Shown: positions 1 through 64,000 of the stretch, one piece after another
How the letters are laid out: each line of letters begins with the position of its first letter
Numbering within the stretch: the stretch's first letter is position 1
Source of the DNA: Bacteroidota bacterium
GTDB taxonomy: Bacteria > Bacteroidota > Bacteroidia > AKYH767-A > OLB10
Assembly: GCA_031409815.1 (NCBI GenBank)
Contig: JANNXV010000011.1
Span: forward strand, 7,148-71,147
Direction: 5' to 3'
DNA: 64,000 nucleotides
Program-made: the position numbers and the translations under genes
The notes under the pieces: generated by a model
Database searches by the model: none
What the model was told of the DNA's origin: nothing
The model's input: the letters and a program-made list of their open reading frames with translations, nothing else

Positions 1-1795
1 TTGTAATGTGTATCAAGCCATCATCAGTACCCACTACTAAATTGTTTTCATCAAAATAACTTTCGGCTATGGTAACCAACTGGCCATAAAAATCTGTTGA
101 TTGATTTTTTGCAATTCCATCCACACTCCAAACTTTTCCCATCAAGGGCAATTTATTGCGATCTATTTGACGCGACATATCGCCACTAATTACTGTCCAT
201 GAATTACCACGGTCGTCACTGCGAAAAAGTTTATTGGCACCATAATACAATCGAGTGTGTTTGTGTGTAGAAACAATTAATGGCGAATCCCAGTTCCATC
301 TATAGGCCGAATCATTTTCTCCCTCAATAGGTTTAATGTCCACCACTTCGCCACTTTTTCTATCATAACGTCCAAGACCTCCATATTGCGATTGAGCATA
401 TACAATATTGGGATCGTCAGGATCAATCTGTGATTCGAAACCATCTCCTTCCTGTGTAACAAACCAATCGGCATTGGTAATGCCATTTCCGCTGATGGTT
501 CTTGATGGTCCACCTAGTGATTGATTATCCTGTGTTCCGCCATATACATAGTAAAATGGTTTGCTGTTATCCACTTCCACTTTATAAAATTGTGTGATCG
601 GAAGATTGGCTTTGAATTGCCAATTAAGTCCGAAGTCATACGTTTCATAAACACCACCATCGCAACCAACAATGAGATGCTGTGTATCATCAGTATCGAT
701 CCACAGCGCATGGTTATCTACATGCTTATATTTTTCTCCAATCTTTTTAAATGTTTTTCCTCCGTCAGTTGAAACCATCACCCAGAAATCCATATAAAAA
801 ACTTTGTTCACGTCTTTCGGATCACAAAATATTTCCTGATAATAGTTTCCTGCGGTTGAATTATCACTCATTTTTTCCCACGTTGCACCACGGTTTATGG
901 AACGATAAACACCACTCTTTTTCGTTCCGGCTTCAATAATTGCATATACATAATCAGGATTGACAGGCGAAATAGCTAAACCAATTCTTCCTTTATCGCC
1001 TTCGGGTAAACCGGTTTTTAAGGTATCCCATGTAGTGCCACCATCAGTACTTTTATAAATATTGGATTCGGGTCCTCCACTAATATAAGCATATACTTGT
1101 CGCCTGCGTTGATGAGCACAGGCATATAATACATTGCTGTTGCGCGGATCCATATGTATTTCGTTGAAGCCGGTGTTTTCACTTACAAACAAAATTTTAT
1201 TCCAGGTTTTGCCACCATCGGTAGTTTTATAAATACCTCTATCGCCACCTTCTTTCCATAGCGGTCCATAAGCAGCTACATAAACGATATCAGAATTTTT
1301 TGGATCTATAACAATCATACCGGTGTGCTCTGAGTTTTTCAGCCCCATGTTTTTCCACGACTTGCCGCCATCTACTGATTTATAAACACCGTCTCCGTAT
1401 GACACACTACGTTGATTGTTGTTTTCACCTGATCCTACCCAAATCACATTGGTATTATTGGGGTCTATTCTTACACAGCCAATAGAATAGGACCTTTCGT
1501 TTTCAAATATTGGATCATAGGTAATTCCAGCATTGGTTGTTTTCCAAATTCCACCACCTGCTGCAGCTACATAATATTCTTTATGATTGTTTGGATTCAC
1601 AGCAAAATCAACCACGCGGCCCGAGGTAACTGCAGGCCCGATACTACGAAAACTGAGCCCTTTAAAGGTGGCGGCATTTAATGAATCTGTTTTTTCTTTT
1701 TCGGTACCTTTCTTTTTTTGGCTATAGCCAGATGTGTGTATTAACACTACGTTTAAAACAATAAGCAAGAGCAATAATGCCTTTTTAATTTTCAT
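1..1795 (-). CDS. BNR/Asp-box repeat (sortilin/VPS10-like) secreted glycosidase-like protein; 5' partial in window (C-terminus lies before position 1)
   Basis: A stop-free minus-strand frame runs from the ATG at 1795 (revcomp of cat 1793-1795) to position 1. The N-terminus carries a signal peptide, MKIKKALLLLLIVLNVVLIHTSGYSQ. Asp-box motifs S-x-D-x-G-x-T-W recur (KSVDGGKSW, TTDGGKTW, STDGGTTW, SINRGATW, STDGGKTF). The gene is missing from the supplied ORF track, apparently because it runs off the window edge. Confidence 0.8.
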   Translation of the reverse strand, partial: MKIKKALLLLLIVLNVVLIHTSGYSQKKKGTEKEKTDSLNAATFKGLSFRSIGPAVTSGRVVDFAVNPNNHKEYYVAAAGGGIWKTTNAGITYDPIFENERSYSIGCVRIDPNNTNVIWVGSGENNNQRSVSYGDGVYKSVDGGKSWKNMGLKNSEHTGMIVIDPKNSDIVYVAAYGPLWKEGGDRGIYKTTDGGKTWNKILFVSENTGFNEIHMDPRNSNVLYACAHQRRRQVYAYISGGPESNIYKSTDGGTTWDTLKTGLPEGDKGRIGLAISPVNPDYVYAIIEAGTKKSGVYRSINRGATWEKMSDNSTAGNYYQEIFCDPKDVNKVFYMDFWVMVSTDGGKTFKKIGEKYKHVDNHALWIDTDDTQHLIVGCDGGVYETYDFGLNWQFKANLPITQFYKVEVDNSKPFYYVYGGTQDNQSLGGPSRTISGNGITNADWFVTQEGDGFESQIDPDDPNIVYAQSQYGGLGRYDRKSGEVVDIKPIEGENDSAYRWNWDSPLIVSTHKHTRLYYGANKLFRSDDRGNSWTVISGDMSRQIDRNKLPLMGKVWSVDGIAKNQSTDFYGQLVTIAESYFDENNLVVGTDDGLIHIT

Positions 1796-2017
1796 AGAAT
1801 AAAGTATTTAATTTGATATGGAATGAATATGATTGAGTAAGAAATAAAATCAGCAAATTCATTTTGCTGTGGTCAACAAATCTAATTAATTCACTGAATT
1901 GTGGAATTGTTTTCGACAAGGCCACTATGTCGTTAGATAAGTCAGGGTCAAATCTCGACAAGGTTTCTCATCATTTTAAAGCCTTTATAGCATCAGCTAT
2001 TTCGTTTTCTTTGCAGG

Positions 2018-2578
2018 ATGAAATATTGGTTCGTCCTGATTCTGTTTCTTATTATTTCGTGCGATGAAAATCCTACACCTAAACCTTATGGTTATTTCCG
2101 AATCAGTTTTCCTGCACATACCTACAAATTGTTTGAACCAACAGAGTGCCCTTTTAAATTTGAAATTCCCGGCTTAGCACAACCACTTCATGATACCAAT
2201 GATGTGAGCGAACCGTGTTGGTGGTATATTGCGCTTCCACAATTTAATGCAAATGTTTATTTAACGTATAAAAAAATGCAAGGTGATTTAACTGCATACA
2301 CCGAGGACTCGCGCACACTGGTTTATAAACACACTCAAAAAGCCAATGGAATTAATGAGCAATTGATTCAAAATAATTTTGGGGCAAGTGGTATGCTGTA
2401 TGAAATTGGTGGAGAGGCCGCCTCTAATATTCAGTTTTTTATGACAGACAGTACGCAACATTTTTTAAGAGGTGCTTTGTATTTTAATGTGGTGCCCAAT
2501 AGCGATTCACTGGCACCGGTGGTGAACTATATCAAAAAAGATATAGAACACTTGTTGGGAACCTTGCAATGGAAATAA
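2018..2578 (+). CDS. small lipoprotein, GldD-like (gliding motility lipoprotein family)
   Basis: 186 aa. The N-terminus has a signal peptide plus lipobox (LILFLIISCDEN) followed by TPKPYGYFRISFPAHTY. From memory this resembles the conserved GldD N-terminal block. Not verified by search. Confidence 0.4.
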   Translation: MKYWFVLILFLIISCDENPTPKPYGYFRISFPAHTYKLFEPTECPFKFEIPGLAQPLHDTNDVSEPCWWYIALPQFNANVYLTYKKMQGDLTAYTEDSRTLVYKHTQKANGINEQLIQNNFGASGMLYEIGGEAASNIQFFMTDSTQHFLRGALYFNVVPNSDSLAPVVNYIKKDIEHLLGTLQWK

Positions 2579-2584
2579 AATTTT

Positions 2585-2687
2585 TAACCGCAGAGAACGC
2601 AAAAGTTTTCGCTGAGAATCGCCAAGAAAAAACACTGCGTTCTCTGCGCATTCGCAAGATTTCAATCTGCGTTCTTTGCGGTTAAGT
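2585..2687. repeat. three copies of an 15-18 bp inverted-repeat unit (TTAACCGCAGAGAACGCA / TGCGTTCTCTGCGCA / TGCGTTCTTTGCGGTTAA) between convergent genes; probable bidirectional terminator with alternative pairings
   Basis: The left arm at 2585-2602 is complementary to 2636-2650 and also to 2668-2685. The element sits in the 104-bp gap between the 3' ends of the convergent genes at 2018..2578(+) and 2682..3455(-). Confidence 0.5.
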
Positions 2688-3455
2688 CTTTGGAGAAACA
2701 AATTCCAAAACTGCCTTCAACAATTCATTTGGATTATCGGCATGTACCCAATGCCCTGCATTTTTAATTACAACTAATTCGGCTCTTGGAAAAGTTTTTT
2801 TAATAGATTCAAATTTTGTTTCATCAATATAATCGGACTGCTCTCCTTTAACAAACATTGTTGCTACCTCAATAGGTGTTTCGCTTTCAGTAGCGGCTCC
2901 GACTTCAGCGATATCTTTTTCAATCACCGATAAATTAAATCGCCATGCCAATTGATTATCTGCTTTCCAGAATAAATTTTTTAACAAAAATTGTCGCGTT
3001 CCGTTATCGGCTATTTGCTCCCCCAGTTTTTTTTCTGCTTCTCCTCGAGTGGGTATCAATTGCACATCAACAGCATTTAATGCATCAATAATTTTTTGAT
3101 GATGCAGAGGATAGGCATATGGAGCAATATCAACCACAATTATTTTTGATAGTAAATCGGGATGATCGATGGCTAATTGCATGGCCACTTTACCACCCAT
3201 GCTATGCCCCAAAATAATGGGTTGTTCGAGATGTTGCTGTTCAATCAAGGCCACCACATCTTCACTCATTGTTATATAATTATGTGCATCAGCGTGAGGA
3301 GAATGACCATGATTACGCAAATCAACAAGGTAAACGGAAAAATTATTTGCGGATAGATTTCGTGCAAATGATTGCCAGTTATCGCCAGAGCCGAATAATC
3401 CATGTAAAATGATAAATGGAGCGCCCTCGCCAATTTTTTTATAATGTAGTTGCAT
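2682..3455 (-). CDS. alpha/beta-fold hydrolase (esterase YbfF-like)
   Basis: 257 aa with an HGLFGSGDNW oxyanion-hole region, a GHSMGG nucleophile elbow, and a C-terminal His (GHWVHAD). Confidence 0.8.
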   Translation of the reverse strand: MQLHYKKIGEGAPFIILHGLFGSGDNWQSFARNLSANNFSVYLVDLRNHGHSPHADAHNYITMSEDVVALIEQQHLEQPIILGHSMGGKVAMQLAIDHPDLLSKIIVVDIAPYAYPLHHQKIIDALNAVDVQLIPTRGEAEKKLGEQIADNGTRQFLLKNLFWKADNQLAWRFNLSVIEKDIAEVGAATESETPIEVATMFVKGEQSDYIDETKFESIKKTFPRAELVVIKNAGHWVHADNPNELLKAVLEFVSPKT

Positions 3456-3462
3456 AATTTGT

Positions 3463-3600
3463 AGGGAGTTAGGGGTGGGGAGTAGGGTTTGTTACGATTG
3501 GCTTTGAGACCCAATATTGAGCATGGAGTGATACTAAGAAGAAGTTTAGGATTTGAGATAGTCCAAATATATCCTGTCTATCCCTACTCCTAACTCCCTA
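3463..3600. repeat. short inverted-repeat (MITE-like) element in divergent promoter region
   Basis: GTAGGGAGTTAGGGGTGGGGAGTAGGG at 3463-3489 faces CCCTACTCCTAACTCCCTAC at 3579-3598, with an imperfect ~20-bp inverted pair spaced ~90 bp apart. A related AGTAGGAAGTAGGG motif occurs at 29538-29556. Confidence 0.3.
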
Positions 3601-3619
3601 CTTACTAAATAAATTATTT

Positions 3620-4099
3620 TTGTTGCCAATGAAAATTAATATTCGCAAAAGTAGGAAAGAAGATATGCCGCAGGTGTTAGAATTAATCCGCGAGCTGGCA
3701 TTGTTTGAAAAAGCACCCCATGAAGTAACCAATACGGTGGAGGATATGATTGCAGACGGATTTGGTGCGCAACCGGTTTTTAAATGCTTAGTAGCAGAAA
3801 CAGAAAATAAACTTGTGGGCATAGCAATCTATTATACAAAGTATTCAACTTGGAAGGGGAAAGGCACCTATCTCGATGACATTATTGTTACACAGTCGAT
3901 GCGCAGCAAAGGAATAGGAAGATTATTGTTTGACGAAGTGCTAAAAGAAAGCCGTGAAGCGGGAATGAATCAGTTGCACTGGCAAGTGTTGGACTGGAAT
4001 GAACCGGCAATTAACTTTTACAAAAAACACAATCCGAGTTTTGATGATGAATGGATTAATTGTAAGCTTACAAAAGAACAGTTGAATGAAAGTATTTAA
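3620..4099 (+). CDS. GNAT family N-acetyltransferase
   Basis: 159 aa with an acetyl-CoA-binding motif (GKGIGRLLFDEVLKESREAG) and a C-terminal NFYKK. It overlaps the downstream aspartokinase by 14 nt, which suggests an operon. Confidence 0.8.
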   Translation: MLPMKINIRKSRKEDMPQVLELIRELALFEKAPHEVTNTVEDMIADGFGAQPVFKCLVAETENKLVGIAIYYTKYSTWKGKGTYLDDIIVTQSMRSKGIGRLLFDEVLKESREAGMNQLHWQVLDWNEPAINFYKKHNPSFDDEWINCKLTKEQLNESI

Positions 4100-5360
4100 G
4101 TTTGGTGGAGCATCGGTGAAAGATGCAGCGGGAGTAAAAAATGTTGCAACTGTTTTGCAATTGTTTCCTAACCAGGATTTAGTGGTGGTGATTTCTGCGA
4201 TGGGAAAAACAACCAACGCCTTGGAAAAAGTGGTGCATGCATATTTTCACGAGAAAGAAATGGCGCATCTGATGTTGGAAGAAGTAAGAAGCTATCATCG
4301 CAGCATTATGGACGATTTATTTGCTGATTCAACACACCCGATATTTGAAAAAGTAAATAATTTTTTGGTGGAGATTGACTGGGTGCTGGAAGAAGAACCA
4401 CGCAGCTATGGATTTGTATATGATCAGATTGTTTCCATCGGAGAATTGATTTCAACAACTATTGTAAGTGCGTACTTAAATTCAGTTGCCATAAAAAATG
4501 CCTGGCAGGATGTACGTGATGTTTTGCAAACCGACAATACGTATCGCGAAGCAAAAGTGAATTGGGAAATGAGCGGTGATTTAATCGGAAAAATAATTCC
4601 TCCGTTATTCAATAAAGAAAATCACATTGTTATCACTCAAGGTTTCATCGGCAGCACTTCTGAAAACTATACTTCTACCTTAGGAAGAGAAGGTTCGGAT
4701 TATACAGCATCCATATTTGCCTACCTTTTAAATGCAGAATCGGTAAGCATCTGGAAAGATGTGCCGGGTGTATTGAATGCTGATCCGAAATTTTTTAAGG
4801 ACGCACAAAAATTAGAACAGATTAGTTATCTCGATGCAATTGAGCTGGCATATTATGGTGCATCGGTCATTCATCCGAAAACAATTAAGCCGTTAGAAAA
4901 TAAAAATATTCCGTTGCATGTAAAATCATTTGTTAACCCATCTTCAAAAGGAACTTTGATTGCACGCGACCTTGAAACAAAACCTTTGGTGCCTTCTTTT
5001 ATTTTTAAAACAAACCAGGTGCTGATCAGTATCTCAGCAAAAGATTTTTCATTTATTGCAGAAGAAAACCTGAGTACTATTTTTTCCTGCTTTGCGGAGT
5101 GTGGTGTAAAGTTAAACCTGATGCAAAATTCTGCTATCAGCTTTTCTGTTTGTGTGGATGATGACGAAGAAAAATTACCCAAGCTTATCGAGTTATTAAA
5201 GAAAGACTACAAAGTGCTTTACAACAAAAATTTACAGTTATACACCATACGTCATTATTTTCCTTCAACAGTAGAAACACTTACTCACAACCGCGAAATA
5301 CTTTTGGAACAACGCAGCAGAAACACTGCGCAAATTGTGATGAAGGAAGAAGAGAAATAA
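4086..5360 (+). CDS. lysC: monofunctional aspartate kinase
   Basis: 424 aa. The N-terminus has the amino-acid kinase signature MKVFKFGGASV. The GSDYTA and DVPGVLNADP motifs are present, and the C-terminus has ACT-like regulatory domains. Confidence 0.85.
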   Translation: MKVFKFGGASVKDAAGVKNVATVLQLFPNQDLVVVISAMGKTTNALEKVVHAYFHEKEMAHLMLEEVRSYHRSIMDDLFADSTHPIFEKVNNFLVEIDWVLEEEPRSYGFVYDQIVSIGELISTTIVSAYLNSVAIKNAWQDVRDVLQTDNTYREAKVNWEMSGDLIGKIIPPLFNKENHIVITQGFIGSTSENYTSTLGREGSDYTASIFAYLLNAESVSIWKDVPGVLNADPKFFKDAQKLEQISYLDAIELAYYGASVIHPKTIKPLENKNIPLHVKSFVNPSSKGTLIARDLETKPLVPSFIFKTNQVLISISAKDFSFIAEENLSTIFSCFAECGVKLNLMQNSAISFSVCVDDDEEKLPKLIELLKKDYKVLYNKNLQLYTIRHYFPSTVETLTHNREILLEQRSRNTAQIVMKEEEK

Positions 5361-5366
5361 ATACTG

Positions 5367-7058
5367 TTATTCAGATTCTGATTTTGACCGCGGCTTACGT
5401 TTCGGTTTGTCAGATTCGGATTTAGGACTTTTACTCTTCCCTGATCCTGTCATCACTTTTAGCATATTAATTTCATCTTCTGATAAAAATCTCCATCTGC
5501 CGCGAGCTAAATCTTTTTTGGTGAGTCCTGCAAAAATCACACGGTCTAATTTTTTCACTTCGTAATCAAAGTGTTCAAATATTCTTCGAACAATGCGGTT
5601 TTTTCCGCTGTGTATTTCCACACCCACCATTGTTTTGTCGCCAGCACCTTCATCATCGTAAGCAATCTCATCCACTTTAATAAAACCATCTTCCAGTTCC
5701 ACACCTTCTGCAATAGCATTCATGTGTTCCTTTTTTAATGGCTTGTCTAATTCAACATGATACACTTTAAAAATATTGGAACTCGGATGCGTGAGTTTTT
5801 TGGTCATCTCACCATCGTTAGTAAGCATTAGCAAACCGGTAGTGTTTCTATCTAATCGACCTACCGGATAGAAGCGTTCTTTTCCGGCACTTTTTACCAA
5901 CTCCATCACAGTTTTCCTTTCCTGCGGATCATCGGTTGTTGTGATGTAATCTTTCGGCTTGTTCAAAATCAGGTAAACAAGCTTCTCGCTTTTCATACGC
6001 TCTCCGTTGTAGCGGATATCGTCATCAGCATATACTCTTGTTCCAAGCTCAATCACTGTTTCTCCATTCACACTAATCACTCCTGCTTCAATTAATTCAT
6101 CCGCTTCTCTTCGCGAACAAATGCCGGAGTTGGCAATAAAACGATTTAACCGAATGCCTTCTGTTTGTGTGGTGGTTGATTCAGTAGTCTTGCTTCTTTC
6201 GTTTTTACCGGGACGTTTAAATTCTTTCTTTTCATACGAACGGCTTTCTGTAGAACCAAAACGGGATGGTTTCCGGTCAGAAAATTTATTGTCTGTAAAA
6301 CGGGAACTACCTTCTGCTCGGCCACTTTTATTTTTTGAAAAACTCTTTTCCTCTTTATAAAACTTTCCGAAAGGCTTGCCCTCATTATTTTTTTTCTCTG
6401 CACGATAATTTCGCTCACCAGATTTTTTGCGGTCTTCTTTATTACTTCCTCTTCTGTCTTCACTAAAATTTCGGTCTCTGGGTGTTCTGCGTTCGTCACT
6501 ACTTCGCTCATTTCTGTCGCCACCAAAACTATTTTCTCTTGCCGGTCTGCGATCATCATTGCTGCGTTCACTTCGTTCTCCACCAAAACTTTTATCTCTA
6601 AATGGCTTACGTTCTCCTCCTTCTCTTTTATCCCCAAAACTTTTTTCTCTGAAAGGTTTGCGATCGCCACTTTCTCTTTTGTCGCCATAACTTATTTCTC
6701 TAACCGGCTTGCGATCATCGTTACGGCCTTCTCTTCTGTCGCTATCAAATTTTTTTTCTCTGAAAGGTTTGCGATCATCACCGGCTCTTCTGTTCTCCGT
6801 GTATCCGCCTTCGCGTCTGGGTGGTTTAGCATTTGAAAAACTTTTCCCATCTTTTTTATCTACACGCTTACGCATTGGCTTGCCATCCGATTTAGTCCAG
6901 CCCGCTTCCGATTTATCTGCATCGCGATATTTTTTAAACCCAGTGGCCGGTTTAACTTCTCTACTGCTATTAGGTCTCTTTTTATCGCGGCCCGAATCTT
7001 CGCGACCACCGCTGCGACCTTCTGAATTAGTTCTTCTCATTTGTTGTAAGTATTTCAA
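5367..7058 (-). CDS. rluB: RluB-type 23S rRNA pseudouridine synthase with long N-terminal Arg/Asp/Glu/Lys-rich tandem-repeat extension
   Basis: The C-terminal half carries an S4 domain (IRLNRFIANSGICSRREADELI) and the RsuA/RluB catalytic core (FYPVGRLDRNTTGLLMLTNDG). The N-terminal ~320 aa are low-complexity (RKPFREKSFGDKREGGE-like repeats), encoded by ~54-nt tandem repeats at ~6430-6800. Confidence 0.85.
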   Translation of the reverse strand: MKYLQQMRRTNSEGRSGGREDSGRDKKRPNSSREVKPATGFKKYRDADKSEAGWTKSDGKPMRKRVDKKDGKSFSNAKPPRREGGYTENRRAGDDRKPFREKKFDSDRREGRNDDRKPVREISYGDKRESGDRKPFREKSFGDKREGGERKPFRDKSFGGERSERSNDDRRPARENSFGGDRNERSSDERRTPRDRNFSEDRRGSNKEDRKKSGERNYRAEKKNNEGKPFGKFYKEEKSFSKNKSGRAEGSSRFTDNKFSDRKPSRFGSTESRSYEKKEFKRPGKNERSKTTESTTTQTEGIRLNRFIANSGICSRREADELIEAGVISVNGETVIELGTRVYADDDIRYNGERMKSEKLVYLILNKPKDYITTTDDPQERKTVMELVKSAGKERFYPVGRLDRNTTGLLMLTNDGEMTKKLTHPSSNIFKVYHVELDKPLKKEHMNAIAEGVELEDGFIKVDEIAYDDEGAGDKTMVGVEIHSGKNRIVRRIFEHFDYEVKKLDRVIFAGLTKKDLARGRWRFLSEDEINMLKVMTGSGKSKSPKSESDKPKRKPRSKSESE

Positions 7059-7432
7059 TCATCCAACTCACTGGAGTATGGATAAAAAGCATCTTTAATA
7101 TGATTTATCCTTGGATGATTTTGCACAAAGGTAATAGAGATGATGTCAAAGCGTACTTCACAGTGGAGGTTTTCTTGCTGAATGTAGGCATCGGCAGCAT
7201 TACTCAGCATCTTTTGCTTGTGTTTACCTACCGATTCTTCTGGCGTACCAAAGAAATCGCTGCTTCGTGTTTTTACCTCCACAATTACTAATTGATTGGA
7301 ATGCATGGCGATAAAATCAACTTCCGCTTTTAAGTTGCGCCAGTTTTGATGTAAAATAGCATAACCAGCCTCTTCCAAAAATATTCTGGCTATTGCTTCG
7401 CCTTGTTTGCCAAGTTCGTTGTGTTTTGCCAT
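7055..7432 (-). CDS. yraN: YraN family (UPF0102) endonuclease-like protein
   Basis: 125 aa with GEAIARIFLEEAGYAIL...VDFIA...LVIVEVKTR, a PD-(D/E)xK-like UPF0102 signature. Its 5' end overlaps the rluB start by 4 nt. Confidence 0.8.
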   Translation of the reverse strand: MAKHNELGKQGEAIARIFLEEAGYAILHQNWRNLKAEVDFIAMHSNQLVIVEVKTRSSDFFGTPEESVGKHKQKMLSNAADAYIQQENLHCEVRFDIISITFVQNHPRINHIKDAFYPYSSELDD

Positions 7433-7440
7433 TCTTGTGT

Positions 7441-7521
7441 GTGTCGTTGACTAAGTTAATTTGGTTGATTAAGTTAACTGAGTCAACCAAATTAACTGAG
7501 TCAACCAATCAACTTAATTAA
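7441..7521. repeat. array of the 17-mer TTAACTGAGTCAACCAA (two exact direct copies plus two to three degenerate inverted copies)
   Basis: Exact copies lie at 7474-7490 and 7492-7508. Inverted degenerate copies are GTTGACTAAGTTAA at 7445-7458 and TTGGTTGATTAAGTTAA at 7461-7477. The array sits between the ldcA stop and the yraN start, both on the minus strand. Confidence 0.6.
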
Positions 7522-8454
7522 CTATTTAAGAAATTTTAAGTCAACTGTTTCACTAACACTTAACTCAACATTTGCTCCCATTATCAACGCTAAATTTCTT
7601 TTCACATGTCCTGCCGGAAAATCAAAGCAAACAGGATAATTGTATTCATCCACATGCTCCCTGATTATTTCTTCTGCTGTTTTTCCAAAAGGAATGGTGT
7701 TGTCGCGCATATCACTCATTCCTCCAACAATCAGTCCGGCTAAATTTTGCAGTTTGCCACTTCGTTTCAGTTGCATCATCATGCGGTCAATATGATAAAG
7801 ATATTCATCTAAATCTTCGATGAAAAGAACTTTTCCTTTGGTGTCGATATCTGAAACACTTCCACTCAATGCATAGAGCAACGAAAGATTTCCTCCGCAT
7901 AAAATTCCTTTAGCATTTCCATTCTTGTTTAATGATTGATTATTTGAAGCAGAAAATTTGTAATGCAACGTCACTCCTGTAAAAGCTTTGCCAAGTGATT
8001 CAACAGCATCTTTATCAAACTTTTCATGTTGCATATTAAAAAGCATACAACCGTGAATACTTTGTGTTTGAAAATGGTTTTGCAGATGGTTATGAATCAC
8101 TGTCATATCACTATATCCAACCAACCATTTGGGATATTGTTTGAATTTTGAAAAATCAAGTTTGTCAATAATGCGCACTGTTCCATATCCACCACGCGCG
8201 CTGATGATTGCTTTTACACTTTTATCATCCAACATTGTTTGCAAATCTTTTGCCCGTTCTGCATCCGTACCTGAATATTGATTTTGTTCTTTAAAAATAT
8301 TTTCACCTAACCTCACATTGAAACCCCAGCCTTCTAAAATTTTTATTCCATCGGCTAATTCTTTAGCAGCAACTTTTCGTGCTGGTGCAACAATACCGAT
8401 GGTATCTCCTGGTTTTAGAAATTGGGGTTGTGTCACTTTGTATCTTTGATGCAA
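7522..8454 (-). CDS. ldcA: LD-carboxypeptidase (peptidase S66, muramoyltetrapeptide carboxypeptidase)
   Basis: 310 aa with GDTIGIVAPA, RGGYGTVRI and GYSDMTVIH, which are S66 Ser/His/Glu triad regions. Confidence 0.8.
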   Translation of the reverse strand: MHQRYKVTQPQFLKPGDTIGIVAPARKVAAKELADGIKILEGWGFNVRLGENIFKEQNQYSGTDAERAKDLQTMLDDKSVKAIISARGGYGTVRIIDKLDFSKFKQYPKWLVGYSDMTVIHNHLQNHFQTQSIHGCMLFNMQHEKFDKDAVESLGKAFTGVTLHYKFSASNNQSLNKNGNAKGILCGGNLSLLYALSGSVSDIDTKGKVLFIEDLDEYLYHIDRMMMQLKRSGKLQNLAGLIVGGMSDMRDNTIPFGKTAEEIIREHVDEYNYPVCFDFPAGHVKRNLALIMGANVELSVSETVDLKFLK

Positions 8455-8597
8455 AGAAAAAGGTTTATACTTTACAGTTGGAAGGCTCGATTCACAAGAG
8501 AGACTTTTGTTTGATATTTTTGCCTTCTCATTTCAAAGTTTAATTTGCGGATGTAAAATCAACTTTAAACTTTGAACCTTAAACTTTAAACGTATTT

Positions 8598-10706
8598 ATG
8601 TCCCGTTATCTCGTTACAGCTGCACTTCCCTATGCAAATGGCCCTGTTCACATTGGTCATATTGCAGGATGTTATTTGCCCGCTGATATTTATGTGCGAT
8701 ACCTTCGTCTGATTAATGAAGACGTGAAATTTATTTGTGGTTCAGATGAGCATGGTGTTCCCATTACCATAAAAGCTCGTAACGAAGGGGTAACTCCTCA
8801 GCAAATAGTTGATAAGTATCATAGTATGATGAAGAACTCTTTCGCTGAGTTTGGAATCTCGTTTGATATTTATTCGCGCACAACTAATAAAGTACATCAT
8901 GAAACGGCACAGACATTTTTTAAAAAGCTGTATGATGACAACGTTTTTACTGAAGAAGTTACTGAGCAATATTATGATGAGGAAGTAAAACAATTTTTAG
9001 CCGACCGTTATATTGAGGGCACTTGTCCGCGGTGTGGTTTTGCGCGTGCTTATGGTGATCAGTGCGAGAATTGCGGATCATCATTAAACCCGACTGATTT
9101 GATAAATCCTGTTTCAAAGCTTAGTGGAAAGGCTCCGGTATTGCGTAACACGAAAAATTGGTTTCTGCCATTAAACAAATTTGAAGCGGATTTAAAAAAA
9201 TGGATTGGCTCCCACCAGGAAGACTGGAAAGTAAATGTGTATGGTCAGTGCATGAGTTGGCTGAACACAGGTTTGCAACCACGTGCAATGACGCGTGACC
9301 TGGATTGGGGGGTGAAAGTTCCGTTGCCTGATACGGAAGGAAAAGTTTTGTATGTGTGGTTTGATGCACCGATTGGTTACATCTCTGCAACGAAAGAGCT
9401 GCTACCAAACGACTGGGAAAAATATTGGAAGGATAAAGATTCAAAACTCATTCATTTTATCGGCAAGGACAATATTGTTTTTCATTGTTTGATATTTCCC
9501 GCCATGTTGAAAGCGCATGGCGATTATTTGTTGCCGACCAATGTTCCTGCCAATGAGTTCTTAAATTTAGAAGGAGATAAAATTTCTACTTCGCGCAACT
9601 GGGCGGTGTGGTTGCATGAGTACCTGATTGATTTTAAAGACAAGCAGGATGTGTTGCGATATGTATTATGTGCAACTGCTCCCGAAACAAAAGACAATGA
9701 TTTTACCTGGAAAGATTTTCAGGCGCGAAACAATAATGAGTTGGTTGCAGTGTTCGGAAATTTTGTGAATCGAACATTGGTGCTTACTCAAAAATATTTT
9801 GAAGGAAAAATTCCTCCACATCACAAGCTGATTGATGCTGACCAGGATTGTATCTCTGCAATACAAGCAGCAAAAAGAAACATTAGCGACAGCATTGAAA
9901 AATTCCGTTTCCGTGAAGCGTTGAATGAACTGATGACGTTAGCGCGTGTCGGAAATAAATATTTAGCCGACACCGAACCATGGAAAGTCTATAAAACAGA
10001 TCCTCAACGTGTAGAAACTATTTTATACATCGCATTAGAAATTACCGCTGCACTTGCTGCATTGTGTGAGCCATTTCTTCCTCATACATCAGCAAGCTTG
10101 TATGCCATGCTCAATCTTGAAAAAGTAGATTGGGTAAAAGATTTGACCGGACAAATAATAAAACCCGGACATGCTTTAGGTGAAGTAAAATTATTATTTG
10201 AAAAAATTGAAGACGAAATGATGGACAAGCAAGTGGAGAAGCTACATGCTTCGAAAGCAGTGAATGCACAGCAGTCGGCAGTTGTCAGTGAAAAGGGGAC
10301 AATTGAAAAAAATGCTTCGACTGTGCTCAGCATGACCCAAGAGCCACAGGTCACACTGAGCGAAGTCGAAGTGTTGAAACCCGAAACTTCCTTCGATGAT
10401 TTCAGCAAAATGGATTTGCGTGTGGCAACTATTATCGCTGCTGAAAAAGTGGAGAAAGCTGATAAATTATTAAAGCTTACGCTTGATACCGGCATTGACC
10501 AGCGCACTGTTGTGAGTGGAATTGCATTGAACTACAAACCCGAAGAAATAATAGGACAACGCGTAACACTACTTGCAAATCTTGCTCCACGAAAAATCCG
10601 TGGTATCGAATCGAAGGGAATGATTTTGATGGCGGAGAATGAAAAAGGGGAATTGTGTTTTATTGCTCCGACTAAGGAGTTTGGGAATGGGAGTGGGATA
10701 AGCTAA
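8598..10706 (+). CDS. metG: methionyl-tRNA synthetase with C-terminal EMAP/tRNA-binding domain
   Basis: 702 aa with HIGH ([11 protein letters not shown]), a zinc knuckle (CPRCGF...CENCG) and KMSKS-like motifs. A C-terminal tRNA-binding domain follows ([22 protein letters not shown]). Confidence 0.95.
10334..10371 (+). repeat. remnant of the GTCATGCTGAGCGAAGTCGAAGC hairpin family embedded in-frame in metG linker
   Basis: GCTCAGCATGACCC at 10325-10338 and CTGAGCGAAGTCGAAG at 10356-10371 match the left and right arms of the 14193-14250 hairpin. Together they are translated as [17 protein letters not shown]. Confidence 0.55.
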
Positions 10707-10779
10707 TTAGTTTTTTGTTTGAGATGAACTTTATTAGGTATTTTTCGTAAGAAAACGTGTTCAAAAATTTACCCATATA

Positions 10780-13236
10780 ATGATTGTATTAAAATTCGGT
10801 GGCACTTCTGTTTTGGATGCGGACAGAATTAAACATGTTGCCACTATACTTAAATCGTATCACGCCAAAAAAATAAAAATTGCTGCGGTGTTTTCTGCTT
10901 TTGGCGGAGTCACCGACCAGTTGATTGAAGCCAGCCGCATGGCAGCCGCGAACGACCAACATGCGTTTATCACATTGAAAGAAATTGAGAAGCGCCATAT
11001 TGATGCAGTTAAGAAACTGCTTAATAAAAATTTGTTGGATAAAACGCTGGCTCATGTAAATCTTTCGCTGAAAGAACTCACGGATATGATTCACGGTGTG
11101 TTCTTAGTGCGTGAGTTGTCCGACAGAAGTCTGGATTTTATTGCAAGTTTCGGTGAGCGGCTTTCGGCATATATCATTAGCCAGTATTTAAAAGAGCAAC
11201 GTATAAATGTTGATTTCACGGATACACGCGACTTGATAAAAACGGATAAACATTTTGGTTCAGCGCATGTTGATTTTACCAAAACTAATGTGAATCTTAA
11301 AAAATATTTTCGCGATTTAAAATCAACAGCCATCGTTACGGGTTTCATCGGTTCATCAAAAGAGGGTGAAACGACTACACTTGGCCGTGGTGGTTCTGAT
11401 TACACAGCCGCCATTATTGGTGCTGCGCTGGATGCAAAAGAAATTCATATCTGGACAGATGTGGATGGTGTACTCACAGCAGATCCTCGCAAAGTGAAAA
11501 AAGCATTTCCGTTGTTGCATCTTACTTACGAGGAAGCAATGGAGATGTCACATTTCGGTGCGAAGGTGATTCATCCGCCAACGATACAACCTGCGCTTGC
11601 AAAAGGAATTCCGTTACGAATTAAAAACACTTTCAATCCTGATTATGACGGAACGCTGATCACACAAAAAAGCAAGGGACAGGAATTTATGATTAAAGGA
11701 ATTTCGTCTATTGATAAAATTTCGTTGCTCACGATGATGGGTAGCGGCATGATTGGTGTTGCAGGAATTTCTGCGCGTTTGTTCGGTGCGCTTGCAAAAA
11801 ATAAAATCAGTGCGATATTGATTACGCAAGGCTCATCCGAACATTCTATTTCGTTTGCCGTTGTGCCTGCTGATGCTGAACATGCACAACACGCCATCCG
11901 CGAAGAATTCTCGTTAGAGATGAAAGCGAAATTGATTAACGAAATCAAAGTGGAGAAAAATCTTTCCATTATTGCCATTATCGGTGAAAACATGAAACAC
12001 GTTCCCGGAATTTCAGGACGTTTGTTTGGTGCGTTGGGTAAGAATGGAATCAACGTTGTGGCTACTGCACAAGGTTCGTCAGAGTTAAATATTTCAGTTG
12101 TTATCAACGATCAGAATCTTTCCAAAGCATTAAACGCCATTCACGAATCTTTCTTTTTATCAGGAACAAAAACGCTCAACATTTTTATGGTGGGAGTTGG
12201 TTTGATTGGAAAAACATTGATTGAGCAAATAAACAAACAAGCCGCCTATCTTAAACAAAATAAAGCGCTCGAATTAAATTTTATTGGTGTTGCCAACAGT
12301 AAAAAAATGTTTTTTAATGAGAATGGTATTGCAAGAAAAAATATTTCGCAACAATTAGAATACGCAAAACAAACGATGAGCATGAAATCGTTTGTGAAAG
12401 AAATGTGCGCATTGAATTTACCCAACAGTGTTTTTGTTGACAATACTGCGAATGCTGATGTCGCTTCTTTTTACAATGAGATTTTAGAATCGAGCATCTC
12501 TGTTGTTACCCCAAACAAAGTTGCTAACTCAGGAACGTATGCTCAATATCTGAAACTAAAAAACAGTGCAGCAAAAAGAAACGTTAAGTTTTTGTATGAA
12601 ACAAATGTGGGCGCAGGTTTGCCGGTGATAACTACGCTGAACGATTTAATGACGAGTGGTGATAAAATTTTAAAGATTGAAGCCGTGTTGTCAGGAACGC
12701 TTTCTTTTATTTTTAATAATTACAAGCATCCGAAAAAATTCAGCGACATTGTAAAAGAAGCACAGGAAAAAGGATACACCGAACCCGACCCTCGCACTGA
12801 TTTAAGCGGGTTGGATGTAATGCGCAAACTCTTAATCCTCGCCCGCGAATGTGGAATTGGTTTGGAATCCAATGATATTACGATACAAAAACTGTTGCCA
12901 CCGGAATGCATGAAGCCAAAAACAATTCCTGATTTTTATATTGCGTTGCAAAAAGCAGATACACATTTTGAAAAGATGCGTGATGCAGCAGAGCAAAAGG
13001 GAAATATGTTACGCTTCATCGCAAGCTTAGATGGAACAAAAGCAAGTATCAGTTTGCAGGAAGTAAATCAATCGCATCCGTTTTATAATCTTTCAGGAAG
13101 TGATAACATTATTTCCTTCACCACAGAACGTTACAAAGAACGTCCGTTGGTTATCAAAGGTCCCGGTGCGGGTGCGGAGGTAACTGCTGCAGGTGTGTTT
13201 GCTGAGATTATTGGGATTAGTAACTATCTTTCCTAG
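10780..13236 (+). CDS. thrA: bifunctional aspartokinase / homoserine dehydrogenase
   Basis: 818 aa. The N-terminal aspartokinase has MIVLKFGGTSV and GGSDYTA. Two ACT domains follow. The C-terminal homoserine dehydrogenase has an NAD-binding motif (IFMVGVGLIGKTL). Confidence 0.9.
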   Translation: MIVLKFGGTSVLDADRIKHVATILKSYHAKKIKIAAVFSAFGGVTDQLIEASRMAAANDQHAFITLKEIEKRHIDAVKKLLNKNLLDKTLAHVNLSLKELTDMIHGVFLVRELSDRSLDFIASFGERLSAYIISQYLKEQRINVDFTDTRDLIKTDKHFGSAHVDFTKTNVNLKKYFRDLKSTAIVTGFIGSSKEGETTTLGRGGSDYTAAIIGAALDAKEIHIWTDVDGVLTADPRKVKKAFPLLHLTYEEAMEMSHFGAKVIHPPTIQPALAKGIPLRIKNTFNPDYDGTLITQKSKGQEFMIKGISSIDKISLLTMMGSGMIGVAGISARLFGALAKNKISAILITQGSSEHSISFAVVPADAEHAQHAIREEFSLEMKAKLINEIKVEKNLSIIAIIGENMKHVPGISGRLFGALGKNGINVVATAQGSSELNISVVINDQNLSKALNAIHESFFLSGTKTLNIFMVGVGLIGKTLIEQINKQAAYLKQNKALELNFIGVANSKKMFFNENGIARKNISQQLEYAKQTMSMKSFVKEMCALNLPNSVFVDNTANADVASFYNEILESSISVVTPNKVANSGTYAQYLKLKNSAAKRNVKFLYETNVGAGLPVITTLNDLMTSGDKILKIEAVLSGTLSFIFNNYKHPKKFSDIVKEAQEKGYTEPDPRTDLSGLDVMRKLLILARECGIGLESNDITIQKLLPPECMKPKTIPDFYIALQKADTHFEKMRDAAEQKGNMLRFIASLDGTKASISLQEVNQSHPFYNLSGSDNIISFTTERYKERPLVIKGPGAGAEVTAAGVFAEIIGISNYLS

Positions 13237-14169
13237 ATGAATCAATCCATAAAAGTTTTCGCCCCGGCAACGGTAGCCAACGTAGGTTGCGGTTTTGATG
13301 TATTGGGTTTTGCAATACACGGACCCGGTGATAAAATCATCATGCGATTGAATGAAACAAAAAAAGTTTCTGTTGAATCAATCACAGGTGATAATGGTTC
13401 GCTTTCAAAAAACGCACATGAAAATACTGCAAGTGTAGCAGTGCTTGCAATGCTTAAAAAATTAAAATCAAAACAAGGATTGAGTATTGAGTTGCACAAG
13501 CAAATGCCGTTGAAAAGCGGTTTAGGTTCGAGTGCGGCAAGTGCAGTTGCAGGGGTATTTGCATTGAATGAATTATTAAACCGCCCGTTTTCAAAAGAAG
13601 AATTAATTCCGTTTGCAATGGAAGGTGAGCGTGTTGCATGCGGCACTGCTCATGCAGATAATGTGGCTCCATCCATGTTAGGCGGTTTAGTTTTGGTGCA
13701 TAGTTTAAATCCTTTGCAAGTAGTAAAGATTAATTCACCTTCAAAATTATTTTGTTGTGTGGTGCATCCACATTTAGAATTAGCTACAAAAAAATCAAGA
13801 GCTGCATTACCTAAACAAATCCCCTTACAAACAGCAGTAAAGCAATGGGCAAATGTTGGAGGATTGGTTGCAGGTTTTATGAAAAAAGATTTTGCTTTGA
13901 TCGGTTCTTCTATCGAAGATTTTGTTGCTGAACCCAATCGTTCAAAACTGATTAAAGGATTTGATGAAGTAAAGAAAGCTGCTATGAAATCAGGAGCATT
14001 AGGTTGCAGCATCTCAGGTTCGGGACCGACAGTATTTGCTTTGAGTGATAATAAAGAGAAATGCAAGTCAATTGCAAAAGCGATGCAAAATGCTTTTGCA
14101 AAATTTAATGTTGGGAGTGAACATTATGTTTCTACTATTAATAATAATGGAGTAAAAATTATTTCCTGA
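13237..14169 (+). CDS. thrB: homoserine kinase
   Basis: 310 aa with a GHMP kinase motif (PLKSGLGSSAASAVA). The gene starts immediately after the thrA stop. Confidence 0.9.
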   Translation: MNQSIKVFAPATVANVGCGFDVLGFAIHGPGDKIIMRLNETKKVSVESITGDNGSLSKNAHENTASVAVLAMLKKLKSKQGLSIELHKQMPLKSGLGSSAASAVAGVFALNELLNRPFSKEELIPFAMEGERVACGTAHADNVAPSMLGGLVLVHSLNPLQVVKINSPSKLFCCVVHPHLELATKKSRAALPKQIPLQTAVKQWANVGGLVAGFMKKDFALIGSSIEDFVAEPNRSKLIKGFDEVKKAAMKSGALGCSISGSGPTVFALSDNKEKCKSIAKAMQNAFAKFNVGSEHYVSTINNNGVKIIS

Positions 14170-14192
14170 GATGAATAATGCCTCAACACAAT

Positions 14193-14250
14193 GCTTCGAC
14201 TTCGCTCAGCATGACCCACACGTACGGGTCATGCTGAGCGAAGTCGAAGC
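14193..14250. repeat. perfect 25-bp-stem hairpin (GCTTCGACTTCGCTCAGCATGACCC / GGGTCATGCTGAGCGAAGTCGAAGC, loop ACACGTAC); member of a dispersed hairpin family; likely terminator between thrB and thrC
   Basis: The arms at 14193-14217 and 14226-14250 are exact reverse complements. Confidence 0.8.
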
Positions 14251-14262
14251 ACTATCAATTAA

Positions 14263-15567
14263 ATGCTAATGCAATTATATTCCACAAAAAATAAATCAAA
14301 ATTATTTACGCTTGAAGAAGCTGTTGTAAAAGGTTTGCCCGATGACAACGGCTTGTTCATGCCTGTTGAAATTCCTTTGTTGCCAAAATCATTTTTTCGG
14401 GAGATGCAACAAATGTCGTTTCAAGATATTGCTTACACGGTTGCTCAAACTTTAGTTGGTGATAGTGTTCCTGTTAATGAATTAAAAAAGATTGTTCATC
14501 ATGCTGTAAACTTTGCAGCGCCTATTATTGAGATAGAAAAAAATATTTATGTTTTAGAATTATTTCACGGACCCACACTTGCATTTAAAGATTTTGGTGC
14601 TAGGTTTATGTCTGGTTTGCTGCAATACTTTGTTGGCAGACAGGGAAAGAAATTAACCATCCTTGTTGCTACTTCAGGTGATACAGGTGGAGCGGTAGCT
14701 TCCGGTTTTTATGACGTGGAGGGAATTGAAGTAATCATTCTTTATCCTTCAAAAAAAGTAAGTGGTTTGCAGGAAAAACAACTTACAACGCTAGGGAAAA
14801 ATATTACAGCATTAGAAGTTGACGGAACATTTGATGATTGCCAGCATTTAGTGAAGCAAGCGTTTCTTGATGCTGAAATCAATCAGCATCTGCGTTTAAC
14901 TTCTGCCAACTCTATCAATATTGCGCGATTGATTCCTCAGACATTTTATTATTTCAATGCAATTGCACAATTAAAAACTACGGCTAGGGAAATTGTTTTT
15001 TCTGTTCCCAGCGGAAATTTTGGAAACCTCACAGCAGGATTAATTGCAAAGCGAATGGGATTACCTATTCATAAATTTATAGCAGCAACGAATGCAAATG
15101 ATATTGTACCCAACTATTTATTGAAAGGAATTTTTTCTCCAAAAGCAAGTGTGGCAACTATCAGCAATGCAATGGATGTGGGTAACCCAAGTAATTTTTA
15201 CCGCATGATGGATTTGTATGACAACGACCTGAGCAAAATTTCAAAAGACATTGCTGGCATCAGCATCACCGATGAAGAAACTAAACAAACCATCCAGTCA
15301 GTTTTTCAAAATCTTCATTACACACTCGACCCTCATGGAGCAGTTGGATATCTTGCTTTAAAGAAATATGTAGCAGCAAATTCTTTTGACAAAGCGATAT
15401 TTTTAGAAACTGCGCATCCTGCCAAATTTCCTGAAGTGGTGGAAGAGGTGACCAATGAAAAAATTGTTCTGCCAAAGCAATTGTCAGCTTTGATTTCTAA
15501 AACGAAAAGTTCTGTTTTAATGGGCAAAGAGTTTGAGAGTTTTAAGGAGTTTCTTCTAAAGAAATAA
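14263..15567 (+). CDS. thrC: threonine synthase
   Basis: 434 aa. A PLP-lysine region (PTLAFKDFG) is present, and the overall layout matches long-form ThrC. Confidence 0.9.
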   Translation: MLMQLYSTKNKSKLFTLEEAVVKGLPDDNGLFMPVEIPLLPKSFFREMQQMSFQDIAYTVAQTLVGDSVPVNELKKIVHHAVNFAAPIIEIEKNIYVLELFHGPTLAFKDFGARFMSGLLQYFVGRQGKKLTILVATSGDTGGAVASGFYDVEGIEVIILYPSKKVSGLQEKQLTTLGKNITALEVDGTFDDCQHLVKQAFLDAEINQHLRLTSANSINIARLIPQTFYYFNAIAQLKTTAREIVFSVPSGNFGNLTAGLIAKRMGLPIHKFIAATNANDIVPNYLLKGIFSPKASVATISNAMDVGNPSNFYRMMDLYDNDLSKISKDIAGISITDEETKQTIQSVFQNLHYTLDPHGAVGYLALKKYVAANSFDKAIFLETAHPAKFPEVVEEVTNEKIVLPKQLSALISKTKSSVLMGKEFESFKEFLLKK

Positions 15568-15590
15568 TAGTAAGGTTTGTAAATTCCATT

Positions 15591-15655
15591 TTGTCATGCT
15601 GACGAAGGAAGCATCTCTCTGGTGCCGCGAGATGCTTCCTTCGTCAGCATGACAA
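15591..15655. repeat. perfect 27-bp-stem hairpin (TTGTCATGCTGACGAAGGAAGCATCTC ... GAGATGCTTCCTTCGTCAGCATGACAA); same family as 14193-14250; terminator after thrC
   Basis: The arms at 15591-15617 and 15629-15655 are exact reverse complements. The 11-nt loop is TCTGGTGCCGC. Confidence 0.8.
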
Positions 15656-15731
15656 ACAATAGTGAGCATGATAGAAAATCGCAATAATGACCACTCTGTT
15701 TTCGTAGCTTTGCCGCTGATTAATACCTCAC

Positions 15732-17390
15732 ATGACAAAACAATTACTTTACACATTAATACTTGGTTTTTCTTTTTATTACTCTCAATCACAAACTTTA
15801 ACGGTTAGCACTTCACAATTAAATTTTGGAATTACTTATGAAAACGCACCGGATAGTTTACAACTCACCATTACTAATAATCTTGGAAAAACAGTTAACG
15901 TAACCGGATTTCGTTTTTATACTATTTATGGTCAGCCTGCCTTCTCTTGTTCCAATTCAAATTTTAGTATCGCAGATGGAAGTTCTCAAACTGTCTGGAT
16001 AAAATTTGCTCCAAAGCATAATATTTATCATAATTCAGAATTAGTAATTGAGAATGATGCGCAGCGAGGATATGTAAGCGTAGATTTGTTAGGGCAAGGG
16101 AGATATTCAAAAGCATATTATGCAGCAAGTGAAAATTTGGAAGAGGAATCGTTAAAAACAAATTTGCATAATACAACCGGAGTTGGATACACTATTCTTT
16201 TTTATAATCCTGCGCGCGACACCATGTTTATGTGGCTCGACAATCAAAAAGTAAATGGACAAGGTGCTTCACAAAACACACTTGAATGTGTTTACACGGG
16301 TCGTCAGGCAATCGGATATTTAAATCGCTCCGATTGCCAAACCAACGATATGTTTAATACTGAACACACTTTTCCTCAGGGATTATTCAGTAGCCTTGAA
16401 CCGATGAAAAGTGATTTGCACCATCTATTTCCTACGGATGATGTTGCCAATAATACAAGAGCCAGTTATCCTTTTGGAGTTGTAACAAATGCAACCTGGA
16501 GTGTAGGTGGTTCCAAGTTCGATAATAACACAAATATTTTTGAACCGCGCGATCAACATAAAGGTGCAACAGCAAGAGCGATGTTATACTTTGTAATGCG
16601 TTATCAGAACTACAATAATTTTTTAAATTCACAGGAAAGTATTTTGAAAACATGGAATCATAATTTTCTTCCCTCAACAGTTGAACTCAATCGCAATGAT
16701 GGTATTTATGCTGTTCAAGGAAACCGTAATCCTTTTGTTGATTATCCTCAGTTTGCTGATCGTATCACCTCTTTTTCCTCCACTTCAGTTGCTCCCACCA
16801 CATTTTCGATGGACGAAACTCAGAACGAAATCAATTACGGTTTTGTATTAAGCAGCACAAATACAGTTTATCATTATGTAATTGTGAACAATGGAAATCA
16901 AAATATTCAGTTCAGTAATTTTAGTTTAAGCAATGCTGCGATTTTAAGTTTTAACGGGGGTAGTGGAACTAACGCTTCACTTAATCCCGGAGAAGCATTA
17001 GGTGTGGATATTGATTTGCATCCTTCTTCTTTTGGGATGATAAATGAGACATTAAATTTTCAAACCAATGTACCGGGATCTGCTACTGTGCAGGTTCCAA
17101 TTCTGGCACAGTCAACTGCTGTGGGCGTGGCAGAAATTAATTCGTCATCAACCATAAATATTTATCCTAACCCGGTTGTTGATGAATTGGAAGTTACCGG
17201 TTTCAACTTTAATGTTGGCGATGAGATAAAAATGGTAAACGCACTAGGAAAGGAAACAAAGTCGGAAAGTGTAAATACTAAAATTTCAAATCTGAGGCTT
17301 CGAACTACAGACCTGGCACAGGGAGTTTATTTTTTAATGACCTATCGCAACAATCAGTTAATTGCAAAGGCTCCATTTGTTAAATACTAA
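15732..17390 (+). CDS. secreted endonuclease I family nuclease with T9SS C-terminal sorting domain
   Basis: 552 aa with a signal peptide. FNTEHTFPQ...DLHHLFPTDDVANNTRASYPFG resembles the Endonuclease I (EndA/NucM) active-site blocks. The last ~80 aa (IYPNPVVDELEV...GVYFLMTYRNNQLIAKAPFVKY) match the Por/T9SS CTD pattern. Confidence 0.6.
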   Translation: MTKQLLYTLILGFSFYYSQSQTLTVSTSQLNFGITYENAPDSLQLTITNNLGKTVNVTGFRFYTIYGQPAFSCSNSNFSIADGSSQTVWIKFAPKHNIYHNSELVIENDAQRGYVSVDLLGQGRYSKAYYAASENLEEESLKTNLHNTTGVGYTILFYNPARDTMFMWLDNQKVNGQGASQNTLECVYTGRQAIGYLNRSDCQTNDMFNTEHTFPQGLFSSLEPMKSDLHHLFPTDDVANNTRASYPFGVVTNATWSVGGSKFDNNTNIFEPRDQHKGATARAMLYFVMRYQNYNNFLNSQESILKTWNHNFLPSTVELNRNDGIYAVQGNRNPFVDYPQFADRITSFSSTSVAPTTFSMDETQNEINYGFVLSSTNTVYHYVIVNNGNQNIQFSNFSLSNAAILSFNGGSGTNASLNPGEALGVDIDLHPSSFGMINETLNFQTNVPGSATVQVPILAQSTAVGVAEINSSSTINIYPNPVVDELEVTGFNFNVGDEIKMVNALGKETKSESVNTKISNLRLRTTDLAQGVYFLMTYRNNQLIAKAPFVKY

Positions 17391-17426
17391 GTCACTCAAT
17401 TAAATTATTTTTGCCGCCAATATCCT

Positions 17427-17498
17427 GGTCTCGTAGTTCAATGGATAGAATAGAAGTTTCCTAAACTTTTGATGCAGGTTCGATTCCTGTCGAGACTA
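17427..17498 (+). tRNA. tRNA-Arg (anticodon CCT)
   Basis: Manual cloverleaf fold. The acceptor stem is GGTCTCG/CGAGACT with a G1-U72 wobble. The D-arm is GTTC...GAAT. The anticodon stem is GAAGT/ACTTT with loop TTCCTAA. The T-arm is GCAGG-TTCGATT-CCTGT, and the discriminator is A. Confidence 0.8.
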
Positions 17499-17512
17499 CA
17501 AAAAATGGGAGT

Positions 17513-17755
17513 ATGTATTATGCATACGTTTTGAAAAGTAAAAATCATGACTATTATTACAAAGGTCATTGTCATGATTTGCAAAAACGACTAACCCAAC
17601 ATAATTCCGGGATGACTGCATCCATACGACCTTATATCCCGTTTGAAATAGTTTATACTGAAAGTTTTGAATCGGAAGCAGATGCAATTCAAAGAGAAAA
17701 ATATTTTAAGTCTGCTGCCGGAAGAAGATATTTAAAAAGGAAAATTGTTCCGTAG
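17513..17755 (+). CDS. small GIY-YIG nuclease family protein (UPF0213/YhbQ-like)
   Basis: 80 aa. YYAYVLKS and YYYKGHCHDLQKRLTQHNSG are the GIY and YIG motifs. A conserved Glu lies in the FEIVYTESFES...REKYFK block. The gene sits between a tRNA-Arg and its degenerate duplicate. Confidence 0.85.
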   Translation: MYYAYVLKSKNHDYYYKGHCHDLQKRLTQHNSGMTASIRPYIPFEIVYTESFESEADAIQREKYFKSAAGRRYLKRKIVP

Positions 17756-17873
17756 CTCAATTCTCGTTCGAACGAACTATTCGGTACAGACGGGGAATAG
17801 AAGTTTCCTAAACTTTTGATGCAGGTTCCCTGCCCGAATGAATTCGTTCAGGCGGGGATTCCTGTCGGGACTA
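17747..17873 (+). other. degenerate duplicate of tRNA-Arg(CCT) interrupted by two mutually complementary insertions (tRNA-like remnant / att-like repeat)
   Basis: 17796-17828 is identical to tRNA positions 23-55. 17858-17873 (ATTCCTGTCGGGACTA) matches the tRNA 3' end with one change. The 5' GTTCCGTAGCTCAAT resembles the tRNA 5' end. The insertions at 17762-17795 and 17829-17857 are roughly reverse-complementary (GAACGAA..ATTCGG..CAG versus CTG..CCGAAT..TTCGTTC). Confidence 0.6.
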
Positions 17874-17880
17874 CAAAAAA

Positions 17881-17909
17881 GGGCTGACAAAAATTTTGTT
17901 GGCCCTTTT
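17881..17909 (+). terminator. rho-independent terminator
   Basis: GGGCTGACAAAA-ATTTTGTTGGCCC forms a hairpin followed by TTTTC. Confidence 0.7.
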
Positions 17910-17996
17910 CGCGTTTGATGCAATTGGAAATCTAAATTCAAACGTTCTTACTGCTGTTAAAACTCTTATATTTGATAAATGAAAACCATTTAAACC

Positions 17997-19223
17997 ATGA
18001 AAACCAATCTCACAATCTTAATTATACTATTTGCTTTTATTCAATTTGCAAAAGCACAAAATACGTGGGTGCAGAAGGCAAATTTTGGAGGAATCGGTAG
18101 ACAAGGTGCTGTTGGTTTTAGTATTGGTAACAAAGGATATGTTGGAATTGGATTTGATTACTCTGTTACATTGCATTATCATAAAGATTTTTGGGAATAT
18201 GATTTGTCAAGCAATGCTTGGACTCAAAAGGCTGATTTTGGAGGTACTGCACGTTCAGGTGCGGTGGGATTCTGCATTGGTCCAAAAGGATATTTAGGAA
18301 CAGGAAGTGATTCAAGCTTTTTTTATTATAACGATTTTTGGGAATATGATCCTATTGTAAATACCTGGACACAGAAGGCCGATTTTGGTGGTACTCCTCG
18401 TGTTAATGCAGTGTGCTTCAGTATCGGCACTAAGGGATACATAGGCACCGGGAACGGCTTAAATTTTACTAGTTATAATGATTTATGGGAATATGATCCT
18501 GCTCAGAATATATGGATTCAAAAAACCAGTTTGGGGGGAACCACTAGAAGTAGTGCAGTGGGTTTTAGCATAAATACTAAGGGATATATTTGTAGCGGTG
18601 CAAATTTTGGTTTTGGTGTTTTATTAACCGATTTATGGGAGTTTGATCCATCAGTAAATTCCTGGACACAGAAAGCGAATATGATATTTTCAGGAAGATA
18701 CGGTGCCACAGGATTTAGTATAGGAAATAAAGGATATATCGGCACGGGTAATTATGGAGGGAGTGTTAGAAATGATTTTTGGGAATATAATGTATTGGTT
18801 AACAATTGGACGCACAAAGCAGATTTCGGTGGTGTTGCTCGAGAAGGAGCAATAGGCTTTAGCATCGGGAGTAGAGGATATATCGGTACCGGACAAGACA
18901 TAAACAACAACAATGCAATTGATTTCTGGGAATACATTCCCGACACCACCACATCCACTAATGAACTAACTCCTTCAAGCAATACTTCCATTTACCCCAA
19001 CCCATGCCATGGCAGTTTTACTTTCTCTTATCATAACATAACACCACCATCCATATTAAAAATAATGGATGGAGCAGGTAAAATTGTTTACACACAAAAT
19101 TTATCTGCAATGGAAGGCACACAAAAAATAAATGCAACCGCTTTGCGCGATGGTATTTATTATTATGAGGTGTTGAGTGATAATAATGTGATGGGTGTGG
19201 GGAAGGTGGTAATAGTAAGGTGA
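17997..19223 (+). CDS. secreted seven-repeat beta-propeller (Kelch-like) protein with T9SS C-terminal sorting domain
   Basis: 408 aa with a signal peptide. Seven ~48-aa repeats follow the pattern W.QKADFGG..R.GAVGFSIG.KGY.GTG...DFWEYDP. The C-terminal ~80 aa are of Por-secretion CTD type (IYPNPCHGSFTFSY...GIYYYEV). Confidence 0.55.
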   Translation: MKTNLTILIILFAFIQFAKAQNTWVQKANFGGIGRQGAVGFSIGNKGYVGIGFDYSVTLHYHKDFWEYDLSSNAWTQKADFGGTARSGAVGFCIGPKGYLGTGSDSSFFYYNDFWEYDPIVNTWTQKADFGGTPRVNAVCFSIGTKGYIGTGNGLNFTSYNDLWEYDPAQNIWIQKTSLGGTTRSSAVGFSINTKGYICSGANFGFGVLLTDLWEFDPSVNSWTQKANMIFSGRYGATGFSIGNKGYIGTGNYGGSVRNDFWEYNVLVNNWTHKADFGGVAREGAIGFSIGSRGYIGTGQDINNNNAIDFWEYIPDTTTSTNELTPSSNTSIYPNPCHGSFTFSYHNITPPSILKIMDGAGKIVYTQNLSAMEGTQKINATALRDGIYYYEVLSDNNVMGVGKVVIVR

Positions 19224-19225
19224 GG

Positions 19226-19250
19226 AGGTTTGTGAACTAAACCTTTTTTA
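19226..19250 (+). terminator. rho-independent terminator
   Basis: AGGTTT-gtgaact-AAACCT is followed by TTTTTTACG. Confidence 0.7.
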
Positions 19251-19290
19251 CGATTTTTGTTAATCGAAATAAAGAGAATACGTAAGTTAC

Positions 19291-19539
19291 ATGCCTGAGA
19301 TAAGTCGCTTTTATGGTTTAATAATCTACATGTTTTTTAATGATCATGTTCCCCCTCATTTTAAAGTGAAATATGCGGAGTATGAAGCCAATGTTTTAAT
19401 TGAGAACGGCAATGTGCTGAATGGAGATTTACCTACAGGTAAATTAAAACTTGTTCAAGCCTGGGCAGAAATACATAAAACAGAATTAATGGAAATGTGG
19501 AATACAAAAGATTTTCATAAAATAAATCCTCTTCAATAA
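19291..19539 (+). CDS. DUF4160 family small protein
   Basis: 82 aa. MPEISRFYGLIIYMFFNDHVPPHFKV matches the DUF4160 N-terminal block as remembered (MP.IS.FYGI.I.MY..DH.PPHFH). Not verified by search. Confidence 0.6.
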   Translation: MPEISRFYGLIIYMFFNDHVPPHFKVKYAEYEANVLIENGNVLNGDLPTGKLKLVQAWAEIHKTELMEMWNTKDFHKINPLQ

Positions 19540-19820
19540 TGGAACGGGTAGTTGAAATAACTGAGATTGGTAAATATTACTGTGTATGCAGGTTTAATAA
19601 CGGCACCATTAAAAAAATAAATATTGAACCATTAATTAAATCTCACGCTAACAAATTAACCCGCAACCTTTTTGACTTCTCCATTTTCAGTGAAGTTAAA
19701 ATTGGAGATGTTGGACAATTGTATTGGGCTAATACTTCAACTATGAAAGATGAAAAAGGAAATATTATTCCTTGTGAATATGATATATCTCCTGAATTTA
19801 TTTTCAATAACGCTGTTTAG
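19539..19820 (+). CDS. DUF2442 family small protein
   Basis: 93 aa. Its start overlaps the stop of the upstream gene by 1 nt (TAATG). The size and the YWANTS...PEFIF block are consistent with DUF2442, the usual partner of DUF4160. Confidence 0.5.
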   Translation: MERVVEITEIGKYYCVCRFNNGTIKKINIEPLIKSHANKLTRNLFDFSIFSEVKIGDVGQLYWANTSTMKDEKGNIIPCEYDISPEFIFNNAV

Positions 19821-19860
19821 ATTTTCAGTTTACATTTTGTTTTTTATCACAAATAAAAAA

Positions 19861-19886
19861 GGGCTGATGATATTTTCATCAGCCCT
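19861..19886. terminator. bidirectional rho-independent terminator
   Basis: GGGCTGATGA-tatttt-TCATCAGCCC is a perfect hairpin flanked by an A-tract upstream and a T-rich stretch downstream. It lies between the convergent DUF2442 gene and metK. Confidence 0.8.
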
Positions 19887-19908
19887 CTCATTTTATATTA
19901 ATGACCTA

Positions 19909-21225
19909 TTAAGCCATCACCAAACTTGATTGTTTTACTTTGTTGGCAACCATCTTAGTTACATTTTTATTTAACCCGAATGCTGATTTTATTTTCTCAA
20001 CATAATCCAGTTTCTCCCAAGTAAACAGTTCCACTTTCTTAACAATTTTTTTGCCATTCACCGTAAAGGTTTTGGTTACTTCTTTTGGCTCACGACCCAA
20101 ATGTCCGTAAGCAGCTGTTTCAGAATAAATAGGGTTCTTTAATTTCAAGCGGTCGATAATAGCTGCCGGACGCATATCAAAAATGGCTGCTGCTTTTAAT
20201 GCAATTTCTCCATCCGTCATTTTTACTTTAGCAGTGCCATAAGTGTTTACAAACAAACCCACCGGTTTTGCAACACCAATTGCATAAGCTACCTGCACCA
20301 ATATTTCGTCAGCAATGCCGGCTTTCACTAAATTCTTAGCCATGTGACGTGCAGCATAAGCAGCAGAACGGTCAACCTTCGAAGGGTCTTTACCTGAAAA
20401 AGCACCACCACCATGTGCGCCTTTTCCGCCATAAGTATCCACAATAATTTTGCGGCCTGTTAAACCGGTATCTCCATGCGGACCACCAATCACAAACTTT
20501 CCGGTTGGGTTAATATGGTAAGTAATTTTATTATCAAACAAAGCCTGAACACGCTTTGGTAATTGTTTCTTTACTCTTGGTATAAGAATGTTGATCATAT
20601 CATCCTTAATCTTCTTCAACATCACTGGCTCTTTTGCAAAATCATCGTGCTGAGTACTTACAACGATGGTATCAATACGCACCGGTTTGTTATTATCATC
20701 ATATTCAATAGTCACCTGGCTTTTTGCATCGGGGCGCAAATATTTCATTTGCTTTCCTTCTCTGCGAATTTTGCTTAGTTCGCGTAAAAGGTGATGAGCA
20801 AGTTCTAATGCTAATGGCATCATATTATCCGTTTCGCTGGTAGCATAGCCAAACATCATTCCCTGGTCACCAGCACCTTGTTCTTTGTGCAAGCCTTCAC
20901 CCGAATTAACTCCCTGGGCAATATCAGGCGACTGTTGATGCAAAGCGGTAAGAATTCCGCACGAGTTGGCTTCAAACATGTATTCAGCCTTGTTGTAGCC
21001 GATCTTTTGAATGGTTTCGCGCACCACTTCGTGAATATCAACATACGCTTTGGTGGTTATCTCACCGGCAACCACCACTTGTCCTGTGGTAACTAAAGTC
21101 TCACAAGCCACACGTGAGTGAGGGTCTTGAGCAAGCATATTGTCAAGGATAGCATCCGATATCTGGTCGGCAACTTTGTCTGGGTGTCCTTCTGATACGG
21201 ACTCTGATGTGAATAAATAAGGCAT
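19909..21225 (-). CDS. metK: S-adenosylmethionine synthetase
   Basis: 438 aa with [28 protein letters not shown] and the [23 protein letters not shown]-loop. A ~50-aa C-terminal extension is present. Confidence 0.95.
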
Positions 21226-21367
21226 TTTTAAATTTTAATTTAAAGGATTATTGTTTTTATGATTTACGCTATTTAACGATGACAGAAAGCTAAAAGTCCA
21301 ATTTTTTAAATCATTCTGTTAAAGGGTGGCCAAAGATAGAAAAACCCAATAGAATAACATGAAAAAT

Positions 21368-22303
21368 TTATTTCACTGGTTGGGTAAGCTCATGGAAAAT
21401 ATGCTCCAGGCTGCGTTCCTCTTTTTGCAGGGTAATAACTGTTAGCTGCTGTTCCACCGCAAAATTGAATAATTGTGGACGAATGTCATTTTCAGACTTA
21501 AAACGGAATCGGCTAGCGTCTAATTTGTCGACAGACGACACGCCAGCGATTTTTTTCAGCAATTGAAGGTCAACGGGCTTATCAAATTCAATGATCACAC
21601 TATTGCTGTTTGCCGATTGCTGTTGCAGGATTTTGGTGTTGTCGTCAGCCACAATTTTGCCTTTGTTGATGATGATAACACGGTCGCAAATAGCTTCCAC
21701 TTCCTGCATGATGTGGGTGGAAAGAATCACCGTTTTTTCTTTGCCAATATTTTTAATCAGTGTTCTTATTTCGCTCAATTGATTCGGGTCAAGGCCCGAA
21801 GTGGGCTCATCCATCACCAATACTTTGGGTTGATGAATGAGGGCCTGCGCTATGCCGACTCTTTGGCGAAAACCTTTACTCAAAGCACCAATTTTTTTAC
21901 TCTGTTCAATACCTAAACCAGTAAGGTCGATCATTTCTTTAACCCGGTTATCCAAATTCTTAATTTGATACACACCACCAACAAAATGTAAATACTCTTT
22001 TACATACATATCTAAATAAAGTGGATTGTGCTCGGGTAAATAACCAACCTGCCTACGCACTTCTACCGAATTTTCATTTACATCATAACCCACCACTTCA
22101 GCCGAGCCCGATGTTTGTGGAAGAAAGCAGGTAATAATTTTCATCATGGTGGATTTGCCTGCTCCATTAGGGCCTAAAAATCCCACCACAGTGCCCGATG
22201 AAACTTCAAAACTTACATTATCCAGTGCTTTTTGTTTTCCATACAGCTTGGTGATGTTTTTTACTTTAACCGACATGGCACAAAAATAATCTTTGTCAGC
22301 CAC
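21368..22303 (-). CDS. gldA: ABC transporter ATP-binding protein, GldA-like (gliding motility ABC ATPase family)
   Basis: 311 aa with Walker A (GPNGAGKST), the signature LSKGFRQRV and Walker B (VLVMDEP). The blocks GYLPEHNPLYLDMYVKEYL and LSTHIMQEVEAICDRVIIINKG match GldA as remembered. The GldA assignment is not verified. Confidence 0.55.
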   Translation of the reverse strand: MADKDYFCAMSVKVKNITKLYGKQKALDNVSFEVSSGTVVGFLGPNGAGKSTMMKIITCFLPQTSGSAEVVGYDVNENSVEVRRQVGYLPEHNPLYLDMYVKEYLHFVGGVYQIKNLDNRVKEMIDLTGLGIEQSKKIGALSKGFRQRVGIAQALIHQPKVLVMDEPTSGLDPNQLSEIRTLIKNIGKEKTVILSTHIMQEVEAICDRVIIINKGKIVADDNTKILQQQSANSNSVIIEFDKPVDLQLLKKIAGVSSVDKLDASRFRFKSENDIRPQLFNFAVEQQLTVITLQKEERSLEHIFHELTQPVK

Positions 22304-22347
22304 AAGTGTTGCAATGGTTTACTTTTTCTGAATAGTTTAGCGCTGCA

Positions 22348-23304
22348 ATGGCCACTCATAAAGTTCTACTAGTTGATACTATCCATCCTGTTTTTAATCA
22401 CCTGATCAATCAGGCAGGAATTCAATGTGATGACGGAACACATTTATCGAAAGAAGAAATCATCGAAAGAATAAATGAATATGACGGTATAGAAATACGC
22501 AGCAGGTTTAAAATTGATAAGGCTTTTCTGGATCAATGCAATCGTCTAAAATTTATTGCACGAGCCGGTGCCGGAATGGAGAACATTGATGTAAAACTTG
22601 CTTATGAAAAAGGAATTGTATGTATCAATGCTCCTGAAGGCAATCGCGATGCAGTGGGTGAGCACGCCATCGGAATGTTGTTGATGTTTTTCAATCATTT
22701 AAAACGAGCGGATGCAGAAGTGCGCCAGGGAATTTGGAAACGCGAAGAAAACCGCGGAACAGAATTGCAGGGAAAAACAGTGGGAATCATCGGTTTTGGA
22801 AATATGGGTTCCGCTTTCGCGGAAAAACTGAAAGGCTTTGGAGTAAGAATTTTGGCATATGATAAATACATTACCATTGATCAAACTAATTTTCCATATG
22901 TAACACAAACCACTTTAGAAACAGTATTTGAACAAACAGATATTCTCAGCCTGCATATTCCGCTAACTGCCGAAACAAATTATTTAGTTAATGATTCCTT
23001 TTTTCAACAGTTTAAAAAACCAATTTACGTTATCAATACAGCAAGAGGCAAAGTGGTGGACACAAATGCATTGATGAATCAATTAAAAGCTGGAAGTGTA
23101 ATTGGTGCTTGCTTGGATGTGTTAGAATACGAAAGCATTTCGTTTGAACAATTGGCGCATGCCAACATGCCCGAAGCATTTCAATATTTAGTACAATCAG
23201 AAAAAGTAATTCTAAGCCCTCACATTGGTGGATGGACGCACGAATCGAATGAAAAGATTGTACGCGTTCTGGCAGAAAAAATAATTCAGTTATTAAAAAA
23301 ATAA
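22348..23304 (+). CDS. D-isomer-specific 2-hydroxyacid dehydrogenase (D-3-phosphoglycerate dehydrogenase-like)
   Basis: 318 aa. An NAD-binding motif (GKTVGIIGFGNMGSAFA) and a catalytic His region (LSPHIGG) are present. Confidence 0.8.
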   Translation: MATHKVLLVDTIHPVFNHLINQAGIQCDDGTHLSKEEIIERINEYDGIEIRSRFKIDKAFLDQCNRLKFIARAGAGMENIDVKLAYEKGIVCINAPEGNRDAVGEHAIGMLLMFFNHLKRADAEVRQGIWKREENRGTELQGKTVGIIGFGNMGSAFAEKLKGFGVRILAYDKYITIDQTNFPYVTQTTLETVFEQTDILSLHIPLTAETNYLVNDSFFQQFKKPIYVINTARGKVVDTNALMNQLKAGSVIGACLDVLEYESISFEQLAHANMPEAFQYLVQSEKVILSPHIGGWTHESNEKIVRVLAEKIIQLLKK

Positions 23305-23306
23305 AC

Positions 23307-23693
23307 ATGAGTGAACGACAAAATATTTCATCCAATTCACCGTGGGAGGACGTAGTTGGTTATTCGCGTGCGGTTCGTGTTGGCAATTTGATAGAAGTAT
23401 CGGGCACCACTTCCGTTGATGGAGATCAGATTATTGGAAAAGGAAATGTTTACGAGCAAACTAAATTTATTTTTCAGAAAATAGAAAAGGCATTACAACA
23501 AGCAGGATCAGGATTGCAGGATGTGGTGCGAACACGCATGTATGTAACCGATATTTCGAAATGGGAAGAAATTGGAAAAGCACACGCAGAATTTTTTAGC
23601 ACCATTAAACCTGCCGCAACAATGGTAGAAGTAAACGCTTTAATTAACCCGGAGTTGTTGATTGAAATTGAAGTGACAGCTTATCTTAAGTAA
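23307..23693 (+). CDS. ridA: RidA/YjgF family protein
   Basis: 128 aa with a YjgF-like fold signature (RVGNLIEVSGTT...RTRMYVTDI...MVEVNALI). Confidence 0.75.
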   Translation: MSERQNISSNSPWEDVVGYSRAVRVGNLIEVSGTTSVDGDQIIGKGNVYEQTKFIFQKIEKALQQAGSGLQDVVRTRMYVTDISKWEEIGKAHAEFFSTIKPAATMVEVNALINPELLIEIEVTAYLK

Positions 23694-23742
23694 GTTTGTA
23701 AAAGAAGAAATGAGATGGTGGGTAATAATGCGCGTTTATTTT

Positions 23743-23768
23743 TTGCAGGTCAGAAGGAAGACCTGCAA
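23743..23768. repeat. hairpin TTGCAGGTC-agaaggaa-GACCTGCAA at 3' end of T9SS-cargo gene; mirror partner at 25386-25412
   Basis: Perfect 9-bp stem. The loop is the reverse complement of the loop of the 25386-25412 hairpin. Confidence 0.6.
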
Positions 23769-23784
23769 AGGCGAAATTGTTTAC

Positions 23785-25293
23785 TTATTCTTTAATGACT
23801 TTCACACTTGCAACTTTTTCACCCCATTGCATCTTACAAAAATAAATTCCCGGAGCATGTTTAGTAATATCCACCTGTTTATACTGACTCCACTGTGCCA
23901 CTTCATCTTTAAAAATTAAATTACCGTTAACATCATACACCTGCAACAAACCTTGTTTGTCATGCACATTAAACCACAATGTAAAATGACCATCATTGGG
24001 GTTTGATAAAACTTTAATGCTTTCTTTATTTGGTGGATGCTCCGCAATACCAACATGAATACTATCACAAATACTTGCGCTATCTGCACCCAAAAAATAA
24101 TTTGGATGGTTTGGTAAAGTGTTGAAATAGTAAGCCGGAAGTTGAATAGCATGTTGAACTAAACCACAAGCTAAACCTAAACTATCTGGATTATTTATAA
24201 CATGGATATGAAATGTGCCATTGCCTGTGGTGATATAAATTTTCCCATTTGAAGCTAATTCAGCATTATCGAAGACTGTAGCAAATGGCGGTTGAGGAGA
24301 ATAAAAGCCATCCCACGCTGCGACAACTATTTTGGTGCTTGCTAAATTTGGATTAGTTATATCGTATTGGTAAACAGAATCTATATTGCAAACGTAAAGA
24401 AGGTTTGAATTAGACGAAAATTCCACTCCCCCTCCATAGCCATTACTTTGAGGTATGATAAGATGAATAGGATTGGTAAATTGCCCTGTACACCTGTCAA
24501 AATCAAAAACCTCTAAATTTCCTGTAGTAGTGTAATTTGCGAATAAATAAGCAAACTTTTTTCCGTCAGGAGAGAATTTTACCTGTCCAAATCCATTTAT
24601 TCTGTTTATTCCAATATTTTGAGTATAGGGACCATTAATACCGTTTGGTGTTACTAAAAACTTATATATCAAATCTGTATTCGTCTGCATACACACAATC
24701 CACCAATCTCTACCATTACCGTGCTTGCAAGCTGTTATCTTTCCCATATTGATTGTATCGGATATTAATACAACATTTTTATTTGAAGTAACAGCTCCTT
24801 TGCCATTATTCAAACTCATATCAATTTCACTGTAGTACAAATGCAGTGTTCTACTATAGAAAGGTGCGTAATCAGGAACAGAATGAAATAAATAAAATAA
24901 ATGATTACTGTTTGGTTCAGGGATTATAAGACAAGCCTGTGGAACTGGCAGACCATTGGGTTCATTAATTCTAATTCCGCTTGGGCTTATATTATCTCCA
25001 TTTAACATAATTGTATCGGTCGCATCAGCAATGTCATAACCATTGGTATAAAATAACATATTTCCTGATGAATCAGAAATATTTGCATGAGCACGGCTAA
25101 GGTCTAATGGACGGTAACCAATATAGTTTATAACAGGACTACTACTAATAAAATCAATGTTAAATCCACCCCAAGGTAGTCCTGCGGAATTATCATAGCC
25201 CATGTACCATAAATTATCAATGCCTTGATTTTGTGCAAACATTTTGATGAAACAGCATAAAAATATCAGCAGCAGAAATAAACTCTTTTTCAT
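23785..25293 (-). CDS. secreted protein with T9SS C-terminal sorting domain (paralog of 48085..49458)
   Basis: 502 aa. A signal peptide is followed by QNQGIDNLWYMGY. The C-terminal ~80 aa are Por CTD-like (KVLSNPNDGHFTLWF...GIYFCKMQWGEKVASVKVIKE). It shares an N-terminal QNQ.NNWYFGY.AG.NF block and overall layout with the 48085 gene. Confidence 0.6.
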   Translation of the reverse strand: MKKSLFLLLIFLCCFIKMFAQNQGIDNLWYMGYDNSAGLPWGGFNIDFISSSPVINYIGYRPLDLSRAHANISDSSGNMLFYTNGYDIADATDTIMLNGDNISPSGIRINEPNGLPVPQACLIIPEPNSNHLFYLFHSVPDYAPFYSRTLHLYYSEIDMSLNNGKGAVTSNKNVVLISDTINMGKITACKHGNGRDWWIVCMQTNTDLIYKFLVTPNGINGPYTQNIGINRINGFGQVKFSPDGKKFAYLFANYTTTGNLEVFDFDRCTGQFTNPIHLIIPQSNGYGGGVEFSSNSNLLYVCNIDSVYQYDITNPNLASTKIVVAAWDGFYSPQPPFATVFDNAELASNGKIYITTGNGTFHIHVINNPDSLGLACGLVQHAIQLPAYYFNTLPNHPNYFLGADSASICDSIHVGIAEHPPNKESIKVLSNPNDGHFTLWFNVHDKQGLLQVYDVNGNLIFKDEVAQWSQYKQVDITKHAPGIYFCKMQWGEKVASVKVIKE

Positions 25294-25385
25294 GTTATGT
25301 AGTCTTTGACTTAGTGGATGACTGCTAATTTTCCTTTATCAATTACAGTACCATTGCATAAAACCGAATAGTGAAATATTCAGCC

Positions 25386-25412
25386 GATGCAGGTGTTCCT
25401 TCCACCTGCATC
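25386..25412. repeat. hairpin GATGCAGGTG-ttccttc-CACCTGCATC upstream of T9SS-cargo gene; mirror partner of 23743-23768
   Basis: Perfect 10-bp stem. The stem core GCAGGT and the loop are the reverse complement of the 23743 hairpin. Confidence 0.6.
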
Positions 25413-25461
25413 AAACAATGAATGCTGTTGGTGGACGGAACAACAACAGCGAAAAAAAAAT

Positions 25462-25517
25462 CTTTAATTAACCCTGACTTGCTAATTGAAATTGAAGTGA
25501 CTGCTTATGTAAAGTAG
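25462..25517 (+). pseudogene. orphan 3'-terminal fragment of a ridA paralog (encodes ...ALINPDLLIEIEVTAYVK*)
   Basis: About 85% identical to the ridA 3' end at 23638-23693, in frame and ending in a stop. Upstream homology is absent: it is preceded by CGAAAAAAAAAT rather than ridA sequence. Confidence 0.7.
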
Positions 25518-25567
25518 CATCCATTTGATTTTATAACTAACTGCTACAAAATAAAGCTGTTTTTCCT

Positions 25568-27979
25568 TCACTTCATCGGTTGCAAAATCAATGTACCGGT
25601 TTTATTACTTAAAATTTCTTTCTTGTTCATTTTTTGTTTGCGCAGCTTACCGGTGTTATACATAACAGCCTGGTCGTTGTAATAATGGCTCATCACATTG
25701 CCCGACTGACCGGTAGGCAAAACACTTTTTGAATTTTCTACATCTGCAAAATCCAGCACTATGCGCATGGCTGGTCCAAAAGTGGATTTGTAAATTCCTT
25801 TTTCGTTTAAATCAAATCCGATATTATTAATTACTTCGTTGCCACCCGGCACAGCATTGGGGCCTACGTTAAACATCAGGTTAAACGGTTTTTTCATTCC
25901 AATGGGATGTGTTTCTTCTAAAAAGTGAACGCTTCCCCATTCCCAATTATTTACATCAGTACCCAGTTGTGCCACCAGGTCGTTAATGGTTTTGTCAAAT
26001 GCTTCGTTAAAAATTAAGCTTCGCGATTCCTTAAATTTTTTGGTGCGTATATTATCCCACCAAAGTGAGTTGCCATCATTAATCAATTTTGGCAAAGTGT
26101 TTTTCATCACATGCGTTTTTAAAAATGCATTGAAATCGGTTTCGCCCAATTCGTCTTTCATGGAGTAAGCAAGCACCCAATAAATCAACTTATAATAAAT
26201 GGTAGGTGCAATATCCAATAACTGATGATCGCCATTCCAGGCAAGCAACGCTTTGTATGCATTGTAATGTGTTTGCGTTTTGTTGGCTAAAGATTTGTTA
26301 ACCTGTTCAAGAATAATTTTAACATTTGAAGTAGCAGATAAAGACACCGCATCAATATTTATGCGTTGCATATCTTCAATTGAATAAATGGATTTATCAC
26401 TCAGCAATTGTATAATGCGGTTAGCACGATCGTCAGGTACATAATAGCCGGGATATAATTTTCCCTGCACACTATCCGGTTGCCCATTGGCACTGTACAC
26501 AAAACCGGAAGGTGGATTTTCCGATTGTGGATTGTCTTTAAAATCATAAAAGCCTTTTACTTCTTCTTTACCCGAAATGCCGTCCAACAACAACACCGGA
26601 TTTACTTTATCAGCGCGTTTCATCAATCGTGCAGCAGCATACCATGCAATATTTCCTGTCGAATCGCCATACATGATATTGAGTCCTGGCGAAGTAATTT
26701 CTGAAGCCACCGTTCTCACTTCATCCATACTTTGTGCATGATTTAACCGATACGTACTTTGCACCAAATTGCTTGGGAATTTCAAATACGTCCAGTAAAC
26801 AGAAACAGCATCTTTGGTGATGTGTTTCCACTCAGGCATTACGCCTTGAACCAATGGACCATGTTGGCTTATTCGTACAAATAATTTATGATCAGGTTCG
26901 TTTTTAACCTTCACTATTTTTTCTATCACCTTTAAAGGAACCCACTGTTTGTTTTCCAAAACTTTAAACTTGTCATCTTTTTTAATTCGTTCAGTATAAA
27001 AATCTACATCATCGTTTTCGAACATGGTGAGGCCAACACTGCAAAAATGATTATGACCAATGGGTGCAAACGGAAATCCTGCCAAATGATTACCATAAAA
27101 ACTGTAGCCCGGATATTCAATATGTGCTTCGTACCAAACAGATGGCTGAGCATAACCGATATGTGTATCGTTAGCAAAAAGCACTTTGCCTGAGCTTGAA
27201 AGCTTTGGACTAAGCACCCAGCCATTGCTTCCAACAAAGGGAGGCACCGGCAATTTGTCGAGCATTGCACTTACGGTGTTTTGCATGGGAGCAGAAGTAG
27301 CATTGGTGTCGGGATGGTAATTTAAATTTAACAAGGTGCCGGGCACATAAGCTGTTGCCAGGTCATTTAAATAGCTATTTCCAAGTTTAGCCTGAATGGC
27401 GCTCATTAAAGGATCGGTGCGAAAACCCATTGCAAAATTAAAGGCCATGTATCCGGTGGCTAGATAAATATCACGAGGGATAAACTTTTGTTTTGGTATG
27501 CCAAGCATGGTAAACTCTACCGGTGTTCTGCCTTTTTCAATAAAACTATTGATACCATTCAAATAAGAAAATGCAGCGCGCTGATAAGGCTGCGAAATAC
27601 CTGAGAGATACATTTTGGTTGAAGAGTCGGCTTGTTCTTCTAAACAAAGCGTCTTAAAAAAATGATCAATGCTGATAAAATCTTTCCCAAAAACTTCACT
27701 GAGTCTTCCGGTGGCAACTCTTCTAATCATTTCCATCTGAAACAAACGATCCTGAGCATGCACATATCCTAAAGCAAAATAAGCATCCTCTTCGTTATTT
27801 GCATAAATATGAGGCACACCATAAAAATCGAATGTTATCGAAACTTTTTCGTTTATTCCTTTCAGTTGAACCGATCCTGCATATTGGGGTTTTTGAGAAG
27901 TGAGGTAAATAAGAATTGTTATTGCAGCTACAATAAGCAGTATAAAAAGTATAGCAAATGTTTTACGAATGATATGCAT
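25568..27979 (-). CDS. penicillin acylase family protein (peptidase S45; possible acyl-homoserine-lactone acylase)
   Basis: 803 aa. An N-terminal membrane anchor is present. FDFYGVPHIYANNEEDAYFALGYVHAQDRLFQMEM is a characteristic S45 N-terminal block. The putative Ntn nucleophile is GSNGWVLSP. Confidence 0.8.
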   Translation of the reverse strand: MHIIRKTFAILFILLIVAAITILIYLTSQKPQYAGSVQLKGINEKVSITFDFYGVPHIYANNEEDAYFALGYVHAQDRLFQMEMIRRVATGRLSEVFGKDFISIDHFFKTLCLEEQADSSTKMYLSGISQPYQRAAFSYLNGINSFIEKGRTPVEFTMLGIPKQKFIPRDIYLATGYMAFNFAMGFRTDPLMSAIQAKLGNSYLNDLATAYVPGTLLNLNYHPDTNATSAPMQNTVSAMLDKLPVPPFVGSNGWVLSPKLSSSGKVLFANDTHIGYAQPSVWYEAHIEYPGYSFYGNHLAGFPFAPIGHNHFCSVGLTMFENDDVDFYTERIKKDDKFKVLENKQWVPLKVIEKIVKVKNEPDHKLFVRISQHGPLVQGVMPEWKHITKDAVSVYWTYLKFPSNLVQSTYRLNHAQSMDEVRTVASEITSPGLNIMYGDSTGNIAWYAAARLMKRADKVNPVLLLDGISGKEEVKGFYDFKDNPQSENPPSGFVYSANGQPDSVQGKLYPGYYVPDDRANRIIQLLSDKSIYSIEDMQRINIDAVSLSATSNVKIILEQVNKSLANKTQTHYNAYKALLAWNGDHQLLDIAPTIYYKLIYWVLAYSMKDELGETDFNAFLKTHVMKNTLPKLINDGNSLWWDNIRTKKFKESRSLIFNEAFDKTINDLVAQLGTDVNNWEWGSVHFLEETHPIGMKKPFNLMFNVGPNAVPGGNEVINNIGFDLNEKGIYKSTFGPAMRIVLDFADVENSKSVLPTGQSGNVMSHYYNDQAVMYNTGKLRKQKMNKKEILSNKTGTLILQPMK

Positions 27980-28014
27980 AGTTGAAAATGGTGTTCAAAC
28001 CTACACAAAAAAAA

Positions 28015-29529
28015 TTAGTTTGTTTTTAAATCACTCGAGTTGTTTGCAGCAAAACCTTTTAATTTTTCTTTCTTATATACCCATCCGGTATAGATAAAAA
28101 TTAATAAGGTATTAATTAGTAATCGAGTCATTTTATGCAACTCCATGAAGTGGTCGATGGTTTCGCTCAAAAAATAAATGGCCAATGCAACGCCAAAATA
28201 AAGCAATAGTTTTTTCCATTGATAAGGTATTGGATAAATCCGTTGGCCGGTAAAGTAGGAAATCAGCATCATACTTGCATAACAAATAAGTGTAGCATAA
28301 GCTGCACCCAGGTAGCCAAGTAGGGGTATGAGCAGAAATAGAAATACAATGGTAATGATGGCTCCAATAACAGAGAAGAAAGCACCGTAACGCGTTTGGC
28401 CGGTGAGTTTATACCACATACTAAGATTCAGGTATACACCTAAACACATGTTGGCAACCAATAGCACCGGCACCACTTTTAATCCGGCATGATACTGAGG
28501 TCCGATAAAATATTTTATACCATCCAGATAAAGCATCACTACCAAAAAAATAACACAACAGCATATCACAAAATAATTCATCACACGTGCATACAATTCT
28601 TTACTGTTTTCTTTATGCTGTTGCGAAAAGAAAAAGGGTTCAGCCGCATATCGAAATGTTTGAACAAACAATGTCATAAGAATAGAAAGTTTGTAGCAGG
28701 CACTGTAAATACCTAGCTGTTGCAGTGCAGATGTTTTGTCAACCACCAGATATTTTAGAACTGCACGATCAAACGTTTCGTTAATCATGCCTGCAAAACC
28801 GGCAATAAGTAAAGGAAACGAGTACACTAACATTTGCTTCAATAATTCGCTGTTGAATTTTAACCGGAGGTGTTGCATTTCAGGCAATAGCAAGAGCATG
28901 GTTACAAAACTTGAAATCAAATTGCTGATAAACACATAGCCTACTCCATACTCTGGTTTATAAAAATTAAAAATGCTGTTAGTGTGATTCAAATAATTGT
29001 CGCGGCAAACGACAAGAAAAAATATATTCAAGCCAATGTTGAGTAGGATATTAATTATTTTAATGGTTGCAAAACGTTTTGCTTTTCCCTCTCTTCTTAA
29101 TCGTGCAAAGGGTAAAGAAGTAACGGCATCTAATGCAAGTATCCAGGCAAACCATTGTATATAGTTGGCATGATTTGAATACCCCAACTTGGTAGCTATG
29201 CTTTGCGAAAACAAAATCAATACTCCCGAAAATAATATCGAGCTGCTAACCAATGAAAACAATCCATTACTATATACTTCTTCCGAACTCCATTGACTGG
29301 TTCCCTTTTTATGTTTTTCGCTAAAATGAAAATAAGCTGTCTCCATTCCATAGGTATAAAGCACCATTAGAAATGTTACATAAGCATACATCTCTGACAC
29401 CACGCCATATTCTGCAGGTACAAAAATGCGGGTGTAAATCGGCACCAATAAATAATTAAGAAAGCGACCTACTATGCTGCTTAAACCATAAATGGCAGTT
29501 TGCCCGGCAAGTTTTTTTATGGTAGCCAA
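28015..29529 (-). CDS. MOP-superfamily polysaccharide/oligosaccharide flippase (Wzx/MurJ-like)
   Basis: 504 aa with about 14 predicted TM helices. The N-terminus is MATIKKLAGQTAIYGLSSIVGRFLNYLLVPIYTRIF. Confidence 0.6.
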   Translation of the reverse strand: MATIKKLAGQTAIYGLSSIVGRFLNYLLVPIYTRIFVPAEYGVVSEMYAYVTFLMVLYTYGMETAYFHFSEKHKKGTSQWSSEEVYSNGLFSLVSSSILFSGVLILFSQSIATKLGYSNHANYIQWFAWILALDAVTSLPFARLRREGKAKRFATIKIINILLNIGLNIFFLVVCRDNYLNHTNSIFNFYKPEYGVGYVFISNLISSFVTMLLLLPEMQHLRLKFNSELLKQMLVYSFPLLIAGFAGMINETFDRAVLKYLVVDKTSALQQLGIYSACYKLSILMTLFVQTFRYAAEPFFFSQQHKENSKELYARVMNYFVICCCVIFLVVMLYLDGIKYFIGPQYHAGLKVVPVLLVANMCLGVYLNLSMWYKLTGQTRYGAFFSVIGAIITIVFLFLLIPLLGYLGAAYATLICYASMMLISYFTGQRIYPIPYQWKKLLLYFGVALAIYFLSETIDHFMELHKMTRLLINTLLIFIYTGWVYKKEKLKGFAANNSSDLKTN

Positions 29530-29604
29530 ATAAGTAGAGATTGGAAAGTAGGAAGTAGGGATTTGAAATTCATGTTTTGTATTTCGGGTTTTGTTTTTAT
29601 CCTT

Positions 29605-29883
29605 TTAATCTCCATGCCGAATGATAAATTGCTTAAAGCCTATAAATGTTATTTCGTTCACGGTTATTTTTTCAACTGTTGACGATGGAGAACCTTGTTT
29701 GCAACAGTTAATAAATTGTTCCAATATTTCTTCGTTTGCTTCTGCTTCAATATAAACAGTGTCGCCATGCATATTTTGTACAAATCCTTTAACGCCCAAC
29801 TTGTCCGCTTGGTTCTTAGTAAATTTTCTGAAAAAGACCCCTTGCACTTTTCCACTTACAACAATGCGAACTGCTTTCATCAC
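29605..29883 (-). CDS. acyP: acylphosphatase
   Basis: 92 aa with the acylphosphatase signatures VSGKVQGVFFRKFT and GFVQNMHGDTVYIEAEA. Confidence 0.85.
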   Translation of the reverse strand: MMKAVRIVVSGKVQGVFFRKFTKNQADKLGVKGFVQNMHGDTVYIEAEANEEILEQFINCCKQGSPSSTVEKITVNEITFIGFKQFIIRHGD

Positions 29884-29950
29884 AACGCATATTTTATTTG
29901 CGATGAGGTTGTGTTACTAAATTTTATCTTTCTACTTACTGCCACTTTTT

Positions 29951-30727
29951 TTAATTTCCTTTAAACACCGGTTTGCGCTTGTCTAAAAATGCCTGTGCGC
30001 CTTCTTTAAAATCAGCTGTTGCAAAGCACTCACCAAAACTTTTAATTTCTTCACTGTAACCGTTTTTATTTTTATCATAATGAGCATTTACACAATGAAT
30101 GGTTTTAGCAATAGCGATAGGTGCCTGTTGTTTGATCTTGTTTAAAATTTCAAAACATTTATCCATTAAGGTTTCGGGAGTAGTAACATAATTTACCATC
30201 CCAAGTTGTAAAGCTTCATCAGCATTTATCATATCAGCAGTCATCAATAACTCCATTGCTTTTCCTTTACCAATCAATTGAGGCAGCCGCTGTGTTCCGG
30301 CATAACCGGGTATTAATCCAAGTTTAACTTCAGGCTGACCAAACTTTGCGTTGTTACTTGCTACACGAAAGTGACAAGACATGGCCACCTCACATCCACC
30401 ACCTAAAGCAAATCCGTTTACGGCAGCAATAACAGGCTTTGAGCAATTTTCAATGCTGTTAAAAACATCGTGTCCATGCGAAGAAAGTTGTTGTGCTTCT
30501 TCTAAAGTATAGTCGGCAAATTCAGAAATGTCGGCACCAGCCACAAAGGCTTTGCTTCCACTTCCCGTTAAAATAATGCCTTTAATAGCAGTATCCGCTT
30601 CTGCTGCTTTAACTGCTTTGCCAATTTCTGCAATGGTGTTTTTATTGAGGGCATTTAATTTATCAGGACGATTGATAGTGATGATGCATATTTCATCTTT
30701 TATTTTTGTTAGTATGTTTTCGTACAT
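29951..30727 (-). CDS. enoyl-CoA hydratase/isomerase (crotonase family)
   Basis: 258 aa with ILTGSGSKAFVAGADISEF and a conserved Glu region. Confidence 0.85.
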   Translation of the reverse strand: MYENILTKIKDEICIITINRPDKLNALNKNTIAEIGKAVKAAEADTAIKGIILTGSGSKAFVAGADISEFADYTLEEAQQLSSHGHDVFNSIENCSKPVIAAVNGFALGGGCEVAMSCHFRVASNNAKFGQPEVKLGLIPGYAGTQRLPQLIGKGKAMELLMTADMINADEALQLGMVNYVTTPETLMDKCFEILNKIKQQAPIAIAKTIHCVNAHYDKNKNGYSEEIKSFGECFATADFKEGAQAFLDKRKPVFKGN

Positions 30728-30800
30728 TTTAGTTTATGGTTTTCAGTTTACGGTTTTATACTTCGACCTTCATTATTCAAAATTCATCTTTTAGTATTTC

Positions 30801-31208
30801 TCAAAACTTTCTGTTTGCTTTTACAAATTCAGTGATGTAAGCAACAATATTTTTTGTTTCGGTACCCGGAGGAAAAAGTGTTCCACAGCCCATCGCCTGC
30901 AATTTTTTCATGTCAGCATCCGGAATTATTCCTCCTCCCGTAAGCAATACATCGGTTAACTCTTTTTCTTTCATCAAAGAAAGTATGCGCGGAAAAACGG
31001 TCATATGTGCACCTGATAAAATACTTACGCCAATCACATCCACATCTTCCTGCAAGGCAGCATTCACTACCATTTCGGGTGTTTGGCGTAAGCCAGTATA
31101 GATAACCTCCATGCCTGCATCGCGAAGAAAAGAGGCAATCACTTTTGCGCCACGGTCGTGACCATCTAAACCAACTTTTGCAATTAATACTCTAATGGGA
31201 CGCTGCAT
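30801..31208 (-). CDS. cobalamin (B12)-binding domain protein, methylmalonyl-CoA mutase C-terminal-domain-like
   Basis: 135 aa. A DxHxxG B12-binding motif (DGHDRGAKV) and a Rossmann-like [11 protein letters not shown] block are present. Confidence 0.85.
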
Positions 31209-31260
31209 AGAATTTTAGGGAATGTGAGCAAAAATAATTCAATTATTCGGTACTCATTAA

Positions 31261-34200
31261 TTAGGATTCAAGAGTCTCCTTATAACGAAGCAACTTTACG
31301 AAAAAGGTAGTGCCGTTTCCTTCATTCGTATCAAACCAAACGGAACCATCCATGCTTTCTACCATGTTTTTAACCAAGGCGAGACCAAGACCTGTTCCAC
31401 CAGTTTTGGTAGTAAAATTGGGTACAAAAATTTTATCTGTCTGATCAGAGGAAATCCCCGTTCCATTATCTTTAATGGAGACTATGAAATGAGCTCTTTC
31501 GGTCACTACTTTTATTTCGATGATCCCTTTTTTATTCAGGGGTATTGACTGAATAGCATTCTTAATAAGGTTAGCAAATATTCGTAGCAAATGATCTTTA
31601 TCTGCAAGCACAATCCAATGGTTTTCTTCAGAACCGTTATAGACTATTTGATGGTTTTCAGCATCGTTGTATAAATTAATAGTGGTTTGAAGTATGTGTT
31701 CAAGATTGAGTTTAACTGTTTCAACTTTAGGCATTTTTGCAAAATCAGAAAACGCGTTTGCAATAGAGGAAAGCGATTCTATTTGATCGATTAGTGTTTG
31801 CGAAATGCGTTCAAACATTTGATCAAGATTAGGATGTTTGTCAACCCAGGCGCGCTGTAAATGTTGCACATTTAGTTTCATTGGTGTCAATGGATTTTTT
31901 ATTTCATGCGCTACCTGTTTGGCCATTTCTCTCCATGCACTTTCGCGTTCGGTTTTTGCAATCTTCTCGGCACTCACCTGAAGTTCTTCTACCATTCGGT
32001 TATATTGATTTACCAGCGAGCCAATTTCATCCTTACGTTTCCAAATTAGGGGCTCATTGCTTTTGCTAAGAGTAGTGCGCTTTAAACCAAGCTGAATAAT
32101 TTTTAAAGGCCGAGTTATTCTGTTGGAGATAAAAAATGTGGCTATTATAGCAAAGGAAAAAAGTAACACATAAATATTTATTAGCGCTACAAGAAACGAA
32201 CTGATCTCCTTTTTTAGATCTGACTCACGGGCAAAATAGGGGAAATTCAAATAGCCAATGGACTGGTTATTGCTATTTCGCAAAGGTTCATACGCTGCAA
32301 TATAACTAAGCGACCCAATTTTTTCATCCTGTGTATAAATGGCCTTTTGATTGCTCATTAGTTGAGTTAAGGCGTTGCGATTCATTAAAGGTGCAAGAAT
32401 ATCTTGTTCATAAATGGTGGGTTGCGAAGTAAACAGAAGATAGCCTGATGGACTGTAAATATTAAAATCCAAACCAAGTGTGTGAGCTAGTTGATTAAAT
32501 GAAAAGGCAAGGTCGTCAGTAATTTCTGCACCAAAGTTTTTTCGTTCTCCTATTTCATTTTCAAGGAGTACAATTAATGAATTTAGTTTTTCTTTAATGC
32601 GTTCGTTTTGTGCGTTTGTATAGTTGCGAATAATGTAAGCAATGGTTGTACTTCCAACAAGTATCAATGAGGCAACTACAATTGAAACAATAGTGATTTG
32701 AATTCTGCCTTTAAAATTCTGAAACATTTTAAATCCAAAATTGCTGCCTCGTATTAATAAGTAGATTATTAAAAATAATAAACTAAAGAAGGTAAATACA
32801 TATGAAAACAATGTTATGTATACCAACGCCCCCAGATTATAAATGCTTAAAATTATTAATCCGCCATTGCTTGATTTATAAAACAAATGAGAATAACGGT
32901 TAAATGTTTCAAAGTGAAACGGCTGATTTCCTTCTATGTATTTAGCATAGGAAGAAGCAGTGAGCGCATAATTATATGCTCCTGCCTGGCTGACTAAGGT
33001 TCCATAATTATATCGGGCGTATGAATAGTTGGTAATATCCGTTTGCCGGTTTAGTACATCACTAATCAGCAGTTCTGGCATGCCGCTCTCACCCTGTTTG
33101 AATCGGGCATTTAGTTCGGCTGACAAATATCCACCTTCACCTTCATCGTTAAATAAAGGGAGTAGTGATAAATAACGAATTCTACCATACTGATTCTCTA
33201 AAAGAAATAGCTTACTGCTGTTTGTTGAAATTCCATTACCGTTAATTTTCTGCTTAAGCAAATCAATGTTCCAACCCGGATCGCCAATATTGTTGATGGG
33301 TATATCGTCAGTATTAAAATATTTAAGTTGAACATCATATTTACCCAGATAGCCGCTAAAGTATAGTCGCAAAAGTCTACTGTTTGTTTCTTCTTCTAAA
33401 CCTGGATTGTGTTGTAATTCCTGCAATCCATTTGTTAGAAAACGGATTAGGAACGTGTCTTGCTCCATTCTTTTTGCTGCATTGTCAAATAAATATTCAG
33501 CTACAAGATCTTGTTCGTTTTCAAGCTTTGATGCTAGCAATAATCGCTTATCTCGCTCGCGTGTTTGGTTAAAAGCATAAATTATTTGTGCTGCATACAA
33601 CGAAAATCCAAACACCACTAATAGTGATCGGGTGAAGGAAAAAAGTCTTCGCGATGTGCTGCGCACATAGTGGATAAATAGCATGAGGAAGTTGGCAAGC
33701 AAAAAGGAACTTACTCCATAATTAATAAAGAAATCGGTGTCGCGTAAAAAAATAAGTAGAATGAGAAATATTCCCTGAGAAATCAAGAACAGTATAAAAA
33801 CAAAGCCTGTGCTGATATGTGTTTTTTGAATAAAGAGTACACAGCCATCGCAAATCAGGTAAAATGAAAATAGCAGTATGGCTATAATTATAATTCCAAT
33901 AATACTAAATGTTGACAGTTCAAATACGTTGTTAATGTTGAATGATATTTGAGAATTGATAATTAATCCACTAAGTATATAATTGATAAGTACCGAAAAA
34001 AGAAAAGTGAGTGTCAAAAGAAAAAGGATAATAACTGACCATCTCTTTTTAGGTAATTTTTCTATTCGAAATAATACCATACCTGAACAATAGAGGTAGG
34101 CATATATTACAATGAGTGATAATAGTAGGCTTCCTGTAAGCAAGTCGCCAATTGAATTTAAGAGGTATGAGCTTGCATAATAATTGGGGCTGAAAAGAGG

Positions 34201-35004
34201 TGTTTCATAGAGTGCGCTAGGAAAGTGAGAAGCACCCATCCAAAGACGTAATAAAACAATTACAAAAATTAATAGGCCCCATCCACTGCGAATGCGACCC
34301 ATCAAAACAACGAAATCTAACAGCAAAATAAAAAGACATAACATGCCCAACCCAAAGGCAATTGCAGCAAATGGGAAAGCTTGATTTTCACCTGCCTTAT
34401 TGTCAAAACGGATGGAGAAAATATACTGTTCTGCAGAATTGTTTATTGAATAGGTTTTTTCCTTGCTATTCACAATAATCTCAGCATTATCCGGAAGCTT
34501 TAGCGTGGGATTAAATCTGTTAATGATATATTTGTTTTGATAAGCGTATTGATTTTTTACCAGGTAAAGGCCAACTAGTGTGGTAGTTCCTGTTGCTCTT
34601 TTAAATACCTGATACCAACCATTTTTGAAGTATACTAGTTGATGATTTTGCCAATTACCAACATCAGAAATGGAAAGTAGTATATGATTGTCGGACCAAA
34701 AAAACAGCTGGCTGCCTTCAAATACAAAATAGCTTAACCCTGATGGTTGACGAGTTTTATTGTCTAAAAACCACTTGTTGTTTAAGTGACTCCTGTTATA
34801 GGAAGCCAAAACGGAATCAAATAGCAATTCAACTTCGACTTCATTTCGTATAAATAGCTTTTGAGTTTTTTCAGTTTGTTTTTTAAAATTAAGCTGATTC
34901 TCTTTCTGTTTGATGTTGATTATAACTCCAATCGCAAATAAAAGTATCATGCAAATAAGCGAAACAGAAATTCTTTTTGGGAAACGAATTTTTCTTTGCA
35001 TCAC
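31261..35004 (-). CDS. large multi-pass membrane sensor histidine kinase (no receiver domain)
   Basis: 1247 aa. An N-terminal periplasmic region is followed by ~7 TM helices, a second extracytoplasmic region, 2 TM helices plus a HAMP-like segment, a HisKA H-box (AHEIKNPLTPM) and an HATPase_c domain (N, G1 DNGTGI, G2 GGTGLGL). Confidence 0.8.
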   Translation of the reverse strand: MMQRKIRFPKRISVSLICMILLFAIGVIINIKQKENQLNFKKQTEKTQKLFIRNEVEVELLFDSVLASYNRSHLNNKWFLDNKTRQPSGLSYFVFEGSQLFFWSDNHILLSISDVGNWQNHQLVYFKNGWYQVFKRATGTTTLVGLYLVKNQYAYQNKYIINRFNPTLKLPDNAEIIVNSKEKTYSINNSAEQYIFSIRFDNKAGENQAFPFAAIAFGLGMLCLFILLLDFVVLMGRIRSGWGLLIFVIVLLRLWMGASHFPSALYETPLFSPNYYASSYLLNSIGDLLTGSLLLSLIVIYAYLYCSGMVLFRIEKLPKKRWSVIILFLLTLTFLFSVLINYILSGLIINSQISFNINNVFELSTFSIIGIIIIAILLFSFYLICDGCVLFIQKTHISTGFVFILFLISQGIFLILLIFLRDTDFFINYGVSSFLLANFLMLFIHYVRSTSRRLFSFTRSLLVVFGFSLYAAQIIYAFNQTRERDKRLLLASKLENEQDLVAEYLFDNAAKRMEQDTFLIRFLTNGLQELQHNPGLEEETNSRLLRLYFSGYLGKYDVQLKYFNTDDIPINNIGDPGWNIDLLKQKINGNGISTNSSKLFLLENQYGRIRYLSLLPLFNDEGEGGYLSAELNARFKQGESGMPELLISDVLNRQTDITNYSYARYNYGTLVSQAGAYNYALTASSYAKYIEGNQPFHFETFNRYSHLFYKSSNGGLIILSIYNLGALVYITLFSYVFTFFSLLFLIIYLLIRGSNFGFKMFQNFKGRIQITIVSIVVASLILVGSTTIAYIIRNYTNAQNERIKEKLNSLIVLLENEIGERKNFGAEITDDLAFSFNQLAHTLGLDFNIYSPSGYLLFTSQPTIYEQDILAPLMNRNALTQLMSNQKAIYTQDEKIGSLSYIAAYEPLRNSNNQSIGYLNFPYFARESDLKKEISSFLVALINIYVLLFSFAIIATFFISNRITRPLKIIQLGLKRTTLSKSNEPLIWKRKDEIGSLVNQYNRMVEELQVSAEKIAKTERESAWREMAKQVAHEIKNPLTPMKLNVQHLQRAWVDKHPNLDQMFERISQTLIDQIESLSSIANAFSDFAKMPKVETVKLNLEHILQTTINLYNDAENHQIVYNGSEENHWIVLADKDHLLRIFANLIKNAIQSIPLNKKGIIEIKVVTERAHFIVSIKDNGTGISSDQTDKIFVPNFTTKTGGTGLGLALVKNMVESMDGSVWFDTNEGNGTTFFVKLLRYKETLES

Positions 35005-35114
35005 AGAAACAAATGTAGTTAGCCTATAGCTGGGTTTGGCTAGTAATGGCGAGATTTATTAACGAGCCATTGTTTTTATACTTTTGTTAGCTATTTAAAA
35101 CCTCAATTTTTAGT

Positions 35115-35612
35115 ATGAAAGCCCAAGTTAATAGCCGTCATGATTTTGTTATCGAAAGAAAGTTAGAAAGTATTTTATTAAATGATAAAGAACAGGATAT
35201 TGACTTAAAGGAGATTCGCCCAGGCACTTTTCATCTTATCATTAATAATAAATCAATTAATGTAGAGGTGATGGAAGTGGATAGTAAAAACAAAACCTAT
35301 AAGTTTTTAGTTAACCAAAAAATTTGCACTGTTTCTTTAAAAGATAAGTTAGATGATTTATTGCATGAACTGGGAATGGATGAGCTCACTACTTTAAAAG
35401 TAAATGATCTTAAAGCTCCAATGCCCGGATTGGTTTTAGATATTTTGGTAAAAGAAGGAGATAAGATTAATAAGGGAGATACACTTATTGTTTTGGAGGC
35501 CATGAAAATGGAAAACGCATTAAAGGCAGTAGCTGACGCAACGGTTAAAAAAATATCAATTAAAAAAGGAACCACTGTAGATAAAAATCAGGTGTTAGTT
35601 CAACTCGAATAA
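35115..35612 (+). CDS. biotin carboxyl carrier / biotin-requiring enzyme subunit
   Basis: 165 aa. The C-terminal biotinyl domain carries an EAMKM biotinylation motif. Confidence 0.8.
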   Translation: MKAQVNSRHDFVIERKLESILLNDKEQDIDLKEIRPGTFHLIINNKSINVEVMEVDSKNKTYKFLVNQKICTVSLKDKLDDLLHELGMDELTTLKVNDLKAPMPGLVLDILVKEGDKINKGDTLIVLEAMKMENALKAVADATVKKISIKKGTTVDKNQVLVQLE

Positions 35613-35633
35613 TTACAACTAAATAAAAAGTTT

Positions 35634-36353
35634 ATGGACACACCACAAAACAGAAGAACGTTTATTCGCAAGAGTGGGTTAATTGCAATCGGAACATTAG
35701 CCGCCTCTCAATTGAGCGCCAATGATTTTGGATTACTAAATGTTGATGCTGCTATTTTTACATTGCCACCTTTGCCATACGATTATAATGCTTTGGAGCC
35801 GTATATTGATACGCTCACCATGCAGATACATCACGACAAACATCACAAAGTGTATGTAGATAAATTGAATGAAGCAATTGCTGCTAGTAAAATAACCGAA
35901 ACCTCTTTAGAAAAAATGTTTCAGAAAATCAACAGCTATCCTGTCGCTATTCGAAATCATGGTGGAGGACATTATAACCATTCGATGTTCTGGCAAATAA
36001 TGACACCCGGTGGAGGAAATGCAAGTGGTGTTATTAACGAAGCAATCATTGCAACATTTGGTTCAATGGACGAATTCAAGAAAAAATTTAATGACGCAGC
36101 CAAATCGCGTTTTGGTTCGGGATGGGCTTGGTTAATTAAAAACAATAGTGGTAAGTTGGAAATTTGTTCAACAGCAAATCAAGATAATCCGTTGATGGAA
36201 GTTGCGGAAATTAAAGGAACTCCTTTGTTAGGATTAGATGTTTGGGAACATGCTTATTATTTAAAATATCAGAATTTACGTGCAGATTATATTGCTGCTT
36301 TTTGGAATGTGGTGAACTGGAATGAAGTGAATAAACGTTTTGCTGGCAAGTGA
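35634..36353 (+). CDS. sodA: Fe/Mn superoxide dismutase with Tat signal peptide
   Basis: 239 aa. The N-terminus has a twin-arginine motif (NRRTFIRK). The metal ligands HHDKHH and the DVWEHAYY block are present. Confidence 0.9.
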
Positions 36354-36390
36354 AATATTTATCATTAATTAGAAGAATTTTTCTTGCCTG

Positions 36391-37299
36391 ATGGAAAAAC
36401 GCGAATTGAGCGAACAATTACAACTGGGTAATCGCAAGGCTTTAGCACGATGCATTTCGTTGGTCGAAAATGAAGCGGAAGGTTATCATGATTTGCTTTC
36501 ATCACTTAATATCAATCGATCTATTCCATTAATTGGAGTTACCGGACCTCCCGGAGCCGGCAAAAGCACATTGCTGAATGCTGTCATCAAAACATTGTTG
36601 AATCAAAATGCAATACTGCAAATTGCAGTACTTGCGGTTGACCCCACATCGCCATTTACAAAAGGTTCGTTGCTTGGTGATAGGTTACGCATGTCGGAAC
36701 ATTTTAATGATGAGCGGGTTTATATACGATCGCTTGCCACACGCGGTGCTTTAGGCGGACTGGCAGCAAAAACAGTTGAGATAACCGATGTGCTGCGTGC
36801 CGCAAAATTCGATTACATTTTTGTGGAGACTGTGGGTGTTGGGCAATCAGAAGTGGAGATTGCCTCTTTGGCTGATACAACAATGGTGATTTTGGTTCCC
36901 GAAGCAGGTGATGATATACAGGCACTTAAATCAGGCATTATGGAAATTGCCGACATTTTTGTGATCAATAAATCGGACCGTGAAGGTGCAAACCACATGA
37001 TGAAAAACATAACAGCTGCCTTGCACGAAAAACCTGTAAGCAATTGGCAGGTGCCTGTTTTAAAAACAGTAGCCAATAGAGGAGAAGGCATGGCTGAGCT
37101 GATTGATAAAATAATTTCGCATCAAAAAAACAGGCAACCCGAAACCCTTATTGCAATGATGGCAGAACATGCTTATCGCATCATTCAAAATCAGCGAATG
37201 CAAAACATCAGTATTAAAAAATTGGGCGCAGAGTTAAATATTGAAATAGAAAAGAAAAATTTTAATATTTATCATTTCACAAAAAAATATTATCAATAG
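36391..37299 (+). CDS. meaB: methylmalonyl-CoA mutase-associated GTPase MeaB (ArgK)
   Basis: 302 aa with a P-loop (GVTGPPGAGKST) and G-protein motifs (ETVGVGQSE, NKSD). Confidence 0.85.
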   Translation: MEKRELSEQLQLGNRKALARCISLVENEAEGYHDLLSSLNINRSIPLIGVTGPPGAGKSTLLNAVIKTLLNQNAILQIAVLAVDPTSPFTKGSLLGDRLRMSEHFNDERVYIRSLATRGALGGLAAKTVEITDVLRAAKFDYIFVETVGVGQSEVEIASLADTTMVILVPEAGDDIQALKSGIMEIADIFVINKSDREGANHMMKNITAALHEKPVSNWQVPVLKTVANRGEGMAELIDKIISHQKNRQPETLIAMMAEHAYRIIQNQRMQNISIKKLGAELNIEIEKKNFNIYHFTKKYYQ

Positions 37300-37307
37300 T
37301 AATGGCT

Positions 37308-37334
37308 GTCATGCTGAGACAAGTTCAGTATGAC
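37308..37334. repeat. hairpin GTCATGCTGA-gacaagt-TCAGTATGAC (same GTCATGCTGA family) between convergent meaB and TPR gene
   Basis: 10-bp stem with one G-U pair. It shares the GTCATGCTGAG core with the hairpins at 14193 and 15591. Confidence 0.55.
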
Positions 37335-37350
37335 GCAAAGTAACCTTTGT

Positions 37351-37836
37351 CTACATTCTTTTTTTCATCAAGCATCTTTCAGTTGCTTTTTGATATTTCA
37401 AAATATCATCATCGTCTAAAGAATGCATAATGGCTTTTTGAAAATTTTCCAATGCATCATCAAATTGTTGCTGGCGTTCGTGCATCAATCCAAAAAGATG
37501 GTAGGCTTTGTCTTTATCAATACCGGATGTTTCCAAACCTTTATTGAGCACTGCCACTTGTTCTGCATACCTTTCCTGCGAAAGCAACAATTCTGCATAA
37601 TTTAAATAAGTAGCGCTGTAGGCCGGAGTCAATGTCATTGCCTGTTTAAAATAGGTTTCAGCTATTGCATGATCTTCGAACGAAATAAGGTAAATAATGC
37701 CGAGCAATGAATGCGCTTTACCGAAATCGGGATAGCGCGCAATGAGATCGTAGAGCAAGCTGGCAGCAATACCTGCTTGCCCACCATCCGCTTTTGTACG
37801 GGCTTCAAAAAAAAGTTTTTCGGCTTCTATACTCAT
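37351..37836 (-). CDS. TPR repeat protein
   Basis: 161 aa. Multiple 34-aa TPR-like A/Y-rich helices are present. Confidence 0.6.
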   Translation of the reverse strand: MSIEAEKLFFEARTKADGGQAGIAASLLYDLIARYPDFGKAHSLLGIIYLISFEDHAIAETYFKQAMTLTPAYSATYLNYAELLLSQERYAEQVAVLNKGLETSGIDKDKAYHLFGLMHERQQQFDDALENFQKAIMHSLDDDDILKYQKATERCLMKKRM

Positions 37837-37935
37837 TTAAATCAATGAACCACACTTCAGTAACGGTGCAATATACAGTTTGAGCAATTTAATAATTATA
37901 AATAAGGGCGAAAGGTCAAAATTTTTAAGCGAAAA

Positions 37936-39510
37936 TCAATTCTTCATTTCAGGGTATTTGCTGTTTTGTGTGAAAAAAAACACGTTAAGAAAAGCAAAGA
38001 AGGTAACTCCAGCCTGTGTTTCAAGCGTATCTTCCGTTAACATGGAGAGCAATGCAATGAGTAAAAACGAGCTGTAGAGGAAGCTAGGTTTTTTAAGCGA
38101 AAGGATTGGAAAAAAAAGGCTAAAAATAAAATAAATGCCCCCGCAAATACCAAAAGTAACAGCCAAACTTAAATATTGATTGTGAGATTTGAATCGGTTT
38201 CCTTTATCCAACTTTGAATCGGTTTCATCATAAGCAACATCAAATGCCTTTTGCACATCGCCCGTTCCAACGCCAATCAATGGATGTTTGGAGATAATAT
38301 AGACTGCAGTTTTCCAAAACTCAAATCGCTGTACTACCGAGTGTCCGGATGGATTTCCATTGTAATAATACTGGCGATATTCCCAGGCTAGCTGATGCAT
38401 TCTTGAACCCACATCACTCAAGTTTTGATCCTTAGCATTGGCAATTCCTGTTTCAATGGCACGAACTTCGGTATTGCTTAATTGATTAACTCCGGCTGCA
38501 TCGCGTGTAAGATTTTTAGACGCCAGAAAACGAATCAACGTATGATTAATATACTGACCCATTTCATCTTTACCAGAGTATAAAAACCGGCTGCGCTTAT
38601 TCCAGGCGCTGTCTAATTCTTTTTCACACACATAAACCCAAACCAAATTACCGTTTTCGATATCATGCTTACTCGCATCGTGAACATAAGTATTTCCTAA
38701 TGCCGTTTTTTGTGGTAGCTGTTGGTAGTTGATAGTTACTTGTTTGATGGAGTCAACAAAAACGAATTGATAAAATTTAGTGGCACCAATAAATAACATT
38801 GCTGTAATCACTACAAAACCAATAACGCCAATCAATCTCGATTGTTTAAACAGATAATGGTACAGCATAAGTGTAGCCAAACACATTAATACCGAAAGGC
38901 CGGTGAGTGATTCCAACAAAATAAGAAAGCTGATTAAATAGATAATGATTAGTATTAAGAGGATTCTGATTTTAGCTGAAGTATATATCCTGAAAAAATA
39001 AATGCAACACGTAACAGCCACACAAACCAATAAAGCAAGCCTGATGTGAGAAATAAAAATGGAGATGTCGCGAATATCATGCAGTTCTTTGTGAATCAAT
39101 CCTGCATAGACAGCAATGCTGATGATTGAAGAGGTGATTACAGCTGCAATAAATATTTTGAGTACCCAATCAAAATATTTTTTTTCTAATGGATCGGACG
39201 AAATAAATAGCAGGGGCAGCAGCAGGAGTGGTAATTTGATTCTCAAATCACGAAAAGCATAATCGTAATCAGTAGTATAAATTAATCCCAACAGGTGCAT
39301 TAAATAAACACCGGCAAGCACCCAAAAAACAGGGCTGCGAAAAACAGGTTTTAATTTAACAACAATATTTCCGTCTAAAAGCCATGCGCCTAACAAAACA
39401 AATTGCGCGATGCTCATTAAAAACATGGAAAGCGGAAGCCCGATGACCAATAAAAAAATTCCCGACAAATAGATCTGCCGGGAATATTTATTGGTTGAGA
39501 ATAAATTCAT
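37936..39510 (-). CDS. O-antigen ligase/polymerase family membrane protein (Wzy_C-like)
   Basis: 524 aa with ~10 TM helices. The C-terminal block GHSVVQRFEFWKTA...IGVGTGD...HNQYL is typical of the O-antigen ligase domain. Confidence 0.6.
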   Translation of the reverse strand: MNLFSTNKYSRQIYLSGIFLLVIGLPLSMFLMSIAQFVLLGAWLLDGNIVVKLKPVFRSPVFWVLAGVYLMHLLGLIYTTDYDYAFRDLRIKLPLLLLPLLFISSDPLEKKYFDWVLKIFIAAVITSSIISIAVYAGLIHKELHDIRDISIFISHIRLALLVCVAVTCCIYFFRIYTSAKIRILLILIIIYLISFLILLESLTGLSVLMCLATLMLYHYLFKQSRLIGVIGFVVITAMLFIGATKFYQFVFVDSIKQVTINYQQLPQKTALGNTYVHDASKHDIENGNLVWVYVCEKELDSAWNKRSRFLYSGKDEMGQYINHTLIRFLASKNLTRDAAGVNQLSNTEVRAIETGIANAKDQNLSDVGSRMHQLAWEYRQYYYNGNPSGHSVVQRFEFWKTAVYIISKHPLIGVGTGDVQKAFDVAYDETDSKLDKGNRFKSHNQYLSLAVTFGICGGIYFIFSLFFPILSLKKPSFLYSSFLLIALLSMLTEDTLETQAGVTFFAFLNVFFFTQNSKYPEMKN

Positions 39511-39544
39511 TATTTAATTAAATAATTCAATACGATATAGCGTA

Positions 39545-41212
39545 TCAGTTTTTATAAGTCCGATTCTTAATGGCCGAAAAAACAGCAGGATCCTTTAGCG
39601 CTTTTAAGCCCAACAAAATATCCGGATCATAATCAAAACCATTTTCTATGCGGCCATTCTGATAATAATAACGGCTCACAATTTCGTTTTCTAACAGTTC
39701 TTTGATTTCTTTTTTGTGCGTTTTTAAATCAGCTGTTTTATCATGCAACAGTTTTTTGTGCAGGTCATCGTAATCTGCTTTAATAGCGTCAAAATATTTT
39801 TCCTTCTCGGCATCTTCTTTGAGTTCAATTAATTTTTTCTCGCTTTCGGTTATGTAGTCATAATCTTTGTTGCTCAAAAAACTTACAAAATCTTCGTAGC
39901 CAGCATCGTCCAATCTAAAAGATTTTGCGGGTGCAATGGTCGGATGCTTTTGACGATAAATGGTGGCATAATCAAAAATCAAATATTTACCCACCAGACT
40001 TTGTGAAACACTGCTGAAGCTCAGTTGTTCAGTTGCAATATCAGGTGTAATGCCTCCACCATCAAATACTTTTCGGCCGCCCTTGGTTTTAAATTCATTG
40101 ATTAATGAATCAGGTACTTTGCCTACACTGCCATCTGCATTACGATGTGTGTAATCCAATGCTTGTATGCAACGTCCGCTTGGGATATAATATTTAGCAG
40201 TGGTTACTTTTAGTTGCGTGTTGTAAGAAAGCGGGCGTGTGGTTTGCACCAATCCTTTTCCAAAAGTGCGTTGACCAATAACAATTCCCCGATCTAAATC
40301 CTGTAAACTACCCGAAACAATTTCGGAAGCAGAGGCAGAACCGCTGTTTACCAAAATCGCTAATGGAACTTGTGTGTCCACTGAATTGTTTAACGCTTTA
40401 TAAACTTTATCCCACTCCTTTACTTTACCTCGTGTACTCACCACTTCCTGTCCACGGTCAATAAAAACGTTTACAATATTTACTGCTTCGTTCAATAGTC
40501 CTCCCGGATTGCCACGCAAATCCAGTATGACACCTTCCAGTTTATTTTTTGTTTTTAAAGCAGTCAATGCTTCTTTTACTTCCGCACCTGCATCATCCGT
40601 AAAGCTGCTCAACCGAATGTAACCGGTATGCTCGTCCAACATTCCGTAAAAAGGAACATTTTTGATTTGAATCTCTTCACGCATAATGGTTTTAGTAATC
40701 GGGTTGGCTTCACCCGGACGTTGTATAACAACCGTGAGAGAAGTATTTGGTTGCCCTTTCAACATCTTGCTCACTTCGTCCGATCGTTTTCCAATCGCTT
40801 TCTGTCCGTTTATTTCTTTAATAATATCACCGGCCATTATGCCTGCCTTCTGTGCAGGAAATCCTTCATAAGGATCGGTAATAATTACGCTATCGCCACG
40901 CTGACCAATCAAAGCACCCACACCTCCATACTGACCGGTGGTCATAAAACGATAATCGTCAATTTCTGACTCAGGGATAAACTGTGTGTAGGGATCCAGA
41001 TTTTCGAGCATAGAATCAATTCCTTTGCGCACCAAATCTTCGGGGTCGGTTTTATCTACATAATAAATATTTAATTCGCGAAACAGCGTAGTAAATATGT
41101 CGATGTTGCGCGATATTTCAAAGTACTCATCACTTGCGGTGAAAGACCATATTCCAATGGAAGCCACCAATGTGACAACCAACAATTTAATTTTTATTGA
41201 AATTTTTTTCAT
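39545..41212 (-). CDS. ctpA: carboxy-terminal processing protease (peptidase S41)
   Basis: 555 aa with a signal peptide, a PDZ domain, and S41 catalytic blocks (LDLRGNPGGLL; Ser/Lys dyad region). Confidence 0.85.
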   Translation of the reverse strand: MKKISIKIKLLVVTLVASIGIWSFTASDEYFEISRNIDIFTTLFRELNIYYVDKTDPEDLVRKGIDSMLENLDPYTQFIPESEIDDYRFMTTGQYGGVGALIGQRGDSVIITDPYEGFPAQKAGIMAGDIIKEINGQKAIGKRSDEVSKMLKGQPNTSLTVVIQRPGEANPITKTIMREEIQIKNVPFYGMLDEHTGYIRLSSFTDDAGAEVKEALTALKTKNKLEGVILDLRGNPGGLLNEAVNIVNVFIDRGQEVVSTRGKVKEWDKVYKALNNSVDTQVPLAILVNSGSASASEIVSGSLQDLDRGIVIGQRTFGKGLVQTTRPLSYNTQLKVTTAKYYIPSGRCIQALDYTHRNADGSVGKVPDSLINEFKTKGGRKVFDGGGITPDIATEQLSFSSVSQSLVGKYLIFDYATIYRQKHPTIAPAKSFRLDDAGYEDFVSFLSNKDYDYITESEKKLIELKEDAEKEKYFDAIKADYDDLHKKLLHDKTADLKTHKKEIKELLENEIVSRYYYQNGRIENGFDYDPDILLGLKALKDPAVFSAIKNRTYKN

Positions 41213-41220
41213 TTTTTTGA

Positions 41221-41257
41221 ATTCGTAATATTCGTAACTGATTCGTTAATTCGTAAC
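41221..41257. promoter_or_regulatory. four roughly helically phased copies of ATTCGTAA immediately upstream of ctpA
   Basis: The sequence is aATTCGTAAtATTCGTAActgATTCGTtAATTCGTAAcc. Copies start at 41222, 41231, 41242 and 41250. They lie between the yidD stop and the ctpA start on the minus strand. Confidence 0.35.
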
Positions 41258-41262
41258 CGAAA

Positions 41263-41484
41263 CTATGGAACAGGATCATAACCATGTCCACCCCAGGGGT
41301 TGCACGACAAGAAACGTTTTAAGGTGAGCCACAAACCCTTTGCCGGGCCATGCTTGCGCAATGCTTCCATGCCATATTCTGCACAAGTAGGAGTGTATCG
41401 GCAGGCATTAGGCAGATAAGGCGATATGGCGTATTTGTAAAACCGTACCAATGCAATTAATAAATTATTCAGTAGCCTGCTCAT
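41263..41484 (-). CDS. yidD: membrane protein insertion efficiency factor YidD
   Basis: 73 aa. [22 protein letters not shown] is the canonical YidD motif. Confidence 0.9.
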
Positions 41485-41911
41485 GGAAGTTAATTAAACG
41501 TTGTAAAAGTAAAATTATTTTCTCTTGTGTTTCTGAGTAAGAGATGAGGTCGTTTCCATTGTACATAAACATCATTGCCAAACCAATTTGCTTTTTATTG
41601 CAGCACTCTAACAAAGTATTTTTATTTAATCGATAACTCTCGCGCATCAACCTTTTTATTCGGTTGCGTTTTACGGCAGATTTAATTCTGCGGCTCGAAA
41701 CGGCAAAAGACACTTTAACCGGAAAGTTATTTTCAGGCAGTATTTTAATCCACAAAAGTTTAAAGGGAAATTTGTTGAGACTATTACTATCAGCAAAAAG
41801 CTGTTCAATCAGCTTAAGGCTTTTTAGCTTTTCAGATTTTGGGAATGAAAAGGAGCGTTCCAATGCATGTAAATTAAAATTATTTACTATTCTTTTTGAG
41901 ATAATTCTCAA
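41465..41911 (-). CDS. rnpA: ribonuclease P protein component
   Basis: The RnpA signature FPKSEKLKS...LIEQLF and the basic RNR motif ([20 protein letters not shown]) are present. The annotated ORF start overlaps hemD by 32 nt, so the true start may lie downstream. Confidence 0.75.
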
Positions 41912-42623
41912 TGGACATGGTCATTGATGGAGCTTCAGGTACCGGAGCCTGAATATCCAAACGCAGTCCGGCTTCAAGCACTGCTTGTGAAGTGGTTTGT
42001 CCAAAAGCAGCAATCAAAGTAGTGTTCTGTTTAAAGTCAGGAAAATTTTTGAAAAGAGAAGTGATGCCCGCAGGGCTGAAGAAAACCAGCATATCGTATT
42101 TCACATCAGCCAAGTCGCTTAAATCGCTGGCTACTGTTTTATAGATGGTTGCTTTTGTAAAATTAAAATTGTTTGCAGTAAGCGCATCAGCAATTTCTTG
42201 TTTAGCAATATCAGAACAAGGAAGCAAAAACTTTTCCTTTTTATGCTTCTTCATCACATCCATCAAATCTTTGATGTTTTGCTTGCCATAAAATATTTTA
42301 CGCTTACGATAGGTAATGTACTTCTGTAAATAAAATGCGGTAGACTCAGATATACAGAAATATTTTATTTCCTCAATATTGGTTATGCGCATCTCTGTAC
42401 ACATTCTAAAAAAGTGATCAGCAGCATGTCGGCTAGTAAGAATTACGGCATTGTGTTCAGCCATATTCACCCTTTCTTTTCTAAAAACTCCGGCCGGAAT
42501 TCCTTCAATATGTATAAAAGCCCTGAAATCAATTTTCAGGTTATACTTCTTTGAAAGGTCGGTGTAAGGAGATTTTTCGGACTCAGGTTTTGCCTGAGTA
42601 ATGAGTATCGTTTTTACTTTCAA
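41880..42623 (-). CDS. hemD: uroporphyrinogen-III synthase
   Basis: 247 aa. The HemD fold is indicated by a conserved TS..A block (VILTSRHAADHF) and two half-domains. Confidence 0.65.
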   Translation of the reverse strand: MKVKTILITQAKPESEKSPYTDLSKKYNLKIDFRAFIHIEGIPAGVFRKERVNMAEHNAVILTSRHAADHFFRMCTEMRITNIEEIKYFCISESTAFYLQKYITYRKRKIFYGKQNIKDLMDVMKKHKKEKFLLPCSDIAKQEIADALTANNFNFTKATIYKTVASDLSDLADVKYDMLVFFSPAGITSLFKNFPDFKQNTTLIAAFGQTTSQAVLEAGLRLDIQAPVPEAPSMTMSIENYLKKNSK

Positions 42624-42665
42624 AGGGCTGCTGTGTTTAAAATGGTAATCTTCAAAACACCCCTT

Positions 42666-43511
42666 TTACAATGTCACCAGTTTGTAAATGATTAACAGAG
42701 GGGCTATTTCGAAGCTGCAAATGTATAAAAACAAATAAAAGAGTGAGAAACGCTGAATGGTTAACCCAATGCCAACTGCCCGTATGAGACGATAAACAAG
42801 CAAAGCGGCTAAAACCAAAACAGTGGTAATTACTATTCCATACCGAAATTCGGCCGGCAGATAAGCAATAAGTATAATGGCCGGAAAGAGTAATAGACCA
42901 ATTACCATGTTGACCAGAAACACATTGAAAATATAAGTGGCTGCAGGTTTTTCAACTTTAAAAACTACGCTGAGAAAGCGAAGAAAAATCATTTTAATGG
43001 AATAAGCTAATGCAATAAGGAGTGCAAACAAAATAAAACGGTTAAACCCTCCTGGCAATAGCGGATGGTTCCAGTTCATTACCATGCTTACCTGATAAAC
43101 AAATAATCCCGAAACAAAATAAGCAATAATTGAGAGTATCAATGAAGCGCGTTGCAACAAAACGCTTTCATCTCTCACTATTTGATTGGTGGTGGTAAGG
43201 CTAAAAAAAGCATTCCACAATTGGGAAAAAATGCGAATAAAAAACACTTTAAACCAAGTGAGTAGCACAATCAACCCTAGCAGTACGATGGTAAACCAGT
43301 CTAATGTAAAAACATTGAAAGGCTCTGCCCTTCCGGAATGAGGCTTGAGTAAATGTTCGGTAAATAATTCGATACGTTGAGGAGCAATCACCACTTCTTC
43401 GGTGGTATCCTGGCTTTCCACATCATTAAACCGAAATGGTTTTGAGGAAGTATGAACAACACTATCAGATATAATGTTTTGTGTTTGCTGAGCTGCTGCA
43501 CTTTGTAACAT
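42666..43511 (-). CDS. multi-pass membrane protein (DUF4271-like, commonly downstream of hemD in Bacteroidetes)
   Basis: 281 aa with ~6 TM helices. The position after hemD matches the usual DUF4271 context as remembered. Not verified. Confidence 0.4.
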   Translation of the reverse strand: MLQSAAAQQTQNIISDSVVHTSSKPFRFNDVESQDTTEEVVIAPQRIELFTEHLLKPHSGRAEPFNVFTLDWFTIVLLGLIVLLTWFKVFFIRIFSQLWNAFFSLTTTNQIVRDESVLLQRASLILSIIAYFVSGLFVYQVSMVMNWNHPLLPGGFNRFILFALLIALAYSIKMIFLRFLSVVFKVEKPAATYIFNVFLVNMVIGLLLFPAIILIAYLPAEFRYGIVITTVLVLAALLVYRLIRAVGIGLTIQRFSLFYLFLYICSFEIAPLLIIYKLVTL

Positions 43512-43550
43512 TCGTATTGCTTTTTAAAAATTGCTTATCAAAAATGGAAG

Positions 43551-44468
43551 TTAAAGTGAGAAGTTTCTGGAAATGTTAAAGCTAAATCGAAAGCCACCTT
43601 TTGACCAGGTTTCGGTGGTGAACGGAATAAATTCGCTTTCGATAATACCGGCAGAATTAGTGAACATAATGCTGAATACATGGCCACCAGTTTCGATTTC
43701 GATGCCAGCTCCCAGCGGATTGTAATAGCCAAAATCATTGTCTGGTTTTCTTAATGCTGAAAAATTATAAACATAATCGGCAATAAAAGCCAATCCACGG
43801 GTAATCTTAACTCTACCTGCAGCACCCAGTGCAAAAATGCCGTTGTCATCTTCCGGATTTAAAACAAAATTGCGATGAATATAAGTAGGCACTAATTCAA
43901 ATGAAAATGCGGATGAAAATTTTCTGGCAAGTATAATTTGTGAAACATAAGATATACGCCTGATCTGCTCCCTGGCTTTTGCATTTTCTTCGCCATCTAC
44001 CGAATAAATACCATTTGGATCTGATTTGGGAGTGTAAATCATACTACCAAAAAGCGTAATTGATAAAGGGATTTTATTGTCGGTAGTTTGTTGAATCAAA
44101 CGGTATTTCAACAAACCTTCCAGGTTTTCTTCGCGCTTCGATCGTGAAAACCCTACAGTTAAATCATCAGTAATCCCGTATTCGAATGCAATTCTAATAT
44201 CAGACGAAACATCAAAGCCATACAAGTTATGAGAGTTGCCTCCACTGTTTTTACCCATTGATCCAAACCGATGTCCTATTCTCACATCAAGTGTTCGTTT
44301 ATGAACCGTTTCGTTGCTTTGTAAATTAATGATGCGTGTTGTTTTAAAGGTGGCTTCTACTTTTTGTTTGGGTGGAGGAGCCTCATTTAATAGTTTGCTG
44401 ATATCGTCTTGTGCGAAAGCATTACTACCGATGAGTATGGATAATACGAGCGTAAAAGTTTTCTTCAT
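43551..44468 (-). CDS. hypothetical secreted/outer-membrane protein
   Basis: 305 aa with a signal peptide. Alternating hydrophobic patterning suggests a beta-barrel. No recognisable catalytic motif. Confidence 0.35.
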   Translation of the reverse strand: MKKTFTLVLSILIGSNAFAQDDISKLLNEAPPPKQKVEATFKTTRIINLQSNETVHKRTLDVRIGHRFGSMGKNSGGNSHNLYGFDVSSDIRIAFEYGITDDLTVGFSRSKREENLEGLLKYRLIQQTTDNKIPLSITLFGSMIYTPKSDPNGIYSVDGEENAKAREQIRRISYVSQIILARKFSSAFSFELVPTYIHRNFVLNPEDDNGIFALGAAGRVKITRGLAFIADYVYNFSALRKPDNDFGYYNPLGAGIEIETGGHVFSIMFTNSAGIIESEFIPFTTETWSKGGFRFSFNISRNFSL

Positions 44469-44474
44469 AAAATA

Positions 44475-45032
44475 TTATTTTTCTTTTTTATAAGGGCTGT
44501 AATCAGCATTGACTTTAACTTCAATTACTTCAGCTATATTGGTATTAACAATTTTTGGAATAGTTATTTTATGATCTTTCACACTTACTTTAAATTCAGA
44601 AATGATATTAATTTTTCCCTCTTTAATAGTTGCCTTTCCTTTTTCGGTGTGTTCCTTGTCAACTCCATGTATCGAAAAAATTCCGATGGCGGTAATATCA
44701 TAGCTGCCATCTTTGGTCCAATCGATGGTTTCGTTCACTTTACCTTTAAAGGTTGCATTAGGATATTTATCACTCTCAATATATTTTTCGTTGAAGTGTT
44801 CTCTCATCAGCGCTTTTTTAAATTGAAATGTGGTGATGGGAACATTAAATGCAATTTCATTAGTAGTAATGTTTAATACCGATGTCATACTTTGCGAGTT
44901 AGCAATAATATCTTCGATGGGTGTGTAAGAATAAAAAGATGCTTTAGCTCCCTGCGCAAGAAAAATAGGTTGACTTAAAACTTGATTACTGTTGCAAATA
45001 ATCAAAATAAAGAAAAGTAATGATGATTTCAT
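44475..45032 (-). CDS. YceI-like periplasmic polyisoprenoid-binding protein
   Basis: 185 aa with a signal peptide. It has the YceI-type beta-barrel signature IHGVDKEHTEKGKATI. Confidence 0.7.
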   Translation of the reverse strand: MKSSLLFFILIICNSNQVLSQPIFLAQGAKASFYSYTPIEDIIANSQSMTSVLNITTNEIAFNVPITTFQFKKALMREHFNEKYIESDKYPNATFKGKVNETIDWTKDGSYDITAIGIFSIHGVDKEHTEKGKATIKEGKINIISEFKVSVKDHKITIPKIVNTNIAEVIEVKVNADYSPYKKEK

Positions 45033-45236
45033 ATAATTTGTTTTTTATTGCTTCAACAAAAGTATCACATCTAATGTAACCGATGAGCGCAGGTAGTTTA
45101 TTTGTTAAAGCAAATAACTAATCAAAATTTTATTTTTAAAAAGATGAATAGAGTTATTTTTTTGCAAAACAAATTTTATTGCTAACTGAAAGCAGTAACT
45201 AAAAATTTCACAGTAGATTCGCTGACTCTCTTACTT

Positions 45237-47102
45237 ATGAAAAAATATTTAGCACTCTTGCTTGTGATGGTTGTTGGTTGCAACCAATCTGCAAAAAAAA
45301 ATTCTGAAAACACAGAAAACATAACCGTTAATGATGAGCACTCGTTTGCGAAACCGAATGAGGCTGTTGTCAAACATCTTGATCTCAATTTAAAAGTTGA
45401 TTTTGAAAAAAAGCAGCTCGCAGGTAAAGCCACACTCACTATTGAAAATATTGCAAAAGGAAACAACTTACATCTGGATACACGTGACCTGAATATTATT
45501 GCGATCACTTTGGATGAGAATAGTATTACCACCTTTGAGATGAAACCTGCTGTTGCTATTCTTGGTCAGGAATTAATTGTGGCCATTAAACCGGAAACCC
45601 AAAAAGTAAATATTGAATACACTACATCTGCCGAAGGTGGTGCAGTGCAGTGGTTGAGTCCTGCACAAACTGCCGGAGGCAAGCAACCTTTTTTATTTAC
45701 ACATAGCGAAGCCATACTGGCACGTACTTGGATTCCTTTACAGGACAGTCCGGGAATAAGATTTACCTACGATGCAACCATCCAATGCCCACCCAATTTA
45801 ATGGCAGTGATGAGCGCTGAAAACGATACGCTACTGCATTCAGATGGTGTCTATCATTTTCATATGCCACAGCCTATCCCATCTTACCTGATGGCATTGG
45901 CAGTAGGCGATTTAAAATTTCACTCGTATGATAATCGCAGTGGTGTTTTTGCCGAACCGGTAACATTGCCAAAAGCTGCCAACGAATTAGTTGATATACC
46001 GCGCATGATTGCAGCAGCCGAAGAATTGTATGGCCCTTATGCCTGGGGCCGTTATGATGTGTTGATATTGCCTCCAAGTTTTCCTTTTGGGGGAATGGAA
46101 AACCCACGGCTCACTTTTGCAACTCCTACTATTCTGGCTGGCGATCGTTCATTAGTTGCATTGATAGCGCATGAATTAGCACATAGCTGGAGCGGCAACT
46201 TAGTTACCAATGCAACCTGGAACGATTTCTGGCTCAATGAAGGCTTTACCGTGTATTTTGAAACACGCATTATGGAAAAATTATTTGGTAAAGACTATGC
46301 AGATATGTTAACCGTTCTGGGGAAAGGCGATCTTGATGGTACCATCGCGGATTTAGGAGATAAAAATCCTGACACACATCTTTATCTCAACCTTAAAGGA
46401 CGTGATCCGGATGAGGGCGTGAGTGATATTGCGTATGAGAAAGGAAGATTCTTTCTAACCAGTATAGAACAAACGGTGGGTCGTGATAAATGGGATTTGT
46501 TCTTAAAAAAATATTTTACCGAAAATGCTTTTCACAGCATGACCACTGAAATGTTTCTGGCATATCTTGATAAAGAACTTATCAAAAGTGACACCGCACT
46601 CAAAAACAATTTGCACATACAAGAATGGGTGTATAGTCCTGGATTGCCTGCTAATTTTCCAATTGTAACTTCTGCTGAATTAGATAAGGCAAAAGCAGCT
46701 GCTAATGATTTTATGAAAGGAACATCGCCAGCAAAAATCAATACTCAAGGTTGGACCACACACCACTGGTTGCAGTTTTTACGTGCCATGCCCAACGAAC
46801 TTACAACTGAGCAAATGAAATCTTTGGATGCACAATTTCAATTTACCGAAAGTGGTAATTCAGAAATTCTTTGCGACTGGTTGCGGCATTGTATCAGCAG
46901 CAATTATTCAGCAGCGGATTTAACCCTCGATCAATTTTTGATGAATGTAGGAAGACGCAAATTTTTACGACCGCTCTATGGCGATCTAATAAAAACTCCA
47001 TCTGGCAAAGAAAAGGCAAAAGCAATTTATGCCAGGGCAAGGCCGGGCTATCATTCAATTGCTACCACAACTTTGGATGAGATGCTGGGGGTGCCACAGT
47101 AA
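45237..47102 (+). CDS. M1 family zinc aminopeptidase (LTA4 hydrolase-like) lipoprotein
   Basis: 621 aa with a lipoprotein signal (LLVMVVGCNQS), GGMEN, HELAHSWSGN (HExxH) and a downstream WLNEGFTVY Glu ligand. Confidence 0.85.
   Translation: MKKYLALLLVMVVGCNQSAKKNSENTENITVNDEHSFAKPNEAVVKHLDLNLKVDFEKKQLAGKATLTIENIAKGNNLHLDTRDLNIIAITLDENSITTFEMKPAVAILGQELIVAIKPETQKVNIEYTTSAEGGAVQWLSPAQTAGGKQPFLFTHSEAILARTWIPLQDSPGIRFTYDATIQCPPNLMAVMSAENDTLLHSDGVYHFHMPQPIPSYLMALAVGDLKFHSYDNRSGVFAEPVTLPKAANELVDIPRMIAAAEELYGPYAWGRYDVLILPPSFPFGGMENPRLTFATPTILAGDRSLVALIAHELAHSWSGNLVTNATWNDFWLNEGFTVYFETRIMEKLFGKDYADMLTVLGKGDLDGTIADLGDKNPDTHLYLNLKGRDPDEGVSDIAYEKGRFFLTSIEQTVGRDKWDLFLKKYFTENAFHSMTTEMFLAYLDKELIKSDTALKNNLHIQEWVYSPGLPANFPIVTSAELDKAKAAANDFMKGTSPAKINTQGWTTHHWLQFLRAMPNELTTEQMKSLDAQFQFTESGNSEILCDWLRHCISSNYSAADLTLDQFLMNVGRRKFLRPLYGDLIKTPSGKEKAKAIYARARPGYHSIATTTLDEMLGVPQ
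47076..47102 (+). repeat. left copy of 27-bp direct repeat GATGAGATGCTGGGGGTGCCACAGTAA (3' end of aminopeptidase gene)
   Basis: Identical to 47863-47889. Together the two copies flank the REP-RAYT insertion. Confidence 0.9.
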
Positions 47103-47862
47103 GTTAATCACACAAACCTCCGAGGTTTAATTAGCGAATTAACAAGTGAAAAATAAAACAAACTTCAACCAATGTCTCAGGCATTACCTCCTTTAGAACC
47201 CGATTGTTATTATCACATTTATAATCATGCAAACGGCAGCGATGCATTGTTTAGAAGCGATGAAAATTATTATTACTTCCTTGAGAAATATATTCAGCAT
47301 ATTGATCCTTTTGTAAACACTTTTGCTTATTGCATGATGCCAAATCATTTTCATTTCTTTATTCAGGTTAAGGAAGATCAGTCGCAGCAAACCTCCGAGG
47401 TTTCTAAAAACCTCGGAGGTTTAAACAATGAAGAAGCATCCAAAGAAATAGATTTATCGAAACGTTTATCAAATTTATTTAATGCTTATACAAAGGCATA
47501 AAACAAAAAATTTGATCGAAGGGGAAGTTTATTTAATCATCGTTTCAAAAGAAAAAGAGTTGAAACAAACGACTACTTCATTCAACTTATTAAGTACATT
47601 CATTTAAACCCAGTGCATCATGGTTTTGTAAAACATCCAGCGGATTGGAAATTCTCTTCCTATCATTCGTTTTTAGACAAGAGAAAAACAAAGATTAATC
47701 GAAGTGAGGTTTTAATGTGGTTTGATGGAGCAGACAATTTCAGGTATGCGCATCAGTTACCTCTGAGTGATAAGTTTATTTTAGAGATGGATATTTAACC
47801 GAAAATAAACCTCCTAGGTTTTTAAAACCTAGGAGGTTTATACTGTAGCAACAGAAACGTTT
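47103..47862 (+). mobile_element. REP-RAYT (IS200-like, REP-associated tyrosine transposase) insertion flanked by 27-bp direct duplication; transposase inactivated
   Basis: REP-like palindromes AAACCTCCGAGGTTT lie at 47114-47128, 47390-47404 and 47406-47421. Variants AAACCTCCTAGGTTT / AAACCTAGGAGGTTT lie at 47808-47822 and 47825-47839. The element contains the interrupted HuH transposase ORF and is bounded by perfect 27-bp direct repeats. Confidence 0.75.
47172..47798 (+). pseudogene. IS200/IS605-like Y1 (RAYT) transposase interrupted by in-frame TAA at 47499-47501
   Basis: The HuH motif is PNHFHFF. After a single in-frame TAA the same frame continues NKKFDRRGSLFNHRFKRKRVE...YIHLNPVHHGFV...WKFSSYHSF, which includes the catalytic Tyr. 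The ORF track splits this into 47172..47501 and 47613..47798, both in frame 0. Two REP palindromes lie inside the ORF at 47390-47421. Confidence 0.75.
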
Positions 47863-47889
47863 GATGAGATGCTGGGGGTGCCACAGTAA
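47863..47889 (+). repeat. right copy of 27-bp direct repeat GATGAGATGCTGGGGGTGCCACAGTAA
   Basis: A perfect copy of 47076-47102, including the TAA stop of the aminopeptidase gene. Confidence 0.9.
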
Positions 47890-48084
47890 TTTTACTAAAG
47901 AAAAAAGTTTTTGGAAGAGGCGAGTGTGTAGGTGAGTTTTGTTGTGGATTTGGTGGAGGGTTAGCGAAGTGCTTCTAAAAAGGAGAAACTGCGAATACTG
48001 AAATAACAAACAATGCTTTCTTTAGAGTGGTTGTTGCACAATCCCGTACATTCGTACAATATCTTATCTGATCCCAACAACAAT

Positions 48085-49458
48085 ATGAAAAGAGTTTATA
48101 TCACTTTAATCTCAATACTTTTTATAAATACAATGCGGGCGCAAAACCAGGCCAACAACTGGTATTTTGGATATAATGCAGGCATAAACTTTAGCGCCAA
48201 CCCACCTATGGCCATAAACGGTGGAATGCTTACTACTGGCGAAGGATGCACCACCATGAGCGATGCCAGCGGCAACCTGTTGTTTTATTCTGATGGCGTA
48301 AATGTATGGGATCGCACGCATTCTATAATGCCAAACGGAACGGGTTTGTTTGGCCATGGATCATCAACACAATCGGCCTTAGCGGTACCTATGCCGGGCA
48401 GCACCACACTTTATTATCTTTTTACTGTACCTGCATTGCAAGACACTAACCCAATGGCTTATTCTATTGTGGATATGGCACTGCACAGTGGTTTTGGCGA
48501 TATCACCCTTAAGAACAACACACTGCTCAACAGCTCAACCGAAAAACTAACAGCTGTGTACCACAGTAATGGAACAGATATTTGGATTATAGTGCATGGT
48601 TACCCGAACAATTATTTTTATGCTTACCTGCTCACCGCATCTGGCTTAAACATCACACCTGTTGCATCCTTAGTAGGCAGCGGAATACTTTCTAGCAATA
48701 GTAAAGCTGGATATTTAAAAGCATCTTCATGCGGCAACAAGCTGGCTATGGCCAACGTTGGGTCGTTTACTGGGTCAACCTTTGAGCTGTTCGATTTCGA
48801 CAATACCGCTGGCACCGTTTCCAACGCGATAATTCTGGGTACATGGATAGGTCCCAAGGCTTATGGATGCGAGTTTTCACCCGATAATACAAAACTGTAT
48901 GCTTCATTTTGGGCTCCAGTCTGTGTAGTACAATTCGATTTAATGGCGGGTTCAACAGCAGCCATCGCTGCATCCATGGACACAGCTGGTATTCCGTCTG
49001 CTGTTCAAATCGGAGCCCTGCAAACCGGCCCTGACGGAAGAATTTATATTGCGAAAAAAGGCGATACGCATCTCGCTGCAATTATGAACCCCAACCAGCC
49101 AGCAGCATCCTGTGGATTCATAGATAATTATTTGACGCTAAGCGCCACTTGCTATTGGGGGCTACCCAATTTCATTTCTTCTTATTTCTGCAATATACGT
49201 TCGAGCGTTAACGAGGCACAGCAGCACGAGGCCGTTACCCTCTCTCCCAATCCCACCACTTCCTCCTGCACCATCACGTCATCATCTTTCACTAACTCTA
49301 CCCTCACTCTTTACGATATAACTGGCAGAACATTATTGCAACAACCTTTCAATTCTACAGCAGAATTAAATTTAAGTGCGTTCACACCAAGCATTTATAT
49401 TATCGAACTAAAAGATAAACAAGGGCACAGCGCAAAAGCAAAAGTGGTGAATGAATAA
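48085..49458 (+). CDS. secreted protein with T9SS C-terminal sorting domain (paralog of 23785..25293)
   Basis: The ORF opens at 48013, but the Met at 48085 begins a signal peptide (MKRVYITLISILFINTMRAQNQANNWYFGYNAGINF). The C-terminus is Por CTD-like (VTLSPNPTTSSCTI...IYIIELKDKQGHSAKAKVV). Confidence 0.6.
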   Translation: MKRVYITLISILFINTMRAQNQANNWYFGYNAGINFSANPPMAINGGMLTTGEGCTTMSDASGNLLFYSDGVNVWDRTHSIMPNGTGLFGHGSSTQSALAVPMPGSTTLYYLFTVPALQDTNPMAYSIVDMALHSGFGDITLKNNTLLNSSTEKLTAVYHSNGTDIWIIVHGYPNNYFYAYLLTASGLNITPVASLVGSGILSSNSKAGYLKASSCGNKLAMANVGSFTGSTFELFDFDNTAGTVSNAIILGTWIGPKAYGCEFSPDNTKLYASFWAPVCVVQFDLMAGSTAAIAASMDTAGIPSAVQIGALQTGPDGRIYIAKKGDTHLAAIMNPNQPAASCGFIDNYLTLSATCYWGLPNFISSYFCNIRSSVNEAQQHEAVTLSPNPTTSSCTITSSSFTNSTLTLYDITGRTLLQQPFNSTAELNLSAFTPSIYIIELKDKQGHSAKAKVVNE

Positions 49459-49459
49459 T

Positions 49460-49523
49460 CGTCATTGCGAGGAACGAAGCAATATTTCCATAGCAAGAGA
49501 TTGCTTCGTTCCTCGCAATGACG
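49460..49523. repeat. perfect 24-bp-stem hairpin CGTCATTGCGAGGAACGAAGCAAT...ATTGCTTCGTTCCTCGCAATGACG (bidirectional terminator between convergent genes)
   Basis: The arms at 49460-49483 and 49500-49523 are exact reverse complements, with a 16-nt loop. It begins with the GTCAT core shared with the other long hairpins. Confidence 0.8.
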
Positions 49524-49524
49524 T

Positions 49525-50433
49525 TCAAATAGTTTGTTTAGCAGCAACAACCGAATCGCGCTTTAACTTCCGCTCTTCAATTACCTGAAGAAATGGCGCC
49601 AGCTCTTTATTCAACTCTTCCACGGAGTGATGAGTGGCTGTATTATTTTCAGGCAACTGCAACCACGGCTTTCGTTTGCCATACGGATAGGCTCCAAAAA
49701 TAATTACAGGAGTTCCGTAAGCAGCAATGTTATGGTCGTCAATTAAAATCCATTGATCAGCCCAGTCATAAAACCAATGCGCATCCTCATCATACAAACG
49801 CATGCATGCATGCGATGCCGGAAAACCCGGCAAGTCGTATTGATGCAGCGAAACACCACGTGCATTATCCAGATTAAAATACCAACTCAATTTCCAGTCA
49901 GGATTATCGGTGCTTACCGTTTTTTTTGCTTTCCAATTGGTAAAATATAAACCGGTTGGAGTAGGCGTTGCTCGTTTGCCCATACTGGTGGGTCCCCAAC
50001 GAACAAGGTTTCCATTTTGATAAGCCGCAAACATTTGTGAGTAGTAAGAAAATAAAATCAGTTTAGGAATATCGGCAATTACCGGAAGGCTTAAAGGATA
50101 TGGAGCATAACGAGTAGTGTCAATCAAAAAAGTATCAGGTACAACCAATGTGTCGGCCTTCCATACGTGTTCAAAATCAATTCGGTTTAATGCCAGAATT
50201 AAATGTAGTTTTTTATCAGTAAACAGCGTATGAAGTTGAGTAATCAGCAGGCTGTCGAGGGGTAAATAATGATAAGTGAGGGGTAGCACTTCGACTGGTT
50301 TAGTGATTGGTTTTTCCAATACTACTTTCACTGCCGGACTATTTTTTTTCTCTTTTGGTTTCGTTTGATTGCAGGAAATTTGAACCCCGATAAAAACCAA
50401 AAAAATAAAATGGAAAAATTTGTTGGTGAACAT
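49525..50433 (-). CDS. L,D-transpeptidase family lipoprotein (YkuD domain)
   Basis: 302 aa with a lipoprotein signal (VFIGVQISCNQ). The C-terminal catalytic motif is HQYD...PASHACMRL (His...Cys of YkuD). Confidence 0.55.
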   Translation of the reverse strand: MFTNKFFHFIFLVFIGVQISCNQTKPKEKKNSPAVKVVLEKPITKPVEVLPLTYHYLPLDSLLITQLHTLFTDKKLHLILALNRIDFEHVWKADTLVVPDTFLIDTTRYAPYPLSLPVIADIPKLILFSYYSQMFAAYQNGNLVRWGPTSMGKRATPTPTGLYFTNWKAKKTVSTDNPDWKLSWYFNLDNARGVSLHQYDLPGFPASHACMRLYDEDAHWFYDWADQWILIDDHNIAAYGTPVIIFGAYPYGKRKPWLQLPENNTATHHSVEELNKELAPFLQVIEERKLKRDSVVAAKQTI

Positions 50434-50503
50434 TAAAAATTTAACACCACAAACCTAACTAAAACAATAAAGCCGCGTTTCAATCGTATCTTTACTTTAT
50501 CAA

Positions 50504-51094
50504 ATGATTAAACAATTTTTAATCTTCTTATTGGTTTGCTCAAGTGGTGTGAAGGCGCAAACAAATATTGTGGGTTCTTTTAAAGGAAATCAGCTCGATC
50601 AAACGGTCTATTTAGCGTTCACCATTATTGCCGGACAAACCTGTAGTGGTATCAATATCGAACGAAGTACCGACTCATTAAATTTCTTTACGATAGGAGA
50701 TATTGCTGGAGTCTGCGGAAGCATTTCATCACCTGTTGATTATAATTATACCGACTCGTTTCCAATTAATAATGCCAATAATTATTACCGGTTAGCTCCA
50801 GGAAATTCAGATTGGTCGGAGGTTATTAAAGTATTTTTTAAGGCCAAAAGCAAAAGCGCATTTGTGGTAAGCCCTAATCCTTTTCTAAGCACAGCGAGTA
50901 TAAATTTTCAAAACCCTGGCCGGAAAACTGTGCAATGGGTGTTGTATGATATTAATGGAAAGCACACAGCCGCTGGAGTAGTTAAAGATGATTCATTTAT
51001 TTTGTCGCGCAACAACCTGTATTCAGGAATGTATTTTTTACATCTCACCATCGACAATCAGGATTTTCAAAAAGTAAAACTGATTATTGAATAA
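50504..51094 (+). CDS. small secreted protein with T9SS C-terminal sorting domain
   Basis: 196 aa with a signal peptide. The C-terminus VVSPNPFLSTASINF...GMYFLHLTIDNQDFQKVKLIIE matches the CTD pattern. Confidence 0.45.
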   Translation: MIKQFLIFLLVCSSGVKAQTNIVGSFKGNQLDQTVYLAFTIIAGQTCSGINIERSTDSLNFFTIGDIAGVCGSISSPVDYNYTDSFPINNANNYYRLAPGNSDWSEVIKVFFKAKSKSAFVVSPNPFLSTASINFQNPGRKTVQWVLYDINGKHTAAGVVKDDSFILSRNNLYSGMYFLHLTIDNQDFQKVKLIIE

Positions 51095-51181
51095 GCCATT
51101 TTGCTTTGCCGCTTAATTACCTCATTACTTAATCACTTATTTTTGCCCTCCTTAAAATAAAGCATTCTTAAATTATAAACA

Positions 51182-52360
51182 ATGGCACAAGACCGTTTTC
51201 AGGCACCCGATTATTACCAAATTGACGATTTACTTACCGAAGAACACAAACTCATTCGCAATTCAGTGCGTGAGTGGGTAAAAAAGGAAGTGTCGCCTAT
51301 TATCGAAGATTATGCACAACGTGCAGAGTTTCCTAAACATTTGATAAAGGGATTAGCAGAGATTGGAGCTTTCGGACCTTACATTCCGGTTGAATATGGT
51401 GGTGGAGGATTGGATCAGATCAGTTATGGTTTGATCATGCAGGAAATTGAACGTGGCGATTCCGGAATTCGTTCTACGGCTTCGGTGCAAAGTTCATTGG
51501 TTATGTATCCTATCTACACTTATGGCAGCGAAGCACAACGTAAAAAATATTTACCCAAACTTGCCACTGGAGAATATCTTGGTTGCTTTGGTTTAACAGA
51601 ACCTGATGCCGGAAGCAATCCAAGTGGAATGCTTACCAATTTTAAAGATGCCGGAGATCATGTTATCCTGAACGGAAGCAAGATGTGGATTAGTAATGCC
51701 CCATTTGCACAAATTGCAGTGGTTTGGGCTAAGGATGAGGCTGGTGATATAAGAGGTTTGGTTGTTGAACGTGGAATGGAAGGTTTTTCTACCCCTGAAA
51801 CGCATGGTAAATGGAGTTTACGTGCAAGTGCAACAGGCGAGTTGGTTTTTGATAATGTTAAAGTACCCAAAGAAAATATTTTCCCAAATGTGAAAGGATT
51901 AAAAGGCCCGCTAGGTTGTTTGAATTCAGCTCGCTTTGGTATTGCTTGGGGCGCAATTGGAGCAGCAATGGATTGTTACGATTCTGCTTTAAGATATTCT
52001 AAGGAACGCAAACAATTCGGCAGACCTATTGGAGGATTTCAGTTGCAACAAAAGAAATTAGCGGAGATGATTACAGAAATCACCAAAGCACAATTGCTGG
52101 CTTGGAGATTGGGTGTTTTGAAGAATGAGAACCGTGCGACACCGGCACAAATCTCTATGGCTAAACGCAACAATGTTAACATGGCTTTACAAATTACCCA
52201 TGCAGCACGTCAAATACATGGAGGTATGGGCATCACAGGCGAGTATCCAATTATGCGCCACATGATGAATTTAGAAAGTGTTATAACTTATGAGGGAACC
52301 CATGATATTCATTTATTGATAACGGGAATGGATATTACAGGAGAGAACGCGTTTACATAA
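51182..52360 (+). CDS. acyl-CoA dehydrogenase (glutaryl-CoA dehydrogenase-like)
   Basis: 392 aa with ACAD N, middle and C domains. The signature blocks are YGCFGLTEPDAGSNP and GGMGITGEYPIMRHMMNLESVITYEGT. Confidence 0.85.
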   Translation: MAQDRFQAPDYYQIDDLLTEEHKLIRNSVREWVKKEVSPIIEDYAQRAEFPKHLIKGLAEIGAFGPYIPVEYGGGGLDQISYGLIMQEIERGDSGIRSTASVQSSLVMYPIYTYGSEAQRKKYLPKLATGEYLGCFGLTEPDAGSNPSGMLTNFKDAGDHVILNGSKMWISNAPFAQIAVVWAKDEAGDIRGLVVERGMEGFSTPETHGKWSLRASATGELVFDNVKVPKENIFPNVKGLKGPLGCLNSARFGIAWGAIGAAMDCYDSALRYSKERKQFGRPIGGFQLQQKKLAEMITEITKAQLLAWRLGVLKNENRATPAQISMAKRNNVNMALQITHAARQIHGGMGITGEYPIMRHMMNLESVITYEGTHDIHLLITGMDITGENAFT

Positions 52361-52468
52361 ATATTTTATAAGAACTGAAACTTTACACTCATATAGAAAG
52401 TACAACACAACAAATGCAAACGAAGTTCATTCTTTAACAGGAATTATTTATGTTTGCAGTAAAATAAT

Positions 52469-52539
52469 GGTCGTGTGGCCGAGCGGTTAGGCAGAGGTCT
52501 GCAAAACCTCCTACAGCGGTTCAAATCCGCTCGCGACCT
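52469..52539 (+). tRNA. tRNA-Cys (anticodon GCA)
   Basis: Manual fold. The acceptor is GGTCGTG/CGCGACC. The 3-bp D-stem is GCC/GGC. The anticodon stem is GAGGT/ACCTC with loop CTGCAAA. The T-arm is AGCGG-TTCAAAT-CCGCT, and the discriminator is T. Confidence 0.75.
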
Positions 52540-52541
52540 CA

Positions 52542-52575
52542 AAGAGTGCTTCAGCAATGGAGCACTCTTTTTATT
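52542..52575. terminator. rho-independent terminator (after tRNA-Cys; also at 3' end of recJ)
   Basis: AAGAGTGCT-tcagcaatgg-AGCACTCTT is followed by TTTATTTT. Confidence 0.75.
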
Positions 52576-54322
52576 TTGATGCTACTTGCGATTTTTCATG
52601 AGCCTCAACAGGTTGTTCAGCAAATTTCAGGTCTTTGATGTTGAGTTGTAAAGTGGTGCGACCATTATAAGTATTTTCTTCAATATGATAAACAACATCG
52701 AAGCACTCTTTTTGCTCTATTTGAGGGTGATGATGCCCTAGTTGAAATGCGATACCATCGTATGATTCGCGGGTAAATTCTTCTTGTGTAATAGTTAGTT
52801 TGAGGTGATTATTTCCAACCACACGGCCTTTTCCATTATCACGTACACAATCGCTTCTGAAAATGGGGGCCATATTTTGAGGACCAAAAGGAGCAAATTG
52901 TTTAAGAATTCGGAAAAATCGGGGAGTAATATCCTTTAATTGTAAAACTGCATCAACTTCTATTTCGCGTGTAAGCATTCTTTCTTCAATTGTTGAAGCT
53001 ACCACTTGCTCAAATCGTTCGCGAAAGGCTTCCACATTTTCTTCTTTCATGGTTAAGCCTGCTGCATACATATGCCCTCCAAACTGCTCCAGCAAATCGC
53101 TACAACTTTCTATTGCATTATAGATGTCAAAATCTTTAACTGAACGTCCGGAGCCAGAAACAATATCGTTGCTTTTGGTAAGTACGATGGTTGGCCGATA
53201 GTATTTCTCAGTTAATCGCGAAGCCACAATTCCTATTACACCTTTATGCCACGAAGAGTGATAAACAACAGTTGATTTTTTGGTTGCCGAAAGTGGATCG
53301 TCTTCTACTTGTTGCAATGCTTGATCAGTAATTATCTGATCCAGATTTTTACGTGTAGTATTCGAATCATCAATTCCATCGCCTAACAAAGTGGCAACAT
53401 CTGCATTTTTTGAAACCAATAATTCTACTGCTTTGTTGCCATGTTCAATCCTTCCGGCTGCATTAATGCGAGGCGCAATTGTAAAAACGATATCGCTAAT
53501 TGTTAATTCCTTTTTATAAGCACTTAAATCTAAAATTGCTTTTATTCCGGGGCGTGGTTCGCGGTTTAATATTTGCAATCCGAAATAAGCAAGTATTCTG
53601 TTTTCGCCATTAATGGGTACAATGTCAGCAGCAGTGCTTACAGCAACTAAATCAAGATATTGCTCGAGCTGATTAAACGGAATATTGTTTTTTTGTGCTA
53701 TTGCCTGCACTAATTTAAAGCCAATTCCACATCCGCTTAACTCTTTAAAAGGATAAGGACAATCAGTGCGTTTAGGGTCAAGCACTGCAACAGCTTTTGG
53801 AATTTCAGCATCGGGCCGGTGATGATCGCAAATAATAAAATCAATAGCTAACTCATTTGCATAATCAATTTTATCGATCGATTTAATACCGCAATCAAGT
53901 GCAATTATTAAAGTGTAATTATTTTCTTTCGCCCAGTCGATTCCGATTTTAGAAATGCCATATCCTTCGCGATAACGGTCAGGGATATAATAAGTCACAT
54001 TGCCATGTAATGTTTTTAGAAAGGTATATACCAACGAAACCGCTGTTGTTCCATCAACATCATAATCACCATAAACTAAAATATTTTCTTTTTCACGAAT
54101 AGCTTCTTCAATTCTTTCTACCGCCTTGTCCATGTCTTTCATAATAAAAGGATCGTGCAGATGGTCGAGCGATGGTCGAAAGAAATTTCGCGCATCTTCA
54201 AAAGTATTGATACCACGCTGAACTAAAAGGTTAGCTAAAATGGCATTGATCTTTAGTTCTGATGATAAAGCAGCAACAAAATTAGGATCACCGGGTGTTT
54301 TTAATACCCACTTTTTTTGCAT
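52571..54322 (-). CDS. recJ: single-stranded-DNA-specific exonuclease RecJ
   Basis: 583 aa. DHH motifs (YGDYDVDGTTA, DHHRPD-like ICDHHRPD) and a DHHA1 domain (GGHMYAAG) are present. Confidence 0.9.
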   Translation of the reverse strand: MQKKWVLKTPGDPNFVAALSSELKINAILANLLVQRGINTFEDARNFFRPSLDHLHDPFIMKDMDKAVERIEEAIREKENILVYGDYDVDGTTAVSLVYTFLKTLHGNVTYYIPDRYREGYGISKIGIDWAKENNYTLIIALDCGIKSIDKIDYANELAIDFIICDHHRPDAEIPKAVAVLDPKRTDCPYPFKELSGCGIGFKLVQAIAQKNNIPFNQLEQYLDLVAVSTAADIVPINGENRILAYFGLQILNREPRPGIKAILDLSAYKKELTISDIVFTIAPRINAAGRIEHGNKAVELLVSKNADVATLLGDGIDDSNTTRKNLDQIITDQALQQVEDDPLSATKKSTVVYHSSWHKGVIGIVASRLTEKYYRPTIVLTKSNDIVSGSGRSVKDFDIYNAIESCSDLLEQFGGHMYAAGLTMKEENVEAFRERFEQVVASTIEERMLTREIEVDAVLQLKDITPRFFRILKQFAPFGPQNMAPIFRSDCVRDNGKGRVVGNNHLKLTITQEEFTRESYDGIAFQLGHHHPQIEQKECFDVVYHIEENTYNGRTTLQLNIKDLKFAEQPVEAHEKSQVASK

Positions 54323-54563
54323 GGATGAATGAGCTTTTTGAAGTAAACAAATATAGGATGAATGCCCAGTTTACTAATGAAGCAAATTAAAAGTTATTGA
54401 CATGCAACCCTTTTAATAAATGTAACGTCAGCAAGTAATTTCTTCCAGATAATTGAAGTATTCAAAATGAAAATTTACTAACCAATTTATTGAAGTGGAT
54501 AAGCTTGAAACTTAACACGCTGTAGTTTGTTTATTTTTAACCACATCTTAATAAAATCAGTAT

Positions 54564-55556
54564 ATGAAAAGGAATTTTTTGTTAGTGTTATTATGTCTGA
54601 TGTTTGTTGGATGTAACAATAAGAAAACGAATTCGGAAATTCCGGTTATTGGCTTTCTTGATTTTATTGAAGATGCCACTGTTGCCTTAGCTAAGAAGGG
54701 GTTTTTGGATGCACTTGCATATGCAGGATATTCAGAAAAGGATTCAACAATTGAAATGATCTATGCCAATGCTCAGGGCGACATTCCAACGCTTGGCCAG
54801 GCCTGCGATTTAATTTTATCCAAACAGCCAATGTTGGTTGCTACCAACATTACGCTATCAACTATTACTGCCGTGCAACGAACAAAAACAATTCCCGTTT
54901 TTATGATGGTATCACCACGACCTGATTTGGCAAAGCTTACCGATGAGAAAGGAAATGCTCCTGCTAATCTTTTTGGCGTGTATGAAACGTTGGATTATTT
55001 AGACACTGCCATTACATTGATTAAACAACTAAAGCCCGAGGCAAAAGTGGTGGGCACTATTTTTAATCAAGCAGAACCACAATCAGTAGCAGCTTTCGAA
55101 AAATTAAAAACTGGCTGTGATAAATTGGGAATGGAATTAAAATACCTGCCAGTTAACAATTCAGCAGAAACTCAGTTGGTAACACAGGCACTGTTGAACA
55201 AAGGAATTGATGTGTTTTTTGCATTACCCGACAATGTAATTTTTGCTTCATTCGAAACGATTGCAAAAAGTTGTAACGATAAAAATATTCCAATATTTAC
55301 CAGTGAAGCAGGCTTGGTTAGTCGCGGTGCAGTAGCAAGTTTTGGTGCCGATTTTTATCAGTGGGGCTATCAATCAGGCAAACAGGCAGCTGTTTATCTC
55401 CAATCACTAAAAGCCAAAAAAAATGCTGAAGGTAAAGTGGAACTTCCAAAAAATTTGCATCCCGAAATAGTAAAAATCAGAACGCGTGTTTACAATCCGG
55501 ATGCCGCTGCAAGATTTAATATCGTTCCCGGAAGTGATTTTGTTTCTTACAAATAA
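54564..55556 (+). CDS. ABC transporter substrate-binding lipoprotein (ABC_sub_bind/BMP-like family)
   Basis: 330 aa with a lipoprotein signal (LMFVGCNNK) and a periplasmic-binding fold. It is the first gene of a three-gene ABC operon. Confidence 0.6.
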   Translation: MKRNFLLVLLCLMFVGCNNKKTNSEIPVIGFLDFIEDATVALAKKGFLDALAYAGYSEKDSTIEMIYANAQGDIPTLGQACDLILSKQPMLVATNITLSTITAVQRTKTIPVFMMVSPRPDLAKLTDEKGNAPANLFGVYETLDYLDTAITLIKQLKPEAKVVGTIFNQAEPQSVAAFEKLKTGCDKLGMELKYLPVNNSAETQLVTQALLNKGIDVFFALPDNVIFASFETIAKSCNDKNIPIFTSEAGLVSRGAVASFGADFYQWGYQSGKQAAVYLQSLKAKKNAEGKVELPKNLHPEIVKIRTRVYNPDAAARFNIVPGSDFVSYK

Positions 55557-55565
55557 ACCAATCAG

Positions 55566-56432
55566 ATGGATTTTTTGGTAACTGCTCTTTTACAAGGATT
55601 AGGTTTCGCCTCACTTGGATTGGGTATCTATATTTCATTACGCATTTTCAATATTCCGGATATCACAACAGATGGATCTTACACTTTAGGCGGAATAATT
55701 ACCGCCACACTTTTAGTTGCAGGTGTTAATCCGTTATTAACTCTAGTTGCAGCCATTGGTGGAGGAATGATTGCTGGTGCTTTAACAGGAATTATTCATA
55801 CACGATTAAAGATTAATCCATTGCTTGCAGGTATTTTAGTGATGACAGGTTTATACTCAGTGAATCTTTTTATCATGGGCCGTTCTAATCTTCCATTAAT
55901 TAACAGCAAAAACATTTTTAATATGTTACCCAACCTAAACTCAACGCTAAGTTTATGGTTAGTGATGCTTCTGTTTGCTATTGTTTTGTTGATGAATATT
56001 GTATGGCTGCTTAAAACCGATTTTGGAATTGCCATGCGGGCTACAGGCAACAGTGAAGCAATGGTGCGTTCGATGGGAGTAAACACCAACCGAATGAAAA
56101 TTATTGGACTTGCATTGGCAAATGGTTTGACTTCCATTAGCGGATACCTGATTACGCAATACCAAGGTTTTGCTGATATCAACATGGGTATTGGAATTGT
56201 TATTTCAGGTTTAGGGTCAGTTATGATTGGAGAAGCGTTACTAAAACCATTGATTAATCGTGGCATCATTTACCACATCGTGGCAGTAATCATTGGAAGC
56301 GTTCTTTTTCGATTGATATTAGCACTTGCACTAGCTTTTGGATTAAATCCTAATTTTTTAAAGCTAGTTACTGCACTCATTGTTTTAATTATTGTTGGAA
56401 TCAGTAACACACGCAAAACAGCTGCACAATGA
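55566..56432 (+). CDS. ABC transporter permease
   Basis: 288 aa with ~8 TM helices. Its 3' end overlaps the ATPase gene by 4 nt. Confidence 0.65.
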   Translation: MDFLVTALLQGLGFASLGLGIYISLRIFNIPDITTDGSYTLGGIITATLLVAGVNPLLTLVAAIGGGMIAGALTGIIHTRLKINPLLAGILVMTGLYSVNLFIMGRSNLPLINSKNIFNMLPNLNSTLSLWLVMLLFAIVLLMNIVWLLKTDFGIAMRATGNSEAMVRSMGVNTNRMKIIGLALANGLTSISGYLITQYQGFADINMGIGIVISGLGSVMIGEALLKPLINRGIIYHIVAVIIGSVLFRLILALALAFGLNPNFLKLVTALIVLIIVGISNTRKTAAQ

Positions 56433-57178
56433 TTAAACTTGAACAGTTAAGTAAAACGTTTCATCAAGGATTTTCAAACGAAAATGTGGCAGTTAATAAT
56501 GTGTCATTACAAATCAGAGAGGGAGATTTTGTAATTATTATTGGTGCGAATGGAAGTGGTAAATCCACGTTACTAAATTTGATTGCCGGAAATAGTTTGC
56601 CTGATAGCGGAACCATTTATATCAACAGCACCAATGTAACTGAATGGAAAGATTTTGAACGTAGCAAGTTCATCAGCCGTGTTTTTCAAAATCCTTTACA
56701 GGGAACTGCACCTGATTTGAGTGTGTTGGATAATTTTCGATTAGCCTCATTACGAACACAACCCAAAAAATTAGTTTCAGGAATCGATACTCAGTTTGAG
56801 TCGCGGGTGAAAGAATCTATCAGTATGTTGAAACTCGGATTAGAAAATAAAATTCACCAATCAATGGGAACCTTATCCGGTGGACAGCGTCAGGCTTTAA
56901 CTTTAGTGATGGGAACCATGGACGATTGCAAATTAATGTTGCTGGATGAGCCAACGGCTGCTTTAGATCCACGAAGCGCAACTTTGATTATGGAAAAGGC
57001 AAAGGATATAATTTCCATAAAAAAACTGACGGCCATCCTAATTACACATCAACTGAAAGACGTTCTGAAATATGGGAATCGATTAATTCAAATGAGTGAA
57101 GGAAAAATTATGCGCGACTTTAATAATGCCGACAAGGCTGTAATTACTCTTGATGAATTATACGGTTGGTTTGGGTAG
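56429..57178 (+). CDS. ABC transporter ATP-binding protein
   Basis: 249 aa with Walker A (GANGSGKST), the signature LSGGQRQAL and Walker B (LMLLDEP). Confidence 0.85.
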   Translation: MIKLEQLSKTFHQGFSNENVAVNNVSLQIREGDFVIIIGANGSGKSTLLNLIAGNSLPDSGTIYINSTNVTEWKDFERSKFISRVFQNPLQGTAPDLSVLDNFRLASLRTQPKKLVSGIDTQFESRVKESISMLKLGLENKIHQSMGTLSGGQRQALTLVMGTMDDCKLMLLDEPTAALDPRSATLIMEKAKDIISIKKLTAILITHQLKDVLKYGNRLIQMSEGKIMRDFNNADKAVITLDELYGWFG

Positions 57179-57404
57179 TGATTAAATGAGTTACTATCCC
57201 TTTTAAAGCCTTAAATTTAACTCATGAGCAATGATTTAATTGTATCATAAGAATTTATTAACCATAACAGCCGAATTTCGCCTAAATTCAATTATTTATC
57301 CAGAAATATTATGTAATTTGCTGCCTTATTAAGGCTACCTCAAATTGCCATTTATTCTGAGCCAAATTATTACAACATGAATCACACTGTTACTAAATCC
57401 GAAA

Positions 57405-60400
57405 ATGATGAATAACAAAAAAGTTAAGCAAACGATAATTATCGTTTGCTTTTTGACTGCCTTAATTATCATTAGCTCCACCAAAAGTTGGGGCCAACTG
57501 CTTGTGCAAGATTTTAATTTTACTGGTACACTCACCGCTAACAGTTGGGTTGCACATAGTGGATCGGGTACCAACCCGATTTCTACCACTACGGGTTTAA
57601 CGTATGCTGGCCATCAAGGCAGTGGAGTGGGTAATGCAGCACTGCTTGGAAATGCCGGAGGCGAGGATGACAATATAACTTTTGCAAATCAAAATGCTCC
57701 GGATCAGTCGGTGTATTTTTCTTGTCTGGTGAGAATTACTGATGCCGCTGCAACAAAAACCGGAGACTATTTTATGCATTTAGGCACACCTGGCGGTTCT
57801 ACCTTTACTTTATTTGCTGCACGAGTATTTGCCAAAATAACCAGTAGCAATGTCAACTTTGGTATTAGCAATACATCAACTGCAACTTACGGTACAACAA
57901 ATTTTGCTAAGAACACCACTTATTTATTGGTGGTAAAATATGTTATAACTGTGGGAGGCAACGATCCTGTTTCACTTTGGGTTATTCCAACCGGCATACC
58001 AGCAACTGAAGTACTTGCCGGCACACCTGAAATTAGCAGTACAACCACAGCAGGCCAAGATGCAATTAACACTATTGCTCTTCGACAAGGTTCAAATACC
58101 ACTTCACCACAAACCGTAGTTGATGCAATCAGGGTCGGGTTAACATGGGAATCAGTAACTCCTTTGGCTGTCCCTAATTTATCAATTTCAGGTGTACAAA
58201 ATCATGGTACATTATGTCAAGGAAATGCAGGTTCAAGTATTCAATACACAATTAACAATTCAGGTGCTACGGCTGCAGGTATTGCTATCGCATCAAGTGA
58301 TGGACAGTTTGCAGTAAGTAATATTCCCGCAACAGTACCTGCTGGTGGGACAGCAAATTTCAATGTGATTTTTACTCCTTTGGCAGGAGGGGCTCAATCT
58401 TCGACAATTACTGTTACCAGTACTACATCCGGTAGTAATTCACCAACTATTAATTTAATTGGTATCGGACAAGCACCAGTAAGCCCGGTTGTATCGTCAT
58501 TGTCGGCCACAGCAATACTAACCAGTTCAGCGGTAATAAATGGAGATTTACTAACACTGGGGGTGTGTCCATCGACCACCCAAAAGGGTTTTGTTTATTC
58601 ACTTACCACAGCCAACAGCGATCCATTTGTTGATAGCGCAGGTGTTACTAAATCAGTGGTTGCCGGAGTTACTACCGGAAGCTTCTTTTTGCAATTATTA
58701 TCTCTGCCGCCCAACACTTCTTATTCTTATAAAGCATATGTTTATGATGGATCAACTTATACTTATGGAGCTGTAACCACATTTACAACTGATCCTCCTC
58801 CTTCGGCTGTAGTTTCTGTCACAGGAAGTTTGTCATCAGTTAACACTACCTATGGCACTGCATCAAATCCGGTTACCAGTTTTGGCGTTTCAGGTACCAA
58901 TTTAACAGCAGATATTTTAATAGTAGCACCATATGGGTTTGAAATGTCATCTGGTGGGTCGTATAATGATTCACTCTTATTGACCCAAACAATGGGAAGC
59001 GTTGGCAATACAACTATTGATGTTAGGCTATCAGATACAACAGATGTTGGAACCTATTCAGGTAATATTACCCTTACAAGTGCAGGCTCCAACAATCCAT
59101 TGCTCCCAACTGTTGCGAGTGTAGTTTCTCCTAAACCGTTATCCGTTTCTGGAGCGGTTGCACAAAATAAAGTGTACGATGGAAACACTTCAGCATTAAT
59201 TGATGTTAGCAACGCAACTCTTGCAGTTTTAGTAAATAATGATGTGGTAACAGTAAGCGGTGGAGGAAATTTTAATGACTCTAATGCAGGCGTAGGTAAG
59301 TCTGTTACAACTAATTTACTATTAGGAGGGGCTGATGCTGGTAACTATACGTTGAATCAACCGTCAGGATTAACAGCTAATATTCTACAGGCCGGACAGA
59401 CAATTACATTTGGAGTTTTACCAGTAAAAACATTTGGTAATGCTCCATTTAAATTATTGGCAACAGCAAGTTCGGGCCTTGTGGTTTCGTATCAAAGTTC
59501 GAATCCTTTAGTGGCTACTATATCCAATGATACTGTTTTTATTGTTGGTACAGGTACATCTACAATAACTTCCTTACAGTCGGGAAATATCAATTACAAT
59601 GCAGCTATTAATGTTCCTCAAACACTTACTGTTAATCAAGCCAACCAAACTATCACATTTAGTACGCTTCCAAATAAAACAATTGCAGATGTGCCATTTA
59701 GCCTAACGGCAACTGCCAGCTCTAATTTAACGGTTTCATATATGAGTTCTAATACTTCTGTTGCAACAGTAGTTGGAAATATTGTAACAATACAAGGAGT
59801 TGGAACTACTACTATTACGGCTTCACAATCGGGTAACGCTAATTTTTTAGCGGCTACTGATGTTGCCAGAACACTTACCGTAACTTATACCGTTATCGCT
59901 GCGTGGCAATTCGGGACACCTCAAGCTGTTGGTGACGAGGTGACTTATAATGCAACAACCAATCACACAAATATTAATTCCGTAACGCTATCAAGAGGCA
60001 GTGGAATATTGCCCACTTCTTTAAGTCGTGGATTTTCATCCAATAATTTTTCTGCATCACCAAATACTAAAGCAAATGCTATTGCAACAAACCAATTCTA
60101 TCAATTCACCATTAATCCAAAAAATAATTATATCACTTCTTTAAATACTTTATATGCAAGGCTTAGAAGAACGAGTGCCGGAGCCAATGCTTATATCTGG
60201 AGATACAGTACCGATGGAACAAACTTTTTTGATATTGGAACTGATGTAAATTATACCAGCACAGCAGATGGTGTTGATCAGGCGCAAATAAACTTAGCAG
60301 CCGTTCAGGCATTGCAACGAATAGAGAACATTACTTCAGTCACATTTCGTTTGTATGCTTGGGGTGCTACTTCTTTATCAGGAACATTTGCAGTTGGCCG

Positions 60401-63400
60401 ATATGGTTCAGGAATTACAACTAATAGTTTAGCTGTTGACGGAACGGTTGATTCGATAATGGCTCCTGTTATCAATAGTGTACTAACTGCAGCTGGTACT
60501 ACTGGCGTACCTTTTAATTACACTATTACTGCAACCAATATTCCAACCAGTTTTAGTTCTACCGTATTGCCTCCGGGTCTTGTATTAAACACCTACTCGG
60601 GAGCAATAACCGGCAATCCAACTACTGTTGGGCCGGGAACTTATAATGTTGATATTACGGTAAATAATTCAGCTGGTACTGATACAAAAACATTAGTAAT
60701 AACAATTGCAAAGGGAAATCAGACTATAAGTTTTGCTGCATTAACACCTAAAACATATGGTAATGCGCCATTCAATCTAACAGCTACTGCCAGTTCCGGA
60801 TTAGCAATTACTTATGTTAGTTCAGATACTACTGTAGCAAAAGTTACTGGCAATACCGTGACAATAATAGGTGGCGGAAACACCAATATTACAGCCTCTC
60901 AAACCGGGAATGCTGATTTCAATGCAGCTGCTGATGTAACTCAAAATTTAGTGGTAAACAAAGCAAATCAAACCATCGCATTTGGTCCATTGGCAAATAA
61001 ATTAACTACCGACCCTGCTTCTGTTCTTGGTGCAACTGCCAGTTCAGGACTAATAATTTCATATCAAAGTTCGAACCCATTAGTTGCTGTTGTTTCTAAC
61101 GACACTTTATACATTACTGGCCCGGGGACTACTACAATTACGGCATCGCAGCCTGGAAATAATAATTTTAATGCTGCCGCTAATGTGTCACAAAGCTTAT
61201 TGGTGACTGATCCTTTTGCTCCGGTTTTATCTGCAACTACACTCACAGATTTTGGTGAGGTTTGTTTAGATACCACTGCTGGACCAAACACTTTTACAAT
61301 AGCCGGATTGAATTTAAGCACTGATAGCATTGTTGTGGGACCATTGTCAGGTTTTAGTTTTTCCCTTAATGACACTACCTATTCCGACTCGTTAGTAATC
61401 ACACAATCTGGTGGCAGTTTTTCTCAATTAGTTTATGTAAAGTTTAGGCCAGTAGCAGTTCAATCATATAATGGAAATATTTTAATTAAAGGTGGCAGTG
61501 CTCCACAAATAAATGTATTTGCATATGGTATAGGTATTAATACACCTGCTTCTGTTATTACTGAAAGTGCAATTAGTGTAACACAATTATCTGCAACACT
61601 TCCTGCTACAGTTGCATCTATTGGATGTACTCCTATTTCCACTTATGGATTTGAATATAGTTTGACCAATGGATTTATTAACGGATCAGGTACTCAAGTG
61701 GCTAGTAATAATTTATCTGGAAGCGCATTCTCGGTTACATTAGGGGCTTTAATTCCTAATACTCCATATTACTATAAGGCATATGTAATAAATGCAGGAG
61801 GCACATCTTACGGAACACAGCAAAGTTTTACCACCTTAACTGTGGGAGCACCTGTTGCATTAACAGCAACAAATATTGATTCAACTAGTTTTCGAGCCTA
61901 TTGGAATGTTGTTGGTGGAGCCACTAGTTATAAGTTAGATGTTAGTACTAGTAATACATTTTTCGAGCCGGTTAACCCTATTCTTGCTGGTTGGAGTTTT
62001 CCTGTGAACGGAACAAACGTTACAGCAGATAATGCCAATACTAATAACACTGCAAAAACATTAACTACCAATGGCGGATCAATTGCTGATGCAACGGGTG
62101 CTTCAACAAGAGCTCCTTCTACAAGTTCATGGCAAAGTGGATCTGGATCTAAAAACTGGCAAATTGAAATCAACACAACCGGATTCTTTAACCTTAAATT
62201 GTCGTCTGCTCAAAGGTCTTCAGGCACTGGGCCACGCAATTTTAAAGTACAATATAAAATAGGCTCAGGACCATTTGCAGATGTGCTAGGGGGGGCAGTT
62301 TTAGTTGCAAACGATTTTACATCTGGTGTGTTAACCAACCTTTCTTTGCCTGCTGCTTGTGATAACCAAACTTCAGTAACTATACGATGGATTATGACAA
62401 GTAATACAAATGTTAATGGCGATGTAAATGGAGTTGCAAGTGGAGGTACCAGCAGAATCGATAATATTTTGGTTAGTAGTGCTATCCCATCATTTGTTGG
62501 TATTTATAATGATTTAACAGTTAATGATACTTCTTTATCAGTAGTTGGGTTATCCCCAAATACGGTATATTACTATAGAGTTCGTGCAGTAAGTATTGCA
62601 GGAACTACCGGTAATTCAAATACAATTTCAGCTCGTACATGTACCAACGCTATATTAAGCAAAAGCTATATTGAACCTTCGTGTAATGGTAACGGTAATG
62701 ATGCCTCGGCAACGGTAAATGCCACAAGTGGTACTTTACCTTATGGATATTTATGGAGCAACGGACAAACAACAGCAACTGCAACTGGTCTTAGTGGTGG
62801 AAAATATTTTATTACAGTAACTTCAAATACCGGATGTCCAGTCAAAGATTCAGTAGTGGTTGTTGCTCCCGCTCCGGCATCTCCCAAAATTATTCCTGGT
62901 AATATGTTATTGTGTTCAGGTCAAAACATTTATTTACATGTTATTGATACTGGAGCTTATTCAGGAGGTTATCCATTAGGAACAACAGTCGATTGGGTAA
63001 ATATTGTTCAAGGGTTATCGCCAAACGATAGTGTTAATTCGTCAGGCATCGCTGATTTTACAGCGGTAGTGCATATTCCATCACAAAACAATTGCACCTA
63101 TACTTCACCCACTGTAAATATTGGTACTCATCAACTTAATGTATTGCCGGTAATATCAAGCTCAACTTGTGGCATTAGTAATGGAAAAATTCTGGTAAAT
63201 GTTATCGGAACTCCACCCTTTCGTTATGAATGGTCGGATGGTACGAATCTTATTCGCGACTTAACCACTCCTAATACATCAGATTCGATAACCGGACTCT
63301 TAGGTGGATTTTATAAACTCACAGTAACAGACAATTATGGTAACTTAAATCCTGGGTTATCCTGTAGCACCGGGCAGCTAACTTATTTTGTGCCTTCAAA

Positions 63401-64000
63401 TGGTGGCCCCGTTGCTACTATTTCCGCACATAGTGATGTGCGCTGCAAGGACGAAACAAATGGTTCAGCAACAGTTATTCAGACCGGAGGAATTGGTACC
63501 ATAACATACGAATGGTTCCCTTACGGAGGCACTGCGTATTATACGGAAGTTTTAGGAGCAGGTGATTTTTATGTACTAGTTACAGATGCTAACGGATGTG
63601 CAGACACAGCACAAGTAACTATAAATGAACCTGATTCATTACTAACTACTATTTCTTCAGTAATGGCTAGTTGTGGCAATTCTGATGGAACAGCCATTGC
63701 CACTGTAACAGGAGGCAGAATGCCTTATTTATATGTTTGGTACGATGCCGCATTTGAAACTGTCGGTACAGATAACGACACCGTTACAGGGCTGATGGCA
63801 GGCACCTATTATTCGGTGGTAAGCGACTTAGGAGGTCAATGCCAATCTGTAGCAGTTTTTAATATAACGGAAATTTGTGATGCAGTTTTGGATTTAACTG
63901 TTTACATAGAAGGTTATGATATAGGGCTTGGAATGCAGCCTGTACTTTTTAATAGTGCTCAAGCATTGGGTAACACTTATCCAAATACAACCGACTGTGA
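57405..64000 (+). CDS. giant cell-surface adhesin (MBG-like, putative-Ig, FN3-like and SprB-type repeats); 3' partial, continues beyond window
   Basis: A stop-free frame runs from ATGATG at 57405 to the window end (more than 2198 aa). It is not in the ORF track, being edge-truncated. The N-terminus is a signal peptide, MMNNKKVKQTIIIVCFLTALIIISSTKSWG. YDGNTSALIDVSNATLAV...GNYTLNQP resembles an MBG domain. Repeated ~95-aa modules follow the pattern NQTITF..LP.KT.G..PF.L.ATASSGL..SY.SSN..VAT. One module matches the putative Ig domain (NIPTSFSSTVLPPGLVLNTYSGAITGNPTTVGPGTYNVDITVNNSAGTD). The terminal ~450 aa are Cys-containing SprB-type repeats (C.GN.DG.A...TGG..PY.Y.W). Confidence 0.8.
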   Translation, partial: MMNNKKVKQTIIIVCFLTALIIISSTKSWGQLLVQDFNFTGTLTANSWVAHSGSGTNPISTTTGLTYAGHQGSGVGNAALLGNAGGEDDNITFANQNAPDQSVYFSCLVRITDAAATKTGDYFMHLGTPGGSTFTLFAARVFAKITSSNVNFGISNTSTATYGTTNFAKNTTYLLVVKYVITVGGNDPVSLWVIPTGIPATEVLAGTPEISSTTTAGQDAINTIALRQGSNTTSPQTVVDAIRVGLTWESVTPLAVPNLSISGVQNHGTLCQGNAGSSIQYTINNSGATAAGIAIASSDGQFAVSNIPATVPAGGTANFNVIFTPLAGGAQSSTITVTSTTSGSNSPTINLIGIGQAPVSPVVSSLSATAILTSSAVINGDLLTLGVCPSTTQKGFVYSLTTANSDPFVDSAGVTKSVVAGVTTGSFFLQLLSLPPNTSYSYKAYVYDGSTYTYGAVTTFTTDPPPSAVVSVTGSLSSVNTTYGTASNPVTSFGVSGTNLTADILIVAPYGFEMSSGGSYNDSLLLTQTMGSVGNTTIDVRLSDTTDVGTYSGNITLTSAGSNNPLLPTVASVVSPKPLSVSGAVAQNKVYDGNTSALIDVSNATLAVLVNNDVVTVSGGGNFNDSNAGVGKSVTTNLLLGGADAGNYTLNQPSGLTANILQAGQTITFGVLPVKTFGNAPFKLLATASSGLVVSYQSSNPLVATISNDTVFIVGTGTSTITSLQSGNINYNAAINVPQTLTVNQANQTITFSTLPNKTIADVPFSLTATASSNLTVSYMSSNTSVATVVGNIVTIQGVGTTTITASQSGNANFLAATDVARTLTVTYTVIAAWQFGTPQAVGDEVTYNATTNHTNINSVTLSRGSGILPTSLSRGFSSNNFSASPNTKANAIATNQFYQFTINPKNNYITSLNTLYARLRRTSAGANAYIWRYSTDGTNFFDIGTDVNYTSTADGVDQAQINLAAVQALQRIENITSVTFRLYAWGATSLSGTFAVGRYGSGITTNSLAVDGTVDSIMAPVINSVLTAAGTTGVPFNYTITATNIPTSFSSTVLPPGLVLNTYSGAITGNPTTVGPGTYNVDITVNNSAGTDTKTLVITIAKGNQTISFAALTPKTYGNAPFNLTATASSGLAITYVSSDTTVAKVTGNTVTIIGGGNTNITASQTGNADFNAAADVTQNLVVNKANQTIAFGPLANKLTTDPASVLGATASSGLIISYQSSNPLVAVVSNDTLYITGPGTTTITASQPGNNNFNAAANVSQSLLVTDPFAPVLSATTLTDFGEVCLDTTAGPNTFTIAGLNLSTDSIVVGPLSGFSFSLNDTTYSDSLVITQSGGSFSQLVYVKFRPVAVQSYNGNILIKGGSAPQINVFAYGIGINTPASVITESAISVTQLSATLPATVASIGCTPISTYGFEYSLTNGFINGSGTQVASNNLSGSAFSVTLGALIPNTPYYYKAYVINAGGTSYGTQQSFTTLTVGAPVALTATNIDSTSFRAYWNVVGGATSYKLDVSTSNTFFEPVNPILAGWSFPVNGTNVTADNANTNNTAKTLTTNGGSIADATGASTRAPSTSSWQSGSGSKNWQIEINTTGFFNLKLSSAQRSSGTGPRNFKVQYKIGSGPFADVLGGAVLVANDFTSGVLTNLSLPAACDNQTSVTIRWIMTSNTNVNGDVNGVASGGTSRIDNILVSSAIPSFVGIYNDLTVNDTSLSVVGLSPNTVYYYRVRAVSIAGTTGNSNTISARTCTNAILSKSYIEPSCNGNGNDASATVNATSGTLPYGYLWSNGQTTATATGLSGGKYFITVTSNTGCPVKDSVVVVAPAPASPKIIPGNMLLCSGQNIYLHVIDTGAYSGGYPLGTTVDWVNIVQGLSPNDSVNSSGIADFTAVVHIPSQNNCTYTSPTVNIGTHQLNVLPVISSSTCGISNGKILVNVIGTPPFRYEWSDGTNLIRDLTTPNTSDSITGLLGGFYKLTVTDNYGNLNPGLSCSTGQLTYFVPSNGGPVATISAHSDVRCKDETNGSATVIQTGGIGTITYEWFPYGGTAYYTEVLGAGDFYVLVTDANGCADTAQVTINEPDSLLTTISSVMASCGNSDGTAIATVTGGRMPYLYVWYDAAFETVGTDNDTVTGLMAGTYYSVVSDLGGQCQSVAVFNITEICDAVLDLTVYIEGYDIGLGMQPVLFNSAQALGNTYPNTTDC

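Follow-up and report, generated by a model that had tools for sequence, protein, structure and literature searches.

The metG gene of this Bacteroidota genome contains, in its reading frame, a complete palindromic repeat doublet of the REP-like kind, and we believe, with a probability of about 80%, that positions 10312-10374 are a tolerated in-frame insertion in an inter-domain linker that repeatedly collects repeats. All positions refer to the window, the whole stretch of 64,000 nucleotides that was analysed. We observed directly how the copy is built and in which frame it is read, that the tether around it is disordered, that the closest orthologs lack it and that it recurs in other lineages, and we assume that the insertion is neutral and probably harmless. 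The features of the gene and of the copy are as follows.

8598-10706, plus strand: metG, methionine-tRNA ligase, 702 aa, intact (ORF list, translation, Pfam)
10272-10394, plus strand: disordered inter-domain tether, residues 559-599 (AlphaFold2, homolog variability)
10312-10374, plus strand: repeat doublet of 63 nt (21 codons), complete, head-to-head and in frame (arm matches, profile matches, fold)
10312-10338, minus strand: left unit, tag GGGTC, stem ATGCT/AGCAT, loop GAGCACAGTCGA (sequence, arm match, profile)
10339-10348, no strand: 10-nt inter-unit spacer (sequence, six-frame translation of the canonical element)
10349-10374, plus strand: right unit, tag GGTC, stem ACACT/AGTGT, consensus loop GAGCGAAGTCGA (sequence)

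The metG product is composed of a class I catalytic body, an anticodon-binding domain and a C-terminal tRNA-binding domain of the Trbp111/EMAPII type, and Pfam assigned PF09334 to residues 4-394, PF19303 (Anticodon_3) to residues 406-550 and PF01588 (tRNA_bind) to residues 607-698. A protein homolog search with this product retrieved 8000 MetRS homologs. The tether, which joins the anticodon-binding helix bundle to the C-terminal domain, is hypervariable in length and sequence among homologs, and the linker of the window MetRS (P0001) exceeds the median length in 111 homologs by 21 aa. In the AlphaFold2 model, which was built on an alignment of 36 sequences, the pLDDT of residues 559-599 was below 50, and residues 567-598 had values of 28-39 without secondary structure. 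A preliminary description of this DNA had placed a translated repeat copy in the flexible inter-domain linker of MetRS; the Pfam domain limits and the pLDDT values agree on that location, and the embedding and translation of the copy are supported.

The same description had matched two segments of metG, GCTCAGCATGACCC (10325-10338) and, after a gap of 17 nt, CTGAGCGAAGTCGAAG (10356-10371), to the arms of a hairpin that it gave as 14193-14250 and that extends here over 14191-14251. Both segments are where it put them, and translation confirmed that both are read in frame. The match is real and far beyond chance, but its extent was drawn too short, as both full 24-nt arms are present at 10314-10337 (plus strand, 2 mismatches) and 10349-10372 (minus strand, 3 mismatches). 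Therefore, the arms are inverted instead of direct, and the element is a complete head-to-head doublet instead of a remnant. The impression of direct orientation arose because the inner part of one arm had been compared with the outer part of its partner. When up to 3 mismatches were allowed, the 24-nt arm was found at only 4 places in the 64 kb, against 0.00 expected from 100 shuffles, and the metG doublet gave profile matches at E = 1e-6 and 6e-6. The segment had also been held unable to form a hairpin, which was taken as consistent with selection against mRNA structure. In fact, it folds at about -33 to -34 kcal/mol (z = -6.5), and none of 200 shuffles was equally stable. Non-coding doublets of the same subtype fold at -17 to -46 kcal/mol, typically -37 to -39 kcal/mol, and the metG copy lies within this range, so we saw no sign of such selection.

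The two units of the metG copy differ in their stems, ATGCT in one and ACACT in the other, which makes the copy a heterodimer; the right-unit stem ACACT/AGTGT is a compensatory variant of ATGCT/AGCAT. L069 has a unit identical to the right one, as do the non-coding doublets L129, L131 and L133. The left-unit loop GAGCACAGTCGA differs from the consensus GAGCGAAGTCGA by two changes, both of which weaken the long hairpin. The doublet encodes residues 572-592 (part of N572 to V592) within the disordered segment, where the left arm gives the peptide ASTVLSMT and the right arm gives VTLSEVEV. When the canonical element was translated in six frames, TGA was seen to close two of its three frames. The spacer is 10 nt long in the metG copy and 8 nt long in the intergenic copy at 14191-14251, and this changed length takes the right arm out of the TGA-bearing reading frame. 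In our main reading, a REP-like palindromic doublet became fixed in frame within metG, where the 10-nt spacer lets both arms be read without TGA codons, and the net effect is a tether longer by 21 residues. The exact boundaries of the insertion are inferred, and no target-site duplication or flanking direct repeat was visible at either the metG copy or the 14191-14251 copy. The conserved 'HASK' codons (about 10246) share a 9-nt stretch, ATGCTTCGA, with the beginning of the element; this was considered as a possible microhomology and rejected, since it is absent in clade B and was therefore taken as a coincidence.

Since the sequence appears to come from a single NCBI contig without a second sample, and short repeats can confuse assemblers, a repeat-induced chimera in the metagenome-assembled contig might have put the element into metG. 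We consider this very improbable. The metG heterodimer has 5 differences and another spacer relative to the intergenic copy, which excludes a collapsed read-through of the latter; the frame is exactly preserved over the 63 nt, both flanks are bona fide metG, and independent assemblies (L004, L005/L006) show the same phenomenon.

Three further doublets are located between genes of the window.

14191-14251, no strand: intergenic reference copy, homodimer whose 26-nt arms match perfectly, head-to-head across an 8-nt spacer; perfect palindrome at 14192-14251 (sequence, fold)
15590-15656, no strand: hairpin doublet related through a sister unit type (GTCATGCTGACGAAGGAAGCATCTC), with the thrC stop 22 nt upstream of it (weak profile match, E = 0.16)
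49460-49523, no strand: tagged hairpin doublet (CGTCATTGCGAGGAACGAAGCAAT), exactly between two convergent ORF ends (sequence)

The reference copy lies 23 nt past the homoserine-kinase stop codon and 12 nt ahead of the threonine-synthase start codon, and it folds at -53.8 kcal/mol (z = -14). All three intergenic doublets are 1-23 nt from the 3' end of an ORF, and only two doublets in the 64-kb window belong to the exact family of the metG copy. By analogy with other REPs, the intergenic doublets presumably act as RNA or DNA hairpins, or are simply selfish DNA. An Rfam scan of the window at gathering thresholds returned two tRNAs only, and an E-value scan of 14100-14340 returned only sub-threshold, meaningless hairpin matches (e.g., miRNA precursors). 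No transposase domain was detected in the 25 window ORFs scanned, which are about half of the window ORFs (small ORFs and some neighbours).

Three parts make up the elementary unit of about 26 nt: a tag, NGTC, that stays unpaired, a stem of 5 bp that covaries, and a conserved loop of 12 nt, GAGCGAAGTCGA. When two units stand head-to-head, they can fold into one long hairpin of some 60 nt, and in both window doublets of the family the tags face the spacer. Among 153 distinct units, 93-96% were paired at four of the five stem positions and 82% at the fifth, tag-proximal pair; compensatory stem variants were present, and the stem was occasionally 6-9 bp long. The tag positions paired in 30-37% of these units, which is the chance level. 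The first base of the tag was G in 82 units, C in 35, T in 27 and A in 9, in a sample biased by locus retrieval. Compensatory changes from arm to arm were seen in L129, L131, L132 and L134. Hammerhead-like and T-loop-like readings of the conserved loop were considered and dropped, since the motifs do not fit, and a literature search with the repeat sequence strings gave unrelated primer matches only.

An exact search for the arm 20-mer over 596 Gb, in which about one match is expected by chance, found it in at least 117 genomic stretches, mostly of Hymenobacter and other Bacteroidota and some of other phyla; this taxonomic range is subject to the ascertainment bias of an exact-match search. 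Many copies are present in other genomes, e.g., JAYVZS01 and Hymenobacter spp., and the Hymenobacter copies carry GGTAGAG at the end opposite the tag and also occur as tail-to-tail pairs. The heterodimer subtype of the metG copy was found at 7 non-coding metagenome loci and circulates in an Ignavibacteriaceae genome too. The question of whether other coding sequences contain in-frame copies, raised in the preliminary description, was put to 127 sampled copies. By a stop-to-stop ORF test, 39 were inside ORFs of at least 150 aa, nearly all of them GC-rich spurious frames or positions upstream of the real start; the two metG loci were the only convincing mid-gene copies. Some in-ORF matches, including L022, L117 and L045, were discarded as copies because they have no element structure and look like chance or coding coincidences. 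Bare similarity alone could suggest that the resemblance is accidental, or that the intergenic hairpin was derived from the metG linker. Both ideas are effectively refuted: no arm match is expected in shuffled sequence, and the loci are spread over many genera and nearly all non-coding, with the metG copies as the rare exception and orthologous linkers without the element.

The closest orthologs of the window MetRS are P0002, P0003 and P0004, which are 91-94% identical to it outside the linker. By Smith-Waterman alignment with shuffling, no element remnant was detected in the linkers of P0002-P0005 (p >= 0.1), P0017 and P0023, and significant similarity to the element was detected in those of P0011, P0019 and P0008. 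Thus, the insertion in P0001 is lineage-specific, a point that the preliminary description had proposed to check. By eye, P0002 (TGCTCAGC...VEV) and P0004 (ATGACCAAA) looked suggestive of decayed remnants, but these candidates were dropped at p = 0.12-0.47. A second clade has one full copy and one solo arm at the same spot of the linker, a third has tandem sister units, and other relatives have unrelated palindromes or microsatellites. The preliminary description would have been refuted by relatives that lack the hairpin family and yet encode the same linker peptide. This refutation failed: where a similar peptide was found, in P0011 and P0019, it is encoded by the element DNA itself, and other copies are present elsewhere in their genomes. 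P0019 retains a solo left arm, in the same frame as in P0001, and has lost the other arm. On the tree, carriers turn up in scattered positions inside clades whose members share 89-96% identity outside the linker, and the filler of each relative differs.

These arrivals of repeats in related tethers were probably independent events. We also weighed a single ancient insertion into the linker of an ancestor shared by clades A and B, which are about 75% identical, followed by vertical descent and later overwriting or deletion in most members. The copies in P0001 and P0011 are of the same heterodimer type, with an AGCAT-type left unit and an ACACT/AGTGT right unit; their left arms share a frame (ASTxLSMTQ), which the solo arm of P0019 keeps, and both copies end 1-3 codons upstream of the conserved KPET. 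Against this, the carriers are not sisters, P0003 (94% identical to P0001) and P0017 (96% identical to P0011) have no remnant, and the upstream flanks of the three copies are unrelated. Because the same heterodimer subtype circulates in the non-coding DNA of other organisms, including an Ignavibacteriaceae genome, a shared subtype needs no shared ancestry. Linkers turn over even between proteins that are 94-96% identical, so retention across 25% divergence is improbable, and we regard the single insertion as unlikely. Still, a point against independent insertion is that the copies in P0001 and P0011, which are alike in heterodimer type and lie at almost one position just upstream of KPET, may go back to common descent or to a laterally exchanged linker.

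The preliminary description had seen an apparent exaptation into an essential gene. In such a case, the insert would be kept by selection for its peptide or its mRNA hairpin. Two variants can be imagined: the length or composition of the tether tunes the cis-acting tRNA-binding domain, or the hairpin programs a translational pause between folding units. The retained hairpin of about -33 kcal/mol and the intact ORF are consistent with this, and the occupation of precisely this spot by structured repeats in several lineages could reflect a benefit. However, most relatives manage without the insert, the modal linker is 21 aa shorter, and the closest orthologs have a wholly different filler or none. 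The left loop has two hairpin-weakening substitutions, P0019 has lost one arm, and the P0011 hairpin, at -21.6 kcal/mol, is decayed. Intragenic REPs are also regarded as neutral in the literature (PMC3733652). We found no evidence of exaptation and judge it quite improbable. Since the length and content of the linker vary among near-identical orthologs, a neutral insertion is the simpler reading, and tolerance would follow from a tether that is free in length and sequence. Such a tolerated insertion most likely has hardly any consequence for the protein, and in related Bacteroidota the tether has been filled repeatedly, with copies of this repeat family as well as of others.

Similar insertions have been described in other bacteria. 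The RPEs of Rickettsia are short palindromes found in frame in functional, often essential, protein genes and also in non-coding DNA (Ogata et al. 2000, as cited in PMC3733652). The metG copy resembles them as an in-frame palindrome, here of 21 codons, in a gene that stays intact, full length and with all domains; the peptide is added at a structurally permissive place, and the element also occurs in non-coding DNA. As described, RPEs are set apart by sequence, host phylum (here Bacteroidota) and size (RPE-1 is longer). They are abundant inside Rickettsia genes, whereas here only the metG copies were clearly mid-gene among the 127 sampled. Our unit also shares with REPs and REPINs a short imperfect palindrome, within the 20-40 bp typical of such units, and inverted doublets that fold into one long hairpin. 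With the tagged REPs (GTAG/CGTC) it has in common a stem opening with an A-T pair, and head-to-head homodimers (14191-14251) or heterodimers (the metG copy) that can fold singly or as one long hairpin; an unpaired 4-nt tag at one end (here NGTC) may be a further common feature. The positions are also alike, just downstream of ORFs, between unidirectional or convergent genes, with occasional intragenic copies and hosts in distant phyla. In CGTC families, the tag is often TGTC and can be CCTC, the stem is 8-9 bp, the loop is 4-5 nt and the tail is a 3-nt CCA; intragenic REPs include copies in tRNA synthetase genes and were explained as neutral by their location in 'flexible linkers or loops' (Di Nocera et al. 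2013, PMC3733652). Our unit has a 5-bp stem, a 12-nt loop that is its most conserved part, no CCA tail and a tag whose first base is mostly G, so it fits none of the four published CGTC families. The window copies carry NGTC and no GTAG tag, unlike GTAG-type REPs, and no RAYT (IS200/IS605-type Y1 transposase) flanked by repeats was present among the 25 window ORFs scanned. MITEs (e.g., Correia/NEMIS and Nezha) are likewise small, non-autonomous hairpin repeats in or beside genes. In contrast to the usual 70-300 bp of MITEs, the element is 60-63 nt long, and it has no terminal inverted repeats apart from the hairpin and no target-site duplication at either window copy.

The unit is apparently uncatalogued. 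As it has no Rfam family and falls outside the published GTAG/CGTC families, it may merit cataloguing and a search for the mobilising enzyme. Such elements yield spurious peptides (FDFAQHD, STSLSMT, LSEVE) that can mislead annotation and alignment. We further speculated, as a joint idea that we consider unlikely, that the MetRS tether is a specific landing pad and not just permissive, and that the NGTC unit is an undescribed third class of tagged REP. If the landing pad were true, several unrelated hairpin repeat families would be preferentially captured just upstream of KPET, and the cause would be DNA-level targeting (structure, replication context) or a benefit at the module boundary, where an mRNA hairpin or a longer tether would be advantageous between two independently folding modules. 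If the third class were true, the cross-phylum unit with NGTC, a 5-bp stem and a GAGCGAAGTCGA loop would have its own mobilising enzyme. Selfish palindromic repeats that add codons to essential proteins at disordered linkers are a route of protein-length evolution known since the Rickettsia RPEs, and metG is a clean further example. In proteins with 89-96% identity over the rest of their length, one and the same MetRS linker has taken up not only REP-like doublets but also a solo arm, tandem units, a palindrome rich in GC and a microsatellite with a heptanucleotide unit, and this makes it a natural system for measuring the rate of tether turnover by repeat capture.

The two short strings of the preliminary description were confirmed: GCTCAGCATGACCC lies at 10325-10338 and CTGAGCGAAGTCGAAG at 10356-10371, with a gap of 17 nt, and both are read in frame within one ORF. 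Because of the Pfam domain positions, the segment holding them is placed in the inter-domain linker of methionyl-tRNA synthetase (MetRS). The hairpin that they resemble, used here as the reference, lies between thrB and thrC.

8598-10706, + strand: metG, methionine-tRNA ligase, 702 aa (Pfam)
Residues 4-394 of the metG ORF: tRNA-synt_1g (Pfam)
Residues 406-550 of the metG ORF: Anticodon_3 (Pfam)
Residues 607-698 of the metG ORF: tRNA_bind (Pfam)
14192-14217 and 14226-14251: arms of the reference hairpin, a perfect palindrome with an 8-nt spacer

The arm match was real but had been understated, as alignment of the two regions found both complete reference arms in the metG segment. With 2 mismatches, the 24-nt arm GCTTCGACTTCGCTCAGCATGACC is found at 10314-10337 on the + strand, and with 3 mismatches at 10349-10372 on the - strand; in the 64 kb, its only matches are these two and the two intergenic arms, and shuffles expect 0.00. 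Because the full-arm matches fall on both strands, the metG arms are inverted, not direct as had been claimed. It had also been claimed that the hairpin cannot form, which is wrong: the segment folds as the reference hairpin does, at -34 kcal/mol (z = -6.5; none of 200 shuffles as stable), the reference itself folding at -53.8 kcal/mol (z = -14).

We found that the conserved entity is a unit smaller than the 58-nt palindrome, consisting of an NGTC tag, a 5-bp stem and a 12-nt loop, GAGCGAAGTCGA. In 153 distinct tagged units, a sample skewed by retrieving its loci with a single specific arm, pairing was 93-96% at four of the five stem positions and 82% at the fifth, tag-proximal pair. Fully compensatory stem variants included ATGCT/AGCAT, ACCCT/AGGGT, ACTCT/AGAGT, ATTCC/GGAAT, ATGGT/ACCAT and ACACT/AGTGT. 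Pairing was 30-76% at the three positions beneath the tag, matching base composition, and the loop was the most conserved part. The intergenic palindrome is a head-to-head homodimer of two units with their tags toward the spacer. Searching the window with the unit profile returned only the four units of the two doublets and a weak match at 15590-15656, and Rfam has no family for the element.

When the arm 20-mer was searched in one genome per species, at least 117 stretches were obtained. Among the matches listed, most came from Hymenobacter and other Bacteroidota, clear copies also occurred in Planctomycetota, Acidobacteriota, Calditrichia, Latescibacterota, Omnitrophota and Ignavibacteriaceae, and some copies sit on complete chromosomes. 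Hymenobacter (fetched loci such as L013 2847-2942, L027, L041, L070 and L090) carries the unit either singly or in tail-to-tail pairs with a spacing of 57-80 nt. The far end of the unit there, GCGGTAGAG, gives a GTAG motif on the opposite strand, so both REP tag kinds may be present on one hairpin. In the Bacteroidota MAG JAYVZS01 (L035, L038, L048, L064, L089, L098 and L106), the unit lies within a longer conserved repeat (>130 nt) with the layout catttcaaatatttgctattgcac...unit...GTCACCCTGAGCGAAGTCGAAGGGTG...ggctataacattttctcgcatagaaatttaaacagtttc, which points to a larger element, MITE-like or RNA-gene-like, that has formed around the units.

Two further intergenic doublets were present in the window.

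15590-15656: sister-type doublet TTTGTCATGCTGACGAAGGAAGCATCTC, perfect 28-nt arms, 22 nt past the threonine-synthase stop codon
49460-49523: CGTC-tagged doublet CGTCATTGCGAGGAACGAAGCAAT of a further sister unit type, perfect 24-nt arms

The former matched the main-family profile weakly (E = 0.16), and the latter exactly fills the gap between two ORFs that converge, leaving 1 nt to the stop codon on either side. With the reference included, the three intergenic doublets are all found within 1-23 nt of the 3' end of an ORF, where the neighbouring genes run in one direction or converge. The thrA (aspartokinase-homoserine dehydrogenase)-thrB-thrC cluster (10780-15567) directly follows metG, and its 93-nt thrB-thrC spacer is occupied by the REP doublet. 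A second aspartokinase and a SAM synthetase nearby (4086-5360, 19909-21225) make this a methionine/threonine-related neighbourhood. An AT-rich palindrome of 60 nt, near-perfect and spacerless (GTTGACTAAGTTAATTTGGTTGATTAAGTT plus its complement), lies at 7446-7505; it separates two genes of the minus strand a short way upstream of the metG region and has no relation to the REP-like family. At the right end, an ORF on the + strand (57381-64000, >2206 aa) stays open through the window edge and looks like a giant protein gene. No transposase was found in the 25 window ORFs scanned, which is uninformative for the whole genome.

With the unit model, the metG copy was divided as follows.

10312-10338, - strand: left unit
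10339-10348: spacer, 10 nt
10349-10374: right unit

The right half reads GGTC-ACACT-GAGCGAAGTCGA-AGTGT. We rejected its reading as a decayed arm: this half forms a genuine unit with the ACACT/AGTGT stem variant, and an Ignavibacteriaceae genome (L069) contains an identical one. The metG copy is therefore a heterodimer with its units head-to-head. This subtype was also found in seven metagenome contigs where stops interrupt every frame, and thus circulates as non-coding DNA. In these contigs, compensatory changes between the arms extend even inside the "loop" (e.g., TCGACTCCGCTC/GAGCGGAGTCGA and TCGACGGGCTC/GAGCCCGTTGA), so the long hairpin is conserved too. The metG hairpin (about -33 kcal/mol) is a little weaker than non-coding heterodimers of its subtype (typically -37 to -39, range -17 to -46 kcal/mol); hence there is no signal of the selection against mRNA structure that had been proposed.

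GTAG- and CGTC-tagged REPs have been described as carrying an unpaired tag and stems beginning with A-T pairs; they are mostly homo- or heterodimers in head-to-head arrangement, whose units can fold separately or together into one hairpin, are found downstream of ORFs, and occur in distant phyla, Bacteroidetes included (Di Nocera et al. 2013, PMC3733652). Occasional copies lie within genes, those for tRNA synthetases among them, and the paper regards these as neutral, given their placement in flexible linkers or loops. Some CGTC REPs were equated there with the RPEs of Rickettsia, the classic examples of palindromes inserted in frame. The metG repeat family behaves like these REPs. However, the published CGTC families have 8-9-bp stems, 4-5-nt loops and a CCA tail (PMC3733652), whereas the metG family has a 5-bp stem, a conserved 12-nt loop, a mostly GGTC tag and no CCA tail. 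For these reasons, we class the metG insert as an intragenic REP/RPE-like insertion, a known kind of event, and the family itself is probably an uncatalogued variant.

The metG doublet (10312-10374) is 63 nt long, exactly 21 codons. In the window MetRS, 64 residues separate two conserved motifs that flank it; the median over 111 homologs is 43, which is 21 fewer. Of its three frames, the canonical 60-nt element leaves only one open, as frame 1 meets a TGA within the right arm and frame 2 meets one within the left. In metG, the left arm is read in frame 1 (ASTVLSMT); a spacer of non-canonical length shifts the right arm to frame 0 (VTLSEVEV), and both stops are avoided. In the AlphaFold2 model of MetRS (36 homologs, mean pLDDT 82), residues 559-599 have a pLDDT of 28-39 and no secondary structure, and the element-encoded residues 572-592 lie wholly within this segment.

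The best 120 of 8000 MetRS homologs (P numbers; P0001 is the window protein) were examined, and a neighbour-joining tree with the linker excluded gave three relevant clades.

Clade A: P0001, P0003, P0002, P0004; 91-94% identical to the window protein
Clade B: P0011, P0017, P0019, P0009, P0020, P0021, P0023; 89-96% identical inside the clade, about 75% to clade A
Clade C: P0007, P0008, P0010, P0013, P0014, and P0012 and P0015, the last two without repeats

The element was aligned locally to the DNA of ten linkers, with 500 shuffles as control. No remnant was detected by this alignment in the linkers of P0002, P0003, P0004, P0005, P0017 and P0023 (p = 0.12-1.0); matches were significant in P0011, P0019 and P0008 (p < 0.002). 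P0011 holds a full heterodimer of the window metG type at nearly the same position, with a spacer of about 20 nt and the right arm in the third frame (GHTESNRS). P0019 holds a solo left arm in the same frame as in window metG (STSLSMT). A shared origin of the clade A and clade B copies would agree with their common heterodimer type, frame and position. Independent insertions would agree with the scatter of carriers through the tree, with upstream flanks that bear no relation to one another and with the presence of the subtype elsewhere; we consider a single ancient origin unlikely. The core reading of a repeat-derived, translated insert was right, and the insertion is lineage-specific within clade A.

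Other linkers carry other fillers. P0008 (L126 ~6680-6780) has the sister unit GCTTGC-TTCGACTCCGCTCA-GCAAGC in four tandem 24-nt copies read as (DSAQQAKI)n; this peptide repeat is also seen in P0007, P0010, P0013 and P0014 and is absent from their close relatives P0015 and P0012. In P0023 (L127 2707-2814), about 80 nt form a GC-rich palindrome (-56 kcal/mol) that is unrelated and is translated as PLTPEGG...PPLGAGG, with similar peptides in P0020 and P0021. P0003 (L003 ~7840-7880) and P0004 (L002 ~3950-4000) both carry the heptanucleotide microsatellite (GCAGGAA)n in frame, which yields the peptide QEAGSRKQEA; its frame is kept only by changes in steps of three units. P0017 has a short CCCGATAGCTATAGG palindrome. 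Linker content is therefore unrelated between proteins 94-96% identical elsewhere. Genomes with the element in metG also hold non-genic copies (L044, L058, L062, L081), and the two metG loci are the only convincing mid-gene copies among the 127 sampled.

We believe, with a probability of roughly 0.8, that a REP-like doublet was fixed in frame in a disordered tether and tolerated there, because the tether is unconstrained in length and sequence. Exaptation, as first proposed, is unsupported and seems to us very improbable. Taken as a whole, the MetRS linker recurrently takes up repeats. In-gene repeat insertion as a phenomenon is already known; worth recording are that several repeat families have colonised one linker repeatedly and that a unit with a conserved loop occurs across phyla.

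Follow-up and report, generated by a model that had tools for sequence, protein, structure and literature searches.

The hairpins and their genomic setting

The window (the whole 64-kb stretch of DNA analyzed here) carries four intergenic hairpins, each of which begins 1 to 22 nt past a stop codon. The first, at 14192, lies within the 93-nt spacer of the codirectional genes thrB and thrC, 11 nt ahead of the thrC start, and the second, at 15590, begins 22 nt past the thrC stop. The third, at 37307, is located between convergent MeaB and TPR genes, and the fourth occupies the 66-nt gap between convergent genes for a T9SS-tail protein (stop at 49458) and a YkuD protein (stop at 49525). A fifth member lies in frame inside the 702-amino-acid open reading frame of MetRS, where it codes for approximately amino acids 572 to 593. 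In each description below, slashes separate the tag, the 5' stem half, the loop, the 3' stem half, and, where present, the tail of a unit.

10312-10374, both strands: head-to-head heterodimer within the MetRS gene, 83% complementary; arms 10312-10336 (minus; stem ATGCT/AGCAT) and 10350-10374 (plus; stem ACACT/AGTGT), each self-complementary
14192-14217 / 14226-14251, both strands: head-to-head homodimer of type-A units, NGTC / ATGCT / GAGCGAAGTCGA / AGCA(T); minus unit 14191-14217, plus unit 14226-14251; 26 bp, 100% complementary, loop 8
15590-15617 / 15629-15656, both strands: tail-to-tail homodimer of type-B units, TGTC / ATGCT / GACGAAGGA / AGCAT / CTC; units 15593-15614 (plus) and 15632-15653 (minus); 28 bp, 100% complementary, loop 11
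37307-37334, plus strand: single degenerate unit, TGTC / ATGCT / GAGACAAGTTC / AGTAT / GAC
49460-49483 / 49500-49523, both strands: tail-to-tail homodimer of type-C units, CGTC / ATTGC / GAGGAACGAA / GCAAT / CTC; 24 bp, 100% complementary, loop 16

An earlier description made from the sequence alone (referred to here as the sequence-only reading) had reported four hairpins. All four exist, with boundaries that shift by 1 to 2 nt and with stems of 26, 28, and 24 bp plus one 10-pair stem; the copy at 10312-10374 had been missed. Placement at gene 3' ends or between convergent genes, as that reading proposed, holds for the four intergenic copies but not for the intragenic fifth.

When folded as DNA, the three perfect dimers reach -29 to -35 kcal/mol with z scores of -11 to -14: -35.2 kcal/mol for 14192..14251 (z = -13.7), -33.6 kcal/mol for 15590..15656, and -29.3 kcal/mol for 49460..49523. 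In the 37307..37334 copy, the stem runs on through the tag to give 10 pairs, one of them G.T, and the predicted fold is -6.7 kcal/mol (z = -2.8). The same "closed" form (...AGCATGAC) is also present in five of the genome loci described below (L020, L041, L043, L073, and L105). The core GTCATKSYGAS occurs 8 times in the window against 0.18 expected, and the largest number in any shuffled sequence was 2, which bears out the claim of a shared core beyond chance. The proposed position of this core at the stem end is correct for the hairpins at 15590 and 49460, where the tags sit at the stem base. At 14192 and 10312, the tags face the loop instead; in the former, they point at the 8-nt spacer.

Within MetRS, the insert falls in the linker that runs from the Anticodon_3 domain (ending at amino acid 550) to the tRNA_bind domain (starting at amino acid 607), as delimited by Pfam. 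Its residues are missing from most orthologues (alignment A1), and other unit-like inserts (ACFDSAQQAK...) are found at the same linker in proteins P0002 and P0005. Judged by sequence comparison, this copy is an insertion into a coding linker.

Anatomy of the repeat unit

The long perfect stems are not the basic element of this family. The hairpins are inverted dimers of a unit of ~22 to 30 nt, and their stems are so long and so perfect because two identical units lie inverted. From 5' to 3', the NGTC tag, which is unpaired, is followed by a stem of 5 bp starting with A, a conserved loop of 9 to 12 nt containing CGAAG, a 3' stem half that ends with T, and a CTC tail.

Pairing within the unit was gauged using a set of 61 units picked by loop sequence alone. 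The five loop-flanking pairs were paired in 92.5% of cases, versus 71% in shuffled controls and 32 to 44% in slid controls. Double-change cells in the stem numbered 66 against 17 expected, a value reached in 0 of 500 shuffles, and four stem positions covary. Pairing ends after 5 bp: position 6, at which the conserved GTC/CTC flanks start, is paired in only 30% of units. Loop lengths range from 9 to 12 nt with modes at 11 and 12, the first stem pair is A-T in 51 of the 61 units, and the GTC, which is unpaired, is present in 51 to 53 of them. All nine window units carry GTC followed by A and then T or C; the base preceding GTC is T or C in five and G in four. The suggestion that the family evolves under structural rather than sequence constraint is thus half right, in that four stem positions covary whereas the tag, loop, and tail are strongly conserved in sequence.

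A single unit folds weakly under nearest-neighbor DNA parameters (-1.6 to -2.4 kcal/mol, no better than shuffled sequences), compared with -8.9 kcal/mol for the NTS of Neisseria. Where two units form a perfect dimer, folding of the single unit would face competition from the long hairpin. Window dimers comprise two tail-to-tail and two head-to-head arrangements, while the dimers in the genome loci are 74 tail-to-tail, 11 head-to-head, and 21 head-to-tail. Outside the window, dimers are mostly heterodimers. Several unit types lie side by side in this one 64-kb window.

Distribution across genomes

A count of copies beyond the window, as suggested by the sequence-only reading, was carried out using one hairpin arm as an exact 23-mer. 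It was retrieved from at least 119 stretches in 596 Gb, versus ~0.02 expected by chance, and its range therefore extends far beyond the window loci. Among the matches listed, the records are labelled as eight phyla and include Bacteroidota isolates together with metagenome-assembled genomes (MAGs) of Ignavibacteria, Zixibacteria, Verrucomicrobia, Acidobacteria, Chloroflexi, Dependentiae, and Clostridia; all non-Bacteroidota labels come from MAGs, for which misbinning is possible. Isolates that carry units include Hymenobacter, Sphingobacterium, and Chryseobacterium. Unit copies are kept at orthologous sites across species. The view that these hairpins form a REP/BIME-like dispersed family rather than a set of bespoke terminators is upheld, and the occurrence of dimers, of clusters, and of a copy inside a gene agrees with such a class. 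A literature search by unit sequence strings gave only unrelated primer matches.

Association with Ssn-type GIY-YIG genes

Unbiased clustering of the neighbors in the 119 genome loci listed yielded a small GIY-YIG protein as the sole recurrent specific family. This neighbor was present in 7 genome loci, always within 600 bp of a unit and never farther. As an independent sample, we used 80 metagenome loci fetched by GIY-YIG protein similarity alone (alignment A3). These loci contain 231 units, compared with 5.2 in shuffles, and unit density falls from 5.2/kb within 150 bp of the gene to 0.19/kb beyond 500 bp, with 0.05/kb inside the gene. A unit lies within 200 bp of the gene in 60 of the 80 loci (75%), and units occur on both sides in 34 of 65 (52%). 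Orientation is regular: of 50 loci, 39 have their nearest upstream unit on the plus strand, and of 49 loci, 40 have their nearest downstream unit on the minus strand. The usual layout is thus unit(+)-ssn-unit(-) with the tags pointing outward, a tight and oriented association with Ssn-homologous genes.

The Ssn family consists of single-domain GIY-YIG single-strand DNA nucleases, described in 2025, mainly from Proteobacteria (Chenal et al., Nat Commun 2025, PMC11893778). The unit-flanked proteins compared with SsnA of N. gonorrhoeae (five from the genome loci, alignment A2, plus that of L053) are 32 to 44% identical to it, with pairwise E values of 1e-10 to 1e-22. The published NTS/SRM occurs in 8 copies around the gene of the N. 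gonorrhoeae reference protein, which is therefore ssnA. Examples of Ssn homologues from Bacteroidota include WP_232563592.1 of Spirosoma oryzicola and the Hymenobacter protein of L035. NCBIfam gives no specific name for the unit-associated proteins, and their PDB matches are the UPF0213 structural-genomics entries 1zg2 and 1ywl alone.

All three loop types of the window also flank Ssn-like genes elsewhere, with a hint that the type of loop follows the Ssn clade. The type-B loop does so in L158, L169, L171, and L179, and a near-identical type-C unit adjoins an Ssn-like gene on a Spirosoma plasmid (L201) and in L179. The arms of the tail-to-tail dimers are identical to the units found on either side of ssn genes, as the terminal repeats of a MITE would be to those of its autonomous element; no target-site duplication or empty site was recognized. 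No clear cognate Ssn gene was found within the 64-kb window; its sole GIY-YIG open reading frame (17513-17755) is a distant relative, 31% identical to N. gonorrhoeae SsnA (E = 3e-6), that lacks both the C-terminal W.R..K..LI part and flanking units.

Relationship to known repeat systems

The genes accompanied by these units are homologous to the NTS-flanked SsnA of Neisseria, and the hairpins are therefore probably inverted dimers of Ssn-related motifs (SRMs, or NTS-like repeats), the short directional stem-loops that accompany Ssn nucleases. Several features are shared with the NTS/SRM (PMC11893778). An unpaired (C/T)GTC tag at the 5' end precedes A-T, the hairpin core, and a directional tail rich in C; copies are dispersed, number in the hundreds, and are mostly intergenic; and a repeat-ssn-repeat cassette is formed with proteins homologous to Neisseria SsnA. 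The semipalindromic hairpin core of 20 to 50 nt that characterizes SRMs is represented here by a 5-bp covarying stem in units of ~22 to 30 nt. Association figures are likewise comparable: any unit accompanies 75% of the genes, and both sides are occupied in 52%, versus 71% of SsnA homologues with SRMs nearby and 42% with SRMs on both sides in the published survey (PMC11893778).

Other features set the units apart. In the NTS, the stem is GC-rich and 8 bp long and the loop has 4 nt, whereas the present units have a 5-bp stem and a conserved loop of 9 to 12 nt (GAGCGNAGYCGA, GACGAAGGA, GAGGAACGAA). Also unlike the NTS/SRM, the predicted fold of the single unit is weak, the host belongs to the Bacteroidota, more than one unit type is found in the same window, and an identical 23-mer occurs across phyla while the proteins are only ~45 to 55% identical. 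The published SRM pattern, HGTCWYN(0-2)YYVSBRHN(0-5)WNVSBRGN(0-2)RNCYNB, gave 0 matches in the window and 0 among 517 locus units; the G that precedes GTC in some window units falls outside its initial H. As a control, the same pattern recovered the NTS and the 8 copies around N. gonorrhoeae ssnA. The hairpins thus probably represent an established class of repeat, in a variant that escapes the published search pattern.

They are also related to the CGTC-tagged REPs (Di Nocera, De Gregorio & Rocco 2013, PMC3733652), which include dRS3 of Neisseria and RPE-4/-6 of Rickettsia and are reported never to flank tyrosine transposase genes. Shared traits are an unpaired CGTC/TGTC tag, a stem that starts with A-T, a short unpaired tail, common dimers, in-frame intragenic copies, and the lack of an associated tyrosine transposase. 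The two differ in stem (8 to 9 bp there, 5 bp here), loop (4 to 5 nt versus 9 to 12 nt), and tail (CCA versus CTC). Dimers of CGTC-tagged REPs are predominantly head-to-head and rarely tail-to-tail, whereas here tail-to-tail dimers outnumber head-to-head ones, 74 to 11.

The family shares with Rickettsia palindromic elements a palindromic repeat located in frame in a tolerant, surface or linker region of a housekeeping protein (the MetRS linker). It differs in that a single such copy was found here and that RPE-1 is much longer. Integron attC sites, dif/Xer sites, CRISPR repeats, and IS200/IS605 ends were set apart by description, as they lack the NGTC tag, the GAGCG...CGA loop, and the GIY-YIG neighbor.

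Alternative explanations

If the hairpins were primarily terminators or stabilizers of mRNA 3' ends, selected at gene ends, the shared sequence would be a lineage-specific terminator consensus. REP-type hairpins stabilize upstream mRNA in E. coli, the stems in the window are extremely stable, and each of the four intergenic copies lies just past a stop codon, with two located between convergent genes. However, no T/U tract follows any copy, and a terminator/promoter scan flagged none of them; the hairpins are therefore not canonical terminators, and the terminator role that the sequence-only reading allowed for draws no support from the sequence. One copy lies between thrB and thrC, apparently inside an operon, and another within the MetRS coding sequence. 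Units stand on both sides of ssn genes in fixed orientation, upstream as commonly as downstream, and an identical 23-mer across phyla is unexpected for terminators. We regard a primary role of this kind as improbable; as a side effect, such a role is compatible with the hairpins being Ssn-related motifs.

A second alternative is that of classical REP/REPIN elements mobilized by a RAYT, an IS200-like Y1 transposase. The dimers, intergenic sites, and clusters resemble REPINs and BIMEs; in both cases, a short palindromic unit occurs as inverted doublets that fold into long hairpins, one small nuclease gene lies between copies of its own repeat, and copies are retained at orthologous sites in different species (Bertels & Rainey 2011; Nunvar 2010). 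The window even contains a RAYT-like open reading frame (47172-47798), with a weak Pfam Y1_Tnp match and HUH-like NHFH and YIHLNP motifs, but this is a pseudogene with an in-frame TAA stop, and the hairpins that flank and interrupt it belong to another family (AAACCTCNGAGGTTT), not to the GTC-tagged units. The link to RAYT genes raised by the sequence-only reading also fails elsewhere: no RAYT was detected near units in the 119 genome loci listed (phmmer with the window RAYT; neighbor clustering) or in the 80 metagenome loci; the gene that accompanies the units is an Ssn-type GIY-YIG nuclease instead. With a GIY-YIG rather than an HUH/Y1 nuclease, an NGTC tag in place of the GTAG carried by RAYT-associated REPs, and no RAYT adjoining the units, mobilization by a RAYT is very unlikely.

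Least credible of all is a structured noncoding RNA motif that would function as RNA, for instance as a protein-binding or regulatory element. In its favor, the unit stem covaries, and transcription would turn the G.T of the 37307 copy into a G.U pair. Against it, no Rfam family is matched at gathering score (two tRNAs were the only hits in the whole window), units are found in either orientation relative to their neighboring genes as well as in inverted pairs, and the motif in its RNA form is not bound by characterized Ssn enzymes (PMC11893778). A permissive Rfam scan of 14150-15700 gave only meaningless, far-subthreshold matches to eukaryotic microRNA hairpins on both strands.

Proposed mechanism and implications

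SsnA binds NTS hairpins and cuts single-stranded DNA upstream of them, on one strand only, and is inactive on double-stranded DNA or RNA (PMC11893778). Such strand-specific binding and cleavage is known for the Neisseria and Wolbachia pairs only (PMC11893778). By analogy, a cognate Ssn would bind the folded unit on one strand of DNA made single stranded during replication, transformation, or repair and would then nick a few nucleotides 5' of the tag. Dimers that carry no gene, as in the window, would be nonautonomous relatives of the unit-ssn-unit cassette, and Ssn activity would have spread or maintained them. Hairpins transcribed in 3' untranslated regions may incidentally protect mRNA 3' ends, which would not be their defining role.

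A broader reading joins these elements, and we offer it tentatively, as a conjecture that may well prove wrong. The gene-less dimers would be MITE-like (nonautonomous) derivatives of the unit-ssn-unit cassette, and Ssn would be the mobilizer of a widespread class of single-stranded DNA hairpin elements apart from HUH/RAYT. This class would have crossed phyla with an almost invariant recognition sequence, would repeatedly enter tolerant protein linkers in frame, and would supply the "missing transposase" of CGTC-tagged REPs.

For annotation, long perfect hairpins of this kind, together with the spurious small open reading frames or odd peptide inserts to which they give rise (...SFDFAQHD..., ...VMLSEVEA...), should be labelled as repeat elements, not as terminators or real coding sequence. 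The published Ssn/SRM search pattern misses every unit found here. Should the GAGCG...CGA-loop class prove to be a genuine Ssn substrate, the system is undercounted in Bacteroidota and several other phyla by the published census, and many new enzyme/site pairs would become available for single-stranded DNA tools. The oriented unit-ssn-unit layout, together with the gene-less dimers, makes the spread of CGTC-type REPs directly testable.

Long hairpins in the window are pairs of a short repeat unit

All four hairpins described in the sequence-only reading are present in the window (G+C, ~38%), whose encoded proteins include some with type-IX-secretion sorting tails, marking the source as a member of Bacteroidota. 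Their shared core exceeds chance: GTCATKSYGAS occurs 8 times, compared to 0.18 expected from dinucleotide shuffles. An inverted-repeat scan added a fifth member that had been missed.

Members of the hairpin family in the window, with the type of loop found within the repeat unit
10312-10374: fifth member, 83% complementary; type A loop, GAGCGAAGTCGA
14192-14251: arms of 26 bp, 100% complementary, hairpin loop of 8 nt; type A loop, GAGCGAAGTCGA
15590-15656: arms of 28 bp, 100% complementary, hairpin loop of 11 nt; type B loop, GACGAAGGA
37307-37334: single degenerate unit; short stem of 10 pairs, including one G.T
49460-49523: arms of 24 bp, 100% complementary, hairpin loop of 16 nt; type C loop, GAGGAACGAA

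As single-stranded DNA, the three long hairpins have predicted folding energies of -29 to -35 kcal/mol (z = -11 to -14). At 14192 and 10312 the GTCAT core is found where the stem meets the loop, and at 15590 and 49460 at the stem base. Given this variable position, what repeats is the single arm, which occurs in inverted pairs that are either head-to-head (tags facing the loop) or tail-to-tail (tags at the stem base). Each arm contains its own small inverted repeat, e.g., ATGCT...AGCAT or ATTGC...GCAAT. In the copy at 10312, which lies in a methionyl-tRNA synthetase (MetRS) gene, the arms have differing stems (ATGCT/AGCAT and ACACT/AGTGT) and yet each is self-complementary, which places the constraint on the unit rather than on the long hairpin.

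Covariation was assessed in 61 distinct sequences, selected solely by the loop GAGCGNAGNCGA from loci that had been fetched for another reason; to avoid circularity, every sequence carrying the 23-mer used for fetching loci was left out. The five positions bordering the loop on either side form Watson-Crick pairs in 87-97% of cases, and several kinds of pair occur at each; beyond them, at position 6, pairing breaks down, and the outer flanks (5' [N]GTC and 3' CTC[T]) are conserved yet unpaired. Stem cells are paired in 92.5% of cases, compared to 71% after shuffling and 32-44% with partners slid, and double changes occupy 66 cells against 17 expected, a value reached in 0 of 500 shuffles. The paired, covarying stem and the unpaired conserved flanks thus define the unit as NGTC / A-NNNN / loop / N'N'N'N'-T / CTC. 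Loop types A, B, and C have CGAAG in common. Outside the window, the most frequent 11-nt loop is GAGCGAAGCGA; as a lead, the GCGAAGC within it is the sequence of a mini-hairpin, d(GCGAAGC), whose unusual stability was reported by Hirao and colleagues. Standard nearest-neighbour parameters predict only weak folding of a lone unit (-1.6 to -2.4 kcal/mol), which does not exceed that of shuffles.

One further palindrome in the window is unrelated to this GTC-tagged family: at 7446-7522, in the 89-nt gap separating two minus-strand genes, lies a 30-nt palindrome (90% complementary, without spacer; GTTGACTAAGTTAATTTGGTTGATTAAGTT / AACTGAGTCAACCAAATTAACTGAGTCAAC) with further inverted repeats overlapping it.

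Units are dispersed across genomes labeled as several phyla, with heterodimers prevailing among tail-to-tail pairs

The genome-wide count proposed in the sequence-only reading placed the exact 23-mer GTCATGCTGAGCGAAGTCGAAGC in at least 119 stretches of species-representative genomes, compared to a chance expectation of ~0.02 matches in 596 Gb. Among the matches listed, Bacteroidota isolates include many Hymenobacter as well as Chryseobacterium, Sphingobacterium, and Parabacteroides, and MAG hosts are labeled Ignavibacteria, Zixibacteria, Verrucomicrobia (Udaeobacter, Chthoniobacterales), Acidobacteria, Chloroflexi, Dependentiae, and Clostridia, the non-Bacteroidota labels being dependent on MAG binning. 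Locus G+C in the listed loci ranges from 0.29 to 0.68, and the sequences flanking the copies are unrelated to one another.

Adjacent units in these genome loci frequently differ in variant. Tail-to-tail pairs (74) outnumber head-to-tail (21) and head-to-head (11) pairs, and 54 of the 74 are heterodimers; the long and perfect stems seen in the window are therefore the special case in which two identical units pair up. With its dispersed copies and dimers, the family is of the REP/BIME-like kind originally suggested.

Three Chryseobacterium genomes share an orthologous site where the unit itself has not changed and one partner arm and the spacer have diverged, so copies can persist through speciation. 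The site (L067, L071, and L113; alignment A7) holds a head-to-head dimer kept in three species, with one arm invariant over 26 nt and variation in the partner arm and the downstream spacer (24-nt indel). An additional shared motif precedes the unit in Chryseobacterium (TTAGTATTAGA / CTAATACTA...TTAGCG), so the unit may belong to a larger composite repeat.

Units flank genes for Ssn-family nucleases

The sequence-only reading had proposed an association with RAYT-like genes, but phmmer found no match to the RAYT-like open reading frame (ORF) of the window in the 119 listed loci. Instead, when ORFs lying up to 600 bp from the 23-mer in the listed genome loci were clustered all against all, one specific recurrent neighbour family emerged, a small GIY-YIG protein found at 7 loci from different taxa; its gene is near a unit in 7 of 7 loci, with none further away in those loci. 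At one of the genome loci (L009), inverted units lie on either side of the gene.

A second sample comprised 80 metagenome loci (L120-L199) fetched by similarity to the GIY-YIG proteins alone. A detector requiring GTC, a 5-bp stem, a GA-initiated loop of 7-25 nt, and a perfectly complementary stem found 231 units, compared to 5.2 in shuffles. Unit density per kb was 5.2 within 150 bp of the gene, 1.4 at 151-500 bp, 0.19 beyond 500 bp, and 0.05 inside the gene. A unit lies within 200 bp of the gene in 60 of the 80 loci, and units flank it on both sides in 34 of the 65 having enough sequence. The closest upstream unit shares the strand of the gene in 39/50 cases, and the closest downstream unit lies on the opposite strand in 40/49, with gene-unit gaps of ~38 nt (median). 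The gene thus occupies the place of the loop in the tail-to-tail dimers of the window, with the tags pointing outward.

Units with loop types B and C, as in the window, border genes of one protein cluster (e.g., in L179, L158, and L171). Across L120-L199, loop type corresponds roughly to Ssn protein cluster: the 9-nt loop GACGAAGGA / GAGGMACGA with the YITTNP cluster, the 12-nt loop GAGCGNAGYCGA with a Hymenobacter-like cluster, and GAGCTTGTCGA with another. This hints, suggestively only, at cognate enzyme/site pairs. Some of these loci consistently have one unit type upstream of the gene and another downstream. In others (L133, L136, L190, and L192), the ssn gene is surrounded by dense, BIME-like arrays in which 8-20 units, belonging to two or three types, alternate at a regular spacing of ~40-90 nt.

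The unit-flanked protein of genome locus L035 has a match, 43.7% identical (E 6e-14), on two Neisseria gonorrhoeae chromosomes that are filed among plasmids. The matched gene lies amid eight occurrences of the published patterns of the Neisseria repeat (NTS) and Ssn-related motifs (SRM), which identifies it as ssnA. Six unit-flanked proteins from genome loci are 32-44% identical to N. gonorrhoeae SsnA (pairwise E 1e-10 to 1e-22). SsnA is a 94-aa single-domain GIY-YIG protein (CDD cd10448) that binds the hairpin of the NTS, CGTCATTCCCGCGMAVGCGGGAATCYRG, the oriented form of dRS3, and cleaves single-stranded DNA just 5' of the repeat on one strand only, leaving double-stranded DNA and RNA untouched (Chenal et al. 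2025, PMC11893778). Thousands of Ssn homologues exist, 71% with SRM nearby and 42% with SRM on both sides, and the NTS-ssnA-NTS arrangement was noted as insertion-sequence-like (PMC11893778). The right partner of the units is this nuclease family, published in 2025; the RAYT idea was wrong.

The RAYT-like ORF itself (47172-47798) is a RAYT/IS200-like Y1 transposase pseudogene with HUH-like NHFH and YIHLNP motifs and an in-frame TAA at 47499-47501. A different hairpin family brackets it (AAACCTCCGAGGTTT at 47114-47128; an 18-bp perfect hairpin at 47805-47841), and a third copy lies in frame inside it (47389-47422); REP insertions within tnpA-REP genes have been described for subclass 2.4 (PMC6006769). 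Just past the cassette, 47863-47889 repeats the final 27 nt, stop included, of the upstream M1 aminopeptidase gene (45237-47102), so the 3' end of that gene seems to be where the cassette inserted.

How the units depart from described repeats

dRS3, Rickettsia RPE-4/-6, and many alphaproteobacterial repeats have been grouped as "CGTC-tagged REPs," with an unpaired CGTC/TGTC tag, an A-T stem start, a short tail, dimers, intragenic copies, and no dedicated transposase (Di Nocera et al. 2013, PMC3733652). The units of the window resemble these in tag, A-T start, and tail logic. However, their stem is 5 bp, compared to 8-9 in the described NTS and CGTC-tagged forms; their loop is 9-12 nt and conserved in sequence, compared to 4-5 nt; their tail is CTC rather than CCA or CYRG; and, unlike in the described forms, tail-to-tail dimers outnumber head-to-head. 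The published degenerate SRM pattern matched nothing in the window and 0 of 517 units in 199 loci, while the NTS control was found. The units are thus a structural variant new relative to these descriptions, of a kind already known. Unit sequence can be identical across phyla where adjacent proteins are only ~45-55% identical.

A MetRS linker has accepted insertions

The hairpin at 10312-10374 lies in frame inside the MetRS ORF (8598-10706, 702 aa) and encodes approximately residues 572-593 of the protein, which belong to the linker joining the anticodon-binding domain (ending at aa 550) to the C-terminal tRNA-binding domain (starting at aa 607). These ~20 residues are absent from most of 15 MetRS orthologues (alignment A1); the closest (75-79% identical) has a linker similar in length and unrelated in sequence. 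Two other Bacteroidota orthologues, P0002 and P0005, carry different unit-like peptides, ACFDSAQQAK, at this site (A1 columns 410-445), in P0002 as three to four tandem repeats. Evidently the linker, a seemingly tolerant site, has taken up such insertions more than once, in what look like recurrent and independent events.

Function and proposed mechanism

The sequence lends no support to the suggestion that the hairpins act as transcription terminators: none of the copies is followed by a T-tract, a terminator scan flags none, one copy (14192-14251) sits between thrB and thrC only 11 nt 5' of the thrC start, and another lies within the MetRS gene. Protection of mRNA 3' ends is possible as a side effect.

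The sole GIY-YIG ORF in the window (17513-17755, 80 aa, Pfam PF01541) is a distant relative (31% identity to N. gonorrhoeae SsnA, E 3e-6) that has neither the conserved C-terminal part nor flanking units, and it belongs to a branch other than the unit-flanked Ssn homologues. It lies immediately 3' of tRNA-Arg(CCT) (17427-17499); downstream is a second copy of the 3' two-thirds of that tRNA gene (~17795-17879), with a 28-nt imperfect palindrome (17829-17856) inserted in its T-arm. The segment 17427-17880 resembles a small mobile GIY-YIG cassette with the tRNA gene as its target.

By analogy with SsnA/NTS pairs, a cognate Ssn protein would recognise the units in single-stranded DNA and nick 5' of the tag. 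Gene-less dimers such as those of the window may be non-autonomous relatives of a unit-ssn-unit cassette.

Follow-up and report, generated by a model that had tools for sequence, protein, structure and literature searches.

How does a gene for a protein of 80 residues come to be lodged between an intact tRNA-Arg(CCT) gene and a degenerate copy of the same tRNA? The question is raised by positions 17427-17909 of the stretch of Bacteroidota DNA analysed here (64,000 nucleotides, henceforth the window), where an intact tRNA-Arg(CCT) gene, a 14-nt spacer, an 80-aa GIY-YIG ORF, a full-length second tRNA-Arg copy (tRNA*) and a terminator follow one another (Table 1). The reading to which we give about an even chance is that of a compact, integrase-less selfish cassette of Bacteroidota tRNA-Arg(CCU/CCG) genes that has been colonised by mini-palindromes and whose mechanism we infer. 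An earlier note, made from the letters of this DNA alone, had seen in it the attL/attR-like duplicated ends of a small element, left by either a homing-endonuclease-like cassette or a decayed island.

Table 1. Features of the tRNA-Arg/GIY-YIG unit in the window
Feature	Position	Strand	Basis
Bacteroidetes-type -7 promoter box TATTTTTG (TAnnTTTG), putative	17406..17413	+	Read from sequence; 13 nt upstream of tRNA
Intact tRNA-Arg(CCT)	17427..17498	+	ARAGORN (17427-17499); Rfam RF00005 (17427-17498), 65.6 bits
A-rich spacer, 14 nt, from tRNA 3' end to ATG	17499..17512	+	Read from sequence
Minimal GIY-YIG nuclease gene (predicted), 80 aa, Slx1/UPF0213 lineage	17513..17755	+	ORF; Pfam PF01541
tRNA*, second, interrupted full-length tRNA-Arg(CCT) copy	17746..17873	+	Alignment with cheap long insertions
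Insertion 1, decayed family-D palindrome, in D-loop at conserved GG	17762..17794	+	Aligns with D-loop hairpins of L008 and L040
34-nt core, tRNA positions 22-55	17795..17828	+	Identical to 17448-17481; repeat search
Insertion 2, intact 28-nt family-T1 palindrome CCTGCCCGAATGAATTCGTTCAGGCGGG, in T-loop after C56	17829..17856	+	Palindrome search
tRNA* 3' end with 10 duplicated nt of downstream flank (CAAAAAAGGG)	17857..17883	+	93% identity to 17482-17508
Terminator-like stem-loop, then UUUU	17877..17909	+	Inverted-repeat search; RNA fold

Layout of the locus and the second tRNA copy

The neighbours of the unit in the window are thrC, a secreted endonuclease I, a Kelch-repeat protein, a DUF4160 protein and metK, and none of the flanking genes checked there encodes a recombinase, in agreement with the integrase-free gain/loss cassette described earlier. 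Both the intact tRNA-Arg(CCT), whose acceptor stem reads GGTCTCG/CGAGACT (T5-A68), and the UPF0213-type ORF behind it were borne out by the tRNA, Rfam and Pfam searches. The sequence behind the ORF had been taken for a degenerate tRNA overlapping the stop codon. The overlap is real, as the stop TAG (17753-17755) occupies positions 8-10 of tRNA* and the final two codons plus the stop form its first 10 nt, but the extent had to be revised: since the 5' 16 nt of the tRNA are also kept (17746-17761; 13/16 identical), tRNA* is a full-length copy and not a 3' fragment. Similarly, the identity reported over 33 nt (17796-17828) is an exact repeat but one of 34 nt, running from the D-stem 3' strand through the anticodon arm, variable loop and T-stem 5' strand to the first three T-loop bases; a pattern search found no such match in 100 shuffles. 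The reported 3' match of 16 nt is a genuine repeat that extends over 27 nt and 10 nt past the tRNA end. At the far end, the terminator placed at 17881-17909 corresponds to a terminator-like stem-loop, but one that starts at 17877 and was not flagged by a simple consensus terminator scan.

Inspection of tRNA* reveals how it departs from a tRNA. Its acceptor strands are TGTTCCG/CGGGACT, with six of the seven acceptor pairs left, four tRNA bases (ATAG) are missing at insertion 1, and neither ARAGORN nor the Rfam tRNA model recognised it. In 57 well-aligned modules of this kind (see below), the acceptor stem is fully paired in all 57 intact tRNAs versus 16 of the 57 tRNA* copies, and the differences between tRNA* and the upstream tRNA cluster at positions 1-7. 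The window copy also has bases of its own, for example C5/G68; its 3' half matches the tRNA found at empty sites in relatives (G68), and the window's upstream tRNA has T5-A68. We read tRNA* as a relic, such interrupted copies evidently not being maintained as tRNAs, and its degeneration is due mainly to the insertion of discrete palindromic mini-elements, not to random decay. For annotation, this means that tRNA finders overlook interrupted tRNA-Arg copies of this type.

Could tRNA* nonetheless be functional, either because the inserts are removed from the RNA in the manner of introns to give a working tRNA, or as an independently conserved structured RNA, a case for which the earlier note had allowed? 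Its backbone is identical to the real tRNA at 68-73 of 73 positions in well-aligned modules, and the window copy is predicted to fold stably (-50 kcal/mol, z = -3.9). However, gene conversion with the neighbouring intact copy explains the backbone identity, an intact tRNA is always alongside, some copies are truncated to tRNA positions 1-31, and the few fully paired acceptor stems speak against function, as do inserts that vary in number, position, family and orientation and occur nested and in tandem arrays. Nor does tRNA* belong to an Rfam family: Rfam 15 covariance models, run on the window region with hits admitted up to E = 10, gave only chance-level matches, and in 10 related loci the tRNA model alone matched. 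We consider a functional tRNA* hardly credible.

The minimum-energy fold of the window copy joins insertion 1 to insertion 2 in a long-range helix. We rejected this helix as a structural element: at other loci the inserts are palindromes complete in themselves, which belong to recurrent families and vary in number, position and orientation, and the helix is therefore a by-product of two related palindromes.

The nuclease gene, its product and its transcription

The ORF product matches Pfam PF01541 over residues 1-71 (E=3e-13; score 50.2 bits, cut-off 22.6) and has the catalytic residues (Tyr of GIY, Tyr of YIG, Arg, His and Glu) with canonical spacing. An alignment of 25 sequences shows no variation at Y5, K17-G18, R26, H30 and E62 and at least 90% conservation of Y16; the spacing Y5-Y16-R26-H30 parallels Y6-Y17-R27-H31 of I-TevI. 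The AlphaFold model (pLDDT 94.7) has the element order E-E-H-E-H-H, a three-stranded sheet flanked by helices. Its nearest solved proteins are the UPF0213 members EF2693 and BH0048, with PDB profile matches to 1ywl (E=7e-7) and 1zg2 (8e-5), and the Foldseek TM score is about 0.70 to BH0048 and Slx1 versus about 0.51 to I-TevI. The protein ends at residue 80 and lacks a conserved C-terminal Asn, and the Slx1/UPF0213 lineage is known as a stand-alone minimal domain without the C-terminal Asn of the UvrC/HEase lineage (PMC1564403). Sequence and model together identify the protein as a minimal predicted nuclease of the Slx1/UPF0213 type, not of the I-TevI/Seg type. GIY-YIG is its sole domain above the Pfam threshold, and the AlphaFold model has no extra structural element that could serve as a DNA-binding domain; given this and the Slx1 lineage, sequence-specific homing is not expected from the protein alone. 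Of the homing-endonuclease-like cassette proposed earlier, gain and loss stand, but the classical I-TevI/Seg type does not.

No NCBIfam model matched the protein, and such ORFs are annotated only as 'GIY-YIG nuclease family protein'. A phage origin was rejected, as IMG/VR viral contigs contain neither a relative of the protein nor a family-D hairpin (see below) and there is no PHROG match. Membership in a defence system was rejected as well, no PADLOC match being found.

Across the ORFs, pN is 0.20 and pS 0.80, dN/dS is about 0.18 and synonymous sites are saturated. These values point to an old gene under purifying selection, which disposes of the decayed island of the earlier note. The protein tree is star-like and too short to tell vertical from horizontal descent, only tandem copies clustering clearly, and the C-terminal dipeptide changes along with the acceptor-stem sequence it overlaps.

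The ORF would be transcribed with the tRNA. The motif TAnnTTTG, which we take to be the Bacteroidetes promoter consensus, lies within 45 nt 5' of leading tRNAs in 30% of cases versus 2.5% of random windows, and 5' of the ORF ATG in only 2 of 63. In the window this box is the probable promoter of the whole unit, and the 5' flank containing it is invariant in three relatives (L201, L202 and L204). The terminator consists of a 15-bp stem (-18.3 kcal/mol, z = -4.1 by RNA fold) followed by UUUU, and a stem-loop terminator is also found 3' of tRNA* in L201. We infer co-transcription from a promoter box that lies 5' of the tRNA and not of the ORF, the tight spacer and the terminator after tRNA*.

Recurrence of the module and its palindromic inserts

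The earlier note had called small GIY-YIG ORFs beside tRNA genes a recurring pattern in Bacteroidetes. This proved correct and more specific than stated: in 80 genome loci the linkage is to tRNA-Arg(CCT/CCG). Our sample comprised 88 ORFs from these 80 loci in Chitinophagales, Cytophagales and Sphingobacteriales. About 60 of the 88 ORFs belong to a module beside tRNA-Arg(CCT or CCG), and at about 65 of the 80 loci such a tRNA ends 10-20 nt 5' of the ORF (spacer of 12-15 nt in 41 of 64 modules). In-frame fusion of the ORF to the 5' end of tRNA* likewise occurs in about 60 of 88, with the stop TAG at tRNA* positions 8-10 in the 57 well-aligned modules. Tandem arrays, truncated ORFs and ORF-less mini-units also occur (arrays and mini-units at L012, L008, L064, L078, L160 and L137), and some interrupted copies end at tRNA position 31. 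None of the 80 loci inspected has a recombinase adjoining the module. Overall the unit is present in hundreds of Bacteroidota genomes, cultured carriers among them being Algoriphagus locisalis DSM 23445, Cecembia lonarensis LW9 and Agriterribacter humi YJ03. We found no prior description in the literature, and the nuclease-tRNA-Arg-palindrome module appears to be undescribed.

Such a gene might simply serve the host, as a housekeeping or stress nuclease in DNA repair or RNA processing driven by the tRNA-Arg promoter, with tRNA* and its hairpins as no more than a stabilising or terminating 3' UTR and with ordinary gene loss behind its gain and loss. Strong purifying selection and ancient divergence fit this idea, as do the occurrence in three orders with a gene context that is the same throughout and a conserved hairpin 7 nt past the ORF stop codon. 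Moreover, a role in repair has been predicted for bacterial Slx1-like proteins, one of which forms a fusion with a tRNA Gm18 methyltransferase (PMC1564403). Yet a conserved host operon is improbable in our view: the distribution is patchy (a collection of 185,579 species genomes gave 218 matching stretches), the module sits at two different tRNA-Arg isoacceptor genes, it shows tandem amplification, truncated ORFs and ORF-less mini-units as selfish repeats typically do, and the orthologous site has no module in three of five relatives.

At that orthologous site the cassette is present, absent or expanded. In a relative at 93% (L201) the module is joined by an additional mini-unit of 106 nt, which sits at D-loop position 17^18, two others at 77% and 69% (L204 and L206) have a lone tRNA, the empty site that the earlier note had proposed to look for, and another 77% relative (L202) has an integrase island in place of the module, with tRNA-Arg(CCT) as its att site. 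The possibility of one identical arrangement in all relatives, also raised by the note, is thereby removed, site occupancy varying among these four. Because 3' synteny is broken at the empty sites, the exact boundaries of the insertion cannot be defined, and three distant orthologues of the upstream gene (L207-L209) have lost synteny and are uninformative on the site.

The island in L202 and the 10-nt extension of the repeat beyond the tRNA 3' end are what one would expect if the unit were the remnant of an integrase-mediated island in the tRNA-Arg 3' end, with the duplicates as attL and attR and the GIY-YIG gene as last cargo. Against this, the whole tRNA is duplicated, from its first position onwards (positions 1-72 plus 10 nt), and att repeats confined to the 3' segment were not found; the ORF is under purifying selection, the vicinity of the module in the window contains no recombinase, and the in-frame fusion to tRNA* positions 1-10 recurs in about 60 independent loci, none with an adjoining integrase. 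This recurrent, precise and integrase-less architecture effectively refutes the island remnant, and with it the att-like reading of the earlier note; its probability is in our opinion very small.

What, then, are the inserts? In the modules surveyed, GC-rich palindromes of 28-32 nt interrupt tRNA*, in most cases at the D-loop GG and behind C56 of the T-loop, and both insertions of the window (33 and 28 nt) belong to such recurrent families, which include D, T1 and T2. Insertion 1, whose sequence is identical in L201, is by hand count about two-thirds identical to canonical family D, CCCGCCCGGCTGA(A)CGCC(A/G)T(T/C)CGGACGGG. Insertion 2 stands alone in the window as a hairpin of these families, and none of the four 8-mer hairpin cores occurs anywhere else there. 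Family T1 is present at the identical T-loop position in L008, L040, L064, L071 and others; in L201 there are two identical T1 copies in opposite orientations, the exact reverse complement of the window T1 being nested inside a D hairpin. Further nested copies occur in L030, L049 and L069. The exact family-D 27-mer was found in at least 120 metagenome stretches, and of 131 classified occurrences of the exact family-D hairpin 59 are in tRNA-Arg D-loops and 72 in other contexts. Since palindromes are found at other loci, nested and in both orientations, we take them to be tiny mobile elements.

The D-loop, T-loop and anticodon-loop positions together with the nested copies gave rise to the idea that the hairpins target the loops of larger stem-loops. 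This was rejected: of 46 distinct contexts outside tRNAs, 3 have the junction in the loop of a predicted hairpin, compared with a background of 0.28. A genome-wide REP-like swarm found no support in the sequence covered, hairpins being sparse outside modules: beyond the modules there are none in the 64-kb window plus about 400 kb of flanks, and a few extra copies in about 400 kb around metagenome hairpins.

The palindromes suggest another alternative, in which the Slx1-like GIY-YIG protein would be a nuclease dedicated to palindromic mobile elements of 28-32 nt in Bacteroidota, a class not recognised before, cutting them and so mobilising or maintaining them as a GIY-YIG counterpart of RAYT/REPIN. 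The duplicated tRNA-Arg would house the nuclease gene between its cognate palindromes, and the spare tRNA copy would be a preferred landing pad near the enzyme source, or a reservoir. Several observations point this way: 44 of 68 palindrome candidates lie within the 7% of sequence just 3' of ORFs, the rest mostly in adjacent mini-units; close to half of the exact family-D hairpins are in tRNA-Arg D-loops; T1 of the window lineage, with its inverted pair in L201, occurs only inside the module; the gene has persisted under purifying selection as RAYTs do; and structure-specific nucleases of the Slx1 fold act on branched and stem-loop DNA. In addition, the 28-nt D-loop palindrome is identical in 15 of 42 copies (mean identity 0.82), compared with 51% difference at third codon positions, as expected of a protein recognition site. 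On the other side, GIY-YIG enzymes are hydrolytic and are not known to form a covalent intermediate, so strand transfer by the protein alone would not be possible. The 72 other hairpin occurrences are in loci without a nearby GIY-YIG gene, though these loci are short, copy number outside modules is low, unlike that of REPs, and neither the tRNA duplication nor the ORF-tRNA fusion is explained by the partnership itself. We entertain this alternative tentatively, as unlikely; if it is correct, the mobility of very small palindromic repeats would have a candidate enzyme.

Proposed mechanism and comparison with known systems

Returning to the selfish cassette, we reason that the ORF lacks a separate promoter and would be expressed with the tRNA. 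The tRNA-ORF-tRNA arrangement could have arisen by recombination within tRNA sequence, either when a break made by the nuclease was repaired in a homing-like manner or when a tRNA+ORF segment integrated in the Campbell fashion, and unequal exchange between the tRNA repeats might then generate the tandem arrays and ORF-less mini-units. These events may be stimulated by the structure-specific Slx1-type nuclease acting on structured DNA of tRNA genes or palindromes. The palindromes would be tolerated, and probably favoured, for breaking up a direct repeat that could otherwise delete the cassette. By disrupting the tRNA elbow, they might also spare the nuclease mRNA from truncation by tRNA-type processing, where a cut by RNase P would fall 7 nt before the ORF stop codon.

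Some points tell against such a cassette. If the tRNA gene itself were cut, the intact upstream tRNA would remain a target. Saturated synonymous divergence and the star-like tree argue for long persistence rather than recent sweeps, and a domesticated or RAYT-like resident would persist in this way no less than a homing parasite. Finally, passive colonisation does not explain a D-loop palindrome that is conserved far beyond neutral sites. If the proposal is true, the unit, at about 330 bp and with one tRNA and an 80-aa nuclease as its parts, would be one of the smallest selfish elements complete in themselves that are known from bacterial chromosomes, and the tRNA gene would serve it as target, promoter and even stop codon. 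Bacterial UPF0213/Slx1-like proteins, whose structures are solved, would gain a genomic context and a testable function, and a nuclease would be tied to tiny palindromic inserts.

Among known systems, T4 segB is a free-standing GIY-YIG homing endonuclease gene between tRNA-Arg and tRNA-Ile (PMC2988022). Like the T-even seg genes, the cassette has a small GIY-YIG ORF wedged between tRNA genes without intron or recombinase, is transcribed with its neighbours (as deduced above for the cassette) and shows presence/absence polymorphism between related genomes, its conserved site being occupied in the window and L201, empty in L204 and L206 and taken by another island in L202. By contrast, Seg proteins, members of the HEase/UvrC lineage, carry DNA-binding modules at the C terminus, whereas the cassette protein is a bare domain of 80 aa of the Slx1/UPF0213 type. 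Unlike segB, moreover, the cassette is chromosomal with no relative in viral contigs, its tRNA gene is duplicated, its ORF is fused to the tRNA copy and palindromic mini-elements are associated with it. UPF0213/YhbQ and Slx1 proteins are its best sequence and structure matches and share the minimal GIY-YIG domain without C-terminal Asn, but the survey of that superfamily reports for them no tRNA-gene linkage, duplication or palindrome association (PMC1564403), all three of which the cassette has; Slx1 also needs a RING domain and Slx4, and the cassette protein is the bare domain.

The cassette resembles REP/REPIN-RAYT systems (PMC3116915, PMC2817692) in that a low-copy nuclease gene, persisting long under purifying selection, is flanked by short GC-rich palindromes that are also found elsewhere; its hairpins lie in tRNA* 3' of the ORF and, at many loci, also in mini-units 5' of it. 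The RAYT protein, however, is an HUH/Y1 transposase and the cassette nuclease is GIY-YIG, the cassette palindromes are low-copy and lack the GTAG/CGTC head of REPs, and unlike a RAYT gene the ORF is embedded in a duplicated tRNA gene. With integrase-mediated tRNA islands the cassette shares the tRNA gene target, direct tRNA repeats and an empty site in relatives, but it differs in having no recombinase, a whole duplicated tRNA, a cargo of about 250 bp and tandem arrays. The SDR elements of cyanobacteria are reportedly palindromic inserts of 20-30 nt, nested and lying among short tandem repeats, with no known transposase. The cassette palindromes would be like them as small, nesting palindromic inserts; they belong to another phylum, have other sequences and, unlike SDR, are tightly linked on the DNA to a single nuclease gene and a single tRNA, a link that puts forward a candidate enzyme.

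Organization of the module in the window

An earlier note had described a GIY-YIG ORF between an intact tRNA-Arg(CCT) and a degenerate copy of it. Direct reading and ARAGORN, Rfam, ORF, Pfam, repeat and fold checks uphold all of its coordinates, but the description was incomplete. The Rfam tRNA model scores 65.6 bits over 17427-17498. The exact tRNA repeat is there, at 34 nt rather than the 33 claimed (17448-17481 = 17795-17828; comparable matches in 0/100 shuffles), and the 3' repeat (17857-17883 versus 17482-17508, 93%) extends 10 nt beyond the tRNA end. The 5'-most 16 nt of the tRNA are kept as well (17746-17761). The second tRNA-like sequence is real, but not just degenerate: it is a full-length tRNA-Arg copy carrying two discrete insertion blocks, and the ORF stop TAG (17753-17755) forms its positions 8-10.

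Features of the module and its upstream neighbour (window coordinates)
Feature	Position	Evidence or remark
Endonuclease I gene, secreted (T9SS-sorted), 552 aa	15732-17390	ends 37 nt before tRNA
Putative Bacteroidetes-type -7 box, TATTTTTG	17406-17413	13 nt before tRNA
tRNA-Arg(CCT), intact	17427-17499	ARAGORN
GIY-YIG ORF, 80 aa	17513-17755	ORF call; Pfam GIY-YIG E=3e-13
D-loop interruption of second copy, 33-nt block	17762-17794	alignment
T-loop interruption of second copy, 28-nt palindrome	17829-17856	alignment and palindrome search
Stem-loop, 15 bp, then UUUU	17877-17909	-18.3 kcal/mol, z = -4.1; end of module

Elsewhere in the window, the sole other tRNA, tRNA-Cys(GCA) at 52469-52540, has no GIY-YIG ORF, duplicate or palindromes nearby. 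Between a Kelch-repeat gene and metK (19291-19820), a DUF4160 ORF of 82 aa overlaps a 93-aa ORF that has no Pfam match; the pair resembles small two-gene toxin-antitoxin-type modules.

The 80-aa protein has no match in NCBIfam, PADLOC or PHROGs; a profile search of PDB sequences found UPF0213 EF2693 (7e-7), BH0048 and, weakly, Slx1. Its confident AlphaFold model (pLDDT 94.7) is closest to BH0048 and several Slx1 structures (TM ~0.70), with the I-TevI catalytic domain clearly more distant (TM ~0.51), and the catalytic Tyr, Tyr, Arg, His and Glu are conserved in the family. A superfamily survey (PMC1564403) assigns 1ywl and 1zg2 to the Slx1 lineage, a minimal type that has no C-terminal Asn and stands apart from the lineage of homing endonucleases and UvrC; the survey records such a domain fused to a tRNA Gm18 methyltransferase and reports no tRNA-gene linkage.

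The orthologous site in relatives

Since the endonuclease I gene ends so close to the tRNA, its orthologues identify this site on the chromosomes of relatives (loci L201, L202, L204 and L206); it is a conserved neighbour with or without the cassette and is therefore unrelated to it. L201 (upstream gene 93%) has the same module as the window, with no difference in the inserts, and in addition a mini-unit of 106 nt, a short ORF-less piece of the module (5697-5802), inserted into the intact tRNA precisely at D-loop position 17^18 (compare window 17427-17443); the T-loop palindrome of the window, exactly reverse-complemented, is nested in the mini-unit's D hairpin. An empty site, which the earlier note had proposed to look for, was found in L204 (77%), with the same 5' flank, and in L206 (69%): in both, a lone intact tRNA-Arg(CCT) is followed by unrelated sequence. 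In L202 (77%), the tRNA is followed by an island unrelated to the cassette (5345-9308), with an HTH_17 gene (7656-7985) and, at its end, a tyrosine integrase (8064-9308, minus strand), so that this tRNA-Arg(CCT) is also a classical integration site. The site is thus polymorphic in these four relatives rather than identically arranged. From its occupied, empty and expanded states, the cassette is gained or lost here and is still changing between close relatives. The intact tRNA in the window has T5/A68, versus C5/G68 in the empty-site tRNAs; in the interrupted copy, the 3' half is of the C5/G68 type too, matching on the G68 side, a base pattern compatible with a recombination junction inside the tRNA.

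Recurrence, constraint and predicted expression of the module

More than 1000 relatives share 65-80% identity with the GIY-YIG protein, and almost all of them are 80 aa long. A one-genome-per-species scan gave 218 matching stretches, of which 80 loci were retrieved for module analysis, spanning Chitinophagales, Cytophagales (Algoriphagus, Cecembia, Indibacter) and Sphingobacteriales. The recurrent GIY-YIG/tRNA pairing claimed for Bacteroidetes is borne out: the 3' end of an intact tRNA-Arg (CCT or CCG) lies 10-20 nt ahead of the ATG in ~65/80 loci, and no other anticodon was seen there in the 80. When ORF-downstream regions were aligned to the intact tRNA-Arg with long insertions made cheap, 57 modules aligned well; in these, the stop codon lies exactly at second-copy positions 8-10 and the backbone is 68-73/73 identical to the real tRNA-Arg. 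The protein's last two residues vary among modules (VP, AS, VS and so on) because the tRNA acceptor stem encodes them. The mobile-cassette idea of the earlier note was right in spirit, but its attL/attR and decayed-island readings are wrong: the whole tRNA is duplicated, and the ORF is constrained (pN 0.20 versus pS 0.80; dN/dS ~0.18 on unsaturated pairs).

This constraint on the nuclease ORF contrasts with the second tRNA copy. The acceptor stem is paired 7/7 in 57/57 reference tRNAs versus 16/57 interrupted copies, whose differences from the neighbouring intact tRNA cluster at positions 1-7, a strand that doubles as coding sequence for the protein C-terminus; some copies are shortened to tRNA positions 1-31, and no Rfam family matches the second copy in the window or related loci. 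The second copy is thus a relic and hardly an independent structured RNA, its similarity to real tRNA being most simply kept by gene conversion. In two Algoriphagus genomes (L014 and L020), tRNA-Arg(CCT) variants A and B are combined reciprocally, as B-ORF-interrupted A in one and A-ORF-interrupted B in the other, so the interrupted copy is not always copied from its upstream neighbour.

Tandem arrays of ORF plus interrupted tRNA, with a period of ~400 nt, occur at L012 (three copies), L008 and L064, and in a compact form the ORF begins directly after tRNA position 31-33, with a 294-nt period (L160, L076 and others). ORF-less mini-units lie 5' of the intact tRNA at L078, L064 (three), L137 and L050, each built from tRNA 1-17, a hairpin, tRNA 18-30 and what is left of the ORF 3' end. 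Either copy may be the broken one (at L076 the intact tRNA is downstream), and one intact tRNA is kept in every case. At L137 (480-1200), two mini-units precede the intact tRNA-Arg(CCG) and the duplicated unit takes in the tRNA's own terminator, which puts the ORF downstream of a terminator-like hairpin.

The flank with TATTTTTG, a -7 box by the Bacteroidetes promoter consensus, is invariant in the relatives. Such a box lies upstream of 30% of leading tRNAs versus 2.5% of random windows, and upstream of the ORF in only 2/63; the tRNA-ORF spacer is 12-15 nt in 41/64 modules. Most simply, tRNA, ORF and second copy would be transcribed together, starting at the tRNA promoter and ending at the terminator behind the second copy. 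A host-beneficial operon is a third possibility, which we consider unlikely.

Palindromic inserts and known systems

At least one insertion of ≥15 nt is present in 56/57 second copies. The conserved GG of the D-loop (16/17) takes 52 insertions, the T-loop site following C56 (55) takes 18, positions 48-50 eight and position 38 four. The inserts group into a few GC-rich palindrome families, namely D (CCCGCCCGGCTGACGCCAGTCGGACGGG, usually in the D-loop), T1 (CCTGCCCGAATGAcTCGTTCAGGCGGG) and T2 (CCCGCCCGTACCGAACGGTACGTTCGGGCGGG), both usually in the T-loop, T2 also as its reverse complement at position 50 or 55. They may be nested (L030, L049, L069, L012) or in short tandem runs (L028, L070, L021, L052). 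In the window, the T-loop insert is an intact T1, and the D-loop insert, with roughly two-thirds identity to family D and many C-to-T changes in the alignment, is evidently a decayed D copy. RNase P reads the tRNA elbow, whose two partners are the two insertion hot spots, at the D-loop GG and behind C56 of the T-loop; this suggests that inserts may be favoured for blocking tRNA-type processing of the nuclease mRNA, as an RNase P cut at second-copy position 1 would take away the ORF stop codon.

Metagenome contigs were scanned without bias for the exact family-D 27-mer, which turned up in at least 120 stretches; viral contigs gave no match. Of 131 metagenome occurrences, 59 are in D-loops of tRNA-Arg copies, and 44 of these have the GIY-YIG gene within 600 nt; the other 72 are in unrelated contexts, nearly always with G before and G after. 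The palindromes are thus mobile inserts themselves, small and dispersed, yet massively concentrated at one tRNA position. They are absent from the rest of the 64-kb window, even as 8-mer cores, and almost absent from 428 kb of module flanks; a handful occur in ~400 kb around the metagenome matches. The D-loop palindrome is conserved much better than neutral sites (15/42 single-unit inserts identical, mean identity 0.82; 51% of third codon positions differ), which was unexpected.

Other small palindromes were seen. A 19-nt one, CTCCCGACTTTCGGGACAG, just 3' of a family-D hairpin, differs in presence between otherwise near-identical metagenome loci (L123/L127/L140 versus L126/L150/L175) and appears to be another tiny mobile insert. 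Another, TCCCGACCTTTGGTTGGGA or TCCCGATAAATCGGGA, takes the place of the anticodon loop or interrupts it (L082, L092, L186, L097, L188, L015) in tRNA-Arg copies that also bear the D-loop hairpin. In several non-tRNA contexts the family-D hairpin lies between short tandem repeats (CACAAAG, GAACAAG, GTGAATG; L103, L105, L139, L189, L086, L096, L128, L155, L099, L158, L179), recalling cyanobacterial small dispersed repeats among heptamer repeats.

We put at about an even chance that the module is a selfish cassette of tRNA-Arg(CCU/CCG) genes that has no integrase and encodes a minimal Slx1-like nuclease. It would propagate and rearrange through recombination within the tRNA repeats, its spare tRNA copy being colonised by tiny palindromic elements. 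The main rival pairs the nuclease with the palindromes, much as RAYT is paired with REPINs; it seems unlikely to us, if somewhat less so than the operon. Literature searches turned up no earlier description of the module. The closest known systems to this putative cassette are T4 segB, UPF0213/Slx1 proteins, REP/RAYT systems and the very small repeats of cyanobacteria, and from each known family that could be compared it departs in at least one defining feature.
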